Below, one piece after another: positions 1 through 64,000 of a stretch of 64,000 nt of DNA. A model generated the notes under the pieces. The model was not told the DNA's origin. It made no database searches and saw only the letters and a program-made list of their open reading frames with translations. The translations under genes and the position numbers were made by a program. The stretch spans positions 3,996-67,995 of the IMG/VR virus record IMGVR_UViG_3300043449_001484; one strand, 5' to 3'. Position 1 is the first letter of the stretch; every line of letters starts with the position of its first letter. The DNA comes from a virus.

Positions 1-372
1 GCGGCCTGCCTAACGGCAAACCGAACGCGGTTATTTCGCTTGTACAAGGACTTTAAGGCATTGCGCACCGCGTCAGCCGCCTTCCCGCTGTCCACGACAA
101 AGTAGTCGTTTACGATCATCCGCTTAAACGGATATCGATACCGTCCAGAAGTTGTCATTCCAAGTACATGCTTTCTTGCTTTGATGCCCTCGTAAAGGGG
201 GCATTCGCTATCCCTTTCCCTGCTCATCTCCTTTCTCCTTTCGCGTCCAACAATTCAAAGCACTTTATAAAAGTACCCGTAAAAAATCAAGCTTTTCAGG
301 CATTTCTGCAAATTCCTAATAGAGGTACTTCTACAAAAAAAAAAAAAAAAAAAAAAAAAAATGTCCCGCGCG
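1..372. repeat. Wrap-around copy of 63629-64000 (circular genome, unit length 63,628 bp)
   Basis: gcggcctgcctaacggcaaa... at base 1 recurs at 63629 and matches to the window end, including the A27 tract. Confidence 0.97.
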
Positions 373-771
373 CGCACCCCGTAAATTTCACCATTGAAAT
401 TACACTACACACTTCTTCTTTTAACAACGTAATAAAAAAGTGGCGTAGATACTAGCTTATTACGGCATTACGTCTATTACGGTACTTTACTACACAAAAA
501 CAAAAATGATTTTTTCTTCGTAAAAGTACCTCTATTAGTACTAGCGTGTTGCCGTAATAACTGACATATCAAAAAAGAAACGTAATGCTCTCGAAATACC
601 CTCTTTTAAATTCACAAAGACCCTTCTTTCCCGTACATTATTAAACCACCCCCACAAAACCCCGGTCCGTGGTCCATGATCCGTGCTCCTTTCCCCTTGC
701 CCCAAAGTACCCACATACTTCCCGCCTAAATCAGGAAAGCCGGTTTGTGGGAGTTGTGGGGGTAGATGGGG
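228..771. promoter_or_regulatory. Long non-coding AT-rich region, putative replication origin or control region
   Basis: A27 at 335-361; 15-bp inverted repeat 316-330/524-538; ATTACG/CGTAAT copies in both orientations; hairpin 384-401; GC skew changes sign across this part of the circle. Confidence 0.5.
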
Positions 772-1104
772 TTAGTGCGGCAGGACGGTTTTGGTGATGA
801 CCTTTGCCATTTCGGCGAAGGTGATGGGGTCGATGGTTTCGCCGAAGATGAAGTCGTTGATGTTGTCGTAGTCGGCTTCTTTGATCGGTGAGCCGAGGAA
901 CACGTAGCGTTGTCCGGTGTTGGTGACGATGTAGAGCACTTGCACGGACGCGCCTGCGGGCTGTTTTAGGAGGCTTTGGAGGGCTTCTGAGAAGCTTTTC
1001 TCTTCTTCCTCCTCTACTTCCTCCATATCCCTCGGTAATCCCTTGTACGCGTCCATAGCGGCCTCCTGAGCCTGTTTCTGCCTCAATACTACCGTTGCTT
1101 GCAA
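772..1104 (-). CDS. Hypothetical protein (acidic)
   Basis: ORF in the tightly packed minus-strand early cluster; the real start may be the internal Met of MDAYKG. Confidence 0.65.
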   Translation of the reverse strand: MQATVVLRQKQAQEAAMDAYKGLPRDMEEVEEEEEKSFSEALQSLLKQPAGASVQVLYIVTNTGQRYVFLGSPIKEADYDNINDFIFGETIDPITFAEMAKVITKTVLPH

Positions 1105-1346
1105 AATGCGTTTTTAGCGGCCTGTAGGCCCTCTGTAGAGGTTCCTGTCCACCATTTGAGGCATGAGCCGTTTTGCTGGGCTTCTGCAAGGCCAGCGTTT
1201 TTGCCTGCACTGCGGGCGGCTTTGTAGGTGGATTCGAGGAGGTCTTGGCAGGCGTGGTCCGTGGTCCGTGTAGCGAGGCTCCAGCCCAGTACGGCCCCGA
1301 TCAGGGCGCATAGGAGGGAGAGGAAGAGGGTATCGGAGCGGGACAT
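1089..1346 (-). CDS. Hypothetical membrane-anchored protein
   Basis: N-terminal hydrophobic helix LFLSLLCALIGAVLGWSLA; abuts its neighbours. Confidence 0.65.
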   Translation of the reverse strand: MSRSDTLFLSLLCALIGAVLGWSLATRTTDHACQDLLESTYKAARSAGKNAGLAEAQQNGSCLKWWTGTSTEGLQAAKNAFCKQR

Positions 1347-1576
1347 TAGGGCACTTCCTTTTGGGTTTGTTTGAGGAGGTTTCGGATGTCTTCGATGGTC
1401 AAGAAGGTTTGGTCGTAGATTTTCAGGACCATTTGGGCGGAGACGAGTTGTGTGCCGCCTCGGATACGGGAGACGCTACCGATGGAGATTTCCATGCGGT
1501 CGGCGAGTTCCTTGTCGGACTCAACTTTGTAGAACTCCATGAGGTTATCGAGGAGTGGGTGGGGGTTTCGTTGCAT
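1346..1576 (-). CDS. XRE-type HTH DNA-binding protein (paralog 1)
   Basis: LLD...SDKELADRMEISIGSVSRIRGG HTH; paralogous to 5466-5699; start placed at MQRNPH because a small ORF ends at 1581. Confidence 0.75.
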   Translation of the reverse strand: MQRNPHPLLDNLMEFYKVESDKELADRMEISIGSVSRIRGGTQLVSAQMVLKIYDQTFLTIEDIRNLLKQTQKEVP

Positions 1577-1580
1577 GATA

Positions 1581-1694
1581 TTAGTTTTTTGCATAACACA
1601 GGGTCAGACAGATGGCGAGGGCGGCGAGGAGGAGCACCACGCCTGCACCGATAAGCATACCGCCTAAAAGGAGGATGAGGGTGAAGGTTTCCAT
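1581..1694 (-). CDS. Small membrane peptide (37 aa)
   Basis: Hand translation METFTLILLLGGMLIGAGVVLLLAALAICLTLCYAKN; fills the gap; below the ORF-track cutoff. Confidence 0.55.
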   Translation of the reverse strand: METFTLILLLGGMLIGAGVVLLLAALAICLTLCYAKN

Positions 1695-1707
1695 GGTCTG
1701 TCCCTAA

Positions 1708-1824
1708 TTAATTGAGTAGATAGGCGAGGATGAGGCCAGAGATGGCGGCGGTAATGATGATGGTCACGATTTCCTCCAGTAGTCCGTTGAATGGGTCGTC
1801 ATTGTCGAAGGGGTCTTGGTCCAT
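1708..1824 (-). CDS. Small membrane peptide (38 aa)
   Basis: Hand translation MDQDPFDNDDPFNGLLEEIVTIIITAAISGLILAYLLN; AGGAG RBS upstream. Confidence 0.55.
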   Translation of the reverse strand: MDQDPFDNDDPFNGLLEEIVTIIITAAISGLILAYLLN

Positions 1825-1826
1825 GG

Positions 1827-2003
1827 TCACTTCTCCTTGACGATAAGGTCGAATTTAGCTTTTATGTAATCTTCTAAGGGGATGTTGAGCTTCTCTGCGA
1901 TGGCTTGTTCACTGGGGAACAAGTCAAATTTCACGGTTTTGTCCTTTTTCTCGTTATCGCCATATTGAATGCGCACGGTGAGTGTTTTGTATTTCTTGTC
2001 CAT
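1827..2003 (-). CDS. 58-aa protein resembling the scaffold C-terminal capsid-binding motif
   Basis: Hand translation MDKKYKTLTVRIQYGDNEKKDKTVKFDLFPSEQAIAEKLNIPLEDYIKAKFDLIVKEK; AGGAG RBS upstream; similar to the end of 48422-49393. Confidence 0.7.
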   Translation of the reverse strand: MDKKYKTLTVRIQYGDNEKKDKTVKFDLFPSEQAIAEKLNIPLEDYIKAKFDLIVKEK

Positions 2004-2006
2004 GGC

Positions 2007-2282
2007 TCATTCTCCTTTCTCCACTTGATGCGGGTGGATGATGGTGTTGAGTTCGTTCTTCTCTTGGAGTTCCTTGATCCGTGAGTCGAGGGCCTTGCGC
2101 AGTGGATCGACGCACGTGGTGCACAGGTCCCAGTTGTGGGAGCCGGTTCTAAAGTTATTGGGCCGTGGGCGTGGGACACCGTAGTTCTCGTGGCCCGGGT
2201 CTTGATAAAGGATGAAGGATTCCTTGTGGATTAAGGAGCCACAGAAGTCGCAGTAGTGGGCGTATTTGACGTAGAGACTCAT
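2007..2282 (-). CDS. Hypothetical zinc-finger protein
   Basis: CDFC...CTTC pair. Confidence 0.65.
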   Translation of the reverse strand: MSLYVKYAHYCDFCGSLIHKESFILYQDPGHENYGVPRPRPNNFRTGSHNWDLCTTCVDPLRKALDSRIKELQEKNELNTIIHPHQVEKGE

Positions 2283-2524
2283 GCGGGCTCCTCCTCGGAG
2301 AGGTCGTTATTGTCGGGTTCGTCGTCGGGAATTTTGCCAGTGCGTTTCAGGACGGCGATGGCAAAGACCTTGGCGGCCATCAAATTGATGAACTCCTTGC
2401 CTTCAACAGAATACGTTTGAGTAGGTGGGTTGTAAGTGATGTGGATCAGTATTTCTCCGGTGGGAGAGACGTAGGAATGTTTCTCGTAGGAGAGTTCGGT
2501 CCAGAAGTAGTCGTCATAGGTCAT
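2279..2524 (-). CDS. Hypothetical protein
   Basis: Overlaps its neighbours at start/stop codons. Confidence 0.6.
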   Translation of the reverse strand: MTYDDYFWTELSYEKHSYVSPTGEILIHITYNPPTQTYSVEGKEFINLMAAKVFAIAVLKRTGKIPDDEPDNNDLSEEEPA

Positions 2525-2723
2525 ATTTCTCTTCTCTTTCCTTCATCATGGCGTCAGCTACTTTGTAAGCTAGATAAGCAGAAAACTCGGCGTGATCGAT
2601 ATTTTCTTCTTCGACTTTTTTGTTTATCACGGGGTCCACGATGATTGCTTGCAACACTTTGGCCGCGAAGTAATCCCGCAGGTCCATGCCTTGTTGGTTT
2701 GTACTATTGGGAAATGCTTTCAC
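2514..2723 (-). CDS. Conserved phage protein (GMxLRDYFAAK family)
   Basis: GMDLRDYFAAKVLQA...AYKVADAMMKER motif, common in proteobacterial phages. Confidence 0.75.
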   Translation of the reverse strand: MKAFPNSTNQQGMDLRDYFAAKVLQAIIVDPVINKKVEEENIDHAEFSAYLAYKVADAMMKEREEKYDL

Positions 2724-3444
2724 TTCTTTCTCCTTTTAGTTTGTAATCGTGGAAAACCACGCCCTTTGTTGCATCACCACGTTTATGGGGCTTCCTCCAA
2801 AACCGTTTGTCATTTCGCGTGACCCAGTGTCCACGGACCTCGTGCAGGCGTGGACTTGCATGGGTTCCGCCTAAGGATTCGCTCTTCTCTTTTCTTGGTT
2901 CAATGACCACGGTGTGCCAGTCAAACATCGGCAGTTTCTTTTGTCGTAGGCGTTTTGCGTGGTTTTTGCTGGGTATGGGCGTGTAAGCGGTGGATATTTT
3001 TTCGTTATTTAAATTACGTAAGAAGGTAGCAATGACTACGATGCTAATAGTTGACACTTCAATTGCAAGATTCGTTTTGTTTTTGTAGACGCGGCTATCC
3101 TCAAAAAAGATGGTTATACCGTCTGAAACGTCTTCTTCCATGGGATCAATACGAAACACGGGGTCCGTTTGTCCAAGACGATTGCCGTGTTCCTTCAGTG
3201 TATTGGCTGCTTTAATTAACCATTTTCCGTCTTGTTCTTGACTAATCAAAACCGCGTAGGTCTGGCCGTCCATATCGATCCCTGCTATGGCGCATTTTGG
3301 GAAAGGTAATGGTTGTTTTATCCAATACATGTTTTCTTCATGTACAGTATTTCGGCCATTATCCATATCTGCAACATCAAACCACCTGTAATCCGCCGCG
3401 AGGTCCGGGAAGAATGTCACTGCCTTAGTGATTAACGGAGTCAT
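2704..3444 (-). CDS. Conserved phage protein with C-terminal HASPRxHxxRGHW motif
   Basis: GGTHASPRLHEVRGHW...FWRKPHKRG; function unknown. Confidence 0.75.
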   Translation of the reverse strand: MTPLITKAVTFFPDLAADYRWFDVADMDNGRNTVHEENMYWIKQPLPFPKCAIAGIDMDGQTYAVLISQEQDGKWLIKAANTLKEHGNRLGQTDPVFRIDPMEEDVSDGITIFFEDSRVYKNKTNLAIEVSTISIVVIATFLRNLNNEKISTAYTPIPSKNHAKRLRQKKLPMFDWHTVVIEPRKEKSESLGGTHASPRLHEVRGHWVTRNDKRFWRKPHKRGDATKGVVFHDYKLKGERSESISQ

Positions 3445-3983
3445 GAGTTCTTCTGCCGCAGCTTGGCTTCGATGGCGACTGCAAACTCAAGAACAGGAAG
3501 GTGTCGTTTGTCTTTAGTTTCTTCCATAACTTTTAGCCAAATCTCTTGGCTCTCTCCATCAGCCGCTAGGCCTCTCCATTCTTTCTTTTCCTCTACTGTG
3601 TAATGTCCACGCTTCACAGCTTCAGCAATAAATTCATCGTCTGTCCATTCACGCTTTGGAGGATAAGTATAGAGTCGCGTGTTTTGCTTTAATTTCTTAC
3701 CCGCTTCAGTCCAGACAATATCGTTATTCTCACTGTCATAAACTACCCACGCGACTGGCTCCTCTGGATCTACAAGCATATCAATAGCACCGAGAATAGA
3801 GTTGCTAAGTGCCTTACGGATTAAAGAAAGCGTGTCGTCAATCATCTCGTCATAAACGCCGGGGTCAGTTTTCTTGATGACTTCCAAAGTCATCTTGGCA
3901 TCTTCTAACGCTTCGGTGTCTGCCATAACTGCCGAATATATCTGGTCAATGTCCGATCTTACTTCTGGCTTGTTCTCATCCAC
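3441..3983 (-). CDS. Modular hypothetical protein (EPVAW...LYT.PPKREW modules)
   Basis: Shares modules with 3976-4485; ends in AIEAKLRQKN. Confidence 0.7.
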   Translation of the reverse strand: MDENKPEVRSDIDQIYSAVMADTEALEDAKMTLEVIKKTDPGVYDEMIDDTLSLIRKALSNSILGAIDMLVDPEEPVAWVVYDSENNDIVWTEAGKKLKQNTRLYTYPPKREWTDDEFIAEAVKRGHYTVEEKKEWRGLAADGESQEIWLKVMEETKDKRHLPVLEFAVAIEAKLRQKNS

Positions 3984-4485
3984 GGTTCTTCTCCTTTATT
4001 TTCCCTCTTGCCCATACTGCGCCATTAAAAAACGACTCATCAAATACATGATGGTTGGCTTCGTTGCGTATTTCCTCATCTGTCAGCCCCTGCCATTCGC
4101 GCTGTGGTGGGGCGGTGTAGAGCGGCTTAACATCGCCTATTCGCTCACGTTCCTCCGGCTTGCGATGTGTAAACCTTTGCTCCATATACTGCGTAAACCA
4201 TAAGTAGCCATGCGGCTCCGGTTCAGGCTGCGCTAATGCTTCCACTATCTTCTGCGCGACAAACCCTTCCCAATGCTGACCGTTTGGCGGGGTTTCATCA
4301 GAACAAAGAATGTCGTACACAATCTTTTCCTTGCCCGTAAGTTCTTTCGGTTCAGGTGCGCTTAGTCTGGCGCGGAGCATTTTGACTAAATTGTCTTCAA
4401 GAGTGGTAACGTCTTCAGCTTCTTCTAAAAACAATTCAAACACTTCTAATAGCTGCTGCGCTTCCTCGCGGGTTAGTGTGATCAT
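3976..4485 (-). CDS. Modular hypothetical protein (AQPEPEP...LYTAPPQREWQGLTDEEI)
   Basis: Mosaic ORF type frequent in Burkholderiales phages. Confidence 0.7.
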   Translation of the reverse strand: MITLTREEAQQLLEVFELFLEEAEDVTTLEDNLVKMLRARLSAPEPKELTGKEKIVYDILCSDETPPNGQHWEGFVAQKIVEALAQPEPEPHGYLWFTQYMEQRFTHRKPEERERIGDVKPLYTAPPQREWQGLTDEEIRNEANHHVFDESFFNGAVWARGKIKEKNRG

Positions 4486-4721
4486 TTGCTTTCCTCATTC
4501 ATCTTATCTGCCACTCTGTGCGCCAATTCAATCAGTCCGTCCCATATCATTTTGCTGACAATCTTGTGGTGACATGGGCCACCAGAACTGCTGATGTATA
4601 TTTTGTCTTTGTCAAACCAGCCGTAAGACTCTTTGCCGTGCTTGTTGTCGGCGCGAATGACGCAAACCTCAAATCCGTCTGTTGTGTAACCACCTTTGGT
4701 GTGAACAATCCATTTACTCAT
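4482..4721 (-). CDS. Hypothetical protein
   Basis: Start placed at MSKWIV after an AGGAG RBS; the track ORF extends into the neighbouring gene. Confidence 0.6.
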   Translation of the reverse strand: MSKWIVHTKGGYTTDGFEVCVIRADNKHGKESYGWFDKDKIYISSSGGPCHHKIVSKMIWDGLIELAHRVADKMNEESK

Positions 4722-4758
4722 TGTTGTTCTCCTGTAGCTTCCTCGCTTGTGAGTGTAA

Positions 4759-4983
4759 TCATCCCTGCCCCCTTGCGCGGATAGCGGCAGCAATCCAACT
4801 AGCGGACACTTCCTCGCCGTCATACTCTTTATTCACTTCATCACACACCTTCGCGCACTCCTCACGCTCTGCTGCTGCGACTAAGGCTGCAAAGCGTTCT
4901 ATCTCTGGCATAAAGTCGCGGAAGATCCCCCAATCTTCACCACCTGCCTCCCGCGCCATGCGGATAATGTCATCGCGGGTCAT
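4759..4983 (-). CDS. Conserved small phage protein (MTRDDIIRMAREAG...EREECAKVC...AIRARG)
   Basis: Recognisable family motif; function unknown. Confidence 0.75.
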   Translation of the reverse strand: MTRDDIIRMAREAGGEDWGIFRDFMPEIERFAALVAAAEREECAKVCDEVNKEYDGEEVSASWIAAAIRARGQG

Positions 4984-5273
4984 GGGTTATCTGTATCAAT
5001 AAACGTAAACGCATCTGCTGGATATGCACGACGTTCTCCGTCGTCGTACACAATGTGGACCTCGCCACCTATGTATCCCCAGCACCCGAACATGGTCTTC
5101 TGACTAGGCGCACTGGCGGTGGCCATCTTCAACGGAATCTTAGACTTATCTGGGCAGTTATTTGCGTGCAGGACAATCTTGCCCCCGGCTTTATTGCGCA
5201 ACTCGAAATACTTCTCTGCGTGAGCCGTGGAGCATGTAACTAGAAGTAGGATCAATAGTTTATTCATTATCAT
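4980..5273 (-). CDS. Hypothetical secreted/periplasmic protein
   Basis: Signal peptide ending AHA; GCW motif. Confidence 0.65.
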   Translation of the reverse strand: MIMNKLLILLLVTCSTAHAEKYFELRNKAGGKIVLHANNCPDKSKIPLKMATASAPSQKTMFGCWGYIGGEVHIVYDDGERRAYPADAFTFIDTDNP

Positions 5274-5437
5274 CTCCGTGTCTCATCCAGAATTTGTTGC
5301 AGGCGCTCGACCTCTGCTTGGAGGCCCTTAATTCGTGATTCTTTCTCCTTGAGCGCTTCGACCCACGCGGTTAGGACGTGGAGTTGCTTCTCCATGAAGT
5401 CGAGATCGGCGGCCATTTTGGATAGTTTGTCGTTCAT
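5270..5437 (-). CDS. Small coiled-coil protein (55 aa)
   Basis: Hand translation MNDKLSKMAADLDFMEKQLHVLTAWVEALKEKESRIKGLQAEVERLQQILDETRR; AGGAG RBS. Confidence 0.6.
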   Translation of the reverse strand: MNDKLSKMAADLDFMEKQLHVLTAWVEALKEKESRIKGLQAEVERLQQILDETRR

Positions 5438-5465
5438 TACTTTCTCCTTTATCGGTATTACGGGG

Positions 5466-5699
5466 TTAGATGATGTCGTCTTTGGGACAGTAGGTTAGGA
5501 GTTCCTCGACGGGGACTTGAGTTAAGAGGTGGACTTTCAAGAGGAGGCGGGCGCTAACCTTGTTGGTGCCGTTGCGGATTTTGGAGATGCAGGAAGGTTG
5601 GACCTTTAAAACGGAGGCCAGTTCACCGTCTTCTTCCAAGGCAAAGAAGTCTTTGACGGCGTCCAAGAGAGCATGCTCATGGGTAATGGTGCGTGACAT
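5466..5699 (-). CDS. XRE-type HTH DNA-binding protein (paralog 2)
   Basis: LLDAV...DGELASVLKVQPSCISKIRNG...LLLKVH. Confidence 0.75.
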   Translation of the reverse strand: MSRTITHEHALLDAVKDFFALEEDGELASVLKVQPSCISKIRNGTNKVSARLLLKVHLLTQVPVEELLTYCPKDDII

Positions 5700-5708
5700 A
5701 GGATTCTC

Positions 5709-5870
5709 CTACCAGCGCGCGCTGCCGTGTGTGGCGGGCGTGGGCGTGGGGGGTGGATATTTGGCTTTGGTAACCAGTTTCCAACCGGGTTGCATGAATT
5801 TCAGGGCTTCATGTTTGTCCCAGAACTTGCGGAAGAGTTTGTTCTCCTCGTCGTAGACTTCGTAGCGCAT
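5709..5870 (-). CDS. Hypothetical protein
   Basis: Start placed at MRYEVYDE, coupled to the upstream stop codon. Confidence 0.55.
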   Translation of the reverse strand: MRYEVYDEENKLFRKFWDKHEALKFMQPGWKLVTKAKYPPPTPTPATHGSARW

Positions 5871-6121
5871 TAGATTTTCCTCTGGCAGGTGAAGGCTTGG
5901 TAGCCGACGCGGAAGGACTGGGCGTATTTGCAGTCGCTCGTGATCCGTGATTCGGTGTCCGTGGAGCCGACTATCATTCCGATGATTAAGGCGGCGAGTG
6001 GCCAGAAGGACTTGGACCAGATGATTTTTGCCCAAGCGAGGAGTTGTTTGGCGTCGAAGAAGTTTTCTTTGTTCACGTTATTGGTTCCTGAGTGTTTGTA
6101 TTTGAGCCAGTAGGCTTTCAT
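5870..6121 (-). CDS. Hypothetical membrane protein
   Basis: Hydrophobic segment FWPLAALIIGMIVG; C-terminal Cys pair. Confidence 0.6.
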   Translation of the reverse strand: MKAYWLKYKHSGTNNVNKENFFDAKQLLAWAKIIWSKSFWPLAALIIGMIVGSTDTESRITSDCKYAQSFRVGYQAFTCQRKI

Positions 6122-6290
6122 TTTCTTTCTCCAGTATTGCGCAGCGGTCTGCCAGCTCTGCCCACTTTAATTTGTAGACGTTTTGGTTGTCGATGATGTC
6201 GGCAGCGGTTCTTAGGATTGAACATACGGAATCATTGGTATGGTCTTCGATCCCGCTTGACACTTCGCGCAGTAGTTCAGTAAATCTCAT
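6078..6290 (-). CDS. Hypothetical coiled-coil protein
   Basis: Packed ORF with an ATGA-type overlap. Confidence 0.6.
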   Translation of the reverse strand: MRFTELLREVSSGIEDHTNDSVCSILRTAADIIDNQNVYKLKWAELADRCAILEKENESLLAQIQTLRNQ

Positions 6291-6547
6291 GTCAGGGCTC
6301 CGAGGAGGTTTTTGATGCGTTGACGGACGGTGGCCGTGGTCCGTGTAGCGCGAATCTGGCGTAGGTAATCGTTGCCGTCATGTGCGCAACCAGTGGCGAT
6401 ATACAGTTGTTTGTGCAGGGATTGGATTTCGCGAATGGCCATGTCACGCTGGCGTCGATAGCGCTCGGACAGTCGCTTCCAGTATTCAATGTTGTGCACT
6501 GAATTATTCATGCTTGCTCCTCCATGCCTGATAACGAAAGTAGTCAT
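6287..6547 (-). CDS. Hypothetical protein
   Basis: Packed ORF; likely start at MNNSVH. Confidence 0.55.
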   Translation of the reverse strand: MTTFVIRHGGASMNNSVHNIEYWKRLSERYRRQRDMAIREIQSLHKQLYIATGCAHDGNDYLRQIRATRTTATVRQRIKNLLGALT

Positions 6548-6767
6548 CGATGAAGTCGGGATTCAAGATCTCGTCCTCAAGCGCCAATACCTCCGGTTCT
6601 GAAAGTGCTGGGAGGATATTAACCCGGCGGCTTTTGCCTTGGGAAGAAGGAATGTTGATATAAACGCCCGTTATATCTAACTGGATGGGGATGTTGTGTT
6701 CATCGACGGGATCGAGAACATCGAAGTCCACTTCAACGTGGAGTTGGATTGTTAATTTGGTTTGCAA
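6504..6767 (-). CDS. Hypothetical protein
   Basis: AGGAG RBS; packed ORF. Confidence 0.6.
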   Translation of the reverse strand: MQTKLTIQLHVEVDFDVLDPVDEHNIPIQLDITGVYINIPSSQGKSRRVNILPALSEPEVLALEDEILNPDFIDDYFRYQAWRSKHE

Positions 6768-7086
6768 GTTCTTTCTCCTTTCTACGTGCTGCGATTTTTG
6801 CTCTGTATTCCTCTTCTTCGAGGCGGTTTTGGATGTCTTCAGCTTCGACTTTGGACAGAGTCTTTTTGAATGCTGCTTCGATCATCCGGTGGACGAAGTC
6901 CATCATGGAGGTTTCGTAATAGGCGGCGAGTTCTTTGGCCATGGCATGAGTCAAGGGCCGTAAATTCAGGACCTTGTATTGAAGCTTGCGCAGGGGCGAG
7001 CCGGGGCCGGGGGACTTGTACTTGCGCTTCCTGCCGCGTTTGCGGCTTTTCGGACGACCGACACGCTTTGGCTTGTATTCGGACAT
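6733..7086 (-). CDS. Putative DNA-binding protein (basic AT-hook-like N-terminus, possible ribbon-helix-helix)
   Basis: KRVGRPKSRKRGRKRK followed by strand-helix-helix; first gene after a promoter. Confidence 0.6.
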   Translation of the reverse strand: MSEYKPKRVGRPKSRKRGRKRKYKSPGPGSPLRKLQYKVLNLRPLTHAMAKELAAYYETSMMDFVHRMIEAAFKKTLSKVEAEDIQNRLEEEEYRAKIAARRKEKELANQINNPTPR

Positions 7087-7107
7087 ACTTTCTCCTTTCT
7101 GATCTGT

Positions 7108-7136
7108 ATAGTATACGACATCCGTGAAACTTACAA
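7108..7136 (-). promoter_or_regulatory. Sigma70-like promoter for the small-ORF cluster
   Basis: TTGTAA-N17-TACTAT on the minus strand. Confidence 0.55.
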
Positions 7137-7152
7137 GGACTTTTTATTCTCG

Positions 7153-7182
7153 AAAAACGGGGCCCATGTTGCCATAGGCCCC
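7153..7182 (-). terminator. Intrinsic terminator after polA
   Basis: GGGGCC...GGCCCC hairpin followed by GTTTTT on the minus strand. Confidence 0.65.
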
Positions 7183-7234
7183 CAAATCCCACCAAGGAGC
7201 GCGGGGAGAAAACTCTTAACCCCCCGCAAAACCA

Positions 7235-9103
7235 TCATACGGCCTCTCCCCAGCTTTTGCCAATCTCTACATCCACTTTACTGGGTACTTCTAATTTCAC
7301 GGCTGTTTCCATGATGTTGGCGGCTTCCCGGGCCTCCTCCGCATTCTTGACCGACATGGCCACCTCGTCATGCACCTGCAAGAGCAAATGAAAGCCCGCC
7401 TTGTGCAGGGCGACCATTGCCGCCTTGGTCTGGTCCGCCGCAGAACCTTGAATCAGCCGGTTCAAACCCTTGTAGGTGTACGCGCGCTTGACCTGCCTGC
7501 CATACTCAACCACAGCTTGCTCATAAGGCAACGGTTTATTCACGCCCCACTGTCGCGGCTCCCAAAGTGAGAAGCGGCATTTGCGGCCCAGTAAGGTACG
7601 AATCGCGCCCCCGGAAGCCGGGTGGTCTATACGCTGCATCACCGAATTCACCGTGCCCTTCAAGTACGGCACTTTCTTGTGAAAGACCTCCAAGAGCTCA
7701 GACGCCTCGTCCATCTCCATATCTAGGGAGGCGGCGAGTTTGCCTTTGCCCATGCCGTACATGAGCCCCAAACCGATGGTCTTGGCCTGCTTACGCTTGA
7801 TCCCCGCCATGTCCGCGACCATCTGGTGAAAGTCAGTATTGCCGTCCGTGTGGTACGCCTCGACCATCTTCTCTGCCCCCGGCAAATCCAAAAGACTGGC
7901 GTAATGCACCAAGAGCCGTGGTTCTTGAGACGAGAAGTCGCAGCTGGCCCAAAGATCGCCTTCTTCGGGTAGAAAGAGCGAGCGCACTAGGGGTCCGATG
8001 ATTTCATGACGCGCGGGCACTTGCTGGAGGTTTGGGTTGGCCATGGACAGTCGTCCGGTGACCGTGCCCCCTTCATCTGAGCGCAGTTGGTTGACGTGCG
8101 GATGGATGCGTCCGTCGTATTTGGAGAAGTCCAGATAGGGCTGCAGGAACGTGCCGTGAGTCTTGTTTAGCTCCCGTGCTTCCACGATCATTTTGGCCAC
8201 AGGATGCTCACAGGATTCGAGGAAGGATCGGGTGAAGCTTGGTAGGCCCGTCGTGGTCTTAGGGTAAGGCACTTTCAGCTTGTCAAAACCTACGGCAATC
8301 GATGCGGCGGCCCAGATATCCACAGGACTACCGCAAGTGCTGCGAATATCCTTGATCAGTTTGACCTCACGATCTTTGTATTCGGCGATCACGCGCTCTG
8401 CCTTATCTCTATCAAACCGAGTACCACGAAGGGTAAGGTTGATCAGGATGGGCAAAAGCTCTGTTTCGAGGTCAAAGATGTGTTGGACTTCTTCTCGGAC
8501 TATAAGCGGCTTGAATGCCTGCCAGAGTTTTAGAGTAAGCGCAGCGTCCTGTTCGGCGTATTCCCCGACGTACATGGCAGGAAGCTTCCAGAGTTCTTTC
8601 TTAGCGTGTACGCCGAAGTCCCCAGCTGCTTCTTTAAGACCTTGCTCTGATTTGACCTCTTTAAGGTAATCGAAGCCAAGCGCATTGAGGCTGTAGGAGA
8701 AACGGTTTTCGTCAAGAAGCGGGGCGGCGAGCATTGTATCGATAAGCCGTCCGTTAATGGTGAATCCAGAGGATAGTAACCATCCGGCATCATAAGCGGC
8801 GTTGTGCATGACTTTGTCTGCGGGGCTGGCGAGAACCTTTCTAATCCATCGCTCGACAATCCCCTTGTCAAGGTTACCCCCTCCAGCATGAGCCACAGGA
8901 AAATACCCAGACCAACCGTCCACAGCAATGGCATACCCAACAATGTGCCCATCCCGACGAGGCCAGCCGGGACCCATATTCTCCATGTGTGGGTCACAGG
9001 TTTCCAAATCAATTGCAATCTCCTTCGCATCCGACAGATCAGGAAAGTGAGCCGGGGGCACCCATTCGGTCTTTGTGGGAAATAAGGGCAGGTTCTTGTT
9101 CAA
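7235..9103 (-). CDS. polA: Family A DNA polymerase with 3'-5' exonuclease domain
   Basis: ExoI DLET; TVTGRLS; motif A DFSSQEPR; motif B KQAKTIGLGLMYG; motif C QVHDE. Confidence 0.96.
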   Translation of the reverse strand: MNKNLPLFPTKTEWVPPAHFPDLSDAKEIAIDLETCDPHMENMGPGWPRRDGHIVGYAIAVDGWSGYFPVAHAGGGNLDKGIVERWIRKVLASPADKVMHNAAYDAGWLLSSGFTINGRLIDTMLAAPLLDENRFSYSLNALGFDYLKEVKSEQGLKEAAGDFGVHAKKELWKLPAMYVGEYAEQDAALTLKLWQAFKPLIVREEVQHIFDLETELLPILINLTLRGTRFDRDKAERVIAEYKDREVKLIKDIRSTCGSPVDIWAAASIAVGFDKLKVPYPKTTTGLPSFTRSFLESCEHPVAKMIVEARELNKTHGTFLQPYLDFSKYDGRIHPHVNQLRSDEGGTVTGRLSMANPNLQQVPARHEIIGPLVRSLFLPEEGDLWASCDFSSQEPRLLVHYASLLDLPGAEKMVEAYHTDGNTDFHQMVADMAGIKRKQAKTIGLGLMYGMGKGKLAASLDMEMDEASELLEVFHKKVPYLKGTVNSVMQRIDHPASGGAIRTLLGRKCRFSLWEPRQWGVNKPLPYEQAVVEYGRQVKRAYTYKGLNRLIQGSAADQTKAAMVALHKAGFHLLLQVHDEVAMSVKNAEEAREAANIMETAVKLEVPSKVDVEIGKSWGEAV

Positions 9104-11412
9104 ATTCTAAACCCCTTTTCAATATTCTTGGGCATAACAATGTGCAAGGATTGCTTTGCGCGCGTCATGCCAACGTACAACAACCGATTGATGTCGTCCG
9201 AGTTCCGTGCATAGTCGTTTGCAAACTTGGGAGACAGGTCGGTGAGCAATAAGACATTGTCCGCTTCGCCGCCCTTTGCCCCGTGGATCGTGGACAATTT
9301 GATGGGAACCTTGCCTGTTAGCTTCGCACCACGACGCAGAATGGAGATGATGTACTGGCGCTGAGTATCGGATATTTTAGTGAGTACCTTATGCCAGATG
9401 TCGTCAGTCAAAAGCCCGTAGGAGGTTTTTAGTTCCTCCAACGTGTACTCGTTGTTCGGATCGATGTCACGTAGGGTCTTGAATCCGCGTTTGACGTATT
9501 CAACACCTAAGTACTTGTAGATGTTTTTGACCACCGGCATGGGCATGGGCTTGCCTTTGCGCAGCGTCTCCCAGCCCAAAACCGCAGAGAGAATATTCTC
9601 GGAGATGCTCCGTTGTCCGTGGCGCTCGAACATCAGCCCCTGACTCTTCACCCATTCATGCAAGTCGTTGAGCATATAGTTGGTGGAGGCAAGAACCAGC
9701 CATTCGCCATTGGAAATATCAACATGCTCAAAGGCATTGTAGAACTTGACGACACCCTCTTCTTCGCGTGGATGCCATTCTTTTTCTTGTCGGGAATGGA
9801 TGCGCTTGACGACTTTGTTGGCAAGCTCGTGGACTCTTGCAGGTACGCGATAAGACTGCTCCAATACCCTGATCTCACCCTCCAAGGAGAGAAAGGTTTT
9901 CACGTCTGCCCCGGCCCACGTGAATACGCAGTTATGGGTAAGGATATTGTCTGCGAAGTAGTTATGGTGTTTCTCTACCTCAAGCGAGTAGACCGTTTCT
10001 TTCTTCCATTTCTTGCTTAACTTAAAGGAGTTCCACTCTACTTTATCCCCCGCTATAGACGGTATCAGCATTATTTCCGGCATGAGGTTGCATGCCCGAA
10101 CATCAAAAATTTGTGTTCCACCCCTGCGTTTGGAGATCACTGAGCGTTCATAAATAGGAAACTCATAAGAAATGCCTAAATCGTTTAAAAGTTCTAGTGC
10201 ACGAGAATGCGTCGGCAAATTCTTATGAAGTCTATTTAAGGCCTTTTGGAAAACAGGCTCAAGGGTTTTAAACACTGTTTGGGGTATCCCATAAGTGTAT
10301 GACAGGTAGTTTTCCCAAAAGAAAGTGTCTTCAGAGTGGTCCACAAGTTTAAGAAACCACATCTTGTCTACTTGTTCTCCGTATGCCCTCACCCAAGCGT
10401 GAACGCATCCATCTGCCCGAAACAGCTGACATTGCCCAATGCGAAAGTTTTCGCCACGCTGCATTAAATAAACTACTCTGTAGTTCATTAAATCTTTTAC
10501 TGGCTTCCAACGAACAATACAACGGTGGTTATCGGTGTAGCTCGACTTATTCCCACGCGTAGTGACTGTGTTGATAAAGCCCTCATATGTTCTAGCGGCT
10601 TTTTTAAAGGAATATCCCGCCTTTTTTCCTACTACAGATGCCCCACCACGGTCATAGCAAATCACCCTATCCGTACGTGGGTTTAGTTTCTCAATTGCTA
10701 CTTCTCCCCGCGTGGTTAAAACACGTGTTCCTGCTGGCTGGCACTGGTCGTCATCTCCGGCTATGTACATGTTATTACTCCTTTCGGCTAAGGCATGGAC
10801 AATTCCCCATTGTAGCCTAGAAAGGTCCTGCGCCTCGTCAATGATCACCGTCTCCAGTTTCGGCAAATAATCAGGCTCATAAATAATCTGCTGCAGGAGA
10901 TCGGTGAAATCCATCAGATTGCGGGCATCTTTGAAATGACGATACGCGCGCTCAACATACTCGAAGTGAAACCATTCAATGCGAATGGACGAGTGGTTGT
11001 AGTGCGTGCGCAGGTCTACCCCACGGATACGAGCGATGTTGATCTCGTTCAGAATAGGATTGTCCGTGTGGACGATGAACTCCTCTTCACCGGTATCCAC
11101 ACTCATCTCAAGCCCTGCCTCTCGGGCAAACTCTCGATAATGCTCAGGCTTCATGATCTCGCTGTTAGACACTCGCAGGCATCGATACGCGAGACTGTGC
11201 AACGTGCGAAACCACGGGAAGTCCGTCTCCCCGTTGAGGTGATTAAACTTGGCGATGGCACGATCTTTTGCCTCGGTTGCCGCTTTGCGTGTAAAGGCAA
11301 AGTAGCCGATGGCGTTTGATGGCACACCTGCTTCAAGTTCTTTCTCAACGAGGTTCAGAAGGTGAGTAGTCTTGCCTGAGCCCGGGGGACCGAATATCTT
11401 ATGAATCTTCAT
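9100..11412 (-). CDS. UvrD/Rep-like SF1 helicase containing an intein
   Basis: GPPGSGKT, IIDEAQD, AGDDDQ, QSYR, STIHGAKGGEAD, YVGMTRAK; start placed at MKIHK. Confidence 0.92.
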   Translation of the reverse strand: MKIHKIFGPPGSGKTTHLLNLVEKELEAGVPSNAIGYFAFTRKAATEAKDRAIAKFNHLNGETDFPWFRTLHSLAYRCLRVSNSEIMKPEHYREFAREAGLEMSVDTGEEEFIVHTDNPILNEINIARIRGVDLRTHYNHSSIRIEWFHFEYVERAYRHFKDARNLMDFTDLLQQIIYEPDYLPKLETVIIDEAQDLSRLQWGIVHALAERSNNMYIAGDDDQCQPAGTRVLTTRGEVAIEKLNPRTDRVICYDRGGASVVGKKAGYSFKKAARTYEGFINTVTTRGNKSSYTDNHRCIVRWKPVKDLMNYRVVYLMQRGENFRIGQCQLFRADGCVHAWVRAYGEQVDKMWFLKLVDHSEDTFFWENYLSYTYGIPQTVFKTLEPVFQKALNRLHKNLPTHSRALELLNDLGISYEFPIYERSVISKRRGGTQIFDVRACNLMPEIMLIPSIAGDKVEWNSFKLSKKWKKETVYSLEVEKHHNYFADNILTHNCVFTWAGADVKTFLSLEGEIRVLEQSYRVPARVHELANKVVKRIHSRQEKEWHPREEEGVVKFYNAFEHVDISNGEWLVLASTNYMLNDLHEWVKSQGLMFERHGQRSISENILSAVLGWETLRKGKPMPMPVVKNIYKYLGVEYVKRGFKTLRDIDPNNEYTLEELKTSYGLLTDDIWHKVLTKISDTQRQYIISILRRGAKLTGKVPIKLSTIHGAKGGEADNVLLLTDLSPKFANDYARNSDDINRLLYVGMTRAKQSLHIVMPKNIEKGFRI
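9931..10743 (-). mobile_element. Intein (271 aa) in helicase motif III
   Basis: GDDDQ|CQPAGTRV...TDNH...VYSLEVEKHHNYFADNILTHN|CVF: Cys1, block B TxxH, His-Asn end, +1 Cys; lower GC than its flanks. Confidence 0.92.
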
Positions 11413-11647
11413 CGTCGTCGTGCACGCGCCAGAGAATGATGGGCTGAGTGTCGCCTGCATATTTGAAGACAAACTCGCGCTCGATATACTCGGCAGCTTC
11501 ATCCTCTCCCATACTCTCTTCTTGAATGAGGTACTTGATCATTTCGATGCCGTCGTAAACCAGACGCTCGACCAACTGATCACCATGCCACGTGCTGCAA
11601 ATACCTAGTTCAGCTTGTTTGAATTTATTGAGTTCTAGGATATCCAT
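11399..11647 (-). CDS. Conserved small phage protein
   Basis: LVYD...AAEYIE...YAGDTQPII pattern. Confidence 0.7.
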   Translation of the reverse strand: MDILELNKFKQAELGICSTWHGDQLVERLVYDGIEMIKYLIQEESMGEDEAAEYIEREFVFKYAGDTQPIILWRVHDDDEDS

Positions 11648-13176
11648 TAGAACGGCGCTCCTTTCTGTTCGTGGGTTTCAAAGGGTGACTCTTGACGCGT
11701 GAAGCGTGGTACTCGCCACGCCCTTATTGCTCGACCTTTCAAGAACATGGATATAGGCTCTCCTCCGATGTCACGAATCTTTTGCGCCATGCGAGGAGCA
11801 GAGAGTCCGTTGAAGGAAGAGCGCTTTAAGTGTGCTTCAAGATCCTTCATGCGGAAGTAAACACGTCCTTCTTCTTCGTCCACCCACGGTCTGCCCATGA
11901 GCATTTCTTCACGGTCCATTGCTTGTTGCAGATGGGTAGTGAATTCTTCCAAGAGATCAGTGAAGCGACCGCTGTAGCTGGTGTCTTCAGGTGCATCTTG
12001 TATCTGCTCGAGTTCGACCATTTCTCGCAGCAAGCCGTTTAAAAAACTCTCCCAATCCTGTTTGCGCAACGTAGGAGGAAGAACATTTAGCCGTTCTACA
12101 CAAGCTTTTTGAAAGGCTGGTTGATTAAATAGCTGATCTGTGTCGAGTTCTACACGACGGCCATTGACATCCAAGAACCACAACGGTGGCTCAGAGTTGT
12201 ATTTGGAGAGGCTGGAGATTTTTGGTGCGTCAGGGCCGTCCGCACCAATGCCGTGTTTGCGTGTGCGGCAAAGCCCAGCATTGCAGAAAGAGTTTAATGG
12301 TGCGTCTTTGCACTTGTACTTGTAGTCCTTCTTGTGCAGCTGCTTTGTGATTACCTGAAGCTCGTTCATGGGCAGAGGTGGGCCCATATACTTCAGGTTG
12401 TATTCCATCAGCTTATCTTCCCAGTTGCTGCTGTTGGCTTTTTTCAGGTAGATCGCGATATTAAATAAGCCGTTGTTGCGAGTGCCTTCCGGAAATCCCT
12501 GATTGCAAAGCGCCTGTAAGCACGGGGGACCGTCCTTGATTGGTGTATCTGCATCTTTCTTTTCCTCTTCCGGATGAACGAGCGGCAATGCTTGTACGTG
12601 CTGTTCGTAAAGCCCGTAGAATTGATCAAGTGTGGCAGCCGTGCCATCATCATTGATCGCGTAGCGCAGGGTTTCATCGCCCCCGAAATACGGAAGGTTA
12701 AGGAAGTTACCCGTGTCACCGCGTTCAACAAGAACTTCAGTTTGCTTCGGAAATATTTCACGTCCACTTTCTCCCAGTATGCTTGCACAAGTCGTGAGGT
12801 ATCGTTGCATCTCCGCAGCCGGGATGCATTCTTTTACAAACAAAAACACATGAGCGCCGCCCGACTTACTACGGCAGACAACCAGCGGAAGCTTTAACCG
12901 ACGAACCTTCTCCACCAACCCCTTATGGTCGAGAGGATACTGGTCAATATCGATACAACCCCATATGCAGCTATTGTCAGGACGAATAGGAATGATGCCA
13001 AGAGAAGGCTCAACGCCCTGAAGATGAGCAATCCAAAGGTCATCTGTCGGGGGCTTCCTAACGACAACTGCTTTTCCCGCTTGTTTGCCATTGTCTTTTG
13101 CTCGCTCTATTCTGTATGTTCCATAGGCGATATCTGACCCTTCAAATATCGACTTGAACTTTGCGATGTCAGTCAT
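11647..13176 (-). CDS. AEP-family primase with PriCT-like domain
   Basis: WGCIDID, RSKSGGAH, GNFLNLPY, PPCL...EGTRNN. Confidence 0.85.
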   Translation of the reverse strand: MTDIAKFKSIFEGSDIAYGTYRIERAKDNGKQAGKAVVVRKPPTDDLWIAHLQGVEPSLGIIPIRPDNSCIWGCIDIDQYPLDHKGLVEKVRRLKLPLVVCRSKSGGAHVFLFVKECIPAAEMQRYLTTCASILGESGREIFPKQTEVLVERGDTGNFLNLPYFGGDETLRYAINDDGTAATLDQFYGLYEQHVQALPLVHPEEEKKDADTPIKDGPPCLQALCNQGFPEGTRNNGLFNIAIYLKKANSSNWEDKLMEYNLKYMGPPLPMNELQVITKQLHKKDYKYKCKDAPLNSFCNAGLCRTRKHGIGADGPDAPKISSLSKYNSEPPLWFLDVNGRRVELDTDQLFNQPAFQKACVERLNVLPPTLRKQDWESFLNGLLREMVELEQIQDAPEDTSYSGRFTDLLEEFTTHLQQAMDREEMLMGRPWVDEEEGRVYFRMKDLEAHLKRSSFNGLSAPRMAQKIRDIGGEPISMFLKGRAIRAWRVPRFTRQESPFETHEQKGAPF

Positions 13177-13190
13177 TTCTGCTTTCTTGA

Positions 13191-13226
13191 AAGAAAAGGG
13201 CCCTACTCCCTTACGGTTTCGGGCCC
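13191..13226 (-). terminator. Terminator/attenuator hairpin with a loop-E-like internal loop
   Basis: GGGCCC-GAAA-CC-GUAA-GG-GAGUA-GGGCCC-UUUUCUUU. Confidence 0.65.
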
Positions 13227-13232
13227 GTCAAT

Positions 13233-14003
13233 TTAGAAAGGGTTTGCGGTTGCAGCGGCCCCGTGATCATCGCTTTGACGCACATTCACGTCACCTGCGT
13301 TGATTGAGCTCGCAAATTGCTTTGCTGCGACATAAACTGCATCGTTTTCCACGGTCCCTATACGCTCCACTTCCCAGCCGAACCATTGTCCTTTGTCATT
13401 AGATTCTTTGACAGTGGTCAGACGGTAAACCTGAGAGTACATGGGAGGCGTAAACAGACCGTTTTTGCCTTGCAGTTTGACTGACATCATCATGCTATTC
13501 CACTTGCGGCTCTTTTTGAGCTGGGTAGACTTCATGATAATTAGCGCAGGATGCGGCACTTCATTCTCGTCCAAGATCATGACGTAGTGGTTCGCCGTGT
13601 TCTCGATGTAGTTGCCATTGTCCAAGTAGTCACGTGACTCCCCGGGTTCGCGATGCGTTTTGGAGAGGATGTCGCTAGTACTGGGGTAATAAGCTACAGG
13701 TGCGCCAGAGCCACTGCCACGCGGTGCCCACTCAATGTATTGCCTGACGTAGGCACAGGGGACGACCAGAATACCCTTCTTGCCATCGAAGAGTTCCCCT
13801 GTAACGCTGTTGTAGATCATACCCGGCATTGCGCCGTCAATTGAGCCAACTTCTGGCGAGGTGTTGGTCAGGAGACGGAGAAACGGAAGCGCAAAGTCTT
13901 CCTGATTCATGCCAGAGAAACCGGACTGCGCATCCTCTTCAAAATGGTTCGCCAGTGCAAGTGCGCCGTTTGTCTTTACCTGTGCAACTTCTGCTTTAGC
14001 CAT
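13233..14003 (-). CDS. Putative ssDNA-binding/recombination protein
   Basis: Replication-module position; MKSTQLKKSRKWNS family motif; C-terminal PF. Confidence 0.65.
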   Translation of the reverse strand: MAKAEVAQVKTNGALALANHFEEDAQSGFSGMNQEDFALPFLRLLTNTSPEVGSIDGAMPGMIYNSVTGELFDGKKGILVVPCAYVRQYIEWAPRGSGSGAPVAYYPSTSDILSKTHREPGESRDYLDNGNYIENTANHYVMILDENEVPHPALIIMKSTQLKKSRKWNSMMMSVKLQGKNGLFTPPMYSQVYRLTTVKESNDKGQWFGWEVERIGTVENDAVYVAAKQFASSINAGDVNVRQSDDHGAAATANPF

Positions 14004-14030
14004 GATTAATGGTCCTTTCTTCGTGTGTCG

Positions 14031-14585
14031 TTAAACGGATTTGATTGTCGCTTTTTGGCCTATGTAAGCGCCGAACAACTCAGATGGGAATTCGCGACCC
14101 TTCTCCACCTGTTCCTTGACCCATGCTTTTAGCGTCATGGGTTCAACCTTTTCTGCTTGCTCAACTGGGTAACCTGCGCTGCGCAAAGTTTGTACAGCTT
14201 GTGCGCACAGTGCTTCTTCACCGCGACCGAAGCGAACAGAAATGGTATTTTTGATGATGTCGTCATAGCCGTTCTCACGCAGCCATTGGAAGGCTTCTGA
14301 GCGACGTGCTTCGGTGATTGACGCACTGTAGAACGCCTTGACTTCGATGGACGAGCCATCTTCCATACGAAAACTTTTCATTCCTAAGCTGGTCAATGCT
14401 TCGGGAATAGCTTCTTCAGTAAGCTTGCGATACTGCTCTTTACGAAGTTTCAACTCAGCCTCGTAATCCTCAATCTCTTTTTCGAGAGCTTTCGCACGAC
14501 GCGCCATTTGTGAGACACCTTGCAAGTCATTGTCTGCGACTTGTAGTGCTGTTGCGTCTTGTTCAAATATATTCGTCAAACTCAT
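14031..14585 (-). CDS. Conserved phage replication-module protein
   Basis: Coiled coil, then AFQWLRENGYDDIIK and VEPMTLKAWVKE motifs; start at MSLTN. Confidence 0.7.
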   Translation of the reverse strand: MSLTNIFEQDATALQVADNDLQGVSQMARRAKALEKEIEDYEAELKLRKEQYRKLTEEAIPEALTSLGMKSFRMEDGSSIEVKAFYSASITEARRSEAFQWLRENGYDDIIKNTISVRFGRGEEALCAQAVQTLRSAGYPVEQAEKVEPMTLKAWVKEQVEKGREFPSELFGAYIGQKATIKSV

Positions 14586-14916
14586 GTATTTCTCCTTTCT
14601 TGAATGCATTATTAAAATCCATCTGAATCGGGATGTACCGCCTTTCTCTCTTGTCCCACTTCAAGCATTTGAAACGTCCATTGTTCTTTTGTGCGGCAAT
14701 AACAGAAACAATGGCCATGGCGGTGGGATCGCCAATGAACAGAAGGTAGTCGTCATCGTTGAAGTTTTCAAGTACACGATACGCTCTACGAATTGTGGGT
14801 GTAACAGAGAAAGCCACCTGCGCGTTTGGCGGCAGGATAGTGACGATATCCCCGAAGTCCAGAGCACTGCTGATATTGTGCTGCGAAGTTTCGGAAACAG
14901 CATAGACTGTAGGCAC
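14563..14916 (-). CDS. Conserved hypothetical protein
   Basis: DYLLFIGDP...LKWD...Y motif; AGGAG RBS. Confidence 0.7.
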   Translation of the reverse strand: MPTVYAVSETSQHNISSALDFGDIVTILPPNAQVAFSVTPTIRRAYRVLENFNDDDYLLFIGDPTAMAIVSVIAAQKNNGRFKCLKWDKRERRYIPIQMDFNNAFKKGEIHEFDEYI

Positions 14917-14944
14917 TCCATTTCTCCTTTCTAAGATCGAGCAA

Positions 14945-14976
14945 TCAGTATATACTCAGCTTTCGGGAATTTGCAA
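14945..14976. promoter_or_regulatory. Divergent promoter region
   Basis: Lies between divergent genes; minus-strand TTGCAA with a TATA(C/T)-like -10; palindrome AGTATATACT. Confidence 0.45.
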
Positions 14977-15000
14977 CCCCCTTTAGAAAGAGAGATTGAT

Positions 15001-16452
15001 ATGGATGAATTTTTGCAACGATACCCCTATAAAAATAAGCCCTTCCTACATCAAGAGGCTTATTTAACTCGCTTTTGGAGTAAGCAAGTGGCCGCTCTCT
15101 TTTCAGAGATGGGCACAGGTAAGAGTTTCATGTTGATCAACAATCTGGCTATGTTGTATGACCAAGGTCAGGTAAATGCAGCGTTGATCGTGGCTCCTAA
15201 AGGTGTCTACAGAAACTGGATGGACACAGAGATACCCAAACACATGCCAGAACACATTGTGTACCGCATGGCGCTTTGGACACCCTCCCCCAAAAAAGCA
15301 GAACAACAGGCCTTGGATAATCTGTTTGAGATCACAGAGGATTTGAAAATCCTGATCATGAACATTGAAGCTTTATCCACTGATAAAGGCGTGAAATTTG
15401 CTAGTAGGTACTTACTTGCTCATGACGCATTTATGGCAATTGATGAGTCAACGACCATCAAAACCCACACTGCGGCACGGGCAAAGAATGCTGCCAAAAT
15501 CGGTAAACAGGCCAAGTACAAACGTATTTTGACGGGTTCGCCTGTGACAAAAAATCCTTTAGACCTGTTCCAGCAGTGCGTGTTCCTTGATCCGCGATGC
15601 TTGGGTCATGATAGCTTTTACACGTTTCAGGCCCGGTATGCGGTGATGCAGGAGCGGCAGCTGGCGACCCATAGCTTTAAGCAGATTCTGGGCTTTCGGC
15701 ATTTGGAGGAGTTGCGCGACAAGCTGGATAAGTTCAGCTTTAGGGTGACGAAGGACGAGTGTTTGGACCTGCCGGAAAAGCTTTACGCCAAGCGGGAGGT
15801 GGATCTAACCGAGGAGCAGGCTAAGGCGTACAAGGAGATGCGGCTGATGGCGCTGGCCCTGTTCAAGGAAGGCGAGGTGTCTACGGTGAACGCCTTGACC
15901 CAGATCATGCGACTGCATCAGATCGTCTGTGGCCATGTGAAGCTGGACAACGGCGACGTGCTGGACTTACCAAATAACCGGATCAAGGAATTGATGAGCA
16001 TTGTCGAGGAGTCCGACGGCAAGATGATTATTTGGGCTAATTACCGGCACGACATTGAGGCGATCCGGATGGCGCTGTCCTCGGTCTACGGCATGAACTC
16101 GGCGGCGGCATATTACGGAGATACGGAGACAAACCGGCGACAGGAGATCGTCAACGAATTCCAAGATCCGAACAGTCCTTTGCGCTTTTTTGTCGGAAAC
16201 CCAACTACGGGGGGCTACGGCTTGACCTTGACCGCTGCCAACCTTGTCGTTTATTACAGCAACAGCTTTGACTTGGAAAAGCGTCTGCAGTCGGAAGACC
16301 GGGCGCACCGCATTGGCCAGTCCAAAAACGTGACGTATATCGACTTGATCTGCCCCGGCACGGTGGATGAGAAGATTGTCAAGGCGCTAAGAGACAAGAT
16401 AAATATTGCCAATCAGGTGATGGGAGAGGAGTTAAAACAATGGCTTATTTAA
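15001..16452 (+). CDS. SNF2-family helicase
   Basis: EMGTGKS, IDES, LTGSP, GGYGLTLT, QSEDRAHRIGQ. Confidence 0.93.
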   Translation: MDEFLQRYPYKNKPFLHQEAYLTRFWSKQVAALFSEMGTGKSFMLINNLAMLYDQGQVNAALIVAPKGVYRNWMDTEIPKHMPEHIVYRMALWTPSPKKAEQQALDNLFEITEDLKILIMNIEALSTDKGVKFASRYLLAHDAFMAIDESTTIKTHTAARAKNAAKIGKQAKYKRILTGSPVTKNPLDLFQQCVFLDPRCLGHDSFYTFQARYAVMQERQLATHSFKQILGFRHLEELRDKLDKFSFRVTKDECLDLPEKLYAKREVDLTEEQAKAYKEMRLMALALFKEGEVSTVNALTQIMRLHQIVCGHVKLDNGDVLDLPNNRIKELMSIVEESDGKMIIWANYRHDIEAIRMALSSVYGMNSAAAYYGDTETNRRQEIVNEFQDPNSPLRFFVGNPTTGGYGLTLTAANLVVYYSNSFDLEKRLQSEDRAHRIGQSKNVTYIDLICPGTVDEKIVKALRDKINIANQVMGEELKQWLI

Positions 16453-17174
16453 TCCCTAAAAAAGACTTGTACGTTTACGAGCCCCTAGAGCGGATCGATT
16501 CACCCACGGGGCGCACCTACCGTCGGGGAGACGACGCGCCTGTGTCCAGTGTGACTACCATTCTTGACCAGACGAAAGATAAGCGCACCTTGGACGCGTG
16601 GGTGGCGCGTGTTGGAGAGGCAGAAGCGGAGCGCATTAAGATGGAAGCCGCTCGCACAGGCACGGCAATGCACTTGGCTATAGAGTGTTTTCTTGATAGT
16701 AAGCGATTACACCCACCGGAAGACTGGTTGCAGGCTCGCGGGTATGAGATGGGCTACCGGTTAATCAACAAGCACTTCTCCTCTTTAGAAGAGGTCTGGG
16801 GGCTTGAAGCACCGCTTTACTATCCCGGCAAGTACGCAGGCACAACGGATTTGGTGGGTTTATGGCGTGGAAAACCTGCCATTATTGACTTTAAACAAAG
16901 CCTAAAGCCCAAGCGCTATGAGTGGATCACGGATTATTTCCACCAATTATCGGCCTACGCTATGGCGCATGACGCCACATACGGCACCAATATTGATTAC
17001 GCGGTGATTTTGGTAGCGGTGCAGGATGGAACAACGCAGGAATTCACGACCACGGGCCGCGAATTCGAGCGTCAAAAGAAGGAATGGATGGCGAGGGTAG
17101 AAGATTTCCTCGCCAAGAAGGCTACTGAATCGTCGTATCAAACGGGAACAGACGCTTCAACATCTCCCGGCTAG
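16440..17174 (+). CDS. PD-(D/E)XK exonuclease (MGME1/Cas4-like)
   Basis: SVTTIL, GTAMH, YAGTTD, IIDFKQS, QLSAYA. Confidence 0.88.
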   Translation: MAYLIPKKDLYVYEPLERIDSPTGRTYRRGDDAPVSSVTTILDQTKDKRTLDAWVARVGEAEAERIKMEAARTGTAMHLAIECFLDSKRLHPPEDWLQARGYEMGYRLINKHFSSLEEVWGLEAPLYYPGKYAGTTDLVGLWRGKPAIIDFKQSLKPKRYEWITDYFHQLSAYAMAHDATYGTNIDYAVILVAVQDGTTQEFTTTGREFERQKKEWMARVEDFLAKKATESSYQTGTDASTSPG

Positions 17175-20100
17175 ACCCTCCACCTGCGGGTTGTGGGCCC
17201 ACAGATTGCGGTCCACCCCCACCAAGATTTAGCCCGGGGATACCTTTCGTAGGAACCGTAGTTGGCTGACGACGAGGTGTGACGCTCCGCTGAACCGGTG
17301 GCGCTTGAACCGTGGGCTCTGGAGCGGGTTCTTCAAAACGCTCGTAATTTAGCCCGGCAGCGGTCAAATACGCGTGCATTTGACGAGCCAAACGCAGTTG
17401 TTCGCCTTCTGTGACGCCTTTGCGCAAGAGCAAGGCCATCATCTGCGGGTCTTTGGTGGCCTCCTCAATGATGCCGCGAACCAAAAGCATCGGGGATTTG
17501 TCAAAAATTTGACGCATGTACTTCGAGCCTGCAGATGCTGCAATTAGGGATCCCGGGCCGCTGCCAGAAACACCCGTGCCGATACGGGAACCAACCACCC
17601 GCAATGCTAGTTCAGTAGCCGCATCCGCACCTTGTACTACACCCTCCAACAATCGACGGTCATCCATGGATTGTTCTACCCGTTTCATCGGGTTAATAAT
17701 GCGTTTAAGGTTTTTCCCTTCAGAAAGGGACATTACGCCTTGGGAACGAAGGAGGTTGTAAATAGAGGGTTGATCTTTTGCAAGTGGCTTAAAGAAAGCA
17801 TCCTCAAAAGCCTGAGCACTAAAGCCCTTGTCTCCACCTGCCTTAGTGAAGGCATAATCGTAAAGGCTAGACTTTAACCCTGCTACTGCATCTGGCCCGC
17901 CCGCTTTGGCGAGCTTTGTGATGTTGCTGAGACTCTTAATGGGAAAGCGGCTGTTTAAGGCGTCCGCTACCGCCATCGTCGGCGACTCAAACTTTAATAT
18001 TTGTGCAAATGCCGTCTGATTGCGCAGATTCTTTTGCATGACGCTGTTGCCAGATAGTGTGGCTTTCAGTGCGTTTTCTGCTTTCACAACGCTAGATAAA
18101 TCGTCCGTAATCTGCAGTTTATCTAACAGCGGTTTTTGCTTTTCTACGAAACGTGTGAGACGAGAAACGCTCACCCGTCCAGTGTTGGGGTCGATTGTCT
18201 CAGCTGCTGCAAGGCGAAGAATGCGTTCTTGTGCGTCACGGATAGATACAACACGACCTTCAGATAAGTCAGCTAAGGGCTTCAAGGATTGGGCTTGAGC
18301 ACTGTCACGACCAAATTTATTAACCGCATCATCATACTGACGACGCAACATGCCTACAGCATCTTCAATATCCGCCATACGCATGGCAGTAAGGTCATTA
18401 TTAGCACCAAAGGCACGTTGCACTAGCACCTCTGGAGGCAAAGCCGGTGCTCCAGTTGCCTTCTTCGCGAGCATTTCACCTGCAAAGCTACGGGTAAAAT
18501 AATCGTTCAAAACACGAGAAAAATCACGAGCCTCGTTTAACTTTGAAGACTGTACTTTTGATAAGTCTTGCAACATGCCATCGGCTAATGAACCATAGAA
18601 CCGTGTTTCGCTGTTCTCTCCTCTAACAGAAGCTTGACGCGATAAGTCTAAAAGATTGGAGCGAAGATTAACTAGATCAGGGAGTTCCGTTTCTTTTATT
18701 TTTGGCAAAAAAGAACTAGGGATCTTACCCGTTTCAGCAAACTCTGTTGTGTATTTCCCTTGCCGATACAGTGCAATAGCCTTGTCATCGATGCCTATAC
18801 GAGACATAACGTCTTTAACAATCTTTGGCACTGTATCTTTATAGATGACTGGGTCAAGTTGAATCACTTCATCCAAAAACTTTTGTCCCGTATTAGTAGG
18901 AGCAACAACAGGATACTTAACACGTGTGACTTCTTTTGTGGTGGTTAAAGGCTTACCACCCGGTCCCAATATTTTACTTGGCACACGTTCAGTAGATGTC
19001 ACAACAGAAGGGGTGCTGAGGCTATTTATAGCGTTGTCCCAAAGAAAACGCTCATGTTTACGGGCATCCGACAGTGATTCATAAGTCGCATCGCGAACGA
19101 TCTCCCCAATCTGCTGACGCGCTTCAGGAGTGTCTTTGCTAATGTTACGAATCTTTTGTGCTGCATTGGCCAAGGCAATGCCTTGACGATTGTCGAGCAT
19201 GGCACTAAACGCCTCTTGCCGCAATTGTGCAGCGGCACGAAGTGCCTGAGGCGTTCCTATGTCACTCAAGTTTTTAGCAAGAAGTTCATAAGCAGTTAGC
19301 GTCGTTTTGGCTTGTTCTGCAATCTCGCCGCCATATTTGGCATTACCTGTTGCAAGCGTGTTTTCAAGAACACTTAAAGCACGTGAGCCGGTCTTTTGTG
19401 CTGCAGTAGGTTGTGCTCCTCTGGGTAAGTTTGCCTCTAGCGCACGAATAACCTTATCAATATCTTCTCCAGAATCCTGCAAAATAGAATAGAGCTTATT
19501 TGCAGCACGTGCTTCTTTTGCGTCCTTAGAAAAGGCAGACATAACATTTCCTGCCAATGCTTTGGCAGAACCAAGGTGTATGAATAGCCTTGAAGGCGCA
19601 AGCACGCCTCCAGTAACTTCTGCTAAAAGCCTTGTGCCGGGTTCCCCGGGCGCAGTCTGTTCTGCAACTCCTGCACCAGCACCGGCACCCGCCCCAGAAA
19701 CGACCTCTGCGGTCAGGAAGGATTTTGGATATTGCTGGGCTGTTCTGCCCATTCCTGCTAATACGTCAGTAAAAAAGCGTGAAGCACGTGCAGCCCCCTC
19801 CATGCCAAATTTTGCGGCAACGGGAATAGATAAACGAATAGCTTGAGATAAACGCTCTGCTTGTGGAACAGGGATGTTAAATGCAATAGGAGCCAACGCA
19901 ATCGTATCGCCCCATGTCTTACCGCCTTCACGATAAGGTACTAAATCCTGACGCGAAACACCGGGATATTTAATATCAAAGTTGTCCCCTAATAGGCTAC
20001 CCACGCCTATTCCCACCATAGTGCCACCTGCAACCCCTAAAGGCGCATAAGAACCCATATAGGGAGCTGCTGCCATACCTGCACGAAAACCAACTATTCC

Positions 20101-20370
20101 ACCTGTTGTTGCAGGAGCAGTACGCGTCATTCCCTCAAGCAGGCCATAGCCTACTTCAGTCGCCTTTTCTCCAACAGTAGGTTCTCCAGCTCCGGAAATA
20201 GTTTCCAAAGTTTCAGGTAGTCCCGTAATGGGATTGATCGCGCCTTGCACACCCCCTGTAGACGCAGGAGCTACACCTGTTGGAGGTGCACCACTCAATA
20301 GTTCGGATGCGCGACCCGCCCCGCCGGGGGCAGACAAAGCTTCTAACTGTCTTTGGATATCATCAGCCAT
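17122..20370 (-). CDS. Large internal virion/DNA ejection protein
   Basis: 1082 aa, helical and Ala/Gly-rich with hydrophobic segments; last gene of the virion operon. Confidence 0.65.
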   Translation of the reverse strand: MADDIQRQLEALSAPGGAGRASELLSGAPPTGVAPASTGGVQGAINPITGLPETLETISGAGEPTVGEKATEVGYGLLEGMTRTAPATTGGIVGFRAGMAAAPYMGSYAPLGVAGGTMVGIGVGSLLGDNFDIKYPGVSRQDLVPYREGGKTWGDTIALAPIAFNIPVPQAERLSQAIRLSIPVAAKFGMEGAARASRFFTDVLAGMGRTAQQYPKSFLTAEVVSGAGAGAGAGVAEQTAPGEPGTRLLAEVTGGVLAPSRLFIHLGSAKALAGNVMSAFSKDAKEARAANKLYSILQDSGEDIDKVIRALEANLPRGAQPTAAQKTGSRALSVLENTLATGNAKYGGEIAEQAKTTLTAYELLAKNLSDIGTPQALRAAAQLRQEAFSAMLDNRQGIALANAAQKIRNISKDTPEARQQIGEIVRDATYESLSDARKHERFLWDNAINSLSTPSVVTSTERVPSKILGPGGKPLTTTKEVTRVKYPVVAPTNTGQKFLDEVIQLDPVIYKDTVPKIVKDVMSRIGIDDKAIALYRQGKYTTEFAETGKIPSSFLPKIKETELPDLVNLRSNLLDLSRQASVRGENSETRFYGSLADGMLQDLSKVQSSKLNEARDFSRVLNDYFTRSFAGEMLAKKATGAPALPPEVLVQRAFGANNDLTAMRMADIEDAVGMLRRQYDDAVNKFGRDSAQAQSLKPLADLSEGRVVSIRDAQERILRLAAAETIDPNTGRVSVSRLTRFVEKQKPLLDKLQITDDLSSVVKAENALKATLSGNSVMQKNLRNQTAFAQILKFESPTMAVADALNSRFPIKSLSNITKLAKAGGPDAVAGLKSSLYDYAFTKAGGDKGFSAQAFEDAFFKPLAKDQPSIYNLLRSQGVMSLSEGKNLKRIINPMKRVEQSMDDRRLLEGVVQGADAATELALRVVGSRIGTGVSGSGPGSLIAASAGSKYMRQIFDKSPMLLVRGIIEEATKDPQMMALLLRKGVTEGEQLRLARQMHAYLTAAGLNYERFEEPAPEPTVQAPPVQRSVTPRRQPTTVPTKGIPGLNLGGGGPQSVGPQPAGGGSSREMLKRLFPFDTTIQ

Positions 20371-22337
20371 TATTGCCTCACGCGCAGGTCAGAACCGTTC
20401 CACAAGAACGGCGTACCGGGAGCTAGTTTTTGTACTTCTTTAATCGTATAAATGCGAACAGGGATACCGAGTTTAGGCCTGAAGTTCTCAATTAAGGTTT
20501 TAATTCGTGCATGTTCTTTACGCTGATCAACAGGAATATTCGCGTTCGTGGAATTACGTTCGGAATCACGCATGCGACCTAGTAAGAAATTATCAATACC
20601 GATTAATTTGTTACGCAATTTCTCCGGATCATCAAAGAAACGTGGTTCGACATTTAGCTCGTTTTCGATAGCTTTACGTTCAGTTTGCGCATATACAGGA
20701 CTATTTTGCAAACTCTTCACGAGTTCACGGAAGTCTCCTAAGTAACGTGCGCGTGCCTGTGTAACATCTTTGCCTACGCCGCCAAGGCCGGGAATGCTAG
20801 ATATCACATCTTTTGCTGTAGGGATCGGGCCGGTTAGAACAGGAGTCAACTCCCATAACGTCGGTTGCCTTTTTGCCGATGGAGCTGGCGTAACAGGTTC
20901 TTGATCCGTGGTCACTGCATCGGTAGTAGGAACTGCACTTGTGCTGACCGGTGCTGCAGCAGGCGCAGCAGTCGGTGCTTCAGCAGGTGCAGCACCTTTC
21001 TTACTACCTTTAACAGGCGGCGTGGGAATATTCTTGCGAAGGGCCAGTGAATTGGAGACGAAGTCTGGAATTGGTGGATCACGACGTACTACGTTACCAG
21101 TGAATGGATCCGTGTAATAAGTCGGCTCACTAATGATCGCATACGAGCTCTCAAAGCGGCGATCCATTTCAGGGGGGAGTGCCCCTGCACCATATTCAGG
21201 TGCAAACTTAGTGACGAAGTTCCATGCAGTGCCTTTGACACCAGACCCAAATCCACCGCTACGTGCGGCTGCTTTGACGATGTCAGCCGACGCTTTGCGC
21301 TGTGATTCCAACAGTTTGTAGTTGTACTCGCGGATGACTGCAATATCTTTCTCACCCGCTTGCAGTGCCATCGCTTTTAGTTCACGCTCTGCTTTGGACA
21401 ACTCTCCTGCGCGTGCACCAATCATTGCAGGCACGTTTTTCATGCCCGCAGCAAAACGACCCACAGGCGATACTCCGCCACGAATCGGACGGCCTTCGGC
21501 ATCTACGCCTGCCGCCACATTCAAGGCACCCGAAGCAATGTCAAACAGCATTTGCGCCTGTGTCATCTGCTTATCAGGTCCCAACAGGCGCTGATACATT
21601 GGCAGACGACTGGCCATCGCCTGCTCCAATGAAGGAGAGCGTTGAGGCCTCTCCGACATCAAATTAGCCAAATCCTGCTGGGCTTTTGCAACCAAATCTG
21701 GAGGGTAGAAGGCACCTTGGCCCCCTGCGTCTACTAGGGTCACGCCCTCCTCATCGGACCCCTGTTGAAAATGTTGAACAATGCCCCCGTTTTTCATTGA
21801 AATAGGGGCTTGTTGTTCAGCGGCAGCAGGTAGTGATCCAATCCCCCCGGGAGGCGGGGCCTCGGGCATGGGCATCGGAGGCGCGGTCTGTGGCCCTTGG
21901 GCCATGGCTGCTAAATCGGCTATCCCGCCTGCAGGAGCTGCCATCGGGCCTTGTGGAGCAGGACCTGCCATTTGTGCTGGGGGTTGCGCCATTGTGGCTT
22001 GTTGGGCCAAAACGGGCTGCAAAAGCGCCAAAACTTCTGTAGGCGTCTCTGCTGCCGCGCGGTAGCCCACCAAGTCGGCAAGTTCTTCCACGCGCGCGTC
22101 TACGGAGCGCATGTCGCCTCGCAGGTTGTTCATCAGGATTTCGGGCGAATCAGGACGACGGTCCATCATCTTGCCCATCTCCATCTCGTCGTCTTCGCCC
22201 TCATCTTCCATGTCGTCCATCGTATCGACTTGGTCCATGAAGCCTTGCATGATGCCGACGTTGTCCGCTTCTTCCGGAGGAATAGGCGGTCCTTTCTTTT
22301 TGAACAACGGCCTATCAAGTACCTTGGATTTCATCAT
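20370..22337 (-). CDS. Internal virion/ejection protein
   Basis: VLDRPLF N-terminus; MKNGG motif; position among ejection genes. Confidence 0.6.
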   Translation of the reverse strand: MMKSKVLDRPLFKKKGPPIPPEEADNVGIMQGFMDQVDTMDDMEDEGEDDEMEMGKMMDRRPDSPEILMNNLRGDMRSVDARVEELADLVGYRAAAETPTEVLALLQPVLAQQATMAQPPAQMAGPAPQGPMAAPAGGIADLAAMAQGPQTAPPMPMPEAPPPGGIGSLPAAAEQQAPISMKNGGIVQHFQQGSDEEGVTLVDAGGQGAFYPPDLVAKAQQDLANLMSERPQRSPSLEQAMASRLPMYQRLLGPDKQMTQAQMLFDIASGALNVAAGVDAEGRPIRGGVSPVGRFAAGMKNVPAMIGARAGELSKAERELKAMALQAGEKDIAVIREYNYKLLESQRKASADIVKAAARSGGFGSGVKGTAWNFVTKFAPEYGAGALPPEMDRRFESSYAIISEPTYYTDPFTGNVVRRDPPIPDFVSNSLALRKNIPTPPVKGSKKGAAPAEAPTAAPAAAPVSTSAVPTTDAVTTDQEPVTPAPSAKRQPTLWELTPVLTGPIPTAKDVISSIPGLGGVGKDVTQARARYLGDFRELVKSLQNSPVYAQTERKAIENELNVEPRFFDDPEKLRNKLIGIDNFLLGRMRDSERNSTNANIPVDQRKEHARIKTLIENFRPKLGIPVRIYTIKEVQKLAPGTPFLWNGSDLRVRQ

Positions 22338-22342
22338 TCCTC

Positions 22343-23575
22343 CTAAAACAAGCCTGCTTTCTTAGCACCCGCAGCAGCGGTTACGCCTGCAATACCCGTA
22401 GATAAGGCAGAGGTTAACGGACTAGGCGTAGGTGCAGTTGTTGAAGTAATTGCGGTCTGTGAACCCGGGGTCTTGGACAAAATATCCGACTGGAACGACA
22501 ACAGTTGGAACGGCATCATCCTCTCCTGCATTGCTGATGCGCGTTGTGCATCCAGACGTGCTTGCTGCAATGCCTGCTCTTGTGCGCCGATCTGTGAGAG
22601 CAACGCAACGTCTGCCTGACCCATCTGCTGACCTGCCTGACCCAACTGCGCTTGCTGCATACCCATTTGACCCAGTTGCTGACCCGCTGCACCCAACGCG
22701 GCACCTTGTTGTAGACCAAACTGACCTTGCGTCTGTGCAAGATTGCCAATACCTTGGCCCAGTTGACCGTAAATGTTTGCCTGACCGCCAAGAATATTTG
22801 CCTGCTGAGAAGCAATTTGTGCAGGTAAGAGACTCATTTGTCCCAGTGCCTGACCACCTGCCAATTGACGTTGTTGTTGTGCTTCAAAGCCCTGTTGCGC
22901 AGCTTGCTGTGCCTGCAAGTAGTTTTGTGAGTAATCTTGCAAAATACGCTGGCCCATCACGTCCATCAGCCCACGTGCGGATTCTGCTCGCTGCACGCCT
23001 TCACGCGTACCGCCAAATGCACCAGAACGAACGGCTTGCGCTGCTTGTCCTTGCGAGGCAATGTCCGCCTGACGCTGCATCTCGCGAAGAGCGTTCGCAG
23101 TGACTTGCTGCTGGTAGGGATTCATGTACGCCAACGCTTGCGAAGGATCGTATCCGGCGGTGGCTCCCGGAATCATGGCAGCACCATATTGTGCCATTGG
23201 AAGACCTTGTCCCGCAGTTCCAGCTAACGCGCCAATATCGCCCGCAACCCCCGCACCTGCTTGATACGCGCCATAAGCTGCTTGCAATTGAGGTTGGATA
23301 TTTAACGCACCAATGCCGCGCGCAGCCTCTTGAGTAAGCTGCTGACCGGCGGTCACACCTCTACCGGCCTCGGTCAAAAACGGCTGATAAGCCCCTACGC
23401 CTTTTTCAGCAAGTTGTGCAGCCTGCAGCTGACCTGCGCCAAGTCCTGCAATCTCGTAAGCAGGAAGCGCAAGAGGTTTTCCAACCTGTTCTTCCGCCGT
23501 TTTTAGAAGCCGTAATCGGGCCTCTTCAATCTTCGGCGCTTCCTGTATGGTTTGTACTTGATATTCAGTTGCCAT
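22343..23575 (-). CDS. DNA pilot/ejection protein (Gln/Gly/Ala-rich)
   Basis: YMNPYQQQV and GAFGGTR motifs; C-terminal Gly/Ala helix. Confidence 0.7.
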   Translation of the reverse strand: MATEYQVQTIQEAPKIEEARLRLLKTAEEQVGKPLALPAYEIAGLGAGQLQAAQLAEKGVGAYQPFLTEAGRGVTAGQQLTQEAARGIGALNIQPQLQAAYGAYQAGAGVAGDIGALAGTAGQGLPMAQYGAAMIPGATAGYDPSQALAYMNPYQQQVTANALREMQRQADIASQGQAAQAVRSGAFGGTREGVQRAESARGLMDVMGQRILQDYSQNYLQAQQAAQQGFEAQQQRQLAGGQALGQMSLLPAQIASQQANILGGQANIYGQLGQGIGNLAQTQGQFGLQQGAALGAAGQQLGQMGMQQAQLGQAGQQMGQADVALLSQIGAQEQALQQARLDAQRASAMQERMMPFQLLSFQSDILSKTPGSQTAITSTTAPTPSPLTSALSTGIAGVTAAAGAKKAGLF

Positions 23576-23578
23576 GAC

Positions 23579-25603
23579 TTATGCCCTCTTTTCCAAGGCT
23601 TTCATTAACGCGTACATGCGTTTTGCGCCCTTGCGCCGTGATCCTTTGCCCATGGCGCGAACTGCTTTGGCGGTGAATACAAACTCGCCATCCGAGAGCA
23701 TGGCAGGGATGGAATCGGATGTGCCTGTGCCGGGGCCATCAATCGGCCCTGTTTTACGCGGATAATGTTGCGTGCCTTGTGCTAAGGAAGCAATGCCCCC
23801 TTCTGCCATACCCACGCGATAGGGTCGCCCGGTAGACGCCGAAACCAAATGAACCTTTGGCGTTATGAGGTAAGGATTACGTGCAAATAATTCGGCACCG
23901 CTGACCGGGATTTCAGGCTTTGGCGGAGGAGGCACGTCAAACGCCCCGCCCAGATAGGCCGCACCGAGACCTACTCCAGCAATTGGGCCGTAGGTTGCCA
24001 GCGTACCGGGCAGCGCCGCATCATAGGCGCGTTGAGCCGCAGCATTGGCAAAGGCTTCACTTTTTCCTGCCGCAATGGCCCTGTCATAGGCAACACTGGC
24101 AGCTTGCGATGCACTCTCTTCCCCTGCTTTTTGTATGCCGCTGGGCGAAAGATATTGATTGTAGATATCCTTCGCGCCCTGCATGCCTTGAGTTGCCGCC
24201 TCACCAAACTTACCTTGTCTGACAAGGCTCATGATGCCTTCAGAAGGGGCAGCAGCCGGTGCCGCAGCAACGGCTCCGCCCGGTGCAGTGGCAGAAGGGG
24301 CTAACTGGTAATCTCCAATGGTCCTTACAGGGGGGACATTAGCGCCCGTCGCTATTGGAGAAGGAGCGTTGCCCACACGAGCCTGCAAGTCAGCACCCGT
24401 CATGCTGTTCGCTCTAAAGCGCATGGCGTCATCTGCGGCACCTACGGCCTGCTCACCGGGAGAAACATTCGTGTAACCGCTTCCTTGTGGTAATCGTGGT
24501 CCGCCCGCTGCAGCAATATCGTCCCCCTGAGCCATAAGGGCCTGTGCAGCCTCGTCACTCATGCCCGCTGTTGCTTGTCCTGCTCCGGGTAAATTAACTC
24601 CGGTCTTTTCTGCTAAACCTTGTGCAAAACTGCGCCACTGCCCGGATACGGTCGTCGGTCCTGTATAAGACCCAGACTGCAATGCTCCTGCGCCGCCAGA
24701 GATGCCCGACACCGCGCCCGCCGTCAAACCGCCGATTGCTCCAGTCTTCAGGGAATCTTTAAAGCTGCCGCCAGCGAGCAGAGTTGAACCGGCACCACCA
24801 ACAAAGCCACTGATCGCCGCCACACCCGCTGCCGAGCTCACGCCCAACATACTAGCCGCTGCCGGGCCCAGCAAGAAACCCAGCGCAACCGAGGTAACGA
24901 TGCGCCCAACGGTGCTTTTAGCAAAACTGCGGATCGCGCTGCCGATGCCTTTGACCACACTCTTGACCGCGTTGCCCACAGACTTGAAGGCGCTGCCGAT
25001 GGCACTAAACAAATTCCAAAACTCAGGCAAACCGGTTGCCGGGTTGATGCTCCCAGAGCCGCCAGAGCGGCGCAGCATCATCGCCTCCTGTGGCGTGATA
25101 TGAGCCAACATGGAGTCGCCATAGCGGCCCAGACTTGCCAGACCACCTGCAATCGGGTTCATGACCATGCCGCCGCCCGCAAAGCCCTGAGCCGTGGGCC
25201 CTGAGACTTGGTCCAAGGCCATATCCATCGCGGCAAAGAACTCGGGGTCAAACTGGGGTGGCAGGAGCTCCTCAGGGACGCCCTCTGCCAAGAACTGGGC
25301 CCGCAGCTGCCCATAGTTGCCCGGATCGCGCAGAAGCATGTCGATCATCTGCTGAAGCAGATCGACTAGTTCAGGAGGAAGCTGCATGCTACGCAGCATG
25401 CCGCGCAGTTGCATAACCGTCTGTGGATCAACCTGTTCCGCAGCATTTAGCATCTCATTGCTAAATTCCTTTTTCGGAACAGATTGACGAATCTGCTCAA
25501 ACACCGCCTCGTCTTCAGGGGTGAGATAACTCTGAGGAGGTTGCTCCATGCCGCCCATTTCCGGCGGCAGAGTCATGATGCCTCCCTGCATCGCGTCAGC
25601 CAT
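23579..25603 (-). CDS. Internal virion protein
   Basis: GRYGDSMLAHITP...GSGSINPATGLPEF and C-terminal GPGTGTSDSIPAMLSDGEFV motifs; hydrophobic helices; start at MADAM. Confidence 0.7.
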   Translation of the reverse strand: MADAMQGGIMTLPPEMGGMEQPPQSYLTPEDEAVFEQIRQSVPKKEFSNEMLNAAEQVDPQTVMQLRGMLRSMQLPPELVDLLQQMIDMLLRDPGNYGQLRAQFLAEGVPEELLPPQFDPEFFAAMDMALDQVSGPTAQGFAGGGMVMNPIAGGLASLGRYGDSMLAHITPQEAMMLRRSGGSGSINPATGLPEFWNLFSAIGSAFKSVGNAVKSVVKGIGSAIRSFAKSTVGRIVTSVALGFLLGPAAASMLGVSSAAGVAAISGFVGGAGSTLLAGGSFKDSLKTGAIGGLTAGAVSGISGGAGALQSGSYTGPTTVSGQWRSFAQGLAEKTGVNLPGAGQATAGMSDEAAQALMAQGDDIAAAGGPRLPQGSGYTNVSPGEQAVGAADDAMRFRANSMTGADLQARVGNAPSPIATGANVPPVRTIGDYQLAPSATAPGGAVAAAPAAAPSEGIMSLVRQGKFGEAATQGMQGAKDIYNQYLSPSGIQKAGEESASQAASVAYDRAIAAGKSEAFANAAAQRAYDAALPGTLATYGPIAGVGLGAAYLGGAFDVPPPPKPEIPVSGAELFARNPYLITPKVHLVSASTGRPYRVGMAEGGIASLAQGTQHYPRKTGPIDGPGTGTSDSIPAMLSDGEFVFTAKAVRAMGKGSRRKGAKRMYALMKALEKRA

Positions 25604-25604
25604 G

Positions 25605-25675
25605 ATTTTCCTTTCCAAGATAGCAATAGGCCTTCAGGCGAGGCCGCGCGCCGGGAAAGGACGCGAAATTGCTGG
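25605..25675 (-). ncRNA. Candidate structured 5' leader (three-way junction with pseudoknot onto the RBS)
   Basis: AGCAAU/AUUGCU closing stem, two internal hairpins, loop UCCUUUCC complementary to the RBS GGAAAGGA. Confidence 0.55.
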
Positions 25676-25693
25676 TAATTATGTGGTAAATCA

Positions 25694-26026
25694 TCAGTTC
25701 CTGTCCATCTCTAGATAGCTCAAGTAAAAGTGAACTGTGGACACAGATGATTCAATTTTGAGCACATCCGTGGCCTCCAGCACCAAAGGCACCCCGGAGA
25801 AGACGTCCATCGTGGCATTCGTCGGCAAGCTGTAGCCCTTCAAGACAAAGTATTCCGTTGCCCCGCCCAAGGCATAAACCGATACCGTAATCGTCGCATT
25901 GCTGGCGTTTGCATTCGTAATCCGAAGTGACGACACTACCGCCGAGTTGGCGTCCGGCACCGTGTAGAGGTCCGTTTCCGTAGTGGCACTCGGAATCGCG
26001 TATTTCCTGAAGTATTTATTTGCCAT
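25694..26026 (-). CDS. Small virion (tail-associated) protein
   Basis: Beta-rich conserved type (LYTVP...PLVLEATDVLK...SYLE); start at MANKY. Confidence 0.65.
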   Translation of the reverse strand: MANKYFRKYAIPSATTETDLYTVPDANSAVVSSLRITNANASNATITVSVYALGGATEYFVLKGYSLPTNATMDVFSGVPLVLEATDVLKIESSVSTVHFYLSYLEMDRN

Positions 26027-26030
26027 ATCG

Positions 26031-26741
26031 CTACACCGACACAAAGTTAACTGTTAAAAGCACCGACGGAATCTCCGGACGTGTCGGGCTGGTTCCCGCA
26101 GGATAGTGCTCTAAGTACACATCAAGGCTATCGGACCACCATGCAAGCTCCAGATAGTTATTGATGGGGTCGTTTACCGTAAAAATCCCGGAAACCGCAG
26201 GCACCACATGCGCCCATATCGTCGAACTCTTCCGCACAGGAATGTCAAAGCGCGTATTACTCAACGCAATATTTGCTCCGGTGTCCTTGGCCCATATTTC
26301 AAACTCCGCTGCCGTGTTGCCTTGGTTAGTAACCTGCAAAGAAAACGTCACCAAATAATTTCCAGCGCAAGGCACGTAAATCTTCGTGTTATCAACGACA
26401 CGAATCCCGTTGCTCACTGCCGGGGCATCGTAACTAATGATGTTCTCGCCTGTGATACTCGCATTAGACTGATCATCATTGGAATTGATCATCGCAAATG
26501 GCAGCGAAATGCCATTCGATAACTGGAATCCCCGGATGCCTCCTGCAAAACCGCCACCCGCGCCACCCGTTCCACCAAACCAACTTTGTGCCGAAGCAAT
26601 ATTCTCATCTGTCGTAGACGTGTATGTGGCGTTTAACTGCAAAATAACCTGTTCCAAAGAACGAACAAGCTGGTTGAACTGCTCCGGACTGTAGTTCGTC
26701 GCAATTGCATTCGGCAGACGGACATTATTGATCTTACTCAT
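26031..26741 (-). CDS. Tail-associated protein (needle/fibre-like)
   Basis: N-terminal helix followed by a beta-rich domain; follows the nozzle gene. Confidence 0.55.
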   Translation of the reverse strand: MSKINNVRLPNAIATNYSPEQFNQLVRSLEQVILQLNATYTSTTDENIASAQSWFGGTGGAGGGFAGGIRGFQLSNGISLPFAMINSNDDQSNASITGENIISYDAPAVSNGIRVVDNTKIYVPCAGNYLVTFSLQVTNQGNTAAEFEIWAKDTGANIALSNTRFDIPVRKSSTIWAHVVPAVSGIFTVNDPINNYLELAWWSDSLDVYLEHYPAGTSPTRPEIPSVLLTVNFVSV

Positions 26742-28600
26742 CTCAATCCGTCCGGCTGGATGTCAACACGCAGCGTGCCATAGCGCCAGTTATTGTCTAT
26801 CTCGTCACTCTCAATCCGTAAACTGATCTGTCTCCCGCGCGCACGCGTGTCCACCTTCTCTGTATTAGGTGCGATCACATACGGATCAAGAGAGCTAGGC
26901 TCGGCGGTAGACTGCGGATAAGCACGAAGCAATAGGTGTACCGTCAAATTACCCACTTGGTTTTTAAAGTCAGGTATAAACCGACGCATATACAGCATGT
27001 TATCGCCGTCGCCAATGTCAAAATAACCAGACTTGATATACGAAGTGATCGGAGCGCCATCGCCATTTACTCCATCCTCTTGGTAATAAACTCGCGTTCT
27101 ACCCTCGGTCAAACCGTAGATCGTGGAAATCGTAGCCGCATTGCTATTCTCTAAGTAGGTAGTTGCAACAGGCCTTGCATATGTGCCTATGTCGCACCAT
27201 GCGGTGCGCGCCATACTGCCTGTTGACCACACATTCTCAAGATAGTTGAAGGTTACGAAACGATCTATGTACGTCTCCCCAACAGAGCAATACCACCAAG
27301 TAACTTCATTAAATTGCGAGTTAACCCCCGCATGAAATTTCTGCTTCTGGGTAAGATCAAGGTCCTTAAAAACGTAATCCTGAACTGTGCAGGGGAGCTT
27401 TTTGACTGTACCGTCAAACACGTAAAACGCCTCAGGGCCCATCCAGAAGGCGACACCATTGACGTCTAGTGCAGCATGTGGCCCTAAACATCCGCAGTTT
27501 GCACCCAGCTGTTGAAACCCAAACGTGTAAGGAGGCCCAACAAACTGCATGCCGTGCAGTGAGGTGTCCGTCAGAATAAGTATTTGACCACGTGACCTAA
27601 ACGCAGTCACGATTTCACTGCCGTCAGTCAAGCGTTGACCACCTGCCGTGTTCGTCGCACTTTCGATAAACGTGTTGATGTCTTCTTGGTTAGAAAACCG
27701 TACAAACATTGGATCTTGTGTGGCAGGCGAACCAATCGAATCCTCTGTTCCAAAACAAACCAAGTGCCTATCCGGAGTTGAAACCAGTGCATACTTGCTC
27801 TTTGTCGGCGCACCGGAAATTGCCGTCGCTCTTGACGTAGAGTTACTCGTGTCAAAGAGATAAATCCCTCCGTCTACTAGCTGGCAAATAACATCTTCGC
27901 CATAGGCGTCAAACTGCCAAACGCGAGAGGTCAGGTTAAGGCCCGCAGAGGGAGATCGAGGGGTGCCCCACGTAGACAAGCCCCATGTGCCCGTTCCCCA
28001 GCCAAGATCAAAAAAGCTCGTGTCAAAACCGACGTTTATCTGGTACTGACCTACAGTAGCCGCACCACCATCCCCGCTGTCTGAACTGTCCGCCGTGACC
28101 CCGATCTTTATCTTGTATGTGTTCGCGGTTGTAACTTCTTGGATCTCAAATTGAGCGTTTAAGTACGTTGCTGTCACGTTCCCGCCTAAGGAGACAGCGT
28201 CGCTAAACGTTACAAAATCCCCGGCAATGGCCCCATGACCGGTGTCCGTCACCGTCAAGATATCGCTACCATCAACGGCAGCAAAGGTTACATCTCCGGC
28301 CCCCGTTGTACGTCTAATCGGGGTGACATCCGTCCACTGGTTCCCATAGAACGAATATAGCTTACGTGTAGTTCCGACGATAGCGTGGGGAGAACCAGTC
28401 AAATCGTTCCAAGTAAAGACTTCGCTAGTCATACCAACAAGGTATGCTTCATTCTGAGAAAAAGGCGTCCAGCCCCCAAGCTTTTCCGGAAGCCCATAGC
28501 GAAAGCGGATGTAATCGCCATCGATCCATCCGCCTTCCGCACCGTATTCGGTATTCTGCTTGTCAATCCCCGGCTTTAAAGCTAACCTGAAGTAGGACAT
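26738..28600 (-). CDS. Tail nozzle/DNA stabilisation protein (P22 gp10 / T7 gp12-like)
   Basis: PEKLGGW, RFSNQED, DTRARGRQ family motifs; beta-rich. Confidence 0.75.
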   Translation of the reverse strand: MSYFRLALKPGIDKQNTEYGAEGGWIDGDYIRFRYGLPEKLGGWTPFSQNEAYLVGMTSEVFTWNDLTGSPHAIVGTTRKLYSFYGNQWTDVTPIRRTTGAGDVTFAAVDGSDILTVTDTGHGAIAGDFVTFSDAVSLGGNVTATYLNAQFEIQEVTTANTYKIKIGVTADSSDSGDGGAATVGQYQINVGFDTSFFDLGWGTGTWGLSTWGTPRSPSAGLNLTSRVWQFDAYGEDVICQLVDGGIYLFDTSNSTSRATAISGAPTKSKYALVSTPDRHLVCFGTEDSIGSPATQDPMFVRFSNQEDINTFIESATNTAGGQRLTDGSEIVTAFRSRGQILILTDTSLHGMQFVGPPYTFGFQQLGANCGCLGPHAALDVNGVAFWMGPEAFYVFDGTVKKLPCTVQDYVFKDLDLTQKQKFHAGVNSQFNEVTWWYCSVGETYIDRFVTFNYLENVWSTGSMARTAWCDIGTYARPVATTYLENSNAATISTIYGLTEGRTRVYYQEDGVNGDGAPITSYIKSGYFDIGDGDNMLYMRRFIPDFKNQVGNLTVHLLLRAYPQSTAEPSSLDPYVIAPNTEKVDTRARGRQISLRIESDEIDNNWRYGTLRVDIQPDGLR

Positions 28601-28612
28601 TTCTTCACCTTG

Positions 28613-29131
28613 TTACCTTACTGTTTCACCCATAAACAACGCAACTTCGGCCTTACGGCGGCGCACTAGCCCCGGCAAAACCCTGCCGCCTCCCTTGGTA
28701 TACATCATAAAGCCTTCGGCAACCCTTTCCAACGACTCATTTCGGATGATGCGTTGACGCAAAGTAGATCGCTGAAACCCCCCTACCCCTATGTTGTAGC
28801 TAAGAGCGACGCAAGCGTCAAAGAGCTCTTGACGACCAGCCAGATTGGGAGCAAGTCGAAGAACACCACGTTCAAAACTTCGGAGCAGATTCTTGAAGCG
28901 TTCCTCCAACTCCGGTCTTGTCCATGTCCGATTGTGCTCTGGCGCAAGGGGGAACTCCTTTCTGATCATCCCGGCATAGCCTTCCTTGCGGGCTACAGGC
29001 AGGCGTATCTGCTCTTGGTGAAGAACCTCTCCATAGCCCACAGTCCAAAGATGCGCAGGACAAAGGTATGGTTTGTTCCTGTACCCCTCAAACTGGTGCA
29101 TCAAATGGATGCCTTTGTCCGACGTTTTCAC
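28613..29131 (-). CDS. Endolysin, GH24 lysozyme
   Basis: FEG-x7-C-x5-TVGYG catalytic motif; LPGLVRRRKAE. Confidence 0.92.
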   Translation of the reverse strand: MKTSDKGIHLMHQFEGYRNKPYLCPAHLWTVGYGEVLHQEQIRLPVARKEGYAGMIRKEFPLAPEHNRTWTRPELEERFKNLLRSFERGVLRLAPNLAGRQELFDACVALSYNIGVGGFQRSTLRQRIIRNESLERVAEGFMMYTKGGGRVLPGLVRRRKAEVALFMGETVR

Positions 29132-29631
29132 TTCTTGTTCCAGTTACGTGATCCGAACCAAAATCCGATGATTCCCCCAAGCATTGCCATCTCATCCTCA
29201 GAAAAGATAATTGTTGAGTATTTCACAACATCGTCAATGGTCGTGACCAGACCGGGGTGTGTGTAGAGGAAGTACGCCATGAAGACGTTAATAGCCACCA
29301 GTTCAAACACAAGGATGTACGTAACCGTCGGGCGCACAGTGCCCACATAGTTAGCCACCCACTGGCTGGCTTTCTCCAGCACCTTTTGGTCATGGGCCAG
29401 TGCTGCCCCTTGCATCTGGGCTTCTGACTGCATGGCTACTTGATCGGTACGGATCTCCTCAATCCGAGCCTGCGCAGCAAAACCTTGGGCAGCAAGCTGT
29501 AGCTCGCGCTCGTTTTGCATCCGGGAGAGTTCTAACTCATGCTTCTTGTCTGCCTTGTCTTGAAAGAACTCCATGACCTTTGGCAGGCCAGAGATCAGCA
29601 GACCCCCAAGAGTGGATATTAATGAAAGCAT
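29128..29631 (-). CDS. Holin (3TM/GTA-holin-like)
   Basis: VRPTVTY, hydrophobic helices, GFWFGSR; overlaps the endolysin start. Confidence 0.75.
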   Translation of the reverse strand: MLSLISTLGGLLISGLPKVMEFFQDKADKKHELELSRMQNERELQLAAQGFAAQARIEEIRTDQVAMQSEAQMQGAALAHDQKVLEKASQWVANYVGTVRPTVTYILVFELVAINVFMAYFLYTHPGLVTTIDDVVKYSTIIFSEDEMAMLGGIIGFWFGSRNWNKK

Positions 29632-29633
29632 GT

Positions 29634-30053
29634 TTATTCCTTCCCTGCGCTGGTTGTGACCATGTCTTCGCCCTTGGTAACCGTGACTTTGCTGCCCTCA
29701 ACCTCAACTTTCATGGGCGGCTCTTTGCGGTCTAGCTTGTCTAAACGCTCAATCAAGGCGTTGATCACCTCGAACTCAGGCTTTTCCTGCTTGGGATTTG
29801 CACCAGCAATCCCATTCAACATGGAGATAAGTGCAGTAAGTGCAGCGCCGAGCAAACCCATGACCGCTGCAATTTTGGATTCTTCTAAGGCAAGGGAAGA
29901 CAAAACGCCGATCACCACAATGAATGTGATGTAAAACAAGCCCTGCTTACCAATCGCCTTGCCCGCAACTTCTTTAGCGGTACTGTCAGCTTCTAGTCGG
30001 TTTAATTCTGCCTTCGTCTGGGCCTTGAATACTTTTAGTTCGTTATCGTCCAT
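29634..30053 (-). CDS. Two-TM membrane protein (lysis-cassette associated)
   Basis: Two hydrophobic helices; directly upstream of the holin. Confidence 0.6.
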   Translation of the reverse strand: MDDNELKVFKAQTKAELNRLEADSTAKEVAGKAIGKQGLFYITFIVVIGVLSSLALEESKIAAVMGLLGAALTALISMLNGIAGANPKQEKPEFEVINALIERLDKLDRKEPPMKVEVEGSKVTVTKGEDMVTTSAGKE

Positions 30054-30086
30054 GGGTCCGCCTTTGTTGTTTTATCCGTAACCGCC

Positions 30087-30863
30087 CTAATCACTTGATT
30101 GTAAAAGAGTTTCGGTCAGTTTGGATAGGTCTGCTTTGGTGTACTTTTGATAAGACGATTGCAGGTTTTCCGGCATGGGTACTTCTTCAATTACAGCACC
30201 CGTTTTTTGGGATATTTCTTTAGCTATTTCTAAAAATGAAATAGTCCGACCAGTGCCGAAGTTCCATACTCCAGACTCCTTGATATCAAAAAAGGCCTGA
30301 TGTAGCTCTATGACTTTCTCACACGAAATGAAGTCCCTGCGATAATGGTTGCTGCCCTCAAAGACTCGAATCCTACCCGTCAAAGCCTGCTGATTAAATT
30401 TGTGAAAGGGTGACGCCTGATCCCCTTTGTGATCCTCATACCGCCCATAGACGTTGAAGTAGCGAAATAACTGCACAGGTGCTTTTGGGCTGATCCGCTC
30501 TACGTACTGCTCCACCATACGCTTGGATTCAGCGTATAAATTGGCTGGACGGCAGACGTCGTCTTCCCGAAAAGTGATGTTTTCCTTGCCATAAACAGAC
30601 GCAGAACTAGCTATCTGAATAGGGATTCTGCGGTTTTGGCATCGGTTTATAAGATCCACCGAAAACTGGTAGTTGTACCGGACAAGCGCGGGCCAATCGG
30701 TGCAAGTCGTTTGGGTTATTGCCCCAAGGTGCAAAACCCTGTCTATGCCTTCCAGCGTATATTCCCCGTCCTCTGGTTCATAGAGGACAAGATCATGCTC
30801 TGCTAAAGCCTTGACCATGTTTTGGCCTATAAAGCCTTTATAGCCTGTCAGAAAGATACGCAC
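30087..30863 (-). CDS. hldD: ADP-L-glycero-D-manno-heptose 6-epimerase-like extended SDR
   Basis: TGYKGFIG, HLGA, ASSASVYG, YAESK, RYFNVYG..EDHKGDQASP, RRDFI. Confidence 0.85.
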   Translation of the reverse strand: MRIFLTGYKGFIGQNMVKALAEHDLVLYEPEDGEYTLEGIDRVLHLGAITQTTCTDWPALVRYNYQFSVDLINRCQNRRIPIQIASSASVYGKENITFREDDVCRPANLYAESKRMVEQYVERISPKAPVQLFRYFNVYGRYEDHKGDQASPFHKFNQQALTGRIRVFEGSNHYRRDFISCEKVIELHQAFFDIKESGVWNFGTGRTISFLEIAKEISQKTGAVIEEVPMPENLQSSYQKYTKADLSKLTETLLQSSD

Positions 30864-31588
30864 TCGACATCCTCCTTAGACAAAGCATAAACCCCAAGAT
30901 GACCACATGAGATAGCCGCCATCCTATTGGCAGTCTCCAGAGCAAAATCTATGTTTTTTGTTTTGGCGTGGGCGTAAGCAAAAGATGCCAGAAAAGTATC
31001 CCCAGCCCCACACACATCAACAATCTCAGACTGGAAGGCGGGGTAGTTTTTGCCCATGTAAAAGCAACCAGAAGCTCCATCAGTCACAATAAGCTTCTTA
31101 GGGCTAGGCAGGGATATAGCTTTCCTGCGCTCTAGGCTATTTATCTTTATGTAAGTATTGTCAAATAACCTTAGATCCTGTTTCTTGGTGTCTAGGTAGA
31201 TTTCCCCATCAAACCTTTCACGGATCTTCTTTATTGCGTCGTAGGAAATATAGCCTTTGTTGTAGTCTGAGATGACAATAAAACCATACGGGCCATAATC
31301 TCTGTGCTCATATTCAACGCAATCAAGGTCTTCATCAACCCTCATAAGAATACGCCCAGACTTATTGTCAACGTATCTTATTTTCTTTGAGATATTCCCA
31401 ATCGGAACAGAAATATCAACATCCAACATAAAAGCCTTGAGGTTCATGGCTACGTTGTAAGCCATACCCTTTTTAGCCTCTACGCTAATAAGATCCAACA
31501 AAGGCACTGGGGCTTCAGGATTGAGCCTTTTTACTATCCCATACCGATACTCATCGATACAGGTATCACCTATTACTAAAGCTTTCAT
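30848..31588 (-). CDS. hldA: Heptose-7-phosphate kinase (HldE kinase domain, PfkB fold)
   Basis: VIGD...RLNPEAPVP...SDYNKG...DVCGAGDTF. Confidence 0.85.
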   Translation of the reverse strand: MKALVIGDTCIDEYRYGIVKRLNPEAPVPLLDLISVEAKKGMAYNVAMNLKAFMLDVDISVPIGNISKKIRYVDNKSGRILMRVDEDLDCVEYEHRDYGPYGFIVISDYNKGYISYDAIKKIRERFDGEIYLDTKKQDLRLFDNTYIKINSLERRKAISLPSPKKLIVTDGASGCFYMGKNYPAFQSEIVDVCGAGDTFLASFAYAHAKTKNIDFALETANRMAAISCGHLGVYALSKEDVECVSF

Positions 31589-31947
31589 TGCTGGCTATCC
31601 CCCGGAAATACCCTGTAGTTATCAGCAGACGTATCAGCGGTGGATACTTCAATAACTTTACCAGCCTCCAAACAGATCAACTGGTGAGGAAGTAACGGAA
31701 TGTTGCGCCAAACATCGCCGACATTTAGTTCTATTTCTTTTATATCAGCGTTGTTTGTGTCAATAATTAAAAGACGAAATTTACCCTCCAGTACATACCA
31801 AGTCTCATCTTTTATTTTGTGAAAGTGCATGGAAAACTTTGCGCCTTGGTTAAAGTGCAAGATCTTCCCCGCATAGCCATAAGTGCTTGCCCAGATTTCT
31901 TCATAGCCCCAACCTTTAGGAACTATTTCCTTTTTGCATTTTTCCAT
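31585..31947 (-). CDS. Cupin-fold sugar isomerase-like protein
   Basis: VPKGWGYE, SMHFHKIKDETW, PH, EVST, DNYRV; start at MEKCK. Confidence 0.8.
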   Translation of the reverse strand: MEKCKKEIVPKGWGYEEIWASTYGYAGKILHFNQGAKFSMHFHKIKDETWYVLEGKFRLLIIDTNNADIKEIELNVGDVWRNIPLLPHQLICLEAGKVIEVSTADTSADNYRVFPGDSQQ

Positions 31948-32323
31948 ACTGGATAATCCTTGTTGTTGAGTGGCCTTCAACAAAAGAAATAATGACCACT
32001 CTGGCTAGGCCATAGCCAACAACCTCCGATGGCGTGTAGTCCCCTCCTTTTGTAATGATGGCTGGATTTATTGTTTTTACAAGATTTAGCGGCGTATCTT
32101 CATCAAACACAACAACATCATCTACACACCGGAGGGCTTTTAAAACTGCCACGCGGTCTTCTACGCAGTTTATGGGGCGGTCATTTCCTTTAAGCCTTCT
32201 AACAGACTCATCAGAATTGACCCCCACCACTAAACGATCACCAAGCTTTCTTGACTCGTTTAAATAATCTACGTGTCCACGATGGATGATGTCAAAACAC
32301 CCATTTGTAAACACGGTGATCAT
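31916..32323 (-). CDS. hldC: Heptose-1-phosphate adenylyltransferase (HldE domain II)
   Basis: FTNGCFDIIHRGH, NSDESVRRLKG..RP, KGGDY, FVEGHSTT. Confidence 0.9.
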   Translation of the reverse strand: MITVFTNGCFDIIHRGHVDYLNESRKLGDRLVVGVNSDESVRRLKGNDRPINCVEDRVAVLKALRCVDDVVVFDEDTPLNLVKTINPAIITKGGDYTPSEVVGYGLARVVIISFVEGHSTTRIIQYGKMQKGNSS

Positions 32324-33672
32324 TTATTGATGTTTACCAAAAGATCAAAGCCTTTCTCTTCAATGCTGTAATTGGCAATACCAGCCTCATCCAACATAGA
32401 TTGAAATGATTCTTTGGTGAAACCAGTCTTGTGGCGCATTGGTTCGTCACCGCGAACGATAGAAGGTCTGTAGCCAAAGAGAATATCTACCGGGCTTATC
32501 GGGCCACTAGGGCTTTCATAGACCGGAGAAAGCAGATTACCCTTTGCTATCTCTGCGCCAATAGATTTAAGGTTAGGAACTACAGCCCTGACAAACCCTC
32601 CGGGCTTAGTCAACCGCAAGAACTCTTTGACTACAGGAATTACCTTGTAGTAATCAAGATGCTCAAGCATATGGCTGGTATAAACCACATCCACAATCTC
32701 TGACTCCACGCCCGACAGATTGGTTACGTCAGCGCAAATATCCGGATCGTTCTTCTTGTCTATGTCCATTCGATACTCTTTAAGATCGACCAGATCATCT
32801 GCAAAGATAGAATCCCGGATAGTAGATTTGCCAGAACCTACGTTCAGAATAGACTTAATCGTCTTTTCTATTGGCAACGAGTCAGACAAAGGGTACTTAT
32901 CCCACCACTCTCGCCAATCCATCAAAGGATCGTACTCAGTGCTGTACTGCATGTGCAGCGCCAGTGACGGAATAGGCACAAACAGGTAGTAGCCCAAGCT
33001 TCTAAACAACTGGTTGATGGATTCATCCTCCATCACGCCAGATACCTCGGACTTACCCATCTTCTCGAACAGATGCCACTCCTTATGAATCACTGATATA
33101 TGAGTCATAAAACAAGAGGCCGTCATAACCTGTGTGCGCCAGTGCCGATCTGAAGACCGGACAATATGGCTACGCACCGCCACATTAACTGGCATGTACT
33201 TGTACGGATCATTGAACGGGTAGATAGATACTGGCCTGCCCATGTTGTTGCTGAACTCCACGGACGCACGAAGCATCTTTTCTATGGCTGTCTCGTCGTA
33301 CAGGTAGTCATCCTGAGCAAAGTAAACCCAGTCCTTGCCGTGATCCCTGCCATGCTCATAGCAGCGCAGAATAGACGGCATGATCCCGTAGGTTTCTAAA
33401 TGTTCAAGCTGTACTGGGAAGGTGGCTTTCGCCAGATTTGTTTTTAGATATTGAACCGACTGTTCATCGGAATGATCATCGAACACTTGCAGTTCGATCT
33501 GAAGGTCAGGCACGACAGCTTTGGCATGGTTGAGAGTGTCGATAAGAGAGGCAACACATCGTCGTGTTACCTCCGGCTTATCTTCCCCACAATACCGCTT
33601 CATTTCGTGCATTTTGAGATAGTGTTGGCTATCCCCTTTCGAGTGTGTTTGCAGCACGACTAGAAGGTGCAT
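32320..33672 (-). CDS. GT-A glycosyltransferase fused to a SAM-dependent methyltransferase
   Basis: N-terminal DDHS and QDDY (DxD-like); C-terminal ILNVGSG and SHMLEHL. Confidence 0.75.
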   Translation of the reverse strand: MHLLVVLQTHSKGDSQHYLKMHEMKRYCGEDKPEVTRRCVASLIDTLNHAKAVVPDLQIELQVFDDHSDEQSVQYLKTNLAKATFPVQLEHLETYGIMPSILRCYEHGRDHGKDWVYFAQDDYLYDETAIEKMLRASVEFSNNMGRPVSIYPFNDPYKYMPVNVAVRSHIVRSSDRHWRTQVMTASCFMTHISVIHKEWHLFEKMGKSEVSGVMEDESINQLFRSLGYYLFVPIPSLALHMQYSTEYDPLMDWREWWDKYPLSDSLPIEKTIKSILNVGSGKSTIRDSIFADDLVDLKEYRMDIDKKNDPDICADVTNLSGVESEIVDVVYTSHMLEHLDYYKVIPVVKEFLRLTKPGGFVRAVVPNLKSIGAEIAKGNLLSPVYESPSGPISPVDILFGYRPSIVRGDEPMRHKTGFTKESFQSMLDEAGIANYSIEEKGFDLLVNINK

Positions 33673-33674
33673 TG

Positions 33675-34070
33675 TTACTCCATGGGTTCAGTGGGCCAAG
33701 TACGGTTGTTGTCCAAGGTAGTGACATTCGTATACTGCGACCAAGCGGTCTTGTATGTAGTCCACTCATCCACTTTCACGCCTTCCGCAATCTTCTCATC
33801 AGCCTTAGCTATGGCATCAGCCGCCATACGATTGATCTGAGCAAGCTCCTCATCAATCTCAGCTTGAGTCTTCTTGCGGTAATCCTTCACCTCAACAACC
33901 TGATCGCCACGCACCTCATGGTGAGAGCCAATAAACAGGTCATATGCATCATTAGGCTGGTCTTCCAAGCTGTGAGGAAGCCATGTGTTATCGGGCGGCG
34001 TTGCATCAGGCCATGCGCGAGGGCCATCGACAACAGCGCCATCCACTACTTTGCACCAAGAATTAGACAT
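33675..34070 (-). CDS. Tail fibre assembly chaperone-like protein
   Basis: C-terminal W..Y...W...WPTEP motif. Confidence 0.6.
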   Translation of the reverse strand: MSNSWCKVVDGAVVDGPRAWPDATPPDNTWLPHSLEDQPNDAYDLFIGSHHEVRGDQVVEVKDYRKKTQAEIDEELAQINRMAADAIAKADEKIAEGVKVDEWTTYKTAWSQYTNVTTLDNNRTWPTEPME

Positions 34071-34079
34071 TTTTCCTCC

Positions 34080-35093
34080 TTATGCTGCGATCTTTAATTG
34101 CAAACGATCTTCTAATGCTTTTTTGATATTAGCCATAGGCTCATCCCAATTTCCGTATTGGGTTTGTCTAAATAGCCGAGCGGAATCATACCAAGGTGAA
34201 GTGCTTCCCGGCAATGCCCAGCAGTAATAAGGCAATATCGGCACCAGAACCCATGTCTCTACACCCAGTGCAGCAGCACAGTGGGCTACAGACGTACAGG
34301 AAGTGATGACTAGATCGAGGCTTTTCAAGATGCTGGCAGTTTGCCGCCAGTCAGTTAGCTGATCTTTAAGATCCCCGAACGGCAGGAACTCCATTAGGTC
34401 ATGGTCACGCTGCAAGGAATAGAACGTAGTCCCCGGCAACTGATGCAGGTCAATCAGCGGCGTAGGGTCAAACTTCCTGTGCTGCTCATGCTCAAACTGC
34501 GGATTGCCTGACCATTTAACGCCGACCTTCAAGGTACCGGGGCGCTCATACATATCTCGCTTGGGCGCATCCAGATAGGCTTTACCTATCATGTCCTCGT
34601 ACTCGTATCCAATGGCATACCCCGCTGACATACCGGGCACCCAGTAGTCATAGTAGACACCGCCAGCCTCTGCCGCACCGTTAGATACCGGAGTAAAACC
34701 ATTGTCGGCAAAGAACCCCATCAGGCTGGGATGGCAGGATACGATGACCTTAGCGCCCAGCTCCTCAAAGTCACGAGCAAACCTGACGTTCATGATCTCG
34801 TCGCCATGACCGCCCTCTGAGCGGAAGAGCAGAGTCTTGCCATGCAGATCCTCGCCTGACCATATCTGCCCCGGCAGCGCGGGAGAGCCAAATACATTCA
34901 GGAACCGGCCTGCATTCATCCCGTTAAATCCTTGGCGTAGCTTGCCGTGGCGCATGTCATGCCAGCCAAGATTAAAGATGATGCGAAGATCGTCCGGTTG
35001 ATCCTCTAGCTTCTTACGCAGCAGATCCTCGGCTATATCGGGATAGCCTTGGATTGCTGCTTGTAGGGCAATGTCTACGTTTTCAGTTGTCAT
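34080..35093 (-). CDS. TPR plus GT-B (GT9/heptosyltransferase-like) glycosyltransferase
   Basis: SEGGHGD, WSGNP, FYSLQ, LDLVITSCTSVAHCAAALG, PWYDSARLFRQ. Confidence 0.82.
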   Translation of the reverse strand: MTTENVDIALQAAIQGYPDIAEDLLRKKLEDQPDDLRIIFNLGWHDMRHGKLRQGFNGMNAGRFLNVFGSPALPGQIWSGEDLHGKTLLFRSEGGHGDEIMNVRFARDFEELGAKVIVSCHPSLMGFFADNGFTPVSNGAAEAGGVYYDYWVPGMSAGYAIGYEYEDMIGKAYLDAPKRDMYERPGTLKVGVKWSGNPQFEHEQHRKFDPTPLIDLHQLPGTTFYSLQRDHDLMEFLPFGDLKDQLTDWRQTASILKSLDLVITSCTSVAHCAAALGVETWVLVPILPYYCWALPGSTSPWYDSARLFRQTQYGNWDEPMANIKKALEDRLQLKIAA

Positions 35094-38000
35094 GACGTTG
35101 CTAATCCGCCTGTAAAAGTGCTTCTAGCATTAATTCCGGAAACCCAATTCGTAAGCGTTCCTACCTGCACTGGTGATGATCTATTTGTTGTTGTGCCATC
35201 ACCAAGTTGTCCTGCGGCGTTTACGCCCCAAGCCCAAATAGTCCCATCATTTCTTAAAGCATAGGATGAAGTGCTTGCCGTAAACACATCAACCCAAGTT
35301 GTAAGAGTTCCTATCTGCACAGGGGAGGATCTATTGGTGGTTGTTCCATCGCCAAGATATCCCCCAGAGTTACTGCCCCAAGCCCAAAGAGTTCCATCAG
35401 TTTTTCTGGCAAGCATAAAATCCGCTTGATTAGATACAGCAATTTTTGACCAGTTGGTCAACGTCCCTACTTGGACTGGGGAAGATCTCGAAACAGTTGA
35501 GCCACTACCAAGAGCGCCAGAGGTTCCCGCGCCCCAAGTCCACAGCGTCCCGGTTGTTTTGATTGCGCCTGTTTGATTGCCCTTTGATGCGACAGCCCAA
35601 TCAGTTAATGTTCCAACTTGAGTTGGCGAAAGTCTTGTGACTGTATCACCAAGGCCAAGAACGCCATTGTTGCCATTGCCCCATGCCCATAAAGAGCCAT
35701 CAGTCTTAACTATATCGGTACTCCAATTAGTCAGCGTACCTATTTGAACAGGAGAAGAAACTGATGGTAAATAAATATAAGCAGGAACAACAGCGGTTGT
35801 ATCGCTTGGCCCTGTATAACCATATCCCCATGATGCAATAGTGTTGTCTGTTTTTTGGGCTACAACTACGCCATTTGTTACATAACTCCCAGAAATTAAT
35901 CCAGAGTATCCTGTACCAATCTGGACTGGCCCTGATTTACTTGAAGTCGTACCATCACCCAAAAATGATCCTAATCCAACAGACCACAATGTATTATCGT
36001 TTTTTACAAAAAAAGAATTTGAATCAGTATTGAAAGAATATGCCCAGTTATTTAATGTTCCAACCTGAACAGGAGATGAATATGTAACAGTATTACCGAG
36101 GCCCAGTTGACCAACATTGTTTTTCCCCCAAGACCATAACGTACCGTCAGTTTTTACAGCAGAAACAGATCCATTAAAGTTTGTTGAAGAAGATTTCATG
36201 TAAGACCAGTTGGTCAATGTTCCAACTTGAATTGGAGATGATTTAGCAGTAACTGTTCCATCGCCTAATTGACCTTGAGCATTATCTCCCCATGCCCACA
36301 ATGTTCCGTCATTTTTAATGGATAAACTTGAATAGGATGCGGTAAATAATTTACTCCAATTAGTCAAAGTTCCTACTTGCCTAATCAAATAATTACTAGT
36401 TACATCTCCTTGCCCAAGCTGCCCATATCCGTTATACCCTGCAGACCATAATGACCCATTTGTCCCTCGCAACAAAACATAACCGTCATTATTTGAACCA
36501 CCATAAACAGAAGCATCTGCCCAAGTAGAAAGTGTTCCTACTTGAATTGGAACAGGTACTGGAGATGGAACGCCAACACCAAGAACATAATAAGGCGCCG
36601 TTCCACTACCATTGGTATTGTCCCCACATGTCCAAACTTGGTTACTGGTATTTTTAAAATAACTTCTGGTGTATGGCGTACCTGTTCCCAAAACTTTTAT
36701 ATCCGTCCAACTCGTAAGAGTCCCTATCTGTACCGGAGAACTTCTGTTTGTTGTATCACCTAAACCTAATTGTCCAACAGAATTATTCCCCCATGACCAT
36801 ATGGTTCCATCATTTTTTAATGCAACGGAAGTTTCGCCACCAGCGGCAATCTTTGACCATGTAGTCAATGTCCCAATTTGGACTGGAGAAGAATAATTTG
36901 TTGCATTATTTGTTCCTAACTGACCGCTGGGGTTGTACCCCCATGCCCACAATGTGTTGTCATTTTTAAGAGAAATCATGTAATTATTTCCAACACAAAT
37001 ACTTGACCAGTTAGTCAAAGTTCCAATTTGTATTGGAGATGATTTATCTACAGTTGTTCCATCGCCAAGCTGCCCAAAAGTGTTAGCGCCCCAAGACCAT
37101 AATGTTCCATCTGTTTTAATGGCACCAACAGAATAATTTGCTTCAGAAACACTTAACCAATTAGTTAGCGTACCAATTTGTGTAAGAGATGATTTATTAA
37201 TGGTTGTGCCATCACCTATCTGACCAGCATTATTTGCTCCAGCGGCGTAAAGCTCTCCTGTTGTATTAATAAAATAGTTTGTTATAAAACCAGTAGAAGC
37301 TTTAGACCAGTTACTTAAAGTTCCAATCTGAATCGGAGAAGAATAAGTAGTAAGGTTGCCTACCCCAAGCTCTCCATAATTTTGCGTGCCCCATCCCCAT
37401 AAAGTTCCATTTGATTTAATCCCAAGAGAAGTTGCGCTTCCATCGGATATAGAAGACCAAATATTTGTGTCAATTACTTGAGGGCCAGAAGAACTAGTAA
37501 CAGTTCCATTTCCTATTTGGGAATTAGAATTATTCCCCCATCCAACAAGGTACCCTTCTTGAGTAAGAGAATGAGTTACATATCTTGAAGATCCACTATT
37601 TCCTAATGTCCCATAAGATAAGGCAATTTGTACAGGGGATGAAAATGCGGCTGTATTTGCAAGATTAGTGGCTGATGGCCCATGCACATATCCAGCTCTG
37701 TCCCCCCATGCCCACAACGTACCATCTGTTTTGATTGCAAGAGAGTAATTATTGCCAGAATAAACCTTAGACCAGTTAGTCTGAGTTCCTATTTGGATGG
37801 GAGAAGATCTCCATAGCGTTGTGCCATCCCCTAACTGATAAGAATTATTATTTCCTGCGGCGTACAAAGCACCGCTTTTAATATAAAGACCGCCAGTGCC
37901 ATAACTTACGTCTGAGTATTGGCTGTCCGTAAATTGAGTTGGGAAGGTAAGTGATTGATTAGCAGTACCCCACGTGCTATTACCAAGCTCGCCATTTGTA

Positions 38001-39466
38001 TTGCTACCCCAACTCCACAATGAGTTGTTGATTTTTATCGCACTAGCGGTAGAATTACCCCCGTTGTAAACTGATTTCCAATTAGTTAGCGTTCCAATTT
38101 GAGTTGGCAAAGAGCGGTCAAGTGTTGTTCCATCACCTACTTGCCCTACGTTATTACCCCCCCATCCCCACAAAGATCCATTCTGGGCGACCGCTACCAT
38201 AGCCGTAGATAGTCCTGCTACAGAAGCATATTTGCGTGTACCAAGATCCACTACTTGCGGGGTTGAGAAGTTTGCTGCGCCTAACTGGCCTGATGCATTT
38301 CCAGCGTTTCCTCCGTTCCAGTTATACCCATCGGTAGTTGCAAATAATGAGGCATTAACACCCATCGCAATAAAGGTGCAATCACTTCTGGCTCCAATTT
38401 GGATTGGGCTACTGTAGCTCGCTGTGGTTTGAACACCAAACTGACCTGCGTTATTTACACCCCAAGCCCAAATAGTCCCATCAGATTTTTTTGCCGCTGC
38501 TGAAGATGTTTTAAGCGAAATATCATTCCATGTTGTTAGGGTACCAATCTGCACAGGAGAAGACTTGTTTACCGTAGACCCATCACCAACTTGCCCGGAT
38601 GTGTTTAATCCCCATGCCCACAAAGTGCCGTCTGTTTTTAAGGCAACAAAAACGTTAGTCCCCGCAGCAACTTTGCTCCAGTTACTTAACGTGCCAACCT
38701 GAACTGGCGAACTTCTTGAGGTAGTTGCGCCTGAACCTAATTGACCATCATTGCCTTGCCCCCATGTCCATAGGGTGCCGTCATTTTTAACGGCAGCGCA
38801 TGAAAGAAGACCTGCTACAGCGTAAGTCCAAGTAGTTAGTGTCCCAATTTGAATAGGGGATGATTTACTAATTGTCGTGCCATCCCCCAATTGACCATTA
38901 CCATTACCGCCCCAAGACCATAGCGTTCCATCCGTTTTAATAGCAACAGAAGTGGATGCTTGACCCCCCACAAGGCTCCAGTTAGTTAATGTGCCAACTT
39001 GAACGGGGCTGCTGTAGGTAGTTAGATTACTGGTGCCAAGAACGCCAGAAGGGTTGTTGCCCCACCCCCATAAAGAGCCATCTGTTTTGATTGCTTGGGC
39101 ATAATTAAGCCCAACATTAATTTGACTCCAGTCAGTCAAAGTCCCAACTTGAACGGGTGAATTTCTTGCGGTAGTGGTTCCGTCTCCAAGCGTTCCAGTG
39201 CCGCCCGGCCCCCATGCCCACAACTGACCCGTTGCAGTAATAGCTAGGGTATGGTTTGCACAACCACCAGTCACAAACGTCTTCTTAAGCGCAACAGCAA
39301 CAGGCGAGCTACGACCAACAGTAGCCGTAACAAGGCCAATCCCTAAACGACCGTTAGTATTAGCCCCCCATGAATACAAATAATTGCCGACTAATCCTGC
39401 TGCTCCAGATATAAACTGACCCCACGCCCGTGAGGTCATCGCAGCCAAACGTGATGCGATAGGCAT
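35090..39466 (-). CDS. RCC1/BLIP-II-like repeat protein, putative receptor-binding tail protein
   Basis: About 28 repeats of (W)xWG.N..GQLG.G.....SSPVQIGTLTNW; very Ser/Thr-rich. Confidence 0.88.
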   Translation of the reverse strand: MPIASRLAAMTSRAWGQFISGAAGLVGNYLYSWGANTNGRLGIGLVTATVGRSSPVAVALKKTFVTGGCANHTLAITATGQLWAWGPGGTGTLGDGTTTARNSPVQVGTLTDWSQINVGLNYAQAIKTDGSLWGWGNNPSGVLGTSNLTTYSSPVQVGTLTNWSLVGGQASTSVAIKTDGTLWSWGGNGNGQLGDGTTISKSSPIQIGTLTTWTYAVAGLLSCAAVKNDGTLWTWGQGNDGQLGSGATTSRSSPVQVGTLSNWSKVAAGTNVFVALKTDGTLWAWGLNTSGQVGDGSTVNKSSPVQIGTLTTWNDISLKTSSAAAKKSDGTIWAWGVNNAGQFGVQTTASYSSPIQIGARSDCTFIAMGVNASLFATTDGYNWNGGNAGNASGQLGAANFSTPQVVDLGTRKYASVAGLSTAMVAVAQNGSLWGWGGNNVGQVGDGTTLDRSLPTQIGTLTNWKSVYNGGNSTASAIKINNSLWSWGSNTNGELGNSTWGTANQSLTFPTQFTDSQYSDVSYGTGGLYIKSGALYAAGNNNSYQLGDGTTLWRSSPIQIGTQTNWSKVYSGNNYSLAIKTDGTLWAWGDRAGYVHGPSATNLANTAAFSSPVQIALSYGTLGNSGSSRYVTHSLTQEGYLVGWGNNSNSQIGNGTVTSSSGPQVIDTNIWSSISDGSATSLGIKSNGTLWGWGTQNYGELGVGNLTTYSSPIQIGTLSNWSKASTGFITNYFINTTGELYAAGANNAGQIGDGTTINKSSLTQIGTLTNWLSVSEANYSVGAIKTDGTLWSWGANTFGQLGDGTTVDKSSPIQIGTLTNWSSICVGNNYMISLKNDNTLWAWGYNPSGQLGTNNATNYSSPVQIGTLTTWSKIAAGGETSVALKNDGTIWSWGNNSVGQLGLGDTTNRSSPVQIGTLTSWTDIKVLGTGTPYTRSYFKNTSNQVWTCGDNTNGSGTAPYYVLGVGVPSPVPVPIQVGTLSTWADASVYGGSNNDGYVLLRGTNGSLWSAGYNGYGQLGQGDVTSNYLIRQVGTLTNWSKLFTASYSSLSIKNDGTLWAWGDNAQGQLGDGTVTAKSSPIQVGTLTNWSYMKSSSTNFNGSVSAVKTDGTLWSWGKNNVGQLGLGNTVTYSSPVQVGTLNNWAYSFNTDSNSFFVKNDNTLWSVGLGSFLGDGTTSSKSGPVQIGTGYSGLISGSYVTNGVVVAQKTDNTIASWGYGYTGPSDTTAVVPAYIYLPSVSSPVQIGTLTNWSTDIVKTDGSLWAWGNGNNGVLGLGDTVTRLSPTQVGTLTDWAVASKGNQTGAIKTTGTLWTWGAGTSGALGSGSTVSRSSPVQVGTLTNWSKIAVSNQADFMLARKTDGTLWAWGSNSGGYLGDGTTTNRSSPVQIGTLTTWVDVFTASTSSYALRNDGTIWAWGVNAAGQLGDGTTTNRSSPVQVGTLTNWVSGINARSTFTGGLATS

Positions 39467-39476
39467 TTGCTACCCC

Positions 39477-40865
39477 TTATGCAAACTGAGTCTGAGATGC
39501 AAAGACAGTGAATGTCGCAGCGCCCGTCTTGACGATGGTGTACACATAAGCGTCAATACTGCTGGCGTTACCTGAGCTTGGTGCTGCACCACCCTGCCAC
39601 TTGGGCGTTATGGCATTACCATCTACTTGAACCGCGTTGTTGTAATACGGCGTTGCGCCCTGTGTAACCAAGAAAGCCACAGTAATACTTTCGCCTGTTG
39701 CCATTGCAGTATCCAAGGAGGTGCCGCCGCTTGCGCGGAAGTTCACCGTCCAGTTGGCTGCTGCATTACTGGTGTAATACAGAACAGACTGTGTGGTTGC
39801 ATCATAGTTAATCGTACCTGTTGCTGCCGTGGCGGATACTGTTACAGCCTCCAGCGCGTTTACAAACTTGGATGCAAGGACGCTCGTCGAGCCGGAGAAC
39901 GTCTGCTTTGCAGTGAATGTGGTTGAAATAGCCGCAGCTGCAAAGCTCGAAAAGGAAAGATTGCCCGAGCCATCCGTAGAAATACCCTGACCAGACGATC
40001 CGTCCGTTGCAGGCAAAACATACGTCAGGTTTGAGGCCACCGATGCCGGAGCTTTTAACCCAATGTAATTAGTGCCATTGTCCGTATCTTCATACAAACG
40101 CAAATCAGCTGCCGAAGACGAAGTTCCGGAGACATTTATCGTCCCAGTAAACGTCGGCGCTCCAGCATCATCCAAAGTCGCGCCCGTCGAGTTCTGGAGC
40201 AACTTGCCCGTGGTTAGATCAAACCGGGCAAACGCATTGTCGGTAGACGACGCCGGTCCAACAACGTCACCTCCCAAACCTGTCGCATTAATCGTAATCG
40301 ACCCAGAGCCATTTGTGATTGTGACCCCGGTTCCCGCCGTAAGCGTCGCCTTCGTTAAGGTGTTACCAGTGCTGTTGCCAATCAAAAGCTGACCATCGGT
40401 GTACGTAGTTTGACCCGTACCTCCGGATGGAACAGGTAACGCCGACCCAAGCGTTAAAGAAGTGGCGTGATTAGTTACATCAACAACATTCGTCGCGTTG
40501 TTGAAAACGATCATCGTCTTACCCGCAGGCACCGCAATACCCGTTCCTGTCGAGTTCTTGACAGTAACGGTATCCGCAAGGCCGTTATTGACGATGTACT
40601 GTTTCTCAATCGCAGGAACAATCAGGTTCCTAGCGCCACCAGACGTCCCCGTCAGATTCAGACGCAAAGCCCGCGCATTCTGCGCAGCATTCGTATCCGT
40701 CAGTGTCAGCGTTACGTCTCCGCTGGAAAACGAAACGTCCGCCGAACCTGTAATGGCCTGCTCAATAGCAGTACCAAGATTGGTGTTTGTAGTTGAACCC
40801 CACGTACCTGATTGCTCGCCCGTAGCAATGAGTTCTATCTTGAGATCGCTATATGTACTTGCCAT
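39477..40865 (-). CDS. Tail fibre protein
   Basis: MASTYS.L.IELIATGEQSGTWG N-terminus, GGTG motif, Gly/Thr-rich. Confidence 0.8.
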   Translation of the reverse strand: MASTYSDLKIELIATGEQSGTWGSTTNTNLGTAIEQAITGSADVSFSSGDVTLTLTDTNAAQNARALRLNLTGTSGGARNLIVPAIEKQYIVNNGLADTVTVKNSTGTGIAVPAGKTMIVFNNATNVVDVTNHATSLTLGSALPVPSGGTGQTTYTDGQLLIGNSTGNTLTKATLTAGTGVTITNGSGSITINATGLGGDVVGPASSTDNAFARFDLTTGKLLQNSTGATLDDAGAPTFTGTINVSGTSSSAADLRLYEDTDNGTNYIGLKAPASVASNLTYVLPATDGSSGQGISTDGSGNLSFSSFAAAAISTTFTAKQTFSGSTSVLASKFVNALEAVTVSATAATGTINYDATTQSVLYYTSNAAANWTVNFRASGGTSLDTAMATGESITVAFLVTQGATPYYNNAVQVDGNAITPKWQGGAAPSSGNASSIDAYVYTIVKTGAATFTVFASQTQFA

Positions 40866-40877
40866 TTTTTACCCCTA

Positions 40878-41642
40878 TCAAGCCGCATCCACTTCTACCC
40901 AAGTGACACTTTGCGAGTCATCCACCACGGACCAGCTACTTGCTTGGGCATCGTTGACCGCCACCCAGTTAATGGTCTGTGAATCATCCACGATAGTCCA
41001 CCCCCCTATCGTAACCGACCCTACTGCCCCCGTGCCAACTACCCCAGTGACTATCTTACTATCGTCTATCTCGACCGAAACGGTGCCTAATATTGCAGTC
41101 GCAGACACCCCGGAAACCGTAATCGTCTCATTTGTCGACGCAACAACTGTTCCAACTGCCCCCGTCCCGACCACACCAGAAACGGTGATCGTGGTGTCAA
41201 TGACAAACGAAACAACACCTATCTGCCCTGTCCCGACTACACCAGTAGGCTGGTAATCCGTGTCAATCTGGAAGGTAACCGTACCTACATCACCGGTTCC
41301 TGAAACACTGTCTGACGTAACCCGAATTAAAGGAACGACGTCTGAAACAAACCCGCTTCCTTCTACTCCAGTCAGGGTTACTGAACTGAAAATATAAACA
41401 GAAACGGCACCTATACTGCCAGTGCCGTTAACGCCATTCGGAACAACGATGTCGTCAACGACGACTTGGAAACCACCAACTAAACCAGTCCCATCAACTC
41501 CTGTTGGTACAACCGAAACGACAACGCCGACCGTGCCAACTGCACCAGTGCCAGAAACACCAGTTACAGAAAGCTCTTCAAGATCAAGGCCCCAAGAGCC
41601 CCTGCTCCAAGGACCTGAACCCCATCCGACGTAGTCCGCCAC
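40878..41642 (-). CDS. Virion protein with Val/Gly/Thr repeats
   Basis: Repeated TGV.GTG.VG.V units; Trp-containing ends. Confidence 0.7.
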   Translation of the reverse strand: MADYVGWGSGPWSRGSWGLDLEELSVTGVSGTGAVGTVGVVVSVVPTGVDGTGLVGGFQVVVDDIVVPNGVNGTGSIGAVSVYIFSSVTLTGVEGSGFVSDVVPLIRVTSDSVSGTGDVGTVTFQIDTDYQPTGVVGTGQIGVVSFVIDTTITVSGVVGTGAVGTVVASTNETITVSGVSATAILGTVSVEIDDSKIVTGVVGTGAVGSVTIGGWTIVDDSQTINWVAVNDAQASSWSVVDDSQSVTWVEVDAA

Positions 41643-41654
41643 ATTGTTTTCCTA

Positions 41655-42116
41655 TCAAGCAATGCGAATAATCGCTGTTGCAGCTGCAGCAGCGGGAAAC
41701 TGAATCTGAAAATCGCCAGAACTCACCTGCTGGTCCCCGCCAAAGCTCAACACCGCACACGCGGGATTGCCTGAAGCCGTGTCGTTGTAAATAATTGCAC
41801 CAGACGTAGTAAACGTCGCTGCAGACCACGTCGTGTTGTCGAAGTCACACACCGCCGTGGTGCCGTCCGCTACAGGCGTAACCGATGTCAGCGTATTGCC
41901 GCCAGTCGTATATCCGTTTCCATTAACCAGCTCATCAGAGTTGCTGGTCAGGTTGTCGTAACTTGTCGTAGCAGCGCCATACGTACCAGTGACAGACGCG
42001 GTAGCCTTACCCAAGGCAATCTTAAACGTGTCGCCGGTAGACGCAGTAAAGTTATGCACAGCCTTCAGGATCTCTACCTTGAAAGACGTCGGCATTGCTG
42101 TAGTAAATCCCGCCAT
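41655..42116 (-). CDS. Conserved virion structural protein
   Basis: TSFK.E.L...HNF, GYTTGG, FP.A.A.TAIIRIA. Confidence 0.7.
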   Translation of the reverse strand: MAGFTTAMPTSFKVEILKAVHNFTASTGDTFKIALGKATASVTGTYGAATTSYDNLTSNSDELVNGNGYTTGGNTLTSVTPVADGTTAVCDFDNTTWSAATFTTSGAIIYNDTASGNPACAVLSFGGDQQVSSGDFQIQFPAAAAATAIIRIA

Positions 42117-42117
42117 G

Positions 42118-42405
42118 TCAATTCTCCAAAAGTTTTATCAGTTCCGGATGCCCCGCTTCACGCAAACGATTGGCGAGGGTCGTATTATGCGAAGCCACGG
42201 CTTGACGCATGTATCGTATAAGCACTGCACGAATCTGGGTGCGGAAAGCCTCTGCCTGATCACGAATGACCGGATGTGAACCTTCCCCAATGTAAACAAT
42301 CTTTTCCAACGCCATCTCAGCCACTTCCTCCGGCGTAAACCCCCGCCCAGAGACAGAAACGGCCTTGACTTCACCTAATAAAACGCCTCCACTCGCACTA
42401 ATCAT
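42118..42405 (-). CDS. Conserved hypothetical protein
   Basis: GRGFTPEE...IRDQAEAF motif. Confidence 0.65.
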   Translation of the reverse strand: MISASGGVLLGEVKAVSVSGRGFTPEEVAEMALEKIVYIGEGSHPVIRDQAEAFRTQIRAVLIRYMRQAVASHNTTLANRLREAGHPELIKLLEN

Positions 42406-43061
42406 GGTCCGGGTGACTCCGACTTAACCTTCAAACGAATCATGCCGTCTCTGTACTCATCGCGACGACGGCGACCTTGCTGCTCAATGCCCAGACCCTG
42501 CAGCGCCTGTTTGTAGCTATTCTCGAAGTACCCCAGCATCTCCCCCGGACCCTTGGTATAGCTGTAGGCCTGAATCAGGCACGCATATAAAAGGGCCTCA
42601 GGAGCGTTGATGCTTACCCAAGTAGTCGTATTGGTAGAAGACAACTGTGCCGGTCGGTAAATGTAACCAAGCTCAACCGGGAAGTTTGAATTAGGCGTAG
42701 GCGCCACATAAAAAGTGTTCTGGTCCCACACCGAGTAATACTTCGGAGTCCCAACATCACTGCCGTCCGCCCAGTATTCTTTCATGAACGACGTGTCGCG
42801 GAAGCTCAGGAAAATCTGATCCCCGGAGGCGTTCGTTATCATGATGTACCGATGCGTCAGCAAGTCGGTAGGTGCCGTCAAAAACTTATTACCGGAAGTC
42901 ATGGTGCCGGTAACCTCTTTTTTGAAGACATCCAAATCAATATCCCTGAGGATACGATTCTCAGCCATGGTGATGAACGTATTGATCACCGAGCTCGTGA
43001 AGACATTGCTTCCGACCTCAGTGTAATTACGTATGTTAGTAACCAGTTCGTCGTAGGTCAT
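42402..43061 (-). CDS. Head-tail adaptor-like protein
   Basis: MTYDEL...AENRI...GTPKYY...LLYACL..AY..K. Confidence 0.7.
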   Translation of the reverse strand: MTYDELVTNIRNYTEVGSNVFTSSVINTFITMAENRILRDIDLDVFKKEVTGTMTSGNKFLTAPTDLLTHRYIMITNASGDQIFLSFRDTSFMKEYWADGSDVGTPKYYSVWDQNTFYVAPTPNSNFPVELGYIYRPAQLSSTNTTTWVSINAPEALLYACLIQAYSYTKGPGEMLGYFENSYKQALQGLGIEQQGRRRRDEYRDGMIRLKVKSESPGP

Positions 43062-43063
43062 GG

Positions 43064-43423
43064 CTAAGTTATGACAATCGTTACATTCCCCACTGCCCCA
43101 TATCCAATAGGTGGCGCCTGCAAAGGATACGGTCGCATATCAGTAATATTTTGCGCCGCATATGCACTGCCCCTACTCTGGAACGCTGAATCAGCAGGCA
43201 TCCCAACAAACACCGTCGTGGGCTCCACCCGGTCAGGCCTCGGATCTTGCAGTGCTATTGCGTCACCTTTGTAACGCAACGGATCTAACTGCGGCTCCTT
43301 CGGCTCGTAATCGTCCGGACAAACCTTAAACCCACGCCAGTTCTTCTTTAATACGTTGTACGGATAACGCTGACCACAGTAGTCGCATAATCCAAACGAA
43401 AACTTTCCGGTAGCAAACGCCAC
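43064..43423 (-). CDS. Conserved zinc-finger protein
   Basis: CDYCG...VCPDDYEPKEPQ...PRPD. Confidence 0.7.
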   Translation of the reverse strand: MAFATGKFSFGLCDYCGQRYPYNVLKKNWRGFKVCPDDYEPKEPQLDPLRYKGDAIALQDPRPDRVEPTTVFVGMPADSAFQSRGSAYAAQNITDMRPYPLQAPPIGYGAVGNVTIVIT

Positions 43424-43424
43424 A

Positions 43425-44090
43425 CTATGCTCCTAACTCCGGAACAAAATAGGCACTTGCAATGTCCCGATCCTCTGCAGCCGCACGGGCAAACTCCTCC
43501 TCATACAGCTGTTTCATCATCACCGTACGCTCCGGTGCATACTTTAACGACAAGTAATACGACAGTCCTGCCGCTAAACAAGGCAAAAACCGGAAGTTGA
43601 CGTCCGCCGTGTTTGTATACCCTCCCGCATCCTGAATCCTGCGAATACGGTAATACCGCAACTGATAAGGCTGGTTGGGCGTAGGGTACAGAAACACCTT
43701 CGGAACATTCGTACGCTGAACGTAATACTGCGCAGGCTGCGCCTGCGTGGTCTTGTCCGGTATGTTCAAATACTCAGCGCGACTGATGCGCTCAATAATG
43801 ATGTCCGTGGCCGGACTTTGCCCTGTCAAACGTATAACAGCGGACAGAACATTGACCGTATCTGTAGGCAGGGAGATTTCAGTATCCCCCTGCACCAGAT
43901 TGTAAGTAGCTAAATCAATAGTCCACAGGTTCAACCCACGATTCGCCCAATCCAAAAACATCAGATTCAAAGAACGACGGGCCGTAGAAAGCTGTTTGCC
44001 GTTGGTCATTTGCATGCCCAACCGCTCAAACGCCTCCTCAACCAGTTCTTCGATCTGGAGGTCGAATACCGTTGTACCTGAGGTAGCCAT
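43425..44090 (-). CDS. Tail adaptor / tail tubular protein A-like
   Basis: MATSGT...EEAFER...ARRSLN..F.DWANRG.NLWT. Confidence 0.7.
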   Translation of the reverse strand: MATSGTTVFDLQIEELVEEAFERLGMQMTNGKQLSTARRSLNLMFLDWANRGLNLWTIDLATYNLVQGDTEISLPTDTVNVLSAVIRLTGQSPATDIIIERISRAEYLNIPDKTTQAQPAQYYVQRTNVPKVFLYPTPNQPYQLRYYRIRRIQDAGGYTNTADVNFRFLPCLAAGLSYYLSLKYAPERTVMMKQLYEEEFARAAAEDRDIASAYFVPELGA

Positions 44091-44309
44091 TTAGCACATA
44101 CCGCCTTTTTTGTAGCCCTTGACCATGCCACCGCCCATCATCTTCTTGCCCATAGCCATCTTCTTATGCTGATTAACGGCACCGCCGTTTTTCATCATCA
44201 CAGGGCCAGTTTTGTTGCTTGTCTTTGACAGCATCTTGTTGCGAGGACCACTCTCTACGCAACCGCCGCCTTTGGTAGCAGCACCCATTCCACGTCCAGC
44301 CATGATCAC
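44091..44309 (-). CDS. Small Lys/Met/Gly-rich basic protein with KxGG motifs
   Basis: ATKGGG, MKNGG, MMGGG, YKKGG. Confidence 0.7.
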   Translation of the reverse strand: MIMAGRGMGAATKGGGCVESGPRNKMLSKTSNKTGPVMMKNGGAVNQHKKMAMGKKMMGGGMVKGYKKGGMC

Positions 44310-44503
44310 ATTCCTTTCTTAGCTTTACCGCCCTTTTTCATGCCCATGGCCATCAAGCCGCCATAACCCGTTTTACCGCTTTTCATTGCACGACCCTTAG
44401 CATCCGAGCCCTTTTTCTTCATTGCACGACCTGCCATATCTGAGTTCTTCATCAAAGAACCATCAGGCATCTTATGCATACCCTTGGGAATAGACTTCTT
44501 CAT
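44306..44503 (-). CDS. Small basic protein
   Basis: GMHKMPDG.LMK, GRAMK twice, MKKGG. Confidence 0.7.
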   Translation of the reverse strand: MKKSIPKGMHKMPDGSLMKNSDMAGRAMKKKGSDAKGRAMKSGKTGYGGLMAMGMKKGGKAKKGM

Positions 44504-44670
44504 TTCTTAGCCTTTCTTTTTGGTGGTTTAGCCGTTTTGGCCGATTCGATAAACGCCTGTGTCGTAGGCGCGCCTTTGGTTCCCGGCTTACGCATTTTCT
44601 CGCCCGAACCCGCTGCGATACGTTTGCGTTTAGCCAAAATATTTGCGTAAAGACCCGGCTTGGTTGCCAT
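44500..44670 (-). CDS. Small basic protein (56 aa)
   Basis: Hand translation MATKPGLYANILAKRKRIAAGSGEKMRKPGTKGAPT...; ATGA overlap with the next gene. Confidence 0.7.
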   Translation of the reverse strand: MATKPGLYANILAKRKRIAAGSGEKMRKPGTKGAPTTQAFIESAKTAKPPKRKAKK

Positions 44671-44672
44671 AC

Positions 44673-44912
44673 TTATCTCCGCTCAATCAAACGATCAATC
44701 TTTTCTTCAATACGATTGAAACGCTGGTCAATGTGTTCCGTAATACGTTCTACTTCAGCATTTGTAACATTGTCGCGAGCAATCTCTTCGCGAGTACGGT
44801 TAAGCAGGATCGTTATGCGAGAGAGTTCACTAAACTTCTCATGCATGATATAACCCAAAATACCCATTAAAAGGGTAAGAGCGCCGCTCCAAATCTCCAC
44901 AAACTGCACCAT
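44673..44912 (-). CDS. Membrane-anchored coiled-coil protein
   Basis: N-terminal TM, LLNRTREEIA, RIEEKIDRL. Confidence 0.65.
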   Translation of the reverse strand: MVQFVEIWSGALTLLMGILGYIMHEKFSELSRITILLNRTREEIARDNVTNAEVERITEHIDQRFNRIEEKIDRLIERR

Positions 44913-44919
44913 CTTCTCC

Positions 44920-45213
44920 TTAGCATTTCCAGCGGCGACGCGCTTGGCGAATACGGCTGTTCGGATCCTTGGCCGCGTCCGGATACATTTTCATCTGCCC
45001 AGCAGACCGCGCACAAAACGACTTACGACGCTTCGCGCGCGCAGGCGATGGATCCTTTTCAGTCACCGCCGTTTGCAACTTGCTGCCGGGATTAGCACGA
45101 CGATAGGCCGCAACGCCTTGTTTCGTCATGCCTGCACCCGACTTGGTGGGTCGGAAATTTCCCGACTTGACCGAAGTTGCAATGCCCATGCCCTTGGACT
45201 TTTTAGTGGCCAT
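44920..45213 (-). CDS. Conserved basic phage protein
   Basis: NPGSKL...RRKSFCARS...DPNSR...RRWKC. Confidence 0.75.
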   Translation of the reverse strand: MATKKSKGMGIATSVKSGNFRPTKSGAGMTKQGVAAYRRANPGSKLQTAVTEKDPSPARAKRRKSFCARSAGQMKMYPDAAKDPNSRIRQARRRWKC

Positions 45214-45215
45214 GG

Positions 45216-45521
45216 CTAAACCGCTGCTCCACCCACAAATAGCACTGTTACACTGTCTATCTCAGTGTCTGCAATGTCGATGTAGACCCCATCCTTAAAA
45301 AGAATTCCATCGTCTGGGAAAATCAAATCGACTGCGCCAGCTGCCGCAGGACTGTGGATAGTAAGCAGGGCAGTTCCACCACTTGTACTACCGTTTTTTA
45401 GGGAAAACGAAGACGCCGTGCTACTACAGGTGTAGTAAACACCTTGTACGCGTGTCCTACCGCTAATTGCAGCATCAGATTCAGTCTTCGTTACCGCCGA
45501 GACATCACTTGCGAAGCTCAT
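45216..45521 (-). CDS. Small virion protein
   Basis: Beta-rich, P..GILF..G motif. Confidence 0.65.
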   Translation of the reverse strand: MSFASDVSAVTKTESDAAISGRTRVQGVYYTCSSTASSFSLKNGSTSGGTALLTIHSPAAAGAVDLIFPDDGILFKDGVYIDIADTEIDSVTVLFVGGAAV

Positions 45522-45688
45522 TGCTCTGTTCCTTCCGTAGACTCTGGATCAGGTAGATCCAGTCTAGCGACCAAGGCATTCAACACATCAATTGCTGCTT
45601 GTGCAGCAACGGCCACTTCATGCGCGTGGTTCCGTTGCTTTTCCATGTTCGCTAACTCAGAGAGTAAGTATTCTTTAGTGATCTGCAT
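45518..45688 (-). CDS. Small coiled-coil protein (56 aa)
   Basis: Hand translation MQITKEYLLSELANMEKQRNHAHEVAVAAQAAIDVLNALVARLD...; coupled to both neighbours. Confidence 0.6.
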   Translation of the reverse strand: MQITKEYLLSELANMEKQRNHAHEVAVAAQAAIDVLNALVARLDLPDPESTEGTEQ

Positions 45689-46263
45689 CAGGCTGTATCC
45701 GATACCATAAGGTAGTACGTAGTACCAGAAGCATTCTTGATTGGGATCACGTGAGAAACAGCAGCAGCAGACTCAGTAGCCACCATAGCATTTGGGAACA
45801 CAGCAAAGGTGCTAATGGCTCCAGTTCCGCTATTGGTCATACGCAGGTACGAAGCGTTCGTCCAAGTACCGCCAGTAGCAAAATCTGAATCCAATTGCAG
45901 TGCTGCAATCGTTCCGCCCGGATTAGTTGAGCTACCACCCAGAGTTACACGTAGTGCATTACCCGCACCAGAAATAGTGCCACTACCGTTAATTGATAGG
46001 GAAATGTGTGCACCGTTAACAGTGCCACCCGTTGCCGCATTTGCACCCGTTACACGAGTAAATGCACGCAGCGTTTCCCCCGAACCGGTCGAGGTGATGT
46101 CCAAACGGCTGTAATTCAGACGTGTATCGCCTGTGGTTGCTGAACTAGTAACATACGAGCTTGAAACATTGCCCGAAGTGGTTACTGCGATAGGGGAAGT
46201 AGCGGAGCCCGAAATAAAACCGTTGTCAGATGCAACTGGGCCCGAGAACGTAGTTCTTGCCAT
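45688..46263 (-). CDS. Capsid decoration/head fibre-like protein
   Basis: MARTTFSGPV.S.NGF N-terminus; Gly/Thr/Ser-rich; follows the MCP gene. Confidence 0.65.
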   Translation of the reverse strand: MARTTFSGPVASDNGFISGSATSPIAVTTSGNVSSSYVTSSATTGDTRLNYSRLDITSTGSGETLRAFTRVTGANAATGGTVNGAHISLSINGSGTISGAGNALRVTLGGSSTNPGGTIAALQLDSDFATGGTWTNASYLRMTNSGTGAISTFAVFPNAMVATESAAAVSHVIPIKNASGTTYYLMVSDTA

Positions 46264-46269
46264 TTTGAT

Positions 46270-46350
46270 AATCCTCACATGCGAGATTTATGGCATATCT
46301 GTCTGCATGTCGTCAGCCGGGACTGTCAGATATGCCGGATAAGCCCGGAA
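46270..46350 (-). ncRNA. Structured RNA downstream of the gpT-like MCP gene (resembles the Mu-gpT-DE motif)
   Basis: GGCAUAUCUG/CAGAUAUGCC 10-bp stem; internal ACAUGC complementary to GCAUGU next to the RBS; position matches the described motif; covariance model not run. Confidence 0.6.
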
Positions 46351-46380
46351 TAACTCAAATATACACGACTGGCTGTAAAA

Positions 46381-46409
46381 GAAAAGGGGAGCCGAAGCTC
46401 CCCTTTTTC
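46381..46409 (-). terminator. Intrinsic terminator after the MCP gene
   Basis: GGGGAGC-UUCG-GCUCCCC-UUUUCUUUU. Confidence 0.9.
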
Positions 46410-46411
46410 TC

Positions 46412-47320
46412 TTAGGCCGCGCCGGGCGAACCGAAGATACCGCGCCAGTCGGAGAAGCCGAAGCTGTAACGCTCACGCGCTTTGTAGCGCACGTTACCAG
46501 TCTCGAAGTCACCTTCAAAGGCGGTTTTCATGCTGACACGGTCAAACATCTTCATGCCGTTAGGAGCATCGGTCTTGATGAACCATGCATCTGGATCGGT
46601 CAGGTAGTGGTTGACAGTGTAACCCTGCGGAATCATGCCCATGTTCTTGATGGCATTGATATCGTTGTCAGCAGTGCCGACACGCAGAGTGGACTTCATG
46701 ATGCGGTCCGCAGTGAACTGAAGCTCTTTTGGGATGATTAGCTTCAGACCTTGGATCGCGATCTTCAGGTTACGCTCGTCTACCAATGACTGGATGTCGA
46801 TGAGGGCCTGCTCCAAAGAAGTCTCGGAGAGGTCAGCAGCGGTTGCCAGTTCATTTTTCTGGTCTGGACCACCAATAATTGGGTGATCTGTCGAGCATAG
46901 AGCAACACCATCACCACCAGTAGAAGTAGTGAAAGCACCATTCAGAACAGATGCCGCTTTGATCTGCTTGGTGGTTGCCATTGAACGAGCCAGTGCCATG
47001 GTATAACGACGAGACAGACGGTCGTACAGGTTATCTTCCACAGCCTCTTCAGTCAGCGAGAACGCCAAAGCGATAGTCTCGTGAGTGTAGCGGGCAGTGT
47101 AGACTTCCTGCGCGGTGTCGTAAGCCAGACCAGCGCCTTCGGTTTTGACCGGAGCCTCACCAAAGCCGGACAGCATGACTTCCTCTTCAAATGCGCGATC
47201 AGATGACTCAACATCATAGATCTGCAAATGCTCTTGCTCGTAGTTCTTATACTCAAGGCCGAACAGGGCGTTTAGGCCCGGCTCAAGTTCCTTAACTAGT
47301 TGTGCACGTGTAATTGCCAT
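46412..47320 (-). CDS. Major capsid protein (Mu gpT-like, HK97 fold)
   Basis: MAITRAQLVKELEPGLNALFG...YLTDPDAWF...RERYSFG.SDWRG. Confidence 0.9.
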   Translation of the reverse strand: MAITRAQLVKELEPGLNALFGLEYKNYEQEHLQIYDVESSDRAFEEEVMLSGFGEAPVKTEGAGLAYDTAQEVYTARYTHETIALAFSLTEEAVEDNLYDRLSRRYTMALARSMATTKQIKAASVLNGAFTTSTGGDGVALCSTDHPIIGGPDQKNELATAADLSETSLEQALIDIQSLVDERNLKIAIQGLKLIIPKELQFTADRIMKSTLRVGTADNDINAIKNMGMIPQGYTVNHYLTDPDAWFIKTDAPNGMKMFDRVSMKTAFEGDFETGNVRYKARERYSFGFSDWRGIFGSPGAA

Positions 47321-47331
47321 GATTTAGCTCC

Positions 47332-47913
47332 TTATTCGCCCGGTGTGCCAACACTGCCATAGCTGTGGCAGTTGATCTTGACAACTACTTGAGTGAAGTT
47401 CTCCCCTAGTGCATTGCCGGGAACATCATATTTACCGACAATCTTCAGCACAAGAGTTGAACCTGTGCCTACTGTGGAAGAATCGAGTTCCATATTAGAT
47501 AGGCCACTGATGGCGCTACCTGTAGAACCGACGGTAACTTCAGCATTTTGACCCATGTCGGCTTGGACAATGTCCTCATCCGCTTGGATCACAAACAGCT
47601 GACTTGGATCGTCAATCACATCAGCCTGAATTGTGCCGGTAGTGATGTTGACGGAGCCGGGATAGTACATCTTCCATGTGGGCTTGCCAGTGGTTGGGTC
47701 TACGTAATAGCAGCCATTGAAAACACCCACAGCAGTGGTATGGCTTGCTGCTACATACTTAACGATGTAACCGCCAGCGATTGTAACTAGATCGCCTTGA
47801 TAGATCGCACCAGATTGGTTGTCTGCAATCTGATACCCATACTGCTTTTGGGCACCGGTAGCGGATAGATTACCAAGCGGGCGCAGACCATAGGCTTTAT
47901 CGACGTTTGCCAT
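47332..47913 (-). CDS. Capsid cement/decoration protein
   Basis: MAN.D.AYGLRP, GVFNGC, DDP..LF; immediately upstream of the MCP gene. Confidence 0.65.
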   Translation of the reverse strand: MANVDKAYGLRPLGNLSATGAQKQYGYQIADNQSGAIYQGDLVTIAGGYIVKYVAASHTTAVGVFNGCYYVDPTTGKPTWKMYYPGSVNITTGTIQADVIDDPSQLFVIQADEDIVQADMGQNAEVTVGSTGSAISGLSNMELDSSTVGTGSTLVLKIVGKYDVPGNALGENFTQVVVKINCHSYGSVGTPGE

Positions 47914-47934
47914 TTGTCTATTCCTTAAAAAAGT

Positions 47935-48417
47935 TTACTCATCGGCCTTCGGGCTTCCAAAGACCGTTCGTGACCGACGTTGCGGATTGTTGATGCGCAT
48001 GCTGTCATGAGCATTTGCCTTCAACAGATCGTTATCTACGGCCTGCAATTGATCTCGGGTGCGCGAGGTGTAATACGCATTGCGCTCTGCAACCGTTTCT
48101 TCGGGAATACGCGCCAAGAGCAGACTACCTACGCTAAGTACACCAGCGTGGCGGCTGCCTTCCGATGAAGTTCCAAGGAAGTCAGGATATTCGTCGGCAC
48201 GAACAAGTTCGTAGCCTTCGCGTAGCCGTGAAGCTACGTTGATACGGTCATCATATCCATTTGCTTCTGCTCGAATCCAACGGTGCTTGTATCCCGGAGG
48301 CGCAGGAGGCGCATCCAGTTTAGAAGGAGGGGCCCACGGCTTGCGGCGCGCAGTTGCGGAACGTGTTTCAGTTTCACGCGACTTGCGATTTAATGAAGGC
48401 ACTTCAAGTTTGTCCAT
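47935..48417 (-). CDS. Conserved head-module protein
   Basis: WAPPS.L.AP..P.GYKHRWIR...EGYELV...LLLARIP. Confidence 0.7.
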   Translation of the reverse strand: MDKLEVPSLNRKSRETETRSATARRKPWAPPSKLDAPPAPPGYKHRWIRAEANGYDDRINVASRLREGYELVRADEYPDFLGTSSEGSRHAGVLSVGSLLLARIPEETVAERNAYYTSRTRDQLQAVDNDLLKANAHDSMRINNPQRRSRTVFGSPKADE

Positions 48418-48421
48418 GGTA

Positions 48422-49393
48422 TTACTCCTTTACATATTTGGCGTATTCCTCAAGCGGAACACCCAACTTTTTGGCAATCGCTACCTGACTCGGAGTCAGT
48501 TTCACGGTGCGGCGCGCGTTATTAACTCCCGACGAACGGGTTGCAGGAGCGACGGAGTGCGCGGCCCGTGCTCTCTGTGGTTTTTGTTGCATAGACGGAT
48601 TATTTCCTCTTTGGAACTTGTTAGGAAACGCTTCGCGTATACGCCTGTCCAGCTCATCATAGTACTCTTCGCTTTCGGGGTCAAATCTCTCATCAATCAC
48701 CAACTGGCGATGGATGCCCCATGTGGCATGCGTCATAGCAGTATCCGTTCCAAACCATGGATTCTGCTCCGCCCATTCCTCTGCGCGCGGGTCAGGCTCG
48801 CGAGCGGCCTGTTGCGGCGCTTGCTGGGCCTGTTGTCGCATTGCCGCCTGCTGCTGGGCCTGAAGCGCAGCCGCTTCATCCTGCTGTTGTCGCTGGGCCG
48901 CTGCCTGCTGGATCTGACGCTGGTCCATCAGGATGGCAGTTAACCGCTCCTGCGCCTCCGTCTCGGTATCCATATCGCCCTCTTCCCGCGCTTGGCGCAA
49001 GACTTGCTTTAAGGCTGCGATTTGGGTATCAATTCGGCCCTTCGCCTCATAAAGACGTTCGGTATCCGTCTGACGGAACTGCTGTTCTAGCTGCGTTGCA
49101 CGCTGCTGTACGCTTTTTGCGTATTCAATAGCCGCATGCTCACGACGCTCCGTCTCACGAAGACGCGCTGTTAGCTTTTCAATACGCTTTCGGACATTAC
49201 TGCTGTATTCGTCCATGTCCTTGGACTGCTGACGCTGCTCAACAGCTTGTTCGGACGCAGGGGAACTTTCCAGTTCTATTTCCGGGGCTTCTGGCGCATC
49301 CGCTAACTGAGCATCCGTGCCATCCTCGTTCATTTCAATGGTTGCAGGCTCTTCGCCTTCCCCAATATCAAACTCTAGTTGTTCGCTTGACAT
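48422..49393 (-). CDS. Capsid scaffolding protein
   Basis: Acidic coiled coil, W...NPWFG, C-terminal VKLTPSQVAIAKKLGVPLEEYAK. Confidence 0.75.
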   Translation of the reverse strand: MSSEQLEFDIGEGEEPATIEMNEDGTDAQLADAPEAPEIELESSPASEQAVEQRQQSKDMDEYSSNVRKRIEKLTARLRETERREHAAIEYAKSVQQRATQLEQQFRQTDTERLYEAKGRIDTQIAALKQVLRQAREEGDMDTETEAQERLTAILMDQRQIQQAAAQRQQQDEAAALQAQQQAAMRQQAQQAPQQAAREPDPRAEEWAEQNPWFGTDTAMTHATWGIHRQLVIDERFDPESEEYYDELDRRIREAFPNKFQRGNNPSMQQKPQRARAAHSVAPATRSSGVNNARRTVKLTPSQVAIAKKLGVPLEEYAKYVKE

Positions 49394-49402
49394 GTTTTCT
49401 CC

Positions 49403-49882
49403 TTAGAGCATGTGGATGATGTCTTCCGGATCGCTGATTGTTGCCAAAACCTCATCATCGTTGATGATTCGGATTTCGCCACCCTCAATCGGAATACGGG
49501 AACCCGCATATCGCCCGAAAACAATCCAATCTCCAGCCTTGCACCACGGGCCGTCAGGAAACTTGCTCTCGTCGCAATATGCCAACGGCCCTACTTCCAG
49601 CACATAGCCGCAAGTGGTCGTTAATTGGGTCTTTTTTTGGGTTTCATCGGCAATTGCAATGCCACCCTTGGTCATCCGAGCGCCTCGATACGGCAAAATG
49701 GACAAACGCCATCCCGTTGGGTGAGGCAAACGGTCACGAACGCTCCCGTCCAGCTTTTCCTCATCCAACTTACCGTCATCGGTAAAGACATCGTCAACGG
49801 TCGGACCTTTAGCTCTCTGCTCGTCCAACCATTTGCGCTCTAAAGCCGTCAAACCTTCTGTTTTTTCTTCTACCGCTTCCAT
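49403..49882 (-). CDS. groES: Co-chaperonin GroES-like protein
   Basis: P.GWR...TKGGI...VGP.AY...WCK.GDWIVF.RYAG...RIINDDEV; start at MEAVEE. Confidence 0.85.
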   Translation of the reverse strand: MEAVEEKTEGLTALERKWLDEQRAKGPTVDDVFTDDGKLDEEKLDGSVRDRLPHPTGWRLSILPYRGARMTKGGIAIADETQKKTQLTTTCGYVLEVGPLAYCDESKFPDGPWCKAGDWIVFGRYAGSRIPIEGGEIRIINDDEVLATISDPEDIIHML

Positions 49883-49898
49883 TTGTCCTCCTCTGGGG

Positions 49899-50087
49899 TT
49901 AAGAATCATCAGCAAAGTTTTTAAGACGCTGTCTAAGCGCCTCTTCAACCAGATTCAAAGCCTCCAGACGGCCCATCAGGAAACGATACCGCTCCATGTT
50001 GTTCACCGAGCCACCTAAAACCATAGCCTCAGTGTCAGACCTCAAAGACCGCAGGTCCTTCAGAACTGCTTCCGCAAATTCCAGCAT
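49899..50087 (-). CDS. Conserved small protein upstream of groES
   Basis: GG...MERYR..MG.L.AL motif. Confidence 0.7.
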   Translation of the reverse strand: MLEFAEAVLKDLRSLRSDTEAMVLGGSVNNMERYRFLMGRLEALNLVEEALRQRLKNFADDS

Positions 50088-50140
50088 GGTAAATCTCCAT
50101 GAGAGCAGACGGTTCTAAGCTACCGTCTGGAAAGCTTGAA
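50085..50140 (-). ncRNA. Candidate structured leader RNA
   Basis: 8-bp stem CAGACGGU/ACCGUCUG with loop AGCUU pairing to upstream AAGCU; CAUGG/CCAUG hairpin encloses the RBS and AUG. Confidence 0.45.
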
Positions 50141-50142
50141 TT

Positions 50143-50403
50143 TCAATAAATCTTGACCGGGTTGTTCCCGTCTCTTTTCTTCACAATCATCGCCGGGCCC
50201 TGCACACCCTTCATCGCACCGCCCTTGGCCATCTTTTTTGACTTGCCTGCAGTAGACAGTGCAATCGCCACCGCCTGCTTGACCGCTGCCTTCTTACTCT
50301 TGGGCTTACTCGTACCAATCTCGCCCGTCTTTTTGAATTTTCCCACCATTTCGCTAATGTTGCCAGAAACAACTTTCTGACTCGACCCTTTTTTAAGAGG
50401 CAT
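50143..50403 (-). CDS. Small basic protein
   Basis: MPLKKGSS...[12 protein letters not shown]...MAKGG. Confidence 0.75.
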
Positions 50404-52759
50404 TTTGCGCTCCTTGCTGTTGGTTAATCTGATTCAACCGCTCTCTAGCCACATCCGCACGCAACATCGCAATATTTTCCTGCGATTGAATCCGTGCCTG
50501 ATTCGCTGCCTTGTTCTCAGCTACCTTCTGCTGCTCAATACCTAAGCGTTGCTGATCCACCTGAATTCTTGCCTGATCCGTTTGTGCCCGCTGCTGGATT
50601 TCCGCTTCCTTCAACTGCACAATCGGATCCGGACCCTCTCCAGAAATCTGCGACTGCATCTGACGAACCTCCATCATGCCTTGCGCAACCTTCACCGCAA
50701 TCATGCCCTCCTTCTGAATCGCAGACACCATACGATCCGGGTCAGAGCCATACTCCGCAAACAGTTGCGCTTCGACTTCCTCTTCCGCTTTCTTCCTGAC
50801 ATGGTCAAGAATATGCTTTTGCAGCGTCATCGCCGACTGTGGATTGGCCTGTAACATCGGAGACAAGCCCATCACCAAGTGCGACAAGATATGCGCGTCA
50901 TGCTGCTGACCAGAGAACGCTTTTAGCTCCATCAAATCCAGTACATCCGCATTTTCCTGCGCGGGATCCTTAGGCATCTGCGTATTCTGTGGCCTCAAGA
51001 TGCCGTCAATATCGCGCACGTTCATCGCCGCATACACACGGTAGTACGCCTCGTACATGTTATGCATCATGGGCGCACTTTGCGCCAACTGCAGTTGCGT
51101 TTGCGCCAGAGTGATCCTCTGAGCGACTGAAAATATGTTGGGGTCTGCAACAGGCAGCACTGCCACGAGCTCATTAAAGTCTTTTTTCTTGATCTTGCGG
51201 GAAGCGCCCGGTACTTCATAAGGATATTCGTCCTCCAAGTACTTGCCAAAGCCCTTTGCCAGCAGCTGGAACTCGATCTTCTGCGCATAATGCAGGCGCT
51301 TGTGAATCGCCGACATCACCATCGAGCCTTTTTCCAGCAACGCGATGGTTGTACCCACCGCCGCCATCTGATTGCCTTCGCCAACCTGCATGTCGGCAAT
51401 CGACGCCAGCCTCTTTCCTGCCTCCACCACAAAACCAAGCAACGCAAACAACGTCTGACTCGGCTCTTTGTACGGCAGCGGCAATAATGACGAGGTCAAC
51501 TCCGCACCACCCGCGTCAATATCCCGCCATTCGCCCGGCTGAATCGGATTATCGCTGTCCGCAATCCTCGCGCCCTTGGCTTTGAAGCCCGCAGGCAGGT
51601 TTGAGAGCGTTCCTGCGTCCAAAAGCTGGCGCATTGCCATCGTCGCCGTCTTTGACAAGCCACCAATCAGATGCACAAAGCCCAAGCCATACGCGCCAAG
51701 GCCCTCGACCAGCACATAATGCACAAAAGTGGGGATGCGGAGCTTTAATTCGTCATCTTCTTCCCAATTTCTACGCACGCCAATGACGCGACCGCTCACT
51801 TCGTCAATCGTAATCAGAAAAGGCAGCTTGATTCCCGTCGGCTCGCCATCCTCATCCAAGTCTTCAAAGCCCGGAACGTCGTAATCGACGTGCATTTCCA
51901 GCAAAAAGATCTCTTCTGCCTCTTCAGACGGCGTTAAACCAGTCTGTTTATCGGTCGCCTGCGTAATATCCGACGCCGTTGGGTCGCTCGACTCGGGCTG
52001 AATGTTCAAATCAAGGTATTCGCCCGCTACAACACGTTTTCTAAACTCGTTCGCGGGCATCGCAACACGGTGTGTTATGCGTGTGCACTGGCTCATGACG
52101 CTTGAACCGAAGTACGGGATGTACAAATCGTCTGCCAAGACCAGTTTTGACACCATCCGACCGACTTGACGGTCGTAATACACCTTCTTGAACACCGATC
52201 CACCGTATCCAAGATGGAAAAGTGCCTGATCAAACTCAGGGGTGTACTCTTCCATCACGTTCGTGATCTGGTAATTCATGAAATCTTGCACGCGAGCAGC
52301 CTGTTGGGCCTTGTCCAACGTCTCTTTGCCCACGATTTGCGTCCTAACCGGCCCACTTGAAGGCATCAACTCCTTCATCGCCTGCGCTTGGAACTGCACA
52401 ATCGCCTCCGTCAGCATCGGATGCACCGCTCCAGCAGCACCACGGAAGGGCTTGGTGCGCTCTTCAAGCTTCAAGCCCAGCAAATCCATGCCCTTGGAGT
52501 ACATCGACTCCCAATCCGAACGCGAAGACTTGTCCGCTTCGTACAATGCCTGCAGATCTTTGGCCATCACAGACAAGTCATCCTCGTCGATTACCTCGGC
52601 AAGGTTGCTGTAGAAGTCCACTTCATCGGCTTCTTCTTCGCCCATCTCAATCGTGGCACCACCGTCTTCTTCCAAGACGATCTCGATCTCCGGCATGCCT
52701 GCCGCATCAATCTCCACGGACAAGGGCTTCTCTTCTTCCCCGAGCTTATCTATTGGCAT
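50393..52759 (-). CDS. Portal protein
   Basis: [51 protein letters not shown]. Confidence 0.9.
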
Positions 52760-52762
52760 CGC

Positions 52763-55700
52763 TTATTCCTCACCCTTGTTTTTGTACTTCAGGTAGTCTT
52801 GGTACTCGTTGCCCCAGTCAACCGTCTTTGCTTCTTCTAGTCGATCACCTGTACGCGTGCTGCTGTAAGTATCGGACTTGAATGAAGTGGGGCCCAGATT
52901 GTCAAACAGCTCGAATAAAGCTTTCTTTTCTTCCGGAGTGGGCATGCTGTTGAACTTGGATTTGATCTGCGTGATCTCTAAGCCCTTGTCGTCCGTAAAC
53001 TTAGACTCCACGGTGACCTGCGGGATACCTTTTTCATTACGAAGTGAAAACACGCGGGCCAACCCAGACTCAAATGCAGGCTTGCCACCCAAGTTGTAGC
53101 TGCTGCTGGTCTTGTAGCCACCAATTGAATGACGCATTGCTGCGCCTTCCAACTCCACCGCGTCAGGCGTCATGATGCGAACCCACTTCTGATCCTTGCT
53201 CAATTCATACACCGGGTTCGTGCCTTGGAAATAAATCTCCTTAGGCACCGGTTTGCCCGCTTTCGCATTATCAATAACCGCTTCCCAGTCGCGCTTGAAA
53301 CGCATATTCTGCGCGCCTTTAATCACGGCCTCAGGGAAACTCATACGACCTAGTTCTCCCACTGGGATGGACGCAATACCTTGCGCAACATTCCTTGCAT
53401 TCATGAAGTCTGTGTAGGTTCCCATTACATCGTAGATGGGCTCGCCTTTTTCAGCGGCATAAAGAAGCGATTGTTCACTACCTTTAAGTTCCTTTAGAAA
53501 GGCTTCTCTGCGCTTGGCTTCAATCGCTGGATCATCAATCTTTGACCCTGCAGAAACCATTAATCTAGCCAATTCTTTTCTTGCTGGAGTACTATATTCT
53601 GATAGTAGTTGATCCATTTTAGTTGGAGTAGGGTAATCTGGATTCATGAGTTCAGGCTCAACCCCTTCTGCCGCCATACGTTCACGCATCCCACGATCTG
53701 CCTTGCCACTGACTGCATACGCAGTTCCCTCCATGTCAGGGGGAACATAGCTTATTGCGCGAATTCCCGTAGCTTGATCATAAGCTTTTTCTAAATCCTG
53801 CAATGCCTCGGGATCGCCTGATTCAGCAGCCTTCATCAAATAACTACGGAATCGTTCTTTATCTGAACCGTATCTAGGTAGCCGACCTTCCAACAGCGCA
53901 GCACGCAATGGATCATCTGACGTGCCGTAAGCGGTCGTCAAATACTTGCGACCCTTCGTGCGGATAAAGTCCGCTACCGTCTTCGCATCCTTGCCTGCCA
54001 GCGTTTCCGATGACGATAGACCTTTAACTATGTCGTTCAAATAATCATCCATCCGCGAACCATACTCGGGCGGGAAAAACGTGCCACCCTTGGGCTTGAC
54101 AGCGTACATCGGTCCAAGACCTGCTTTTTGCAGTTGACGTTCTGCCATCCTTCCAGCAGTCGGACCCAATTCTTCCAACGCCTTCTTAGCTCCCGTCTTC
54201 GCGCCCTTGGCCACCTTCGTTGCCGTGCCCGCAGGGATCGGCAGAGGCAAATAAGTACCTACCTCCTCAAACCCCGCCGCTTCCTTTGTCGGCTTGGTCA
54301 TGCGACCCGGCATGTAATCCCGCAGAACTTCTTCTGTCGTCGCGAATTTGCGCGTCTTGTCGCTGTCCCTAAAGATCGACTCAATGTCCCCCACTGATCC
54401 GGGGATCGCGGCTACTGAACCACGCAACCCGGACTCCACATTTGACGCACCCTGACCGTAGATGTCCTTTAACGTGCGCAACACCTCGCCCGCACTTACC
54501 CCACGCCTGTTCAAAAGTGCTGCCATCGTGTCCGGCGTAATGCCTCCGGTGTCCGGCATCTCGCCGTACACGGGCGACCCGTCTGCGCGCTTGACGGGCT
54601 TCTTGGCAGGCACTGCCAAATCAACTTTACGGCCCGTTCCCGGCGGCAGTTTACGACCAGCATACAAACGCAACTTGTCCATCAAAGTATTATCATCACT
54701 GATGTAGTCACCAATAAAGTCGCTATCCGAACGAACTCCACGCTTCGATGTCAATGGGTTAAAGTCGTACTCATCAATAATCTTGTAGCTATCGGTCTTT
54801 GGGTCATACTCGTAATTAAACTGACCCAGCGACTTAGACAAAGAAATGTAGGGATCAAGACGGCCTGAAGTCAAAGGGTACTGCTTGATAGGGCGATCTC
54901 CTAGCAAAGCCTTGTAGTCCTTATACGACATTGACCCTTTTTTGCCGCCCTTACGAGAGATGAGATCGGCTAACGCATCCATCTCTTCCTGATTAAAATA
55001 TTCCTTCGTTACCGGCGCGCGGTTTTCCTTTACCCCAAAAGTATCCAGATAAAGTTTATGCGCAGCCGACATCTTTGATTTATCAGCAGGGATTAGGTCC
55101 GCTCCCTTAATACCAGCGCTCATCAAAAAGTCGGAAACATTCGCGCCCATGCGCTCGCCAAAGGTAGGCTCAAGCACATAGCCTTCCGCAGTCACCGGCG
55201 AGCCCTCGGCACGGTGAACTGCACCGCCGTGGGCAAAAGACTGCGGCACGATGTCCGGGGTCTTCACGTTCGGACCAAACTTGGGCTGGCCCAGATTCAA
55301 GCCCACCTTTTTTCCCACATCTTGGATCACAGACAAATCCTGCCAACGCGACGGTAACGACCTACCCCCCGTGCCATACTGAAACGCTGCATTCACTAAA
55401 GACTGCTCTGGATTATTGGACCGTGAGACGCTATACGCCGTCCTGCCCACATTAGCCGCTGTACTCAAAGGAATCTGCGTGCCCGGCACCATCACCGGTG
55501 CTGTGGCCACGGGCACTGATCCGGGGGCCAAGGCACTCGCGCCACTGCCCAGATTTAATGCACTACCTAAGGCATTTCCCCCAAGATACGCAAACGCGGC
55601 TTTGGTAATCGGAATCGTAGCCTTTTCCAAAAATCCCTGTATCCCGCCACTGCCTTTGTTCTTCCAACGCAAATACTCGTTGTACCTGTCCGCCGCCGTG

Positions 55701-58018
55701 CCATAGCCACTCTGGTAAGCAGCACCAATTTGCTCCGGCGTAATATCCAACCCCGCACCCATTGCCTGCAATTGCGCAAGGCGTGACGGCTGACTCGTTT
55801 GATACTCTGCCTTTCCCTTCGGCGTTAAATAACTCACCGGAGAAGCAAGCATACTAAAGTCCGTCTGACCCATCTTGCCATACTGAGACAAAACGTCCTG
55901 CGCTGTCTTGGCAGGCTGCATCGAGGTAGGTGTCGCCAACGCACGACCACCCGCACCCTTGGTAATCGTCATGCCCAAAGCATCCGCTAACGCCTGATTC
56001 GTCCAAGATCCCGCAGGCGCGCCAAAGTCCTCCGGACGCAACCCACGCTTTTGAGCCAGCTGTTTTGCCTTCAAGCCCGAGATCGATCCAACCGCTCCCC
56101 CTTCTGCAAACTCTTGTACGGGGGTGAGGTCTTCACCCCCCAAGAACTTTTTTAGTCGATCCCTCGCTGACCCTTGGTCCATGGTCCCCGATTCCCGTCG
56201 CGCGCGCTGCCGCTCACGGATCGCGGCTACAGGGTCAGCGTACTCGCCCTCAGGACCAGAGCCCTCGGCTTTACGTTTGAACCCACCTGCAGAAGATGGA
56301 ATATTTGGATAGCTACGTCCTGATGATCCGGGTGGTCGTCCTTGAAAAGTCTTGCCACCTACCGTAAATGTGCCCGGCGAAGTGGTAGAGTAAACCTTGC
56401 CTTTAGTAGCAGGTGTCGTGGCTGCGGAAGTTGTAGCTGTTGTAGTAGCCGCAGGAGCTGCAGTAGGAATTACTCCGGCATTGGTATAAATTCTGCTCAG
56501 TGTTGGCGTCGTCTGTGCCGACACGTTTAAGGTTCCTGACATACGTAACGGCGACGTGATCAAGTTAGCCACACGGAAAATGTCGGCTGTGCCCGAGGTC
56601 AGCATGTTGACGTAGTTGTTTCGGTCGGCTGTCGAGATGTTCGTCCCCGTCGTGGCTTTGCCACCTACCGTATAACCGGCTTCAGCCAAAATCTGATCCA
56701 CCGTCTTACCCGCCACACTCTTAAATGTTTTGGTAGACAAAATAGCGTTTGCTGAAGTAGGGGTTACATTAAAGCTTTGGGTATTCTTATCCCAACCGTA
56801 TTTGGAATTCTGAAAGTTCTTCGCCGTTTTTGGATCGAGCTCTGCACCTGCGTACAGGGTAAACACGTCCGCTAAGTTCGTCACCTTCGGGCGATCCGCA
56901 GGTGTTCCAAACTGACCTGTTGCAAATTTAGCCGAGTCCTTCCAGTCAATCATAGTCGTCGTGTCAGTGCCTGCGCCACCGGTTAAGGTGTCCTGACCAT
57001 ATATACCGCCCGGGGAGAAATTAGGAATCTCGGTCCACCCCTCGCCCGGCGCTTGGAATCCACCACTAGGCGTGAACACACTCTGACCCGTCTGCGCGTT
57101 GTACCAAAGCGATGTACCCGGCGAATACGTCGCCCCCTCCACAGGACTCTTAAACCCAATCGTCTCCCACAAGATTCCCGGCGCAACCGTCTGTCCCGGT
57201 GTCGTTGTCCCCGTATCCGTGCCGCCCGTATACGGACTCGTGGCCACTGGGCCCTTGAACGTGGTCAACCCACCGTATTTAATATCCGGCTCATATCGCA
57301 CCAGCTTGGGCTGACGCAAGATCGCCTCTTCCCGCGACAACGGAACAGGCTTTTCAAGCGTTGGAGTCGTCGGCGCAAACGTGCCCACATTAAATGTCGC
57401 CGAAGGCGCAGACAATGTCGCAGGAGATAACTGCTCATACAAACTTCTTGCCATGCCCGGAGGAGATACCGTACCTGCCGCACCTGTAGTGGCTTGCGGA
57501 TACTGGCCCAAGATGTCCGCAGTCTGGCCCGTGGCCACAGGGCCGGTAGGTGGTGTGTATTGAGGACTAAACGTTGGAACATTCGTCTCGAACGACGGAA
57601 TAGGCGCAGGGCCGGGGGCCGTGAGGTTTGCACCAAACAAGTTTTCCGTCGGCGCACCCGCGTTCATCTGATTTGCAATCATCGCGCGCTCTTCACTGGT
57701 CAACTCGTCTACCTCACCACCGTCCGCAAAGCGCTGAATCGGTCTGCCCGCAATACCCGGCATGTTCAACGGTGCAAAACGCATCGTACCCATCTGCGCC
57801 TGCGGCACTCTTTGCAACATCTCCGCCGCTGTTCGCTTTAACCGCTGCTGCGGCATGACTGCCTGCATCTGCGGTCGCTGTGGAATCTGCTGACTAAATA
57901 ATCCCTGCTCCACCTCCCCGCCCTCGGCAAAATATGACATCGCAGGTTGGACCTCACTTTGCATCCCCTCTCCCACCGGAGAAGCAAGGTCGTCAATAGT
58001 CAATTCGCGGTTTTCCAT
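52763..58018 (-). CDS. Large modular (polyvalent) protein with C-terminal PcfJ-like domain, probably virion cargo
   Basis: 1751 aa; repeated FAxGG/AxGS motifs; C-terminal LEGAAMRHSIGGY...FSLRNEKG.PQVTVE. Confidence 0.7.
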   Translation of the reverse strand: MENRELTIDDLASPVGEGMQSEVQPAMSYFAEGGEVEQGLFSQQIPQRPQMQAVMPQQRLKRTAAEMLQRVPQAQMGTMRFAPLNMPGIAGRPIQRFADGGEVDELTSEERAMIANQMNAGAPTENLFGANLTAPGPAPIPSFETNVPTFSPQYTPPTGPVATGQTADILGQYPQATTGAAGTVSPPGMARSLYEQLSPATLSAPSATFNVGTFAPTTPTLEKPVPLSREEAILRQPKLVRYEPDIKYGGLTTFKGPVATSPYTGGTDTGTTTPGQTVAPGILWETIGFKSPVEGATYSPGTSLWYNAQTGQSVFTPSGGFQAPGEGWTEIPNFSPGGIYGQDTLTGGAGTDTTTMIDWKDSAKFATGQFGTPADRPKVTNLADVFTLYAGAELDPKTAKNFQNSKYGWDKNTQSFNVTPTSANAILSTKTFKSVAGKTVDQILAEAGYTVGGKATTGTNISTADRNNYVNMLTSGTADIFRVANLITSPLRMSGTLNVSAQTTPTLSRIYTNAGVIPTAAPAATTTATTSAATTPATKGKVYSTTSPGTFTVGGKTFQGRPPGSSGRSYPNIPSSAGGFKRKAEGSGPEGEYADPVAAIRERQRARRESGTMDQGSARDRLKKFLGGEDLTPVQEFAEGGAVGSISGLKAKQLAQKRGLRPEDFGAPAGSWTNQALADALGMTITKGAGGRALATPTSMQPAKTAQDVLSQYGKMGQTDFSMLASPVSYLTPKGKAEYQTSQPSRLAQLQAMGAGLDITPEQIGAAYQSGYGTAADRYNEYLRWKNKGSGGIQGFLEKATIPITKAAFAYLGGNALGSALNLGSGASALAPGSVPVATAPVMVPGTQIPLSTAANVGRTAYSVSRSNNPEQSLVNAAFQYGTGGRSLPSRWQDLSVIQDVGKKVGLNLGQPKFGPNVKTPDIVPQSFAHGGAVHRAEGSPVTAEGYVLEPTFGERMGANVSDFLMSAGIKGADLIPADKSKMSAAHKLYLDTFGVKENRAPVTKEYFNQEEMDALADLISRKGGKKGSMSYKDYKALLGDRPIKQYPLTSGRLDPYISLSKSLGQFNYEYDPKTDSYKIIDEYDFNPLTSKRGVRSDSDFIGDYISDDNTLMDKLRLYAGRKLPPGTGRKVDLAVPAKKPVKRADGSPVYGEMPDTGGITPDTMAALLNRRGVSAGEVLRTLKDIYGQGASNVESGLRGSVAAIPGSVGDIESIFRDSDKTRKFATTEEVLRDYMPGRMTKPTKEAAGFEEVGTYLPLPIPAGTATKVAKGAKTGAKKALEELGPTAGRMAERQLQKAGLGPMYAVKPKGGTFFPPEYGSRMDDYLNDIVKGLSSSETLAGKDAKTVADFIRTKGRKYLTTAYGTSDDPLRAALLEGRLPRYGSDKERFRSYLMKAAESGDPEALQDLEKAYDQATGIRAISYVPPDMEGTAYAVSGKADRGMRERMAAEGVEPELMNPDYPTPTKMDQLLSEYSTPARKELARLMVSAGSKIDDPAIEAKRREAFLKELKGSEQSLLYAAEKGEPIYDVMGTYTDFMNARNVAQGIASIPVGELGRMSFPEAVIKGAQNMRFKRDWEAVIDNAKAGKPVPKEIYFQGTNPVYELSKDQKWVRIMTPDAVELEGAAMRHSIGGYKTSSSYNLGGKPAFESGLARVFSLRNEKGIPQVTVESKFTDDKGLEITQIKSKFNSMPTPEEKKALFELFDNLGPTSFKSDTYSSTRTGDRLEEAKTVDWGNEYQDYLKYKNKGEE

Positions 58019-58058
58019 GGCCTATCCCAAGAAGGATTGATTTGCAAGGATTCTAGTG

Positions 58059-59525
58059 CTAATAATACTCGTACACAAGCTCGCCATTGCCTTCTTCTTC
58101 CACATCGTCCGTGTCCAATACCACAAAGTTGCCCTGCCTAAATCGCATCATCGCCTGTGTTGTCGAATCGACCATATCGTCGTTGTCGCCGTTCGGGAAC
58201 GCCGCACACTCTTCAATCAACTCCTCCGCCCACTCCGTCTCCGGGGCCCACACCATACGGCTCTCGAATAACGGAGCCACCGCATGCGCCCGACTCACTT
58301 TATCCTGACCCGCTCTCCGCCCACCCGGGTTGTACATCGTCACCGGTATGCCCACCCTTCTCAGTTCCTGCTGCAAAGTCACGCCCGTTGCCTTCGCCTC
58401 AATCAAAACATTGTCAGGATTCCAATACCCATACTGCTCCTTCGCGATTCGCTTTAATTCAGGAAAGTCCCACCGCCCACGAACAACGTCCAACAAAATA
58501 ATGTTCGGCCCCGAGTCCGCATCCGGCACAAATACCCCCCACGTCGTAATCACCGAATAGTCCGCCGTCTCCTTCTTGCTATACGCCGTGTCGTAACTCT
58601 GAATCAAATACTCACACTTGGGCGGCTGGTTGTGTGGCCACCGCTGCCACCACTCCCGCTTTAAAATCGCACCCTCTTCCGCCGTCGGCTGCTGCTGCCA
58701 CTGCGCCTGCCACTTGCGAAGGCCAATCGACATCTTGACCTTCTCCAACTCCTCCAACTTCCAATACTCCGGCCACAAAGGTTTGTTACTCGGCAATATC
58801 GCCGGGAACTCCAATACCTCCCACTGGTCCGATTTCAACTGACCCTGCTGCTTCAATAACCTCCCCGACAAATCGTCCGTCCGCCACCTTGTATTGATGA
58901 CAATAATCGCACCGTCCGGCTGCAAACGCTGACGAGGACCACTCGTGTACCACTCCCACGTGTTCTCCATCGATGTGTCCGACAAAGCATCCTGCTCGTC
59001 CAAGATGTCGTCCAAGATCACCACATTACCGCCACGGCCCGTCATCGCACCGCCCTTACCAATGAAGAACGCTTCCCCACCAGCATTCGTGTCCCACCGG
59101 CCCGCTGCCTTGCTGTCCGCCGACAAAGCAAAGTCAGGAAATAAATCCCGGTACCTGTCTTCCGCTACAAGGTTCCGGATCATCCGGCCAAAACGCTGCG
59201 CTAACTCCGCCGTGTGAGAACCGACAATTAATTTCGAGTCAGGCTTCTTGCCCATCAAATACGCCGGGAACAAGTAACTGCCCATCTGGCTTTTGCCATG
59301 GCGCGGTGGCATCGCAATCATCAAACGCTTGCACTCGCCCGAGACAACCCTGTCCAGTGCCTTGGCTATCCGCCGATGGTGCTCGCCCACGATCATCTCT
59401 GGCCAAACGTACAAGCAGAAATCCAAGAAGCGGCTTGTTGCACGCTCCTGTGCTTCAAGCTGCAAGAGTCGGAGCTCAAGCTTCGCGCGCTCTGCATCGA
59501 TGTCTTGTTGATTTGTTAAGGTCAT
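58059..59525 (-). CDS. terL: Terminase large subunit
   Basis: MPPRHGKS, ILDD, TRW...DL, SYDTA, IEAKATG, DDMVDS; start at MTLTN. Confidence 0.95.
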   Translation of the reverse strand: MTLTNQQDIDAERAKLELRLLQLEAQERATSRFLDFCLYVWPEMIVGEHHRRIAKALDRVVSGECKRLMIAMPPRHGKSQMGSYLFPAYLMGKKPDSKLIVGSHTAELAQRFGRMIRNLVAEDRYRDLFPDFALSADSKAAGRWDTNAGGEAFFIGKGGAMTGRGGNVVILDDILDEQDALSDTSMENTWEWYTSGPRQRLQPDGAIIVINTRWRTDDLSGRLLKQQGQLKSDQWEVLEFPAILPSNKPLWPEYWKLEELEKVKMSIGLRKWQAQWQQQPTAEEGAILKREWWQRWPHNQPPKCEYLIQSYDTAYSKKETADYSVITTWGVFVPDADSGPNIILLDVVRGRWDFPELKRIAKEQYGYWNPDNVLIEAKATGVTLQQELRRVGIPVTMYNPGGRRAGQDKVSRAHAVAPLFESRMVWAPETEWAEELIEECAAFPNGDNDDMVDSTTQAMMRFRQGNFVVLDTDDVEEEGNGELVYEYY

Positions 59526-59580
59526 AGGTTTTGGATTTTGCAAAAAAATTTTGGGAAATCGATTCTGCAAATAAAGGGGG

Positions 59581-59598
59581 TGGTTTCACGTGGAACCA
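59581..59598. promoter_or_regulatory. parS-like palindrome
   Basis: tgGTTTCACGTGGAACca; the 14-bp core matches GTTNCACGTGAAAC on the minus strand. Confidence 0.6.
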
Positions 59599-59737
59599 TA
59601 CCCCAAAACAGTTCAAATGGTAACTGTTTGTGCAAAATCGGGCCTAGGCATTCGCCAGCCGAAGCGGGGGGCCAAAATCCGGGGTGGGTGCTCACTTACG
59701 CGAGATACCGCATAAATGCGTGCCGGGACTCGGCCCC

Positions 59738-60000
59738 ATGCCAGCGGCCCGCGCACCACGGCCCACGGCCAGCGGCCAGCTGCGCACGCGCACGGGACCG
59801 CGCACCACGCACCACGGCCAGCGGCCAGCTGGGCCCGCCAGCTGCGCACGGGCCACGGCCCACGGCCCGGGACCATTAACCGCGATTACCGGCCAGCGGC
59901 CAGCTGGGAGCGGCCAGCGGCCAGCTGGGCCCGCCAGCTGGGCCACGGGACGCGGAGCGCAGGCGATACGTTCACGGGCCACGGAGCGCGGACCACGGCG
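59738..60000. repeat. GC-rich degenerate heptamer repeat array
   Basis: Tandem GGCCAGC, CCACGGC and GCACCAC units; very few T on the plus strand. Confidence 0.8.
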
Positions 60001-60101
60001 CCCGGTTTACCGGCGGCGCTGGCGCACGCTAAAACGTACGCGCGTGCTTTTTATAGGAAAATCAATAATGTACGGACGCGAGCGGCCCGGTTTTATCGGC
60101 G

Positions 60102-60130
60102 AAAAAAAAACCCGGCCATAAAGGCCAGGT
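60102..60130 (-). terminator. Intrinsic terminator after the DUF932-like gene
   Basis: CCUGGCC...GGCCGGG followed by U9. Confidence 0.8.
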
Positions 60131-60165
60131 CCGCACGGCCCAGCTGGGCCGCACTTGGGAGAGGG

Positions 60166-61248
60166 TTAAACGAGCTCGAGAATTTTCCCGGCTTCGGTTT
60201 CAAAATCAACGCGATCAGCGGTCCATTGAATCGAGCGAGCGTAGGCGGTAGCACCGGTCACGGCGTCCCAAAGGGTTTCAATGGGACGGCCCTCGTCGAT
60301 AACGTGCGCGTGCTCAATTCGCTGGGCCACGCGCGGGCCGAAGCGAGTCGATAAAAACTTACTGACATCTGGAATTCGCTCACGCTGGGCCGCCTGCAGG
60401 ACATTCAGCGTGTTAGATTCACTCGCTTGCGAGTACGCGAGCAACGCTGGCGCAACTTCCTCGAGGAAACGATCAGGCGCGCTGGCCGTATGTCGCAAGC
60501 TTATTTCCTCAAGTTCATGCGCGCCCCAAACGATGCGGTTTGCGCAAACATAATCGAAAAGGAAGGTCTTCACGCGCAGGGCCCCGCCGCCTACTTCCGA
60601 ATTCGTGACAAAAAATCCACGGGCCAGCGTGCCCGTTTGCCCGTCCCGGCGTCCCGGTAACTCAATACGGTTTTTCTCATCCGCGAGAAAAACGAACATG
60701 TCACGGTCGCCCGCGTATAGCGTAGTATTTTCGCGGTCTACTTCAATCGCTTTGCCAAAGATACCCGGCACGCGAAAATCGCCGGTTACGCCGTCGCCGA
60801 AGCGATCCATTAATGCCGCGATCACGTCGGAATTCCAAACCCGGCCGTAACGCGGGCCCGTCATCGCGCGAATTGTAGACTCACCATTTTTTGTCAATAG
60901 CACTCCGACGTCTTGCGCGTCCCGCTCAAATTGCATGCCGAAATTGATGCAATCAGCAGCCACTGGGGCCGGTAGTGTGCGCAGGTATCCCGCTGGCGCG
61001 CCAATTAATCCCGCCGCTTGCCCAAAGGCCCAGTGACTAGGCGCAAACGCATGCCCATTCGGCCCTTCAATCAAAATTCCAGCGTTATCGTCTGTAGGCA
61101 CCGCGCGCAGCTGGCGCGAGCTCACTACCGCCGCGCGGCTGATAGCGCGCTGGGCCGCTTGCGCGGCGTGCATTTCGGTTAGCGAGATAAACCGCTCTTC
61201 GGCGGGACGCGTTGACCATTGTTTTGAAGCTTGCATTAATGTTGCCAT
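60166..61248 (-). CDS. DUF932-like protein
   Basis: LYAGDRDMFVFL, GFFVTNSEVG, VCANRIVWG, RHT; start at MATLMQ. Confidence 0.75.
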   Translation of the reverse strand: MATLMQASKQWSTRPAEERFISLTEMHAAQAAQRAISRAAVVSSRQLRAVPTDDNAGILIEGPNGHAFAPSHWAFGQAAGLIGAPAGYLRTLPAPVAADCINFGMQFERDAQDVGVLLTKNGESTIRAMTGPRYGRVWNSDVIAALMDRFGDGVTGDFRVPGIFGKAIEVDRENTTLYAGDRDMFVFLADEKNRIELPGRRDGQTGTLARGFFVTNSEVGGGALRVKTFLFDYVCANRIVWGAHELEEISLRHTASAPDRFLEEVAPALLAYSQASESNTLNVLQAAQRERIPDVSKFLSTRFGPRVAQRIEHAHVIDEGRPIETLWDAVTGATAYARSIQWTADRVDFETEAGKILELV

Positions 61249-61306
61249 GTTTTTCTCCCTGTATTGTGAAAAGTGAAACATTCGCGGACGGTTTGCCCGC
61301 ACGGAA

Positions 61307-61334
61307 ATTATAGCGCCTTACTTTGAAAATGCAA
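61307..61334 (-). promoter_or_regulatory. Sigma70-like early promoter
   Basis: TTGCAT-N16-TATAAT. Confidence 0.7.
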
Positions 61335-61997
61335 AACGATTTTTTCGGCTTTTTTCGCTCCGGTCCCATGCGGTATGAAACCAACAATTGAGGGCCGATC
61401 CCGGCGCGCGCACAATTGACAATCCACGCAGCTGATATCGTCGCGCAGCTGGGCCGGGCACGTCACTACCACGCGGCCCGCTGGCGTGATTGTTTTCGCG
61501 CCAGTGCCCGCCGGGACAATAGTTACTACCGGGCCCGCATTTAATTCGGCGAGCTCGTCCGCGTGCGCGAGATTGTTCGCGGACCAATTAATTACAAAGC
61601 CATCCGCGTTCGCTTCCCGTACCAGTGCAATATTTTCAGCGCTGGCCGGTTTATGCGTATAAGTGAAACCGCGTTTTCCCTCGTTTGCTTTGACTAGCAT
61701 GCGCAACGCGTCCGGGTTAATTGAATGATTCAGGCCCGGAAGATCACCCGCTTGATTATGACGCCAGAGCTGGCCCGCCGGGAGCGCTGCAATAGCATTG
61801 CAAAAGCTTTCCCAGTCAGTGCCGCGCGCCCCTTCGGTTACTGCGCGCCAGTGAAGCGCCAAAGGCCCGCCGTCCGCGTAACAGCCGTTATCTTTAAAGG
61901 GGCATGTATCGGAACACGACGCCTTACTAGTGGTGGAAACCGGAATTGGGCCGGTTTTTACGTTTGCGCTTTTTAATGTCAAGTGTACGGTTTTCAT
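61308..61997 (-). CDS. Cys-rich putative Fe-S/radical-SAM-derived phage protein
   Basis: N.KTG, CxxxCP...CYA, RHNQAGD, FTYTH, CPAQ...CxxCxxC...HG; start at MKTVH. Confidence 0.7.
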   Translation of the reverse strand: MKTVHLTLKSANVKTGPIPVSTTSKASCSDTCPFKDNGCYADGGPLALHWRAVTEGARGTDWESFCNAIAALPAGQLWRHNQAGDLPGLNHSINPDALRMLVKANEGKRGFTYTHKPASAENIALVREANADGFVINWSANNLAHADELAELNAGPVVTIVPAGTGAKTITPAGRVVVTCPAQLRDDISCVDCQLCARRDRPSIVGFIPHGTGAKKAEKIVLHFQSKAL

Positions 61998-62041
61998 TTT
62001 TACTTTCTCCCTGTATATGCGCAACGCGTGCGCGAATTGAC

Positions 62042-62069
62042 ATCATAGTACATAAATTCCAGATGTCAA
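62042..62069 (-). promoter_or_regulatory. Sigma70-like early promoter
   Basis: TTGACA-N16-TATGAT. Confidence 0.72.
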
Positions 62070-62082
62070 GTAAAAATCTAAA

Positions 62083-62253
62083 TTATTTTTTCCCGCCGAA
62101 CAAAGCTTCAATTATTTGATGCAAAGCTAACATACGCGCAAGCCGAAACAATGAATACCTTACTTCCTTTTCAGCGTCTCGCCTTCGTGATGCATCAAGC
62201 TTTTGTAATCGGTCCCGTTCGTGTAGTGAGCGCAAAAATTCACGCTCTCTCAT
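62083..62253 (-). CDS. Small hypothetical protein (56 aa)
   Basis: Hand translation MREREFLRSLHERDRLQKLDASRRRDAEKEVRYSLFRLARMLALHQIIEALFGGKK. Confidence 0.5.
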   Translation of the reverse strand: MREREFLRSLHERDRLQKLDASRRRDAEKEVRYSLFRLARMLALHQIIEALFGGKK

Positions 62254-62458
62254 TGTCCGCTTCCGCGAGAATTGAATTACTTTCCGCGATTAACCGAATA
62301 AGGCCCATTAAATTATCCGGTTTACAGTCCGCCAAAAATACAGCCGCCAGAGTTAACGCCGCCGCCGTTTCAGCCTGAGAAAAATTAAATTCTCTGTCCA
62401 TAAATTGGATTATTTCAATTGCCGCTTCCGCGCGAGTAACAGTGCGTCGATTTTTCAT
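62240..62458 (-). CDS. Hypothetical protein
   Basis: Start at MKNRRT after an AGGAG RBS and a promoter. Confidence 0.6.
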   Translation of the reverse strand: MKNRRTVTRAEAAIEIIQFMDREFNFSQAETAAALTLAAVFLADCKPDNLMGLIRLIAESNSILAEADNERA

Positions 62459-62504
62459 TTTGAATTTCTCCTGTATATGACCCGGACCAAGTGCCCGTCC
62501 GGAA

Positions 62505-62532
62505 ATTATAGGCGCTTTTCTACGGGTTGCAA
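62505..62532 (-). promoter_or_regulatory. Sigma70-like early promoter
   Basis: TTGCAA-N16-TATAAT. Confidence 0.7.
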
Positions 62533-62925
62533 TACCCTTTGATGAAATTCTTCCCAATTAATTTTTGCCAGCGGCCAGCGTGCAATACAGTCAGCCAATA
62601 TGCCGCGCTTTGCGATGTCTTCCGCTTGCTGGCCCGCGAACAACAATAACTCAGGCGCGCGCGTTTTTGTGTTTACTTCCACGACAATAAATGTCGGGCA
62701 TCCAAGCATTGCATGTTTGATATGAAATGAGTATTGATGCGGGCTCAGATTTATTTTCAGGCCCGCGCTAACTACTTTCAGCTCGATCAGTACGAAATGC
62801 GAGTTCTGAAGCGCTACCAGCAAGTCCGGAATCCCCAGATTGACCCGCGTCTCGATCCGCGTCATTTGGACTGGCCAATTCCGCTTTAATCTGTCGAAAA
62901 GCCGCTGCTCGCTTTTTCGTGACAA
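62506..62925 (-). CDS. Holliday-junction resolvase / VRR-NUC-like nuclease
   Basis: E...RIE...GIPDLL...IELK...LSPHQ; TTG start after GAGGAG. Confidence 0.8.
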   Translation of the reverse strand: MSRKSEQRLFDRLKRNWPVQMTRIETRVNLGIPDLLVALQNSHFVLIELKVVSAGLKINLSPHQYSFHIKHAMLGCPTFIVVEVNTKTRAPELLLFAGQQAEDIAKRGILADCIARWPLAKINWEEFHQRVLQPVEKRL

Positions 62926-63592
62926 GTGCTGTCTCCTCGCCCAATACTTCCGCTTCAAACAATTCGCCAACATCCAATTCTACTTCGGGCTCAACAACAA
63001 CCGGTTCTTCTTCGACAACCGTGGCCTGCATTTCCAAAATAGCTGTAGGAGGCGGTCCTCCATAGATTTTCTTTATCTCCTCTAGCTTTCTCATTACCTC
63101 TTCCTTCGACATCGAGTCAATGGTTCCAATACGCACTTCTTTGCGGTCAATGTAAATCGTCCCCAGCGCCTGCCCACGGCGATATTCCGCTTGTACAGCA
63201 GCGGACCACGCCCCGGCCTCGATTGCCTTGTCACGGATCATTTGCAGGTCCCGCATATGCCGCTCGAAGGTCGTCCCGAATTTCTCTGCCAACTCTGCTC
63301 TGAGCTCGTTTATGGCCGCCACCACGTGCGGACTACGCGCTGGGTCCAGAAGCCTTACAACCGCATCCTTGGCCCCGTGAGGCGTGTATCCTGCTCGGAT
63401 AGCCGCTTCCGTGCGTGTCATGGAGCCGTCCCGCGTCACGTACTCCTGCACAAAGGCCCATTCCCTAGGGCTTAAAACCACCTGCTTACCGCTCCTCCCC
63501 GTCCTAGATGCTTTGGCCACGCGCTCCAAAACATCCTCAGGCAACGTCGGCATTGCTGCTTTTGCATACGTCGTGTCTTTTCGCTTTGTCAT
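62768..63592 (-). CDS. terS: Terminase small subunit
   Basis: LSPREWAFVQEY...TEAAIRAGY...SAAVQAEYRRG. Confidence 0.8.
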   Translation of the reverse strand: MTKRKDTTYAKAAMPTLPEDVLERVAKASRTGRSGKQVVLSPREWAFVQEYVTRDGSMTRTEAAIRAGYTPHGAKDAVVRLLDPARSPHVVAAINELRAELAEKFGTTFERHMRDLQMIRDKAIEAGAWSAAVQAEYRRGQALGTIYIDRKEVRIGTIDSMSKEEVMRKLEEIKKIYGGPPPTAILEMQATVVEEEPVVVEPEVELDVGELFEAEVLGEETALVTKKRAAAFRQIKAELASPNDADRDAGQSGDSGLAGSASELAFRTDRAESS

Positions 63593-63855
63593 GCCACTCT
63601 CCGAACAATCCAGATGCCGTCAATGCCAGCGGCCTGCCTAACGGCAAACCGAACGCGGTTATTTCGCTTGTACAAGGACTTTAAGGCATTGCGCACCGCG
63701 TCAGCCGCCTTCCCGCTGTCCACGACAAAGTAGTCGTTTACGATCATCCGCTTAAACGGATATCGATACCGTCCAGAAGTTGTCATTCCAAGTACATGCT
63801 TTCTTGCTTTGATGCCCTCGTAAAGGGGGCATTCGCTATCCCTTTCCCTGCTCAT
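63589..63855 (-). CDS. Small putative DNA-binding protein (partially duplicated at 1-227 by the wrap)
   Basis: YPF..M...DYF.V...F.VR....G..I.R pattern; AGGAG RBS. Confidence 0.65.
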   Translation of the reverse strand: MSRERDSECPLYEGIKARKHVLGMTTSGRYRYPFKRMIVNDYFVVDSGKAADAVRNALKSLYKRNNRVRFAVRQAAGIDGIWIVRRVA

Positions 63856-64000
63856 CTCCTTTCTCCTTTCGCGTCCAACAATTCAAAGCACTTTATAAAA
63901 GTACCCGTAAAAAATCAAGCTTTTCAGGCATTTCTGCAAATTCCTAATAGAGGTACTTCTACAAAAAAAAAAAAAAAAAAAAAAAAAAATGTCCCGCGCG
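63629..64000. repeat. Wrap-around copy of bases 1-372
   Basis: Identical to the window start. Confidence 0.97.

What the first reader, a model, noticed from the sequence alone, without database searches (positions are those of the whole stretch)
1827..2003. Small early-region ORF resembles the scaffold C-terminal capsid-binding motif
Seen: the 58-aa ORF, missed by the 60-aa track, contains TVKFDLFPSEQAIAEKLNIPLEDYIK. The scaffold ends TVKLTPSQVAIAKKLGVPLEEYAK (48422-48508). The shared pattern L.PS..AIA.KL..PLE.Y.K gives 13 identities in 21 positions, plus an upstream TVK. Established: podovirus scaffolds such as that of P22 bind coat protein through a C-terminal helix-loop-helix. Inference: a free scaffold-tail mimic could delay the phage's own head assembly, poison proheads of co-infecting relatives, or carry cargo into the head.
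Basis: partly seen in the sequence, partly recalled or inferred. Interest (0 to 1): 0.78.

Follow-up and report, generated by a model that had tools for sequence, protein, structure and literature searches.

The report
Stand-alone copy of phage scaffold tail
A small, dispensable gene in an uncultured freshwater phage encodes a free-standing, charge-reversed copy of the short tail that ends the phage's head-scaffolding protein, so it may tune or sabotage head assembly, but nothing has been tested.

Summary
Window 1827-2003 (minus strand) is a 58-aa ORF whose residues 26-53 match the last 27 residues of the 323-aa scaffold-like protein (48422-49393): BLASTP E 6e-6, profile-profile E 2.8e-10. In a tail-HMM search of 7,917 six-frame ORFs from six genomes it is the only non-scaffold hit (E 6e-7).

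The gene looks real. It has a Shine-Dalgarno site and four metagenomic homologues of 55-65 aa with in-frame indels.

It is a single-gene cassette flanked by a 20-nt direct repeat found nowhere else in the window. One natural contig lacks it, as do 5 of 5 related viral records and 4 of 4 deposited relatives.

The hydrophobic core of the module is kept, but the charge is reversed: scaffold tails are +4 to +6, the small module 0 to -6. Co-folding with the coat protein gave only weak support (0.47, best control 0.00). The predicted fold is strand-helix-helix and resembles ribbon-helix-helix proteins at low Z.

Best reading (about 45%): an accessory modulator or competitor of head assembly that binds coat protein or the scaffold tail.

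The scan's earlier, unchecked notes report scaffold-tail reuse in other phages.

The parts
1827..2003 (-). 58-aa ORF: predicted beta-hairpin (residues 6-14 and 17-28), then helix 30-38, loop, helix 43-57. Residues 26-53 are homologous to the scaffold tail.
   Evidence: ORF; homology; four homologues of 55-65 aa, 32 invariant columns, in-frame indels; AF2, mean pLDDT 72.4.
1998..2017 (-). Upstream copy of the 20-nt junction repeat AAGGAGAA-NNNN-CCATGGAC. It holds the Shine-Dalgarno AAGGAG 8 nt before the ATG, the stop codon of the upstream 91-aa gene, and the first two codons (Met-Asp) of the small ORF.
   Evidence: The pattern occurs only twice in 64 kb with up to 1 mismatch; 0.00 expected from shuffles.
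1819..1838 (-). Downstream copy of the junction repeat, 179 nt from the first. It holds an SD, the small ORF's stop codon, and the Met-Asp start of the next gene (a tail-anchored membrane protein).
   Evidence: the contig from run X2 joins across this interval, with a single junction and no small ORF.
48422..49393 (-). 323-aa scaffold-like protein: acidic N-terminus, long coiled coil (48-190), small helical domain (202-261), disordered linker (264-292), C-terminal tail.
   Evidence: ORF lies between portal and major capsid gene; PHROG 28737, E 1.9e-66, function unnamed; AF2. 'Scaffold' is inferred from gene position and architecture.
48422..48511 (-). Scaffold tail module (residues 295-323 plus stop): strand 295-299, helix 301-310, helix 314-320. 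Nearly invariant in 80 relatives; net charge +4 to +6.
   Evidence: 80 tails, 33 distinct 40-aa versions, although the whole scaffolds are only 50-79% identical.
46412..47320 (-). Major capsid protein, 302 aa, Mu gpT-like; the presumed partner of the scaffold tail. Its first 50 residues have net charge -7.
   Evidence: PF25209 E 2.9e-12; PF10124 Mu-like_gpT E 3.6e-6; 71-97% identical in relatives; charge counted from the sequence (co-fold).
2007..2282 (-). Upstream neighbour: 91-aa protein with two Cys pairs, no family match. It belongs to the same variable slot but is gained and lost independently of the small ORF.
   Evidence: (present in the X2 contig that lacks the small ORF).
1708..1830 (-). 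Downstream neighbour: small tail-anchored membrane protein (real start probably the ATG at 1824). Conserved in relatives G002 and G003; marks the 3' edge of the variable slot.

Best explanation
The ORF is a real, lineage-specific accessory gene. It encodes a free-standing paralogue of the strand-helix-helix module that ends this phage group's head-scaffolding protein, and it lies in a hypervariable slot as a single-gene cassette.

The paralogue keeps the hydrophobic core and several surface residues of the tail (P, S, A-I-A, K-L, P-L-E, Y, K). It has lost or inverted the basic residues that make the scaffold tail cationic.

The most likely mechanism (inferred, not shown) is that the protein enters the head-assembly interaction network. 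It would either occupy the scaffold-tail site on the coat protein, or pair with the scaffold tail itself. Either way it would act as a competitor or dominant-negative modulator of procapsid assembly, affecting the phage's own assembly timing or that of co-infecting relatives, whose tails and coat proteins are nearly identical. It is not essential for the phage.

Shown: homology, conservation as a coding gene, cassette structure, presence/absence polymorphism, charge inversion.
Inferred: that the 323-aa protein is the scaffold, that its tail binds the coat protein, and everything about what the small protein binds or does.
For: Homology to the tail:
- (E values from 6e-6 down to 2.8e-10).
- The small-ORF profile finds exactly one place, the scaffold C-terminus, in 5 of 5 related viral records (E 7e-6 to 5e-5).

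The tail is a functional element:
- It is almost invariant in 80 relatives whose scaffolds are only 50-79% identical.
- It follows a disordered linker on a coiled-coil protein encoded between portal and coat genes.
- A more distant scaffold-like protein (L003) carries the same motif at its C-terminus beside its coat gene. That tail matches the last 29 positions of Pfam Mu-like_Pro (E 0.0035, below cut-off) and the end of PHROG 328 'head maturation protease' (E 1.6e-4).

Same predicted strand-helix-helix in both proteins.

Real gene:
- AAGGAG 8 nt before the ATG, with stop/start coupling to both neighbours.
- Four homologues, 64-91% identical in the alignment, 32 invariant columns, indels all in frame.
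- The similarity to the tail is held at protein level only: 34/63 nt identical, 6/21 third positions identical, and 4 of 13 identical residues share a codon.

Co-fold with the coat protein: 'weak support'.
- Median score 0.47 (runs 0.47, 0.56, 0.00); best of 3 controls 0.00.
- Runs agree in at least 39% of contacts; partner pLDDT at least 56.
- The mark was reached by 58 of 80 solved complexes and 2 of 110 mismatched pairs. At 0.60 or under it was reached by only 7 of those 80 and by both mismatches that passed.

Precedents from papers:
- SaPI1 CpmB uses a C-terminus homologous to the 80alpha scaffold's to compete for the same coat-protein site (PMC5644958, passages read).
- The P22 scaffold hook binds the acidic N-arm of the coat protein through Arg293 and Lys296 (PMC12005531, passages read).
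Against: Charge inversion:
- Scaffold tails have net charge +4 to +6 (27 distinct 32-aa tails). The small-ORF module has 0 to -6 (5 sequences).
- R294, R295, K298 and K308 of the scaffold correspond to V/T, K/E, D and E in the small family.
- The coat protein's first 50 residues are net -7 (sequence).
- If binding is electrostatic as in P22, the small protein should bind the coat protein worse than the tail does.

The co-fold support is only weak, and one of three runs scored 0.00.

The module is not at the C-terminus here; 10 more residues follow it.

The gene is rare and dispensable:
- Absent from 5 of 5 related viral records (three of them 98-100% complete) and from 4 of 4 deposited scaffold-bearing phages.
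- Absent from a contig in run X2 that is about 98.7% identical over 1000-1797 (10 differences in 798 bases) and joins across the cassette.
- In syntenic relatives the slot is empty or holds an unrelated 107-aa ORF.

There is no sign that the phage's own coat protein or tail differs from those of relatives in a way that would protect it from its own inhibitor.

The fold also resembles DNA-binding ribbon-helix-helix domains.

That the 323-aa protein is a scaffold is itself an inference.
Confidence: 0.45

Rival explanations
1. It is a ribbon-helix-helix-type DNA-binding regulator, like Arc or Mnt of P22 or an RHH antitoxin. The resemblance to the scaffold tail would reflect only a shared small fold, or an old common origin with no present link to head assembly.
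For: - The all-against-all structural search lists PutA RHH (2rbf, Z 3.7, rmsd 2.6, 38 aligned), Arc (1arq, Z 3.1), omega (2bnw), ParG (1p94), NikR, AmrZ, CopA and TacA antitoxins over model residues about 20-58. From memory I class at least 15 of the 50 listed rows as RHH proteins; two say so in their titles.
- Small genes in such clusters are often regulators, and two HTH proteins lie nearby (1346-1594 and 5466-5699).
Against: - All Z values are 3.7 or lower, which the tool says is common for unrelated folds. Foldseek found nothing at E <= 0.001 in PDB or BFVD.
- No RHH or other family in Pfam or NCBIfam. No RHH proteins in the 1.84-billion-protein profile search or in the PDB sequence search (best hit a GntR effector domain, E 0.029).
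- The outward-facing strand positions are T, E/K and an invariant D, and the second helix starts P-L-E-D. Acidic residues therefore sit where, as I recall, RHH proteins contact DNA (reading).
- The module's net charge is 0 to -6.
Confidence: 0.17
2. The tail is a capsid-addressing tag. The small protein is co-assembled into the procapsid like the scaffold, either as a minor internal protein or as cargo delivered to the next host. This would be analogous to the T4 capsid-targeting sequence or to tail-sharing protease/scaffold pairs.
For: - Same homology evidence as for the main reading, plus the weak co-fold support (0.47 against a best control of 0.00, with the caveats given above).
- Earlier unchecked notes of this scan describe scaffold-tail peptides reused as tags in other phages.
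- Sharing of a C-terminus between Mu gpI and gpZ is recalled, not tested here.
Against: - Apart from the module the protein has only a roughly 20-residue hairpin and 10 C-terminal residues, so there is almost nothing to deliver.
- Only two places in the genome carry the tail. This is unlike tag systems that mark several proteins.
- No Mu-like or S78 prohead protease was found (only these two families were searched).
- Charge inversion.
Confidence: 0.1
3. It is a selectively near-neutral by-product of recombination: a fragment of some phage's scaffold gene captured between two gene junctions. It may be expressed but has no role of its own.
For: - Rare; lies in a hypervariable slot; flanked by junction repeats; lost without visible consequence in a near-identical genome.
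- GC content is 41% against 50.7% for the window.
Against: - Five distinct sequences keep the frame through three in-frame indels, and 32 columns are invariant, concentrated in the module.
- Divergence from the scaffold gene is saturated at synonymous positions while the protein motif is kept.
- The charge changes are systematic rather than random.
- Contigs carrying the ORF lie in runs from two studies besides the possible source (X3, X5).
Confidence: 0.12
4. The resemblance is chance, or a generic helix-turn-helix fragment found in many unrelated contexts.
For: - Weak PDB sequence matches to unrelated proteins with an 'A..KLGI...DY' stretch: GntR effector domains at E 0.029-0.05 and a designed double-psi barrel at 0.25.
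- One unrelated repeat protein, P0007, contains 'YPSDQAIAESFG'.
Against: E values of 6e-7 to 2.8e-10 in genome-scale and profile-profile tests. The match always lands on the last residues of scaffolds, in the phage's own genome, in 5 of 5 relatives, and in 2 of the 3 weak hits among 50,697 deposited phage records.
Confidence: 0.03

Closest known systems
SaPI1 CpmB (72 aa), competitor of the phage 80alpha scaffolding protein (PMC5644958; passages read)
   Same: A very small protein whose C-proximal part is homologous to the C-terminal coat-binding end of a scaffolding protein, with a separate short N-terminal part. Encoded outside the head-gene module.
   Different: - CpmB is encoded by a satellite and acts on its helper phage; this gene lies in the phage's own genome.
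- There is no sequence relation: the RIIK hook named in the paper is absent.
- Here the module is charge-inverted and not at the extreme C-terminus.
- Dimerisation and capsid-size redirection are untested.
P22 gp8 scaffolding protein, C-terminal helix-turn-helix 'hook' (PMC12005531; passages read)
   Same: A small C-terminal module on a flexible linker at the end of an elongated helical scaffold. It is basic and faces an acidic N-arm of the coat protein.
   Different: No detectable sequence similarity was found (PDB sequence searches). The tail here is predicted to have a short strand before the two helices. The free copy has lost the basic character that P22 needs for binding.
C-terminal end of Mu gpI/gpZ-type head protease/scaffold proteins (Pfam PF10123 Mu-like_Pro; PHROG 328)
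   Same: - The coat protein here is Mu gpT-like.
- The tail of a distant scaffold-like protein with the same motif (L003) aligns to the last 29 positions of PF10123 and to the end of PHROG 328.
- One source names some scaffold fragments 'phage I-like protein'.
   Different: Those matches are below the curated cut-off. The window's own scaffold and the small ORF do not hit PF10123. No protease domain is present. That gpI and gpZ share a C-terminus by nested translation is recalled, not tested.
T4 capsid-targeting sequence on internal proteins (recalled; also named in the scan's earlier notes)
   Same: Reuse of a scaffold-related peptide on a non-scaffold protein.
   Different: The T4 tags are N-terminal, are removed by the prohead protease and carry real cargo. 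Here there is a single protein, no cargo, and no protease found among the two families searched.
Ribbon-helix-helix DNA-binding domains (Arc, Mnt, CopG, ParG, omega)
   Same: Strand-helix-helix topology and size (Z up to 3.7).
   Different: No sequence-family match. Shorter first helix. Acidic residues where RHH proteins usually touch DNA (my reading; the RHH rules are recalled).

Membership tests
Scaffold C-terminal tail module of this phage group (C-terminus of PHROG 28737) | Sequence match to the tail profile | tested here: met
   E 6e-6; E 0.007 at profile positions 308-334/341; E 6.2e-7; next non-scaffold hit 0.73; hhalign E 2.8e-10.
Scaffold C-terminal tail module of this phage group (C-terminus of PHROG 28737) | Predicted short strand followed by two short helices | tested here: met
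   Small ORF: E17-28, H30-38, H43-57. Scaffold: E295-299, H301-310, H314-320. Both at moderate pLDDT.
Scaffold C-terminal tail module of this phage group (C-terminus of PHROG 28737) | Sits at the extreme C-terminus of a long coiled-coil protein, after a disordered linker | tested here: not met
   Stand-alone 58-aa protein; 10 residues follow the module.
Scaffold C-terminal tail module of this phage group (C-terminus of PHROG 28737) | Strongly basic (net +4 to +6; conserved RR, K, KK) | tested here: not met
   Net charge 0 to -6 in the 5 family members. The basic positions are replaced by V/T, K/E, D and E.
Scaffold C-terminal tail module of this phage group (C-terminus of PHROG 28737) | Binds the major capsid protein | tested here: inconclusive
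   Co-fold gave 'weak support': 0.47 against a best control of 0.00, with one of three runs at 0.00. Binding by the scaffold tail itself was not tested.
CpmB-type competing mini-scaffold | Small protein carrying a copy of a scaffold's coat-binding end | tested here: met
CpmB-type competing mini-scaffold | Encoded by a satellite that parasitises the phage | tested here: not met
   The gene lies inside a 63.6-kb phage genome among conserved phage genes.
CpmB-type competing mini-scaffold | Sequence relation to CpmB / RIIK hook | tested here: not met
   No RIIK in the sequence (motif taken from PMC5644958). The PDB sequence search did not return the CpmB entries.
CpmB-type competing mini-scaffold | Dimerises and changes capsid size or assembly | not testable with these tools
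   Needs biochemistry and electron microscopy.
Capsid-targeting tag on cargo (T4 CTS type) | The tag is attached to a distinct cargo domain and occurs on several proteins | tested here: not met
   Only the scaffold and this ORF carry the module. The rest of the ORF is a roughly 20-residue hairpin.
Capsid-targeting tag on cargo (T4 CTS type) | A prohead protease is present that removes the tag | tested here: inconclusive
   PF10123 and PF04586 are not found in the record. Other protease families were not searched.
Ribbon-helix-helix DNA-binding proteins | Strand-helix-helix fold | tested here: inconclusive
   RHH domains head the VIA-align list, but at Z 2.6-3.7 only. Foldseek gave no hit at E <= 0.001.
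Ribbon-helix-helix DNA-binding proteins | Match to an RHH sequence family | tested here: inconclusive
   No family at E <= 1 in Pfam or at E <= 10 in NCBIfam. Short divergent RHH proteins often escape such models.
Ribbon-helix-helix DNA-binding proteins | Homodimer that binds DNA through the paired strands | not testable with these tools
   Needs EMSA or structure determination. The acidic strand face (T, E/K, D) argues against it, by inference only.
Mu gpI/gpZ C-terminal end (PF10123) | Match to the C-terminal positions of the family model | tested here: inconclusive
   The L003 tail matches positions 302-330/330 at E 0.0035, 17.4 bits against a cut-off of 25.2. The window's scaffold and small ORF give no match.

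The most novel reading that the evidence does not exclude
The protein is a phage-encoded 'anti-scaffold'. It keeps the core of the scaffold's strand-helix-helix tail, so it can pair with a scaffold tail (as ribbon-helix-helix domains pair) or sit on its coat-protein site. It replaces the cationic binding face with an acidic one, which makes a dominant-negative subunit comparable to Id proteins acting against bHLH factors (recalled analogy). Because the tail and coat protein are almost invariant across this abundant freshwater phage group, such a mobile single-gene cassette could serve as an inter-phage weapon or as an assembly timer aimed at the group's most conserved interface.
Probability: 0.15. 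Interest if true: 0.8.

Novelty: new variant of a known kind. Interest (0 to 1): 0.5.

Why it matters
Scaffold-coat recognition is the step that starts head assembly in tailed phages. The known natural proteins that copy a scaffold's coat-binding end come from satellites that hijack a helper phage (CpmB).

Here the phage itself carries a free copy with three distinctive features:
- it is a mobile single-gene cassette;
- its fold core is kept;
- its binding face is charge-reversed.

If it acts on assembly, it would be a compact, natural, genetically separable inhibitor or modulator of a highly conserved interface in a widespread group of freshwater and marine phages. It would also be a simple handle for studying how these Mu-like heads, which lack a recognised protease, use their scaffold. 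If it proves to be a DNA-binding regulator instead, the finding would suggest that this scaffold tail and ribbon-helix-helix domains share an origin.

Tried and rejected
Searches that added nothing:
- Fold searches with the small-ORF model: Foldseek against PDB and BFVD gave no hit at E <= 0.001.
- The protein atlas holds the sequence but gave no usable hit and has no model.
- PADLOC: nothing for the small ORF. A weak Cas8b hit (E 0.012) for the 91-aa neighbour is taken as noise.
- PDB sequence search with the whole scaffold: only coiled-coil noise.
- Profile search of 1.84 billion representatives: besides the ORF's own family, it returned three long repeat proteins. On inspection these match only through a beta-hairpin-like repeat or a chance 'YPSDQAIAESFG' stretch, so I rejected them as relatives.

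Searches with limits:
- Scan of metagenome contigs with the small-ORF alignment: 491 pattern matches, none confirmed.
- Scan of viral contigs: 326 pattern matches, 1 confirmed, and that one is a scaffold.
- Search for shorter proteins carrying the scaffold tail: 1,354 hits. Only the best 120 were shown. All are 71-100% identical fragments or short gene calls of scaffolds, so the call could not reveal divergent stand-alone copies.

Expression: no RNA holder is listed for window 1000-4000. X19, a run guessed to be RNA, laid contigs only on 2650-2690 and 3441-4000, not on the ORF. This says nothing about expression.

Promoter and terminator scan of 1-7500: no site near the ORF, and fewer sites than in shuffles.

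Ideas considered and dropped:
- A recent duplication of the phage's own scaffold tail. Codon-level identity is at background.
- That the small ORF's N-terminal strand derives from the scaffold's N-terminal strand, which AF2 pairs with the tail. Only two residues agree, with no statistical support.

Not available:
- Supplementary tables of PMC12753301, which list the temporal class of each HTVC027P gene, were not consulted.
Full report
THE OBSERVATION

The window carries a 58-aa ORF at 1827..2003 on the minus strand, with an ATG start. A 323-aa ORF lies at 48422..49393, also on the minus strand, between the portal gene (50393..52759) and a Mu gpT-like major capsid gene (46412..47320). Residues 22-48 of the small protein align with residues 295-319 of the large one: 16/27 identities, two gaps, E 6e-6.

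The match survives tests that allow for multiple comparisons:
- A six-frame search of the whole 67,995-bp record with the small protein finds itself and only the scaffold C-terminus (E 1.5e-4).
- The small protein hits the large protein's own PHROG family (28737; large protein E 1.9e-66) at profile positions 308-334 of 341 (E 0.007).
- hhalign of the small-ORF family against 33 scaffolds gives probability 96.8%, E 2.8e-10, over 28 columns ending at the scaffold's last residue.
- An HMM built from 27 distinct scaffold tails was run against 7,917 six-frame ORFs of the window, four related viral records and phage DSL-LC04. It scores the six scaffolds at about 1e-23, the small ORF at 6.2e-7, and nothing else better than 0.73.

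THE GENOME

The window is bases 3996-67995 of a viral record whose first 4,367 bases recur at its end with 4 mismatches. The real genome is therefore about 63.6 kb. Almost all genes are on the minus strand.

The scaffold-like protein has homologues in Phage DSL-LC04 (55% identity), phage 023Pt_psg01, Pelagibacter phages HTVC023P and HTVC027P, and Roseobacter phages CRP-901 and CRP-902. It also has 165 relatives in IMG/VR, of which 80 loci were kept.

Contigs carrying the region lie in runs labelled lake water, freshwater and estuary metagenomes (X2, X3, X5).

The small ORF sits in a run of small co-directional genes downstream of the DNA polymerase and helicase genes. DSL-LC04 has the same layout. 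Whether this region is 'early' is not known. In the related HTVC027P, all early genes are of unknown function and the temporal classes are interleaved along the genome (PMC12753301, section 12 read).

IS THE 323-AA PROTEIN A SCAFFOLD, AND IS ITS TAIL FUNCTIONAL?

No library names the family. The inference rests on position and architecture:
- The gene lies between the portal and capsid genes.
- AlphaFold2 predicts an acidic N-terminus, a long coiled coil (48-190), a small helical domain (202-261), a disordered linker (264-292) and a tail made of strand 295-299, helix 301-310 and helix 314-320.

Across 80 relatives the whole protein is only 50-79% identical. The last roughly 30 residues, however, are almost invariant: there are 33 distinct 40-aa versions, all reading …SSG[VI]N..ARR.[VI][KR]L.PS[QE]VAIAK[KR][LI]GVPLEEYAK.VK.. 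The capsid protein is also highly conserved, at 71-97%.

A more distant scaffold-like protein (L003, 275 aa, directly upstream of its capsid gene) ends in a version of the same motif. That tail aligns with the last 29 positions of Pfam Mu-like_Pro (E 0.0035, below cut-off) and with the end of PHROG 328, 'head maturation protease' (E 1.6e-4). One source labels some scaffold fragments 'phage I-like protein'.

The tail is therefore probably the conserved C-terminal end used by Mu-type head proteins. By analogy with P22 and 80alpha (PMC12005531 and PMC5644958, passages read), I infer that it is the coat-binding end.

IS THE SMALL ORF A GENE?

- An AAGGAG lies 8 nt before the ATG.
- The upstream gene's stop codon is 3 nt before the start codon, and the ORF's own stop overlaps the next gene's start region.
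- Four metagenomic homologues of 55-65 aa are 64-91% identical in the alignment, with 32 invariant columns concentrated in the module. All three indels are in frame.
- The relation to the scaffold tail is old and is maintained at protein level. In the 21-codon core, 34/63 nucleotides and 6/21 third positions agree, and only 4 of 13 identical residues use the same codon.
- Its GC content is 41%, against 50.7% for the window and 55% for the scaffold gene.

A DISPENSABLE CASSETTE

- The small-ORF profile finds exactly one place in each of five related viral records, and in every case that place is the scaffold C-terminus (E 7e-6 to 5e-5). The records' completeness is 81, 100, 98, 100 and 56%.
- The scaffold tail finds one place per record in the four deposited phages that have the scaffold.
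- In the syntenic slot, between a conserved 81-aa gene (2279-2524) and a tail-anchored membrane protein (1708-1830):
  - relative G002 has nothing;
  - relative G003 has an unrelated 107-aa ORF;
  - the window has a 91-aa protein with two Cys pairs plus the small ORF.
- The 20-nt sequence AAGGAGAA-NNNN-CCATGGAC (SD, a stop codon, then Met-Asp) occurs only twice in the window, at 1998-2017 and 1819-1838. The two copies are 179 nt apart and bracket the ORF. Shuffled sequence gives 0.00 matches.
- A 3,277-nt contig in run X2 has 10 differences over 1000-1797. It joins across 1798-1997 with three letters in between. It therefore has a single junction and no small ORF, but it keeps the 91-aa gene. 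Contigs in X3 and X5 carry the ORF.

So the gene is gained or lost as a unit at gene boundaries, and it is not essential.

STRUCTURE AND CHARGE

AlphaFold2 on the five-sequence alignment gives mean pLDDT 72.4. It predicts a hairpin (6-14 and 17-28) followed by helices 30-38 and 43-57. The second strand and the two helices correspond to the scaffold tail's strand-helix-helix.

Some positions are shared and others changed:
- Core positions that are shared or conservatively replaced: L299/L28, A305/A34, I306/I35, A307/A36, L310/L39, V312/I41, L314/L43, Y317/Y46, A318/I47.
- Surface positions that are shared or conservatively replaced: P301, S302, K309, E315, E316→D45, K319.
- The basic residues typical of the scaffold tail are not shared: R294/R295 become V/T and K/E, K298 becomes an invariant D27, and K308 becomes an invariant E37.

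Net charge is +4 to +6 for the 27 distinct tails and 0 to -6 for the five small modules. The first 50 residues of the capsid protein are net -7 (counted).

The VIA-align search of 48,161 chains puts ribbon-helix-helix domains at the top (PutA 2rbf, Z 3.7; Arc, omega, ParG, NikR, TacA and others). All Z values are 3.7 or lower, a range the tool warns is common for unrelated folds.

BINDING TEST

The one complex-prediction job folded the capsid protein (25-row alignment) with the small ORF (5 rows). The verdict was 'weak support':
- Median score 0.47 (runs 0.47, 0.56, 0.00); best of 3 controls 0.00.
- Runs agree in at least 39% of contacts; partner pLDDT at least 56.
- The mark was reached by 58 of 80 solved complexes and 2 of 110 mismatched pairs. 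At 0.60 or under it was reached by only 7 of those 80 and by both passing mismatches.
- No interface was reported.
- The positive control (scaffold tail with capsid protein) and the tail-with-small-ORF pair could not be run.

INTERPRETATION

I take the following as established:
- the homology (about 0.9);
- that this is a coding gene (about 0.85);
- that it is an accessory cassette.

What the protein does is inference. The conserved fold core together with a systematically inverted binding face is what one expects of a competitor or dominant-negative partner, rather than of a second scaffold or a neutral fragment. It could act at the coat protein's tail site, for which there is weak co-fold support but which the charge inversion argues against. 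It could instead pair with the basic scaffold tail, which is untested.

I put about 0.45 on 'acts in head assembly through coat protein or scaffold'. The rivals are:
- ribbon-helix-helix-type DNA-binding regulator: 0.17;
- capsid-addressed passenger: 0.10;
- near-neutral recombination by-product: 0.12;
- chance or generic motif: 0.03.
The remainder is unassigned.

COMPARISON WITH WHAT IS KNOWN

- The closest functional precedent is SaPI1 CpmB, a 72-aa satellite protein whose C-terminus is homologous to the 80alpha scaffold's and competes for the same coat-protein site (PMC5644958). This gene differs in being phage-encoded, unrelated in sequence, charge-inverted and not C-terminal.
- T4-type capsid-targeting tags differ in carrying cargo and depending on a protease. 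Here only two places in the genome carry the module, and the two protease families searched were not found.
- Earlier unchecked notes of this scan describe scaffold-tail peptides reused on small proteins in other phage genomes, mostly T4-like. They concern different motifs and were not tested here.
- My literature searches were limited. Among the listed papers I saw none describing a phage-encoded free-standing scaffold-tail paralogue. I did not search exhaustively.

VERDICT

I rate the finding a new variant of a known kind, of moderate interest (0.5).

Noticed in passing
window 59634-64000 and the 3,995 bases before the window (G000 1-4367 = 63629-67995): The viral record is terminally redundant. 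Its first 4,367 bases recur at the end with 4 mismatches, so the genome unit is 63,628 bp although the source classes the record as 'linear'.
   Followed up: partly
window 1798-1815 (minus-strand gene 1708-1830): The contig in run X2 that lacks the small ORF also lacks 18 nt (six codons) in the DPF-DND-DPF repeat at the N-terminus of the downstream tail-anchored membrane protein. The same protein is 47-60 aa long in relatives G002 and G003.
   Followed up: partly
window 1346-1594 and 5466-5699 (minus): Two paralogous CI-type helix-turn-helix proteins (82 and 77 aa) lie in the small-gene cluster. Each cross-hits the other's homologue in relatives.
   Followed up: no
window 49403-49948 (minus): A 181-aa protein with a GroES/Cpn10 domain (Pfam E 3.2e-8) is encoded between the portal and scaffold genes. 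It is also annotated in DSL-LC04.
   Followed up: no
window 48422-49393 (minus), residues 17-21 and 295-299: In the AlphaFold2 model of the scaffold, the tail's short strand pairs with a conserved N-terminal strand (consensus ATVEMNEDG). In the small ORF the equivalent strand pairs with the ORF's own N-terminal strand. Confidence is low and the sequence similarity is not significant.
   Followed up: partly
window 2007-2282 (minus): A 91-aa protein with CxxC…CxxC pairs matches no family in Pfam, PHROGs or NCBIfam. It occupies the same variable slot as the small ORF but is gained and lost independently. A weak PADLOC Cas8b hit (E 0.012) is probably noise.
   Followed up: partly
proteins P0009-P0128: Very many metagenomic gene calls of about 96-104 aa or 44-48 aa consist of just the C-terminal part of this scaffold. 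The clustered lengths suggest either assemblies breaking in the Gln-rich repeat or a conserved internal start. A nested short scaffold product, as I recall for Mu gpZ, was not examined.
   Followed up: no
window 47332-47913 and 47935-48417 (minus): Two conserved proteins of unknown function (193 aa, PHROG 37556; 160 aa, PHROG 36003) lie between the scaffold and capsid genes. L003 has a 182-aa ORF in the same position.
   Followed up: no
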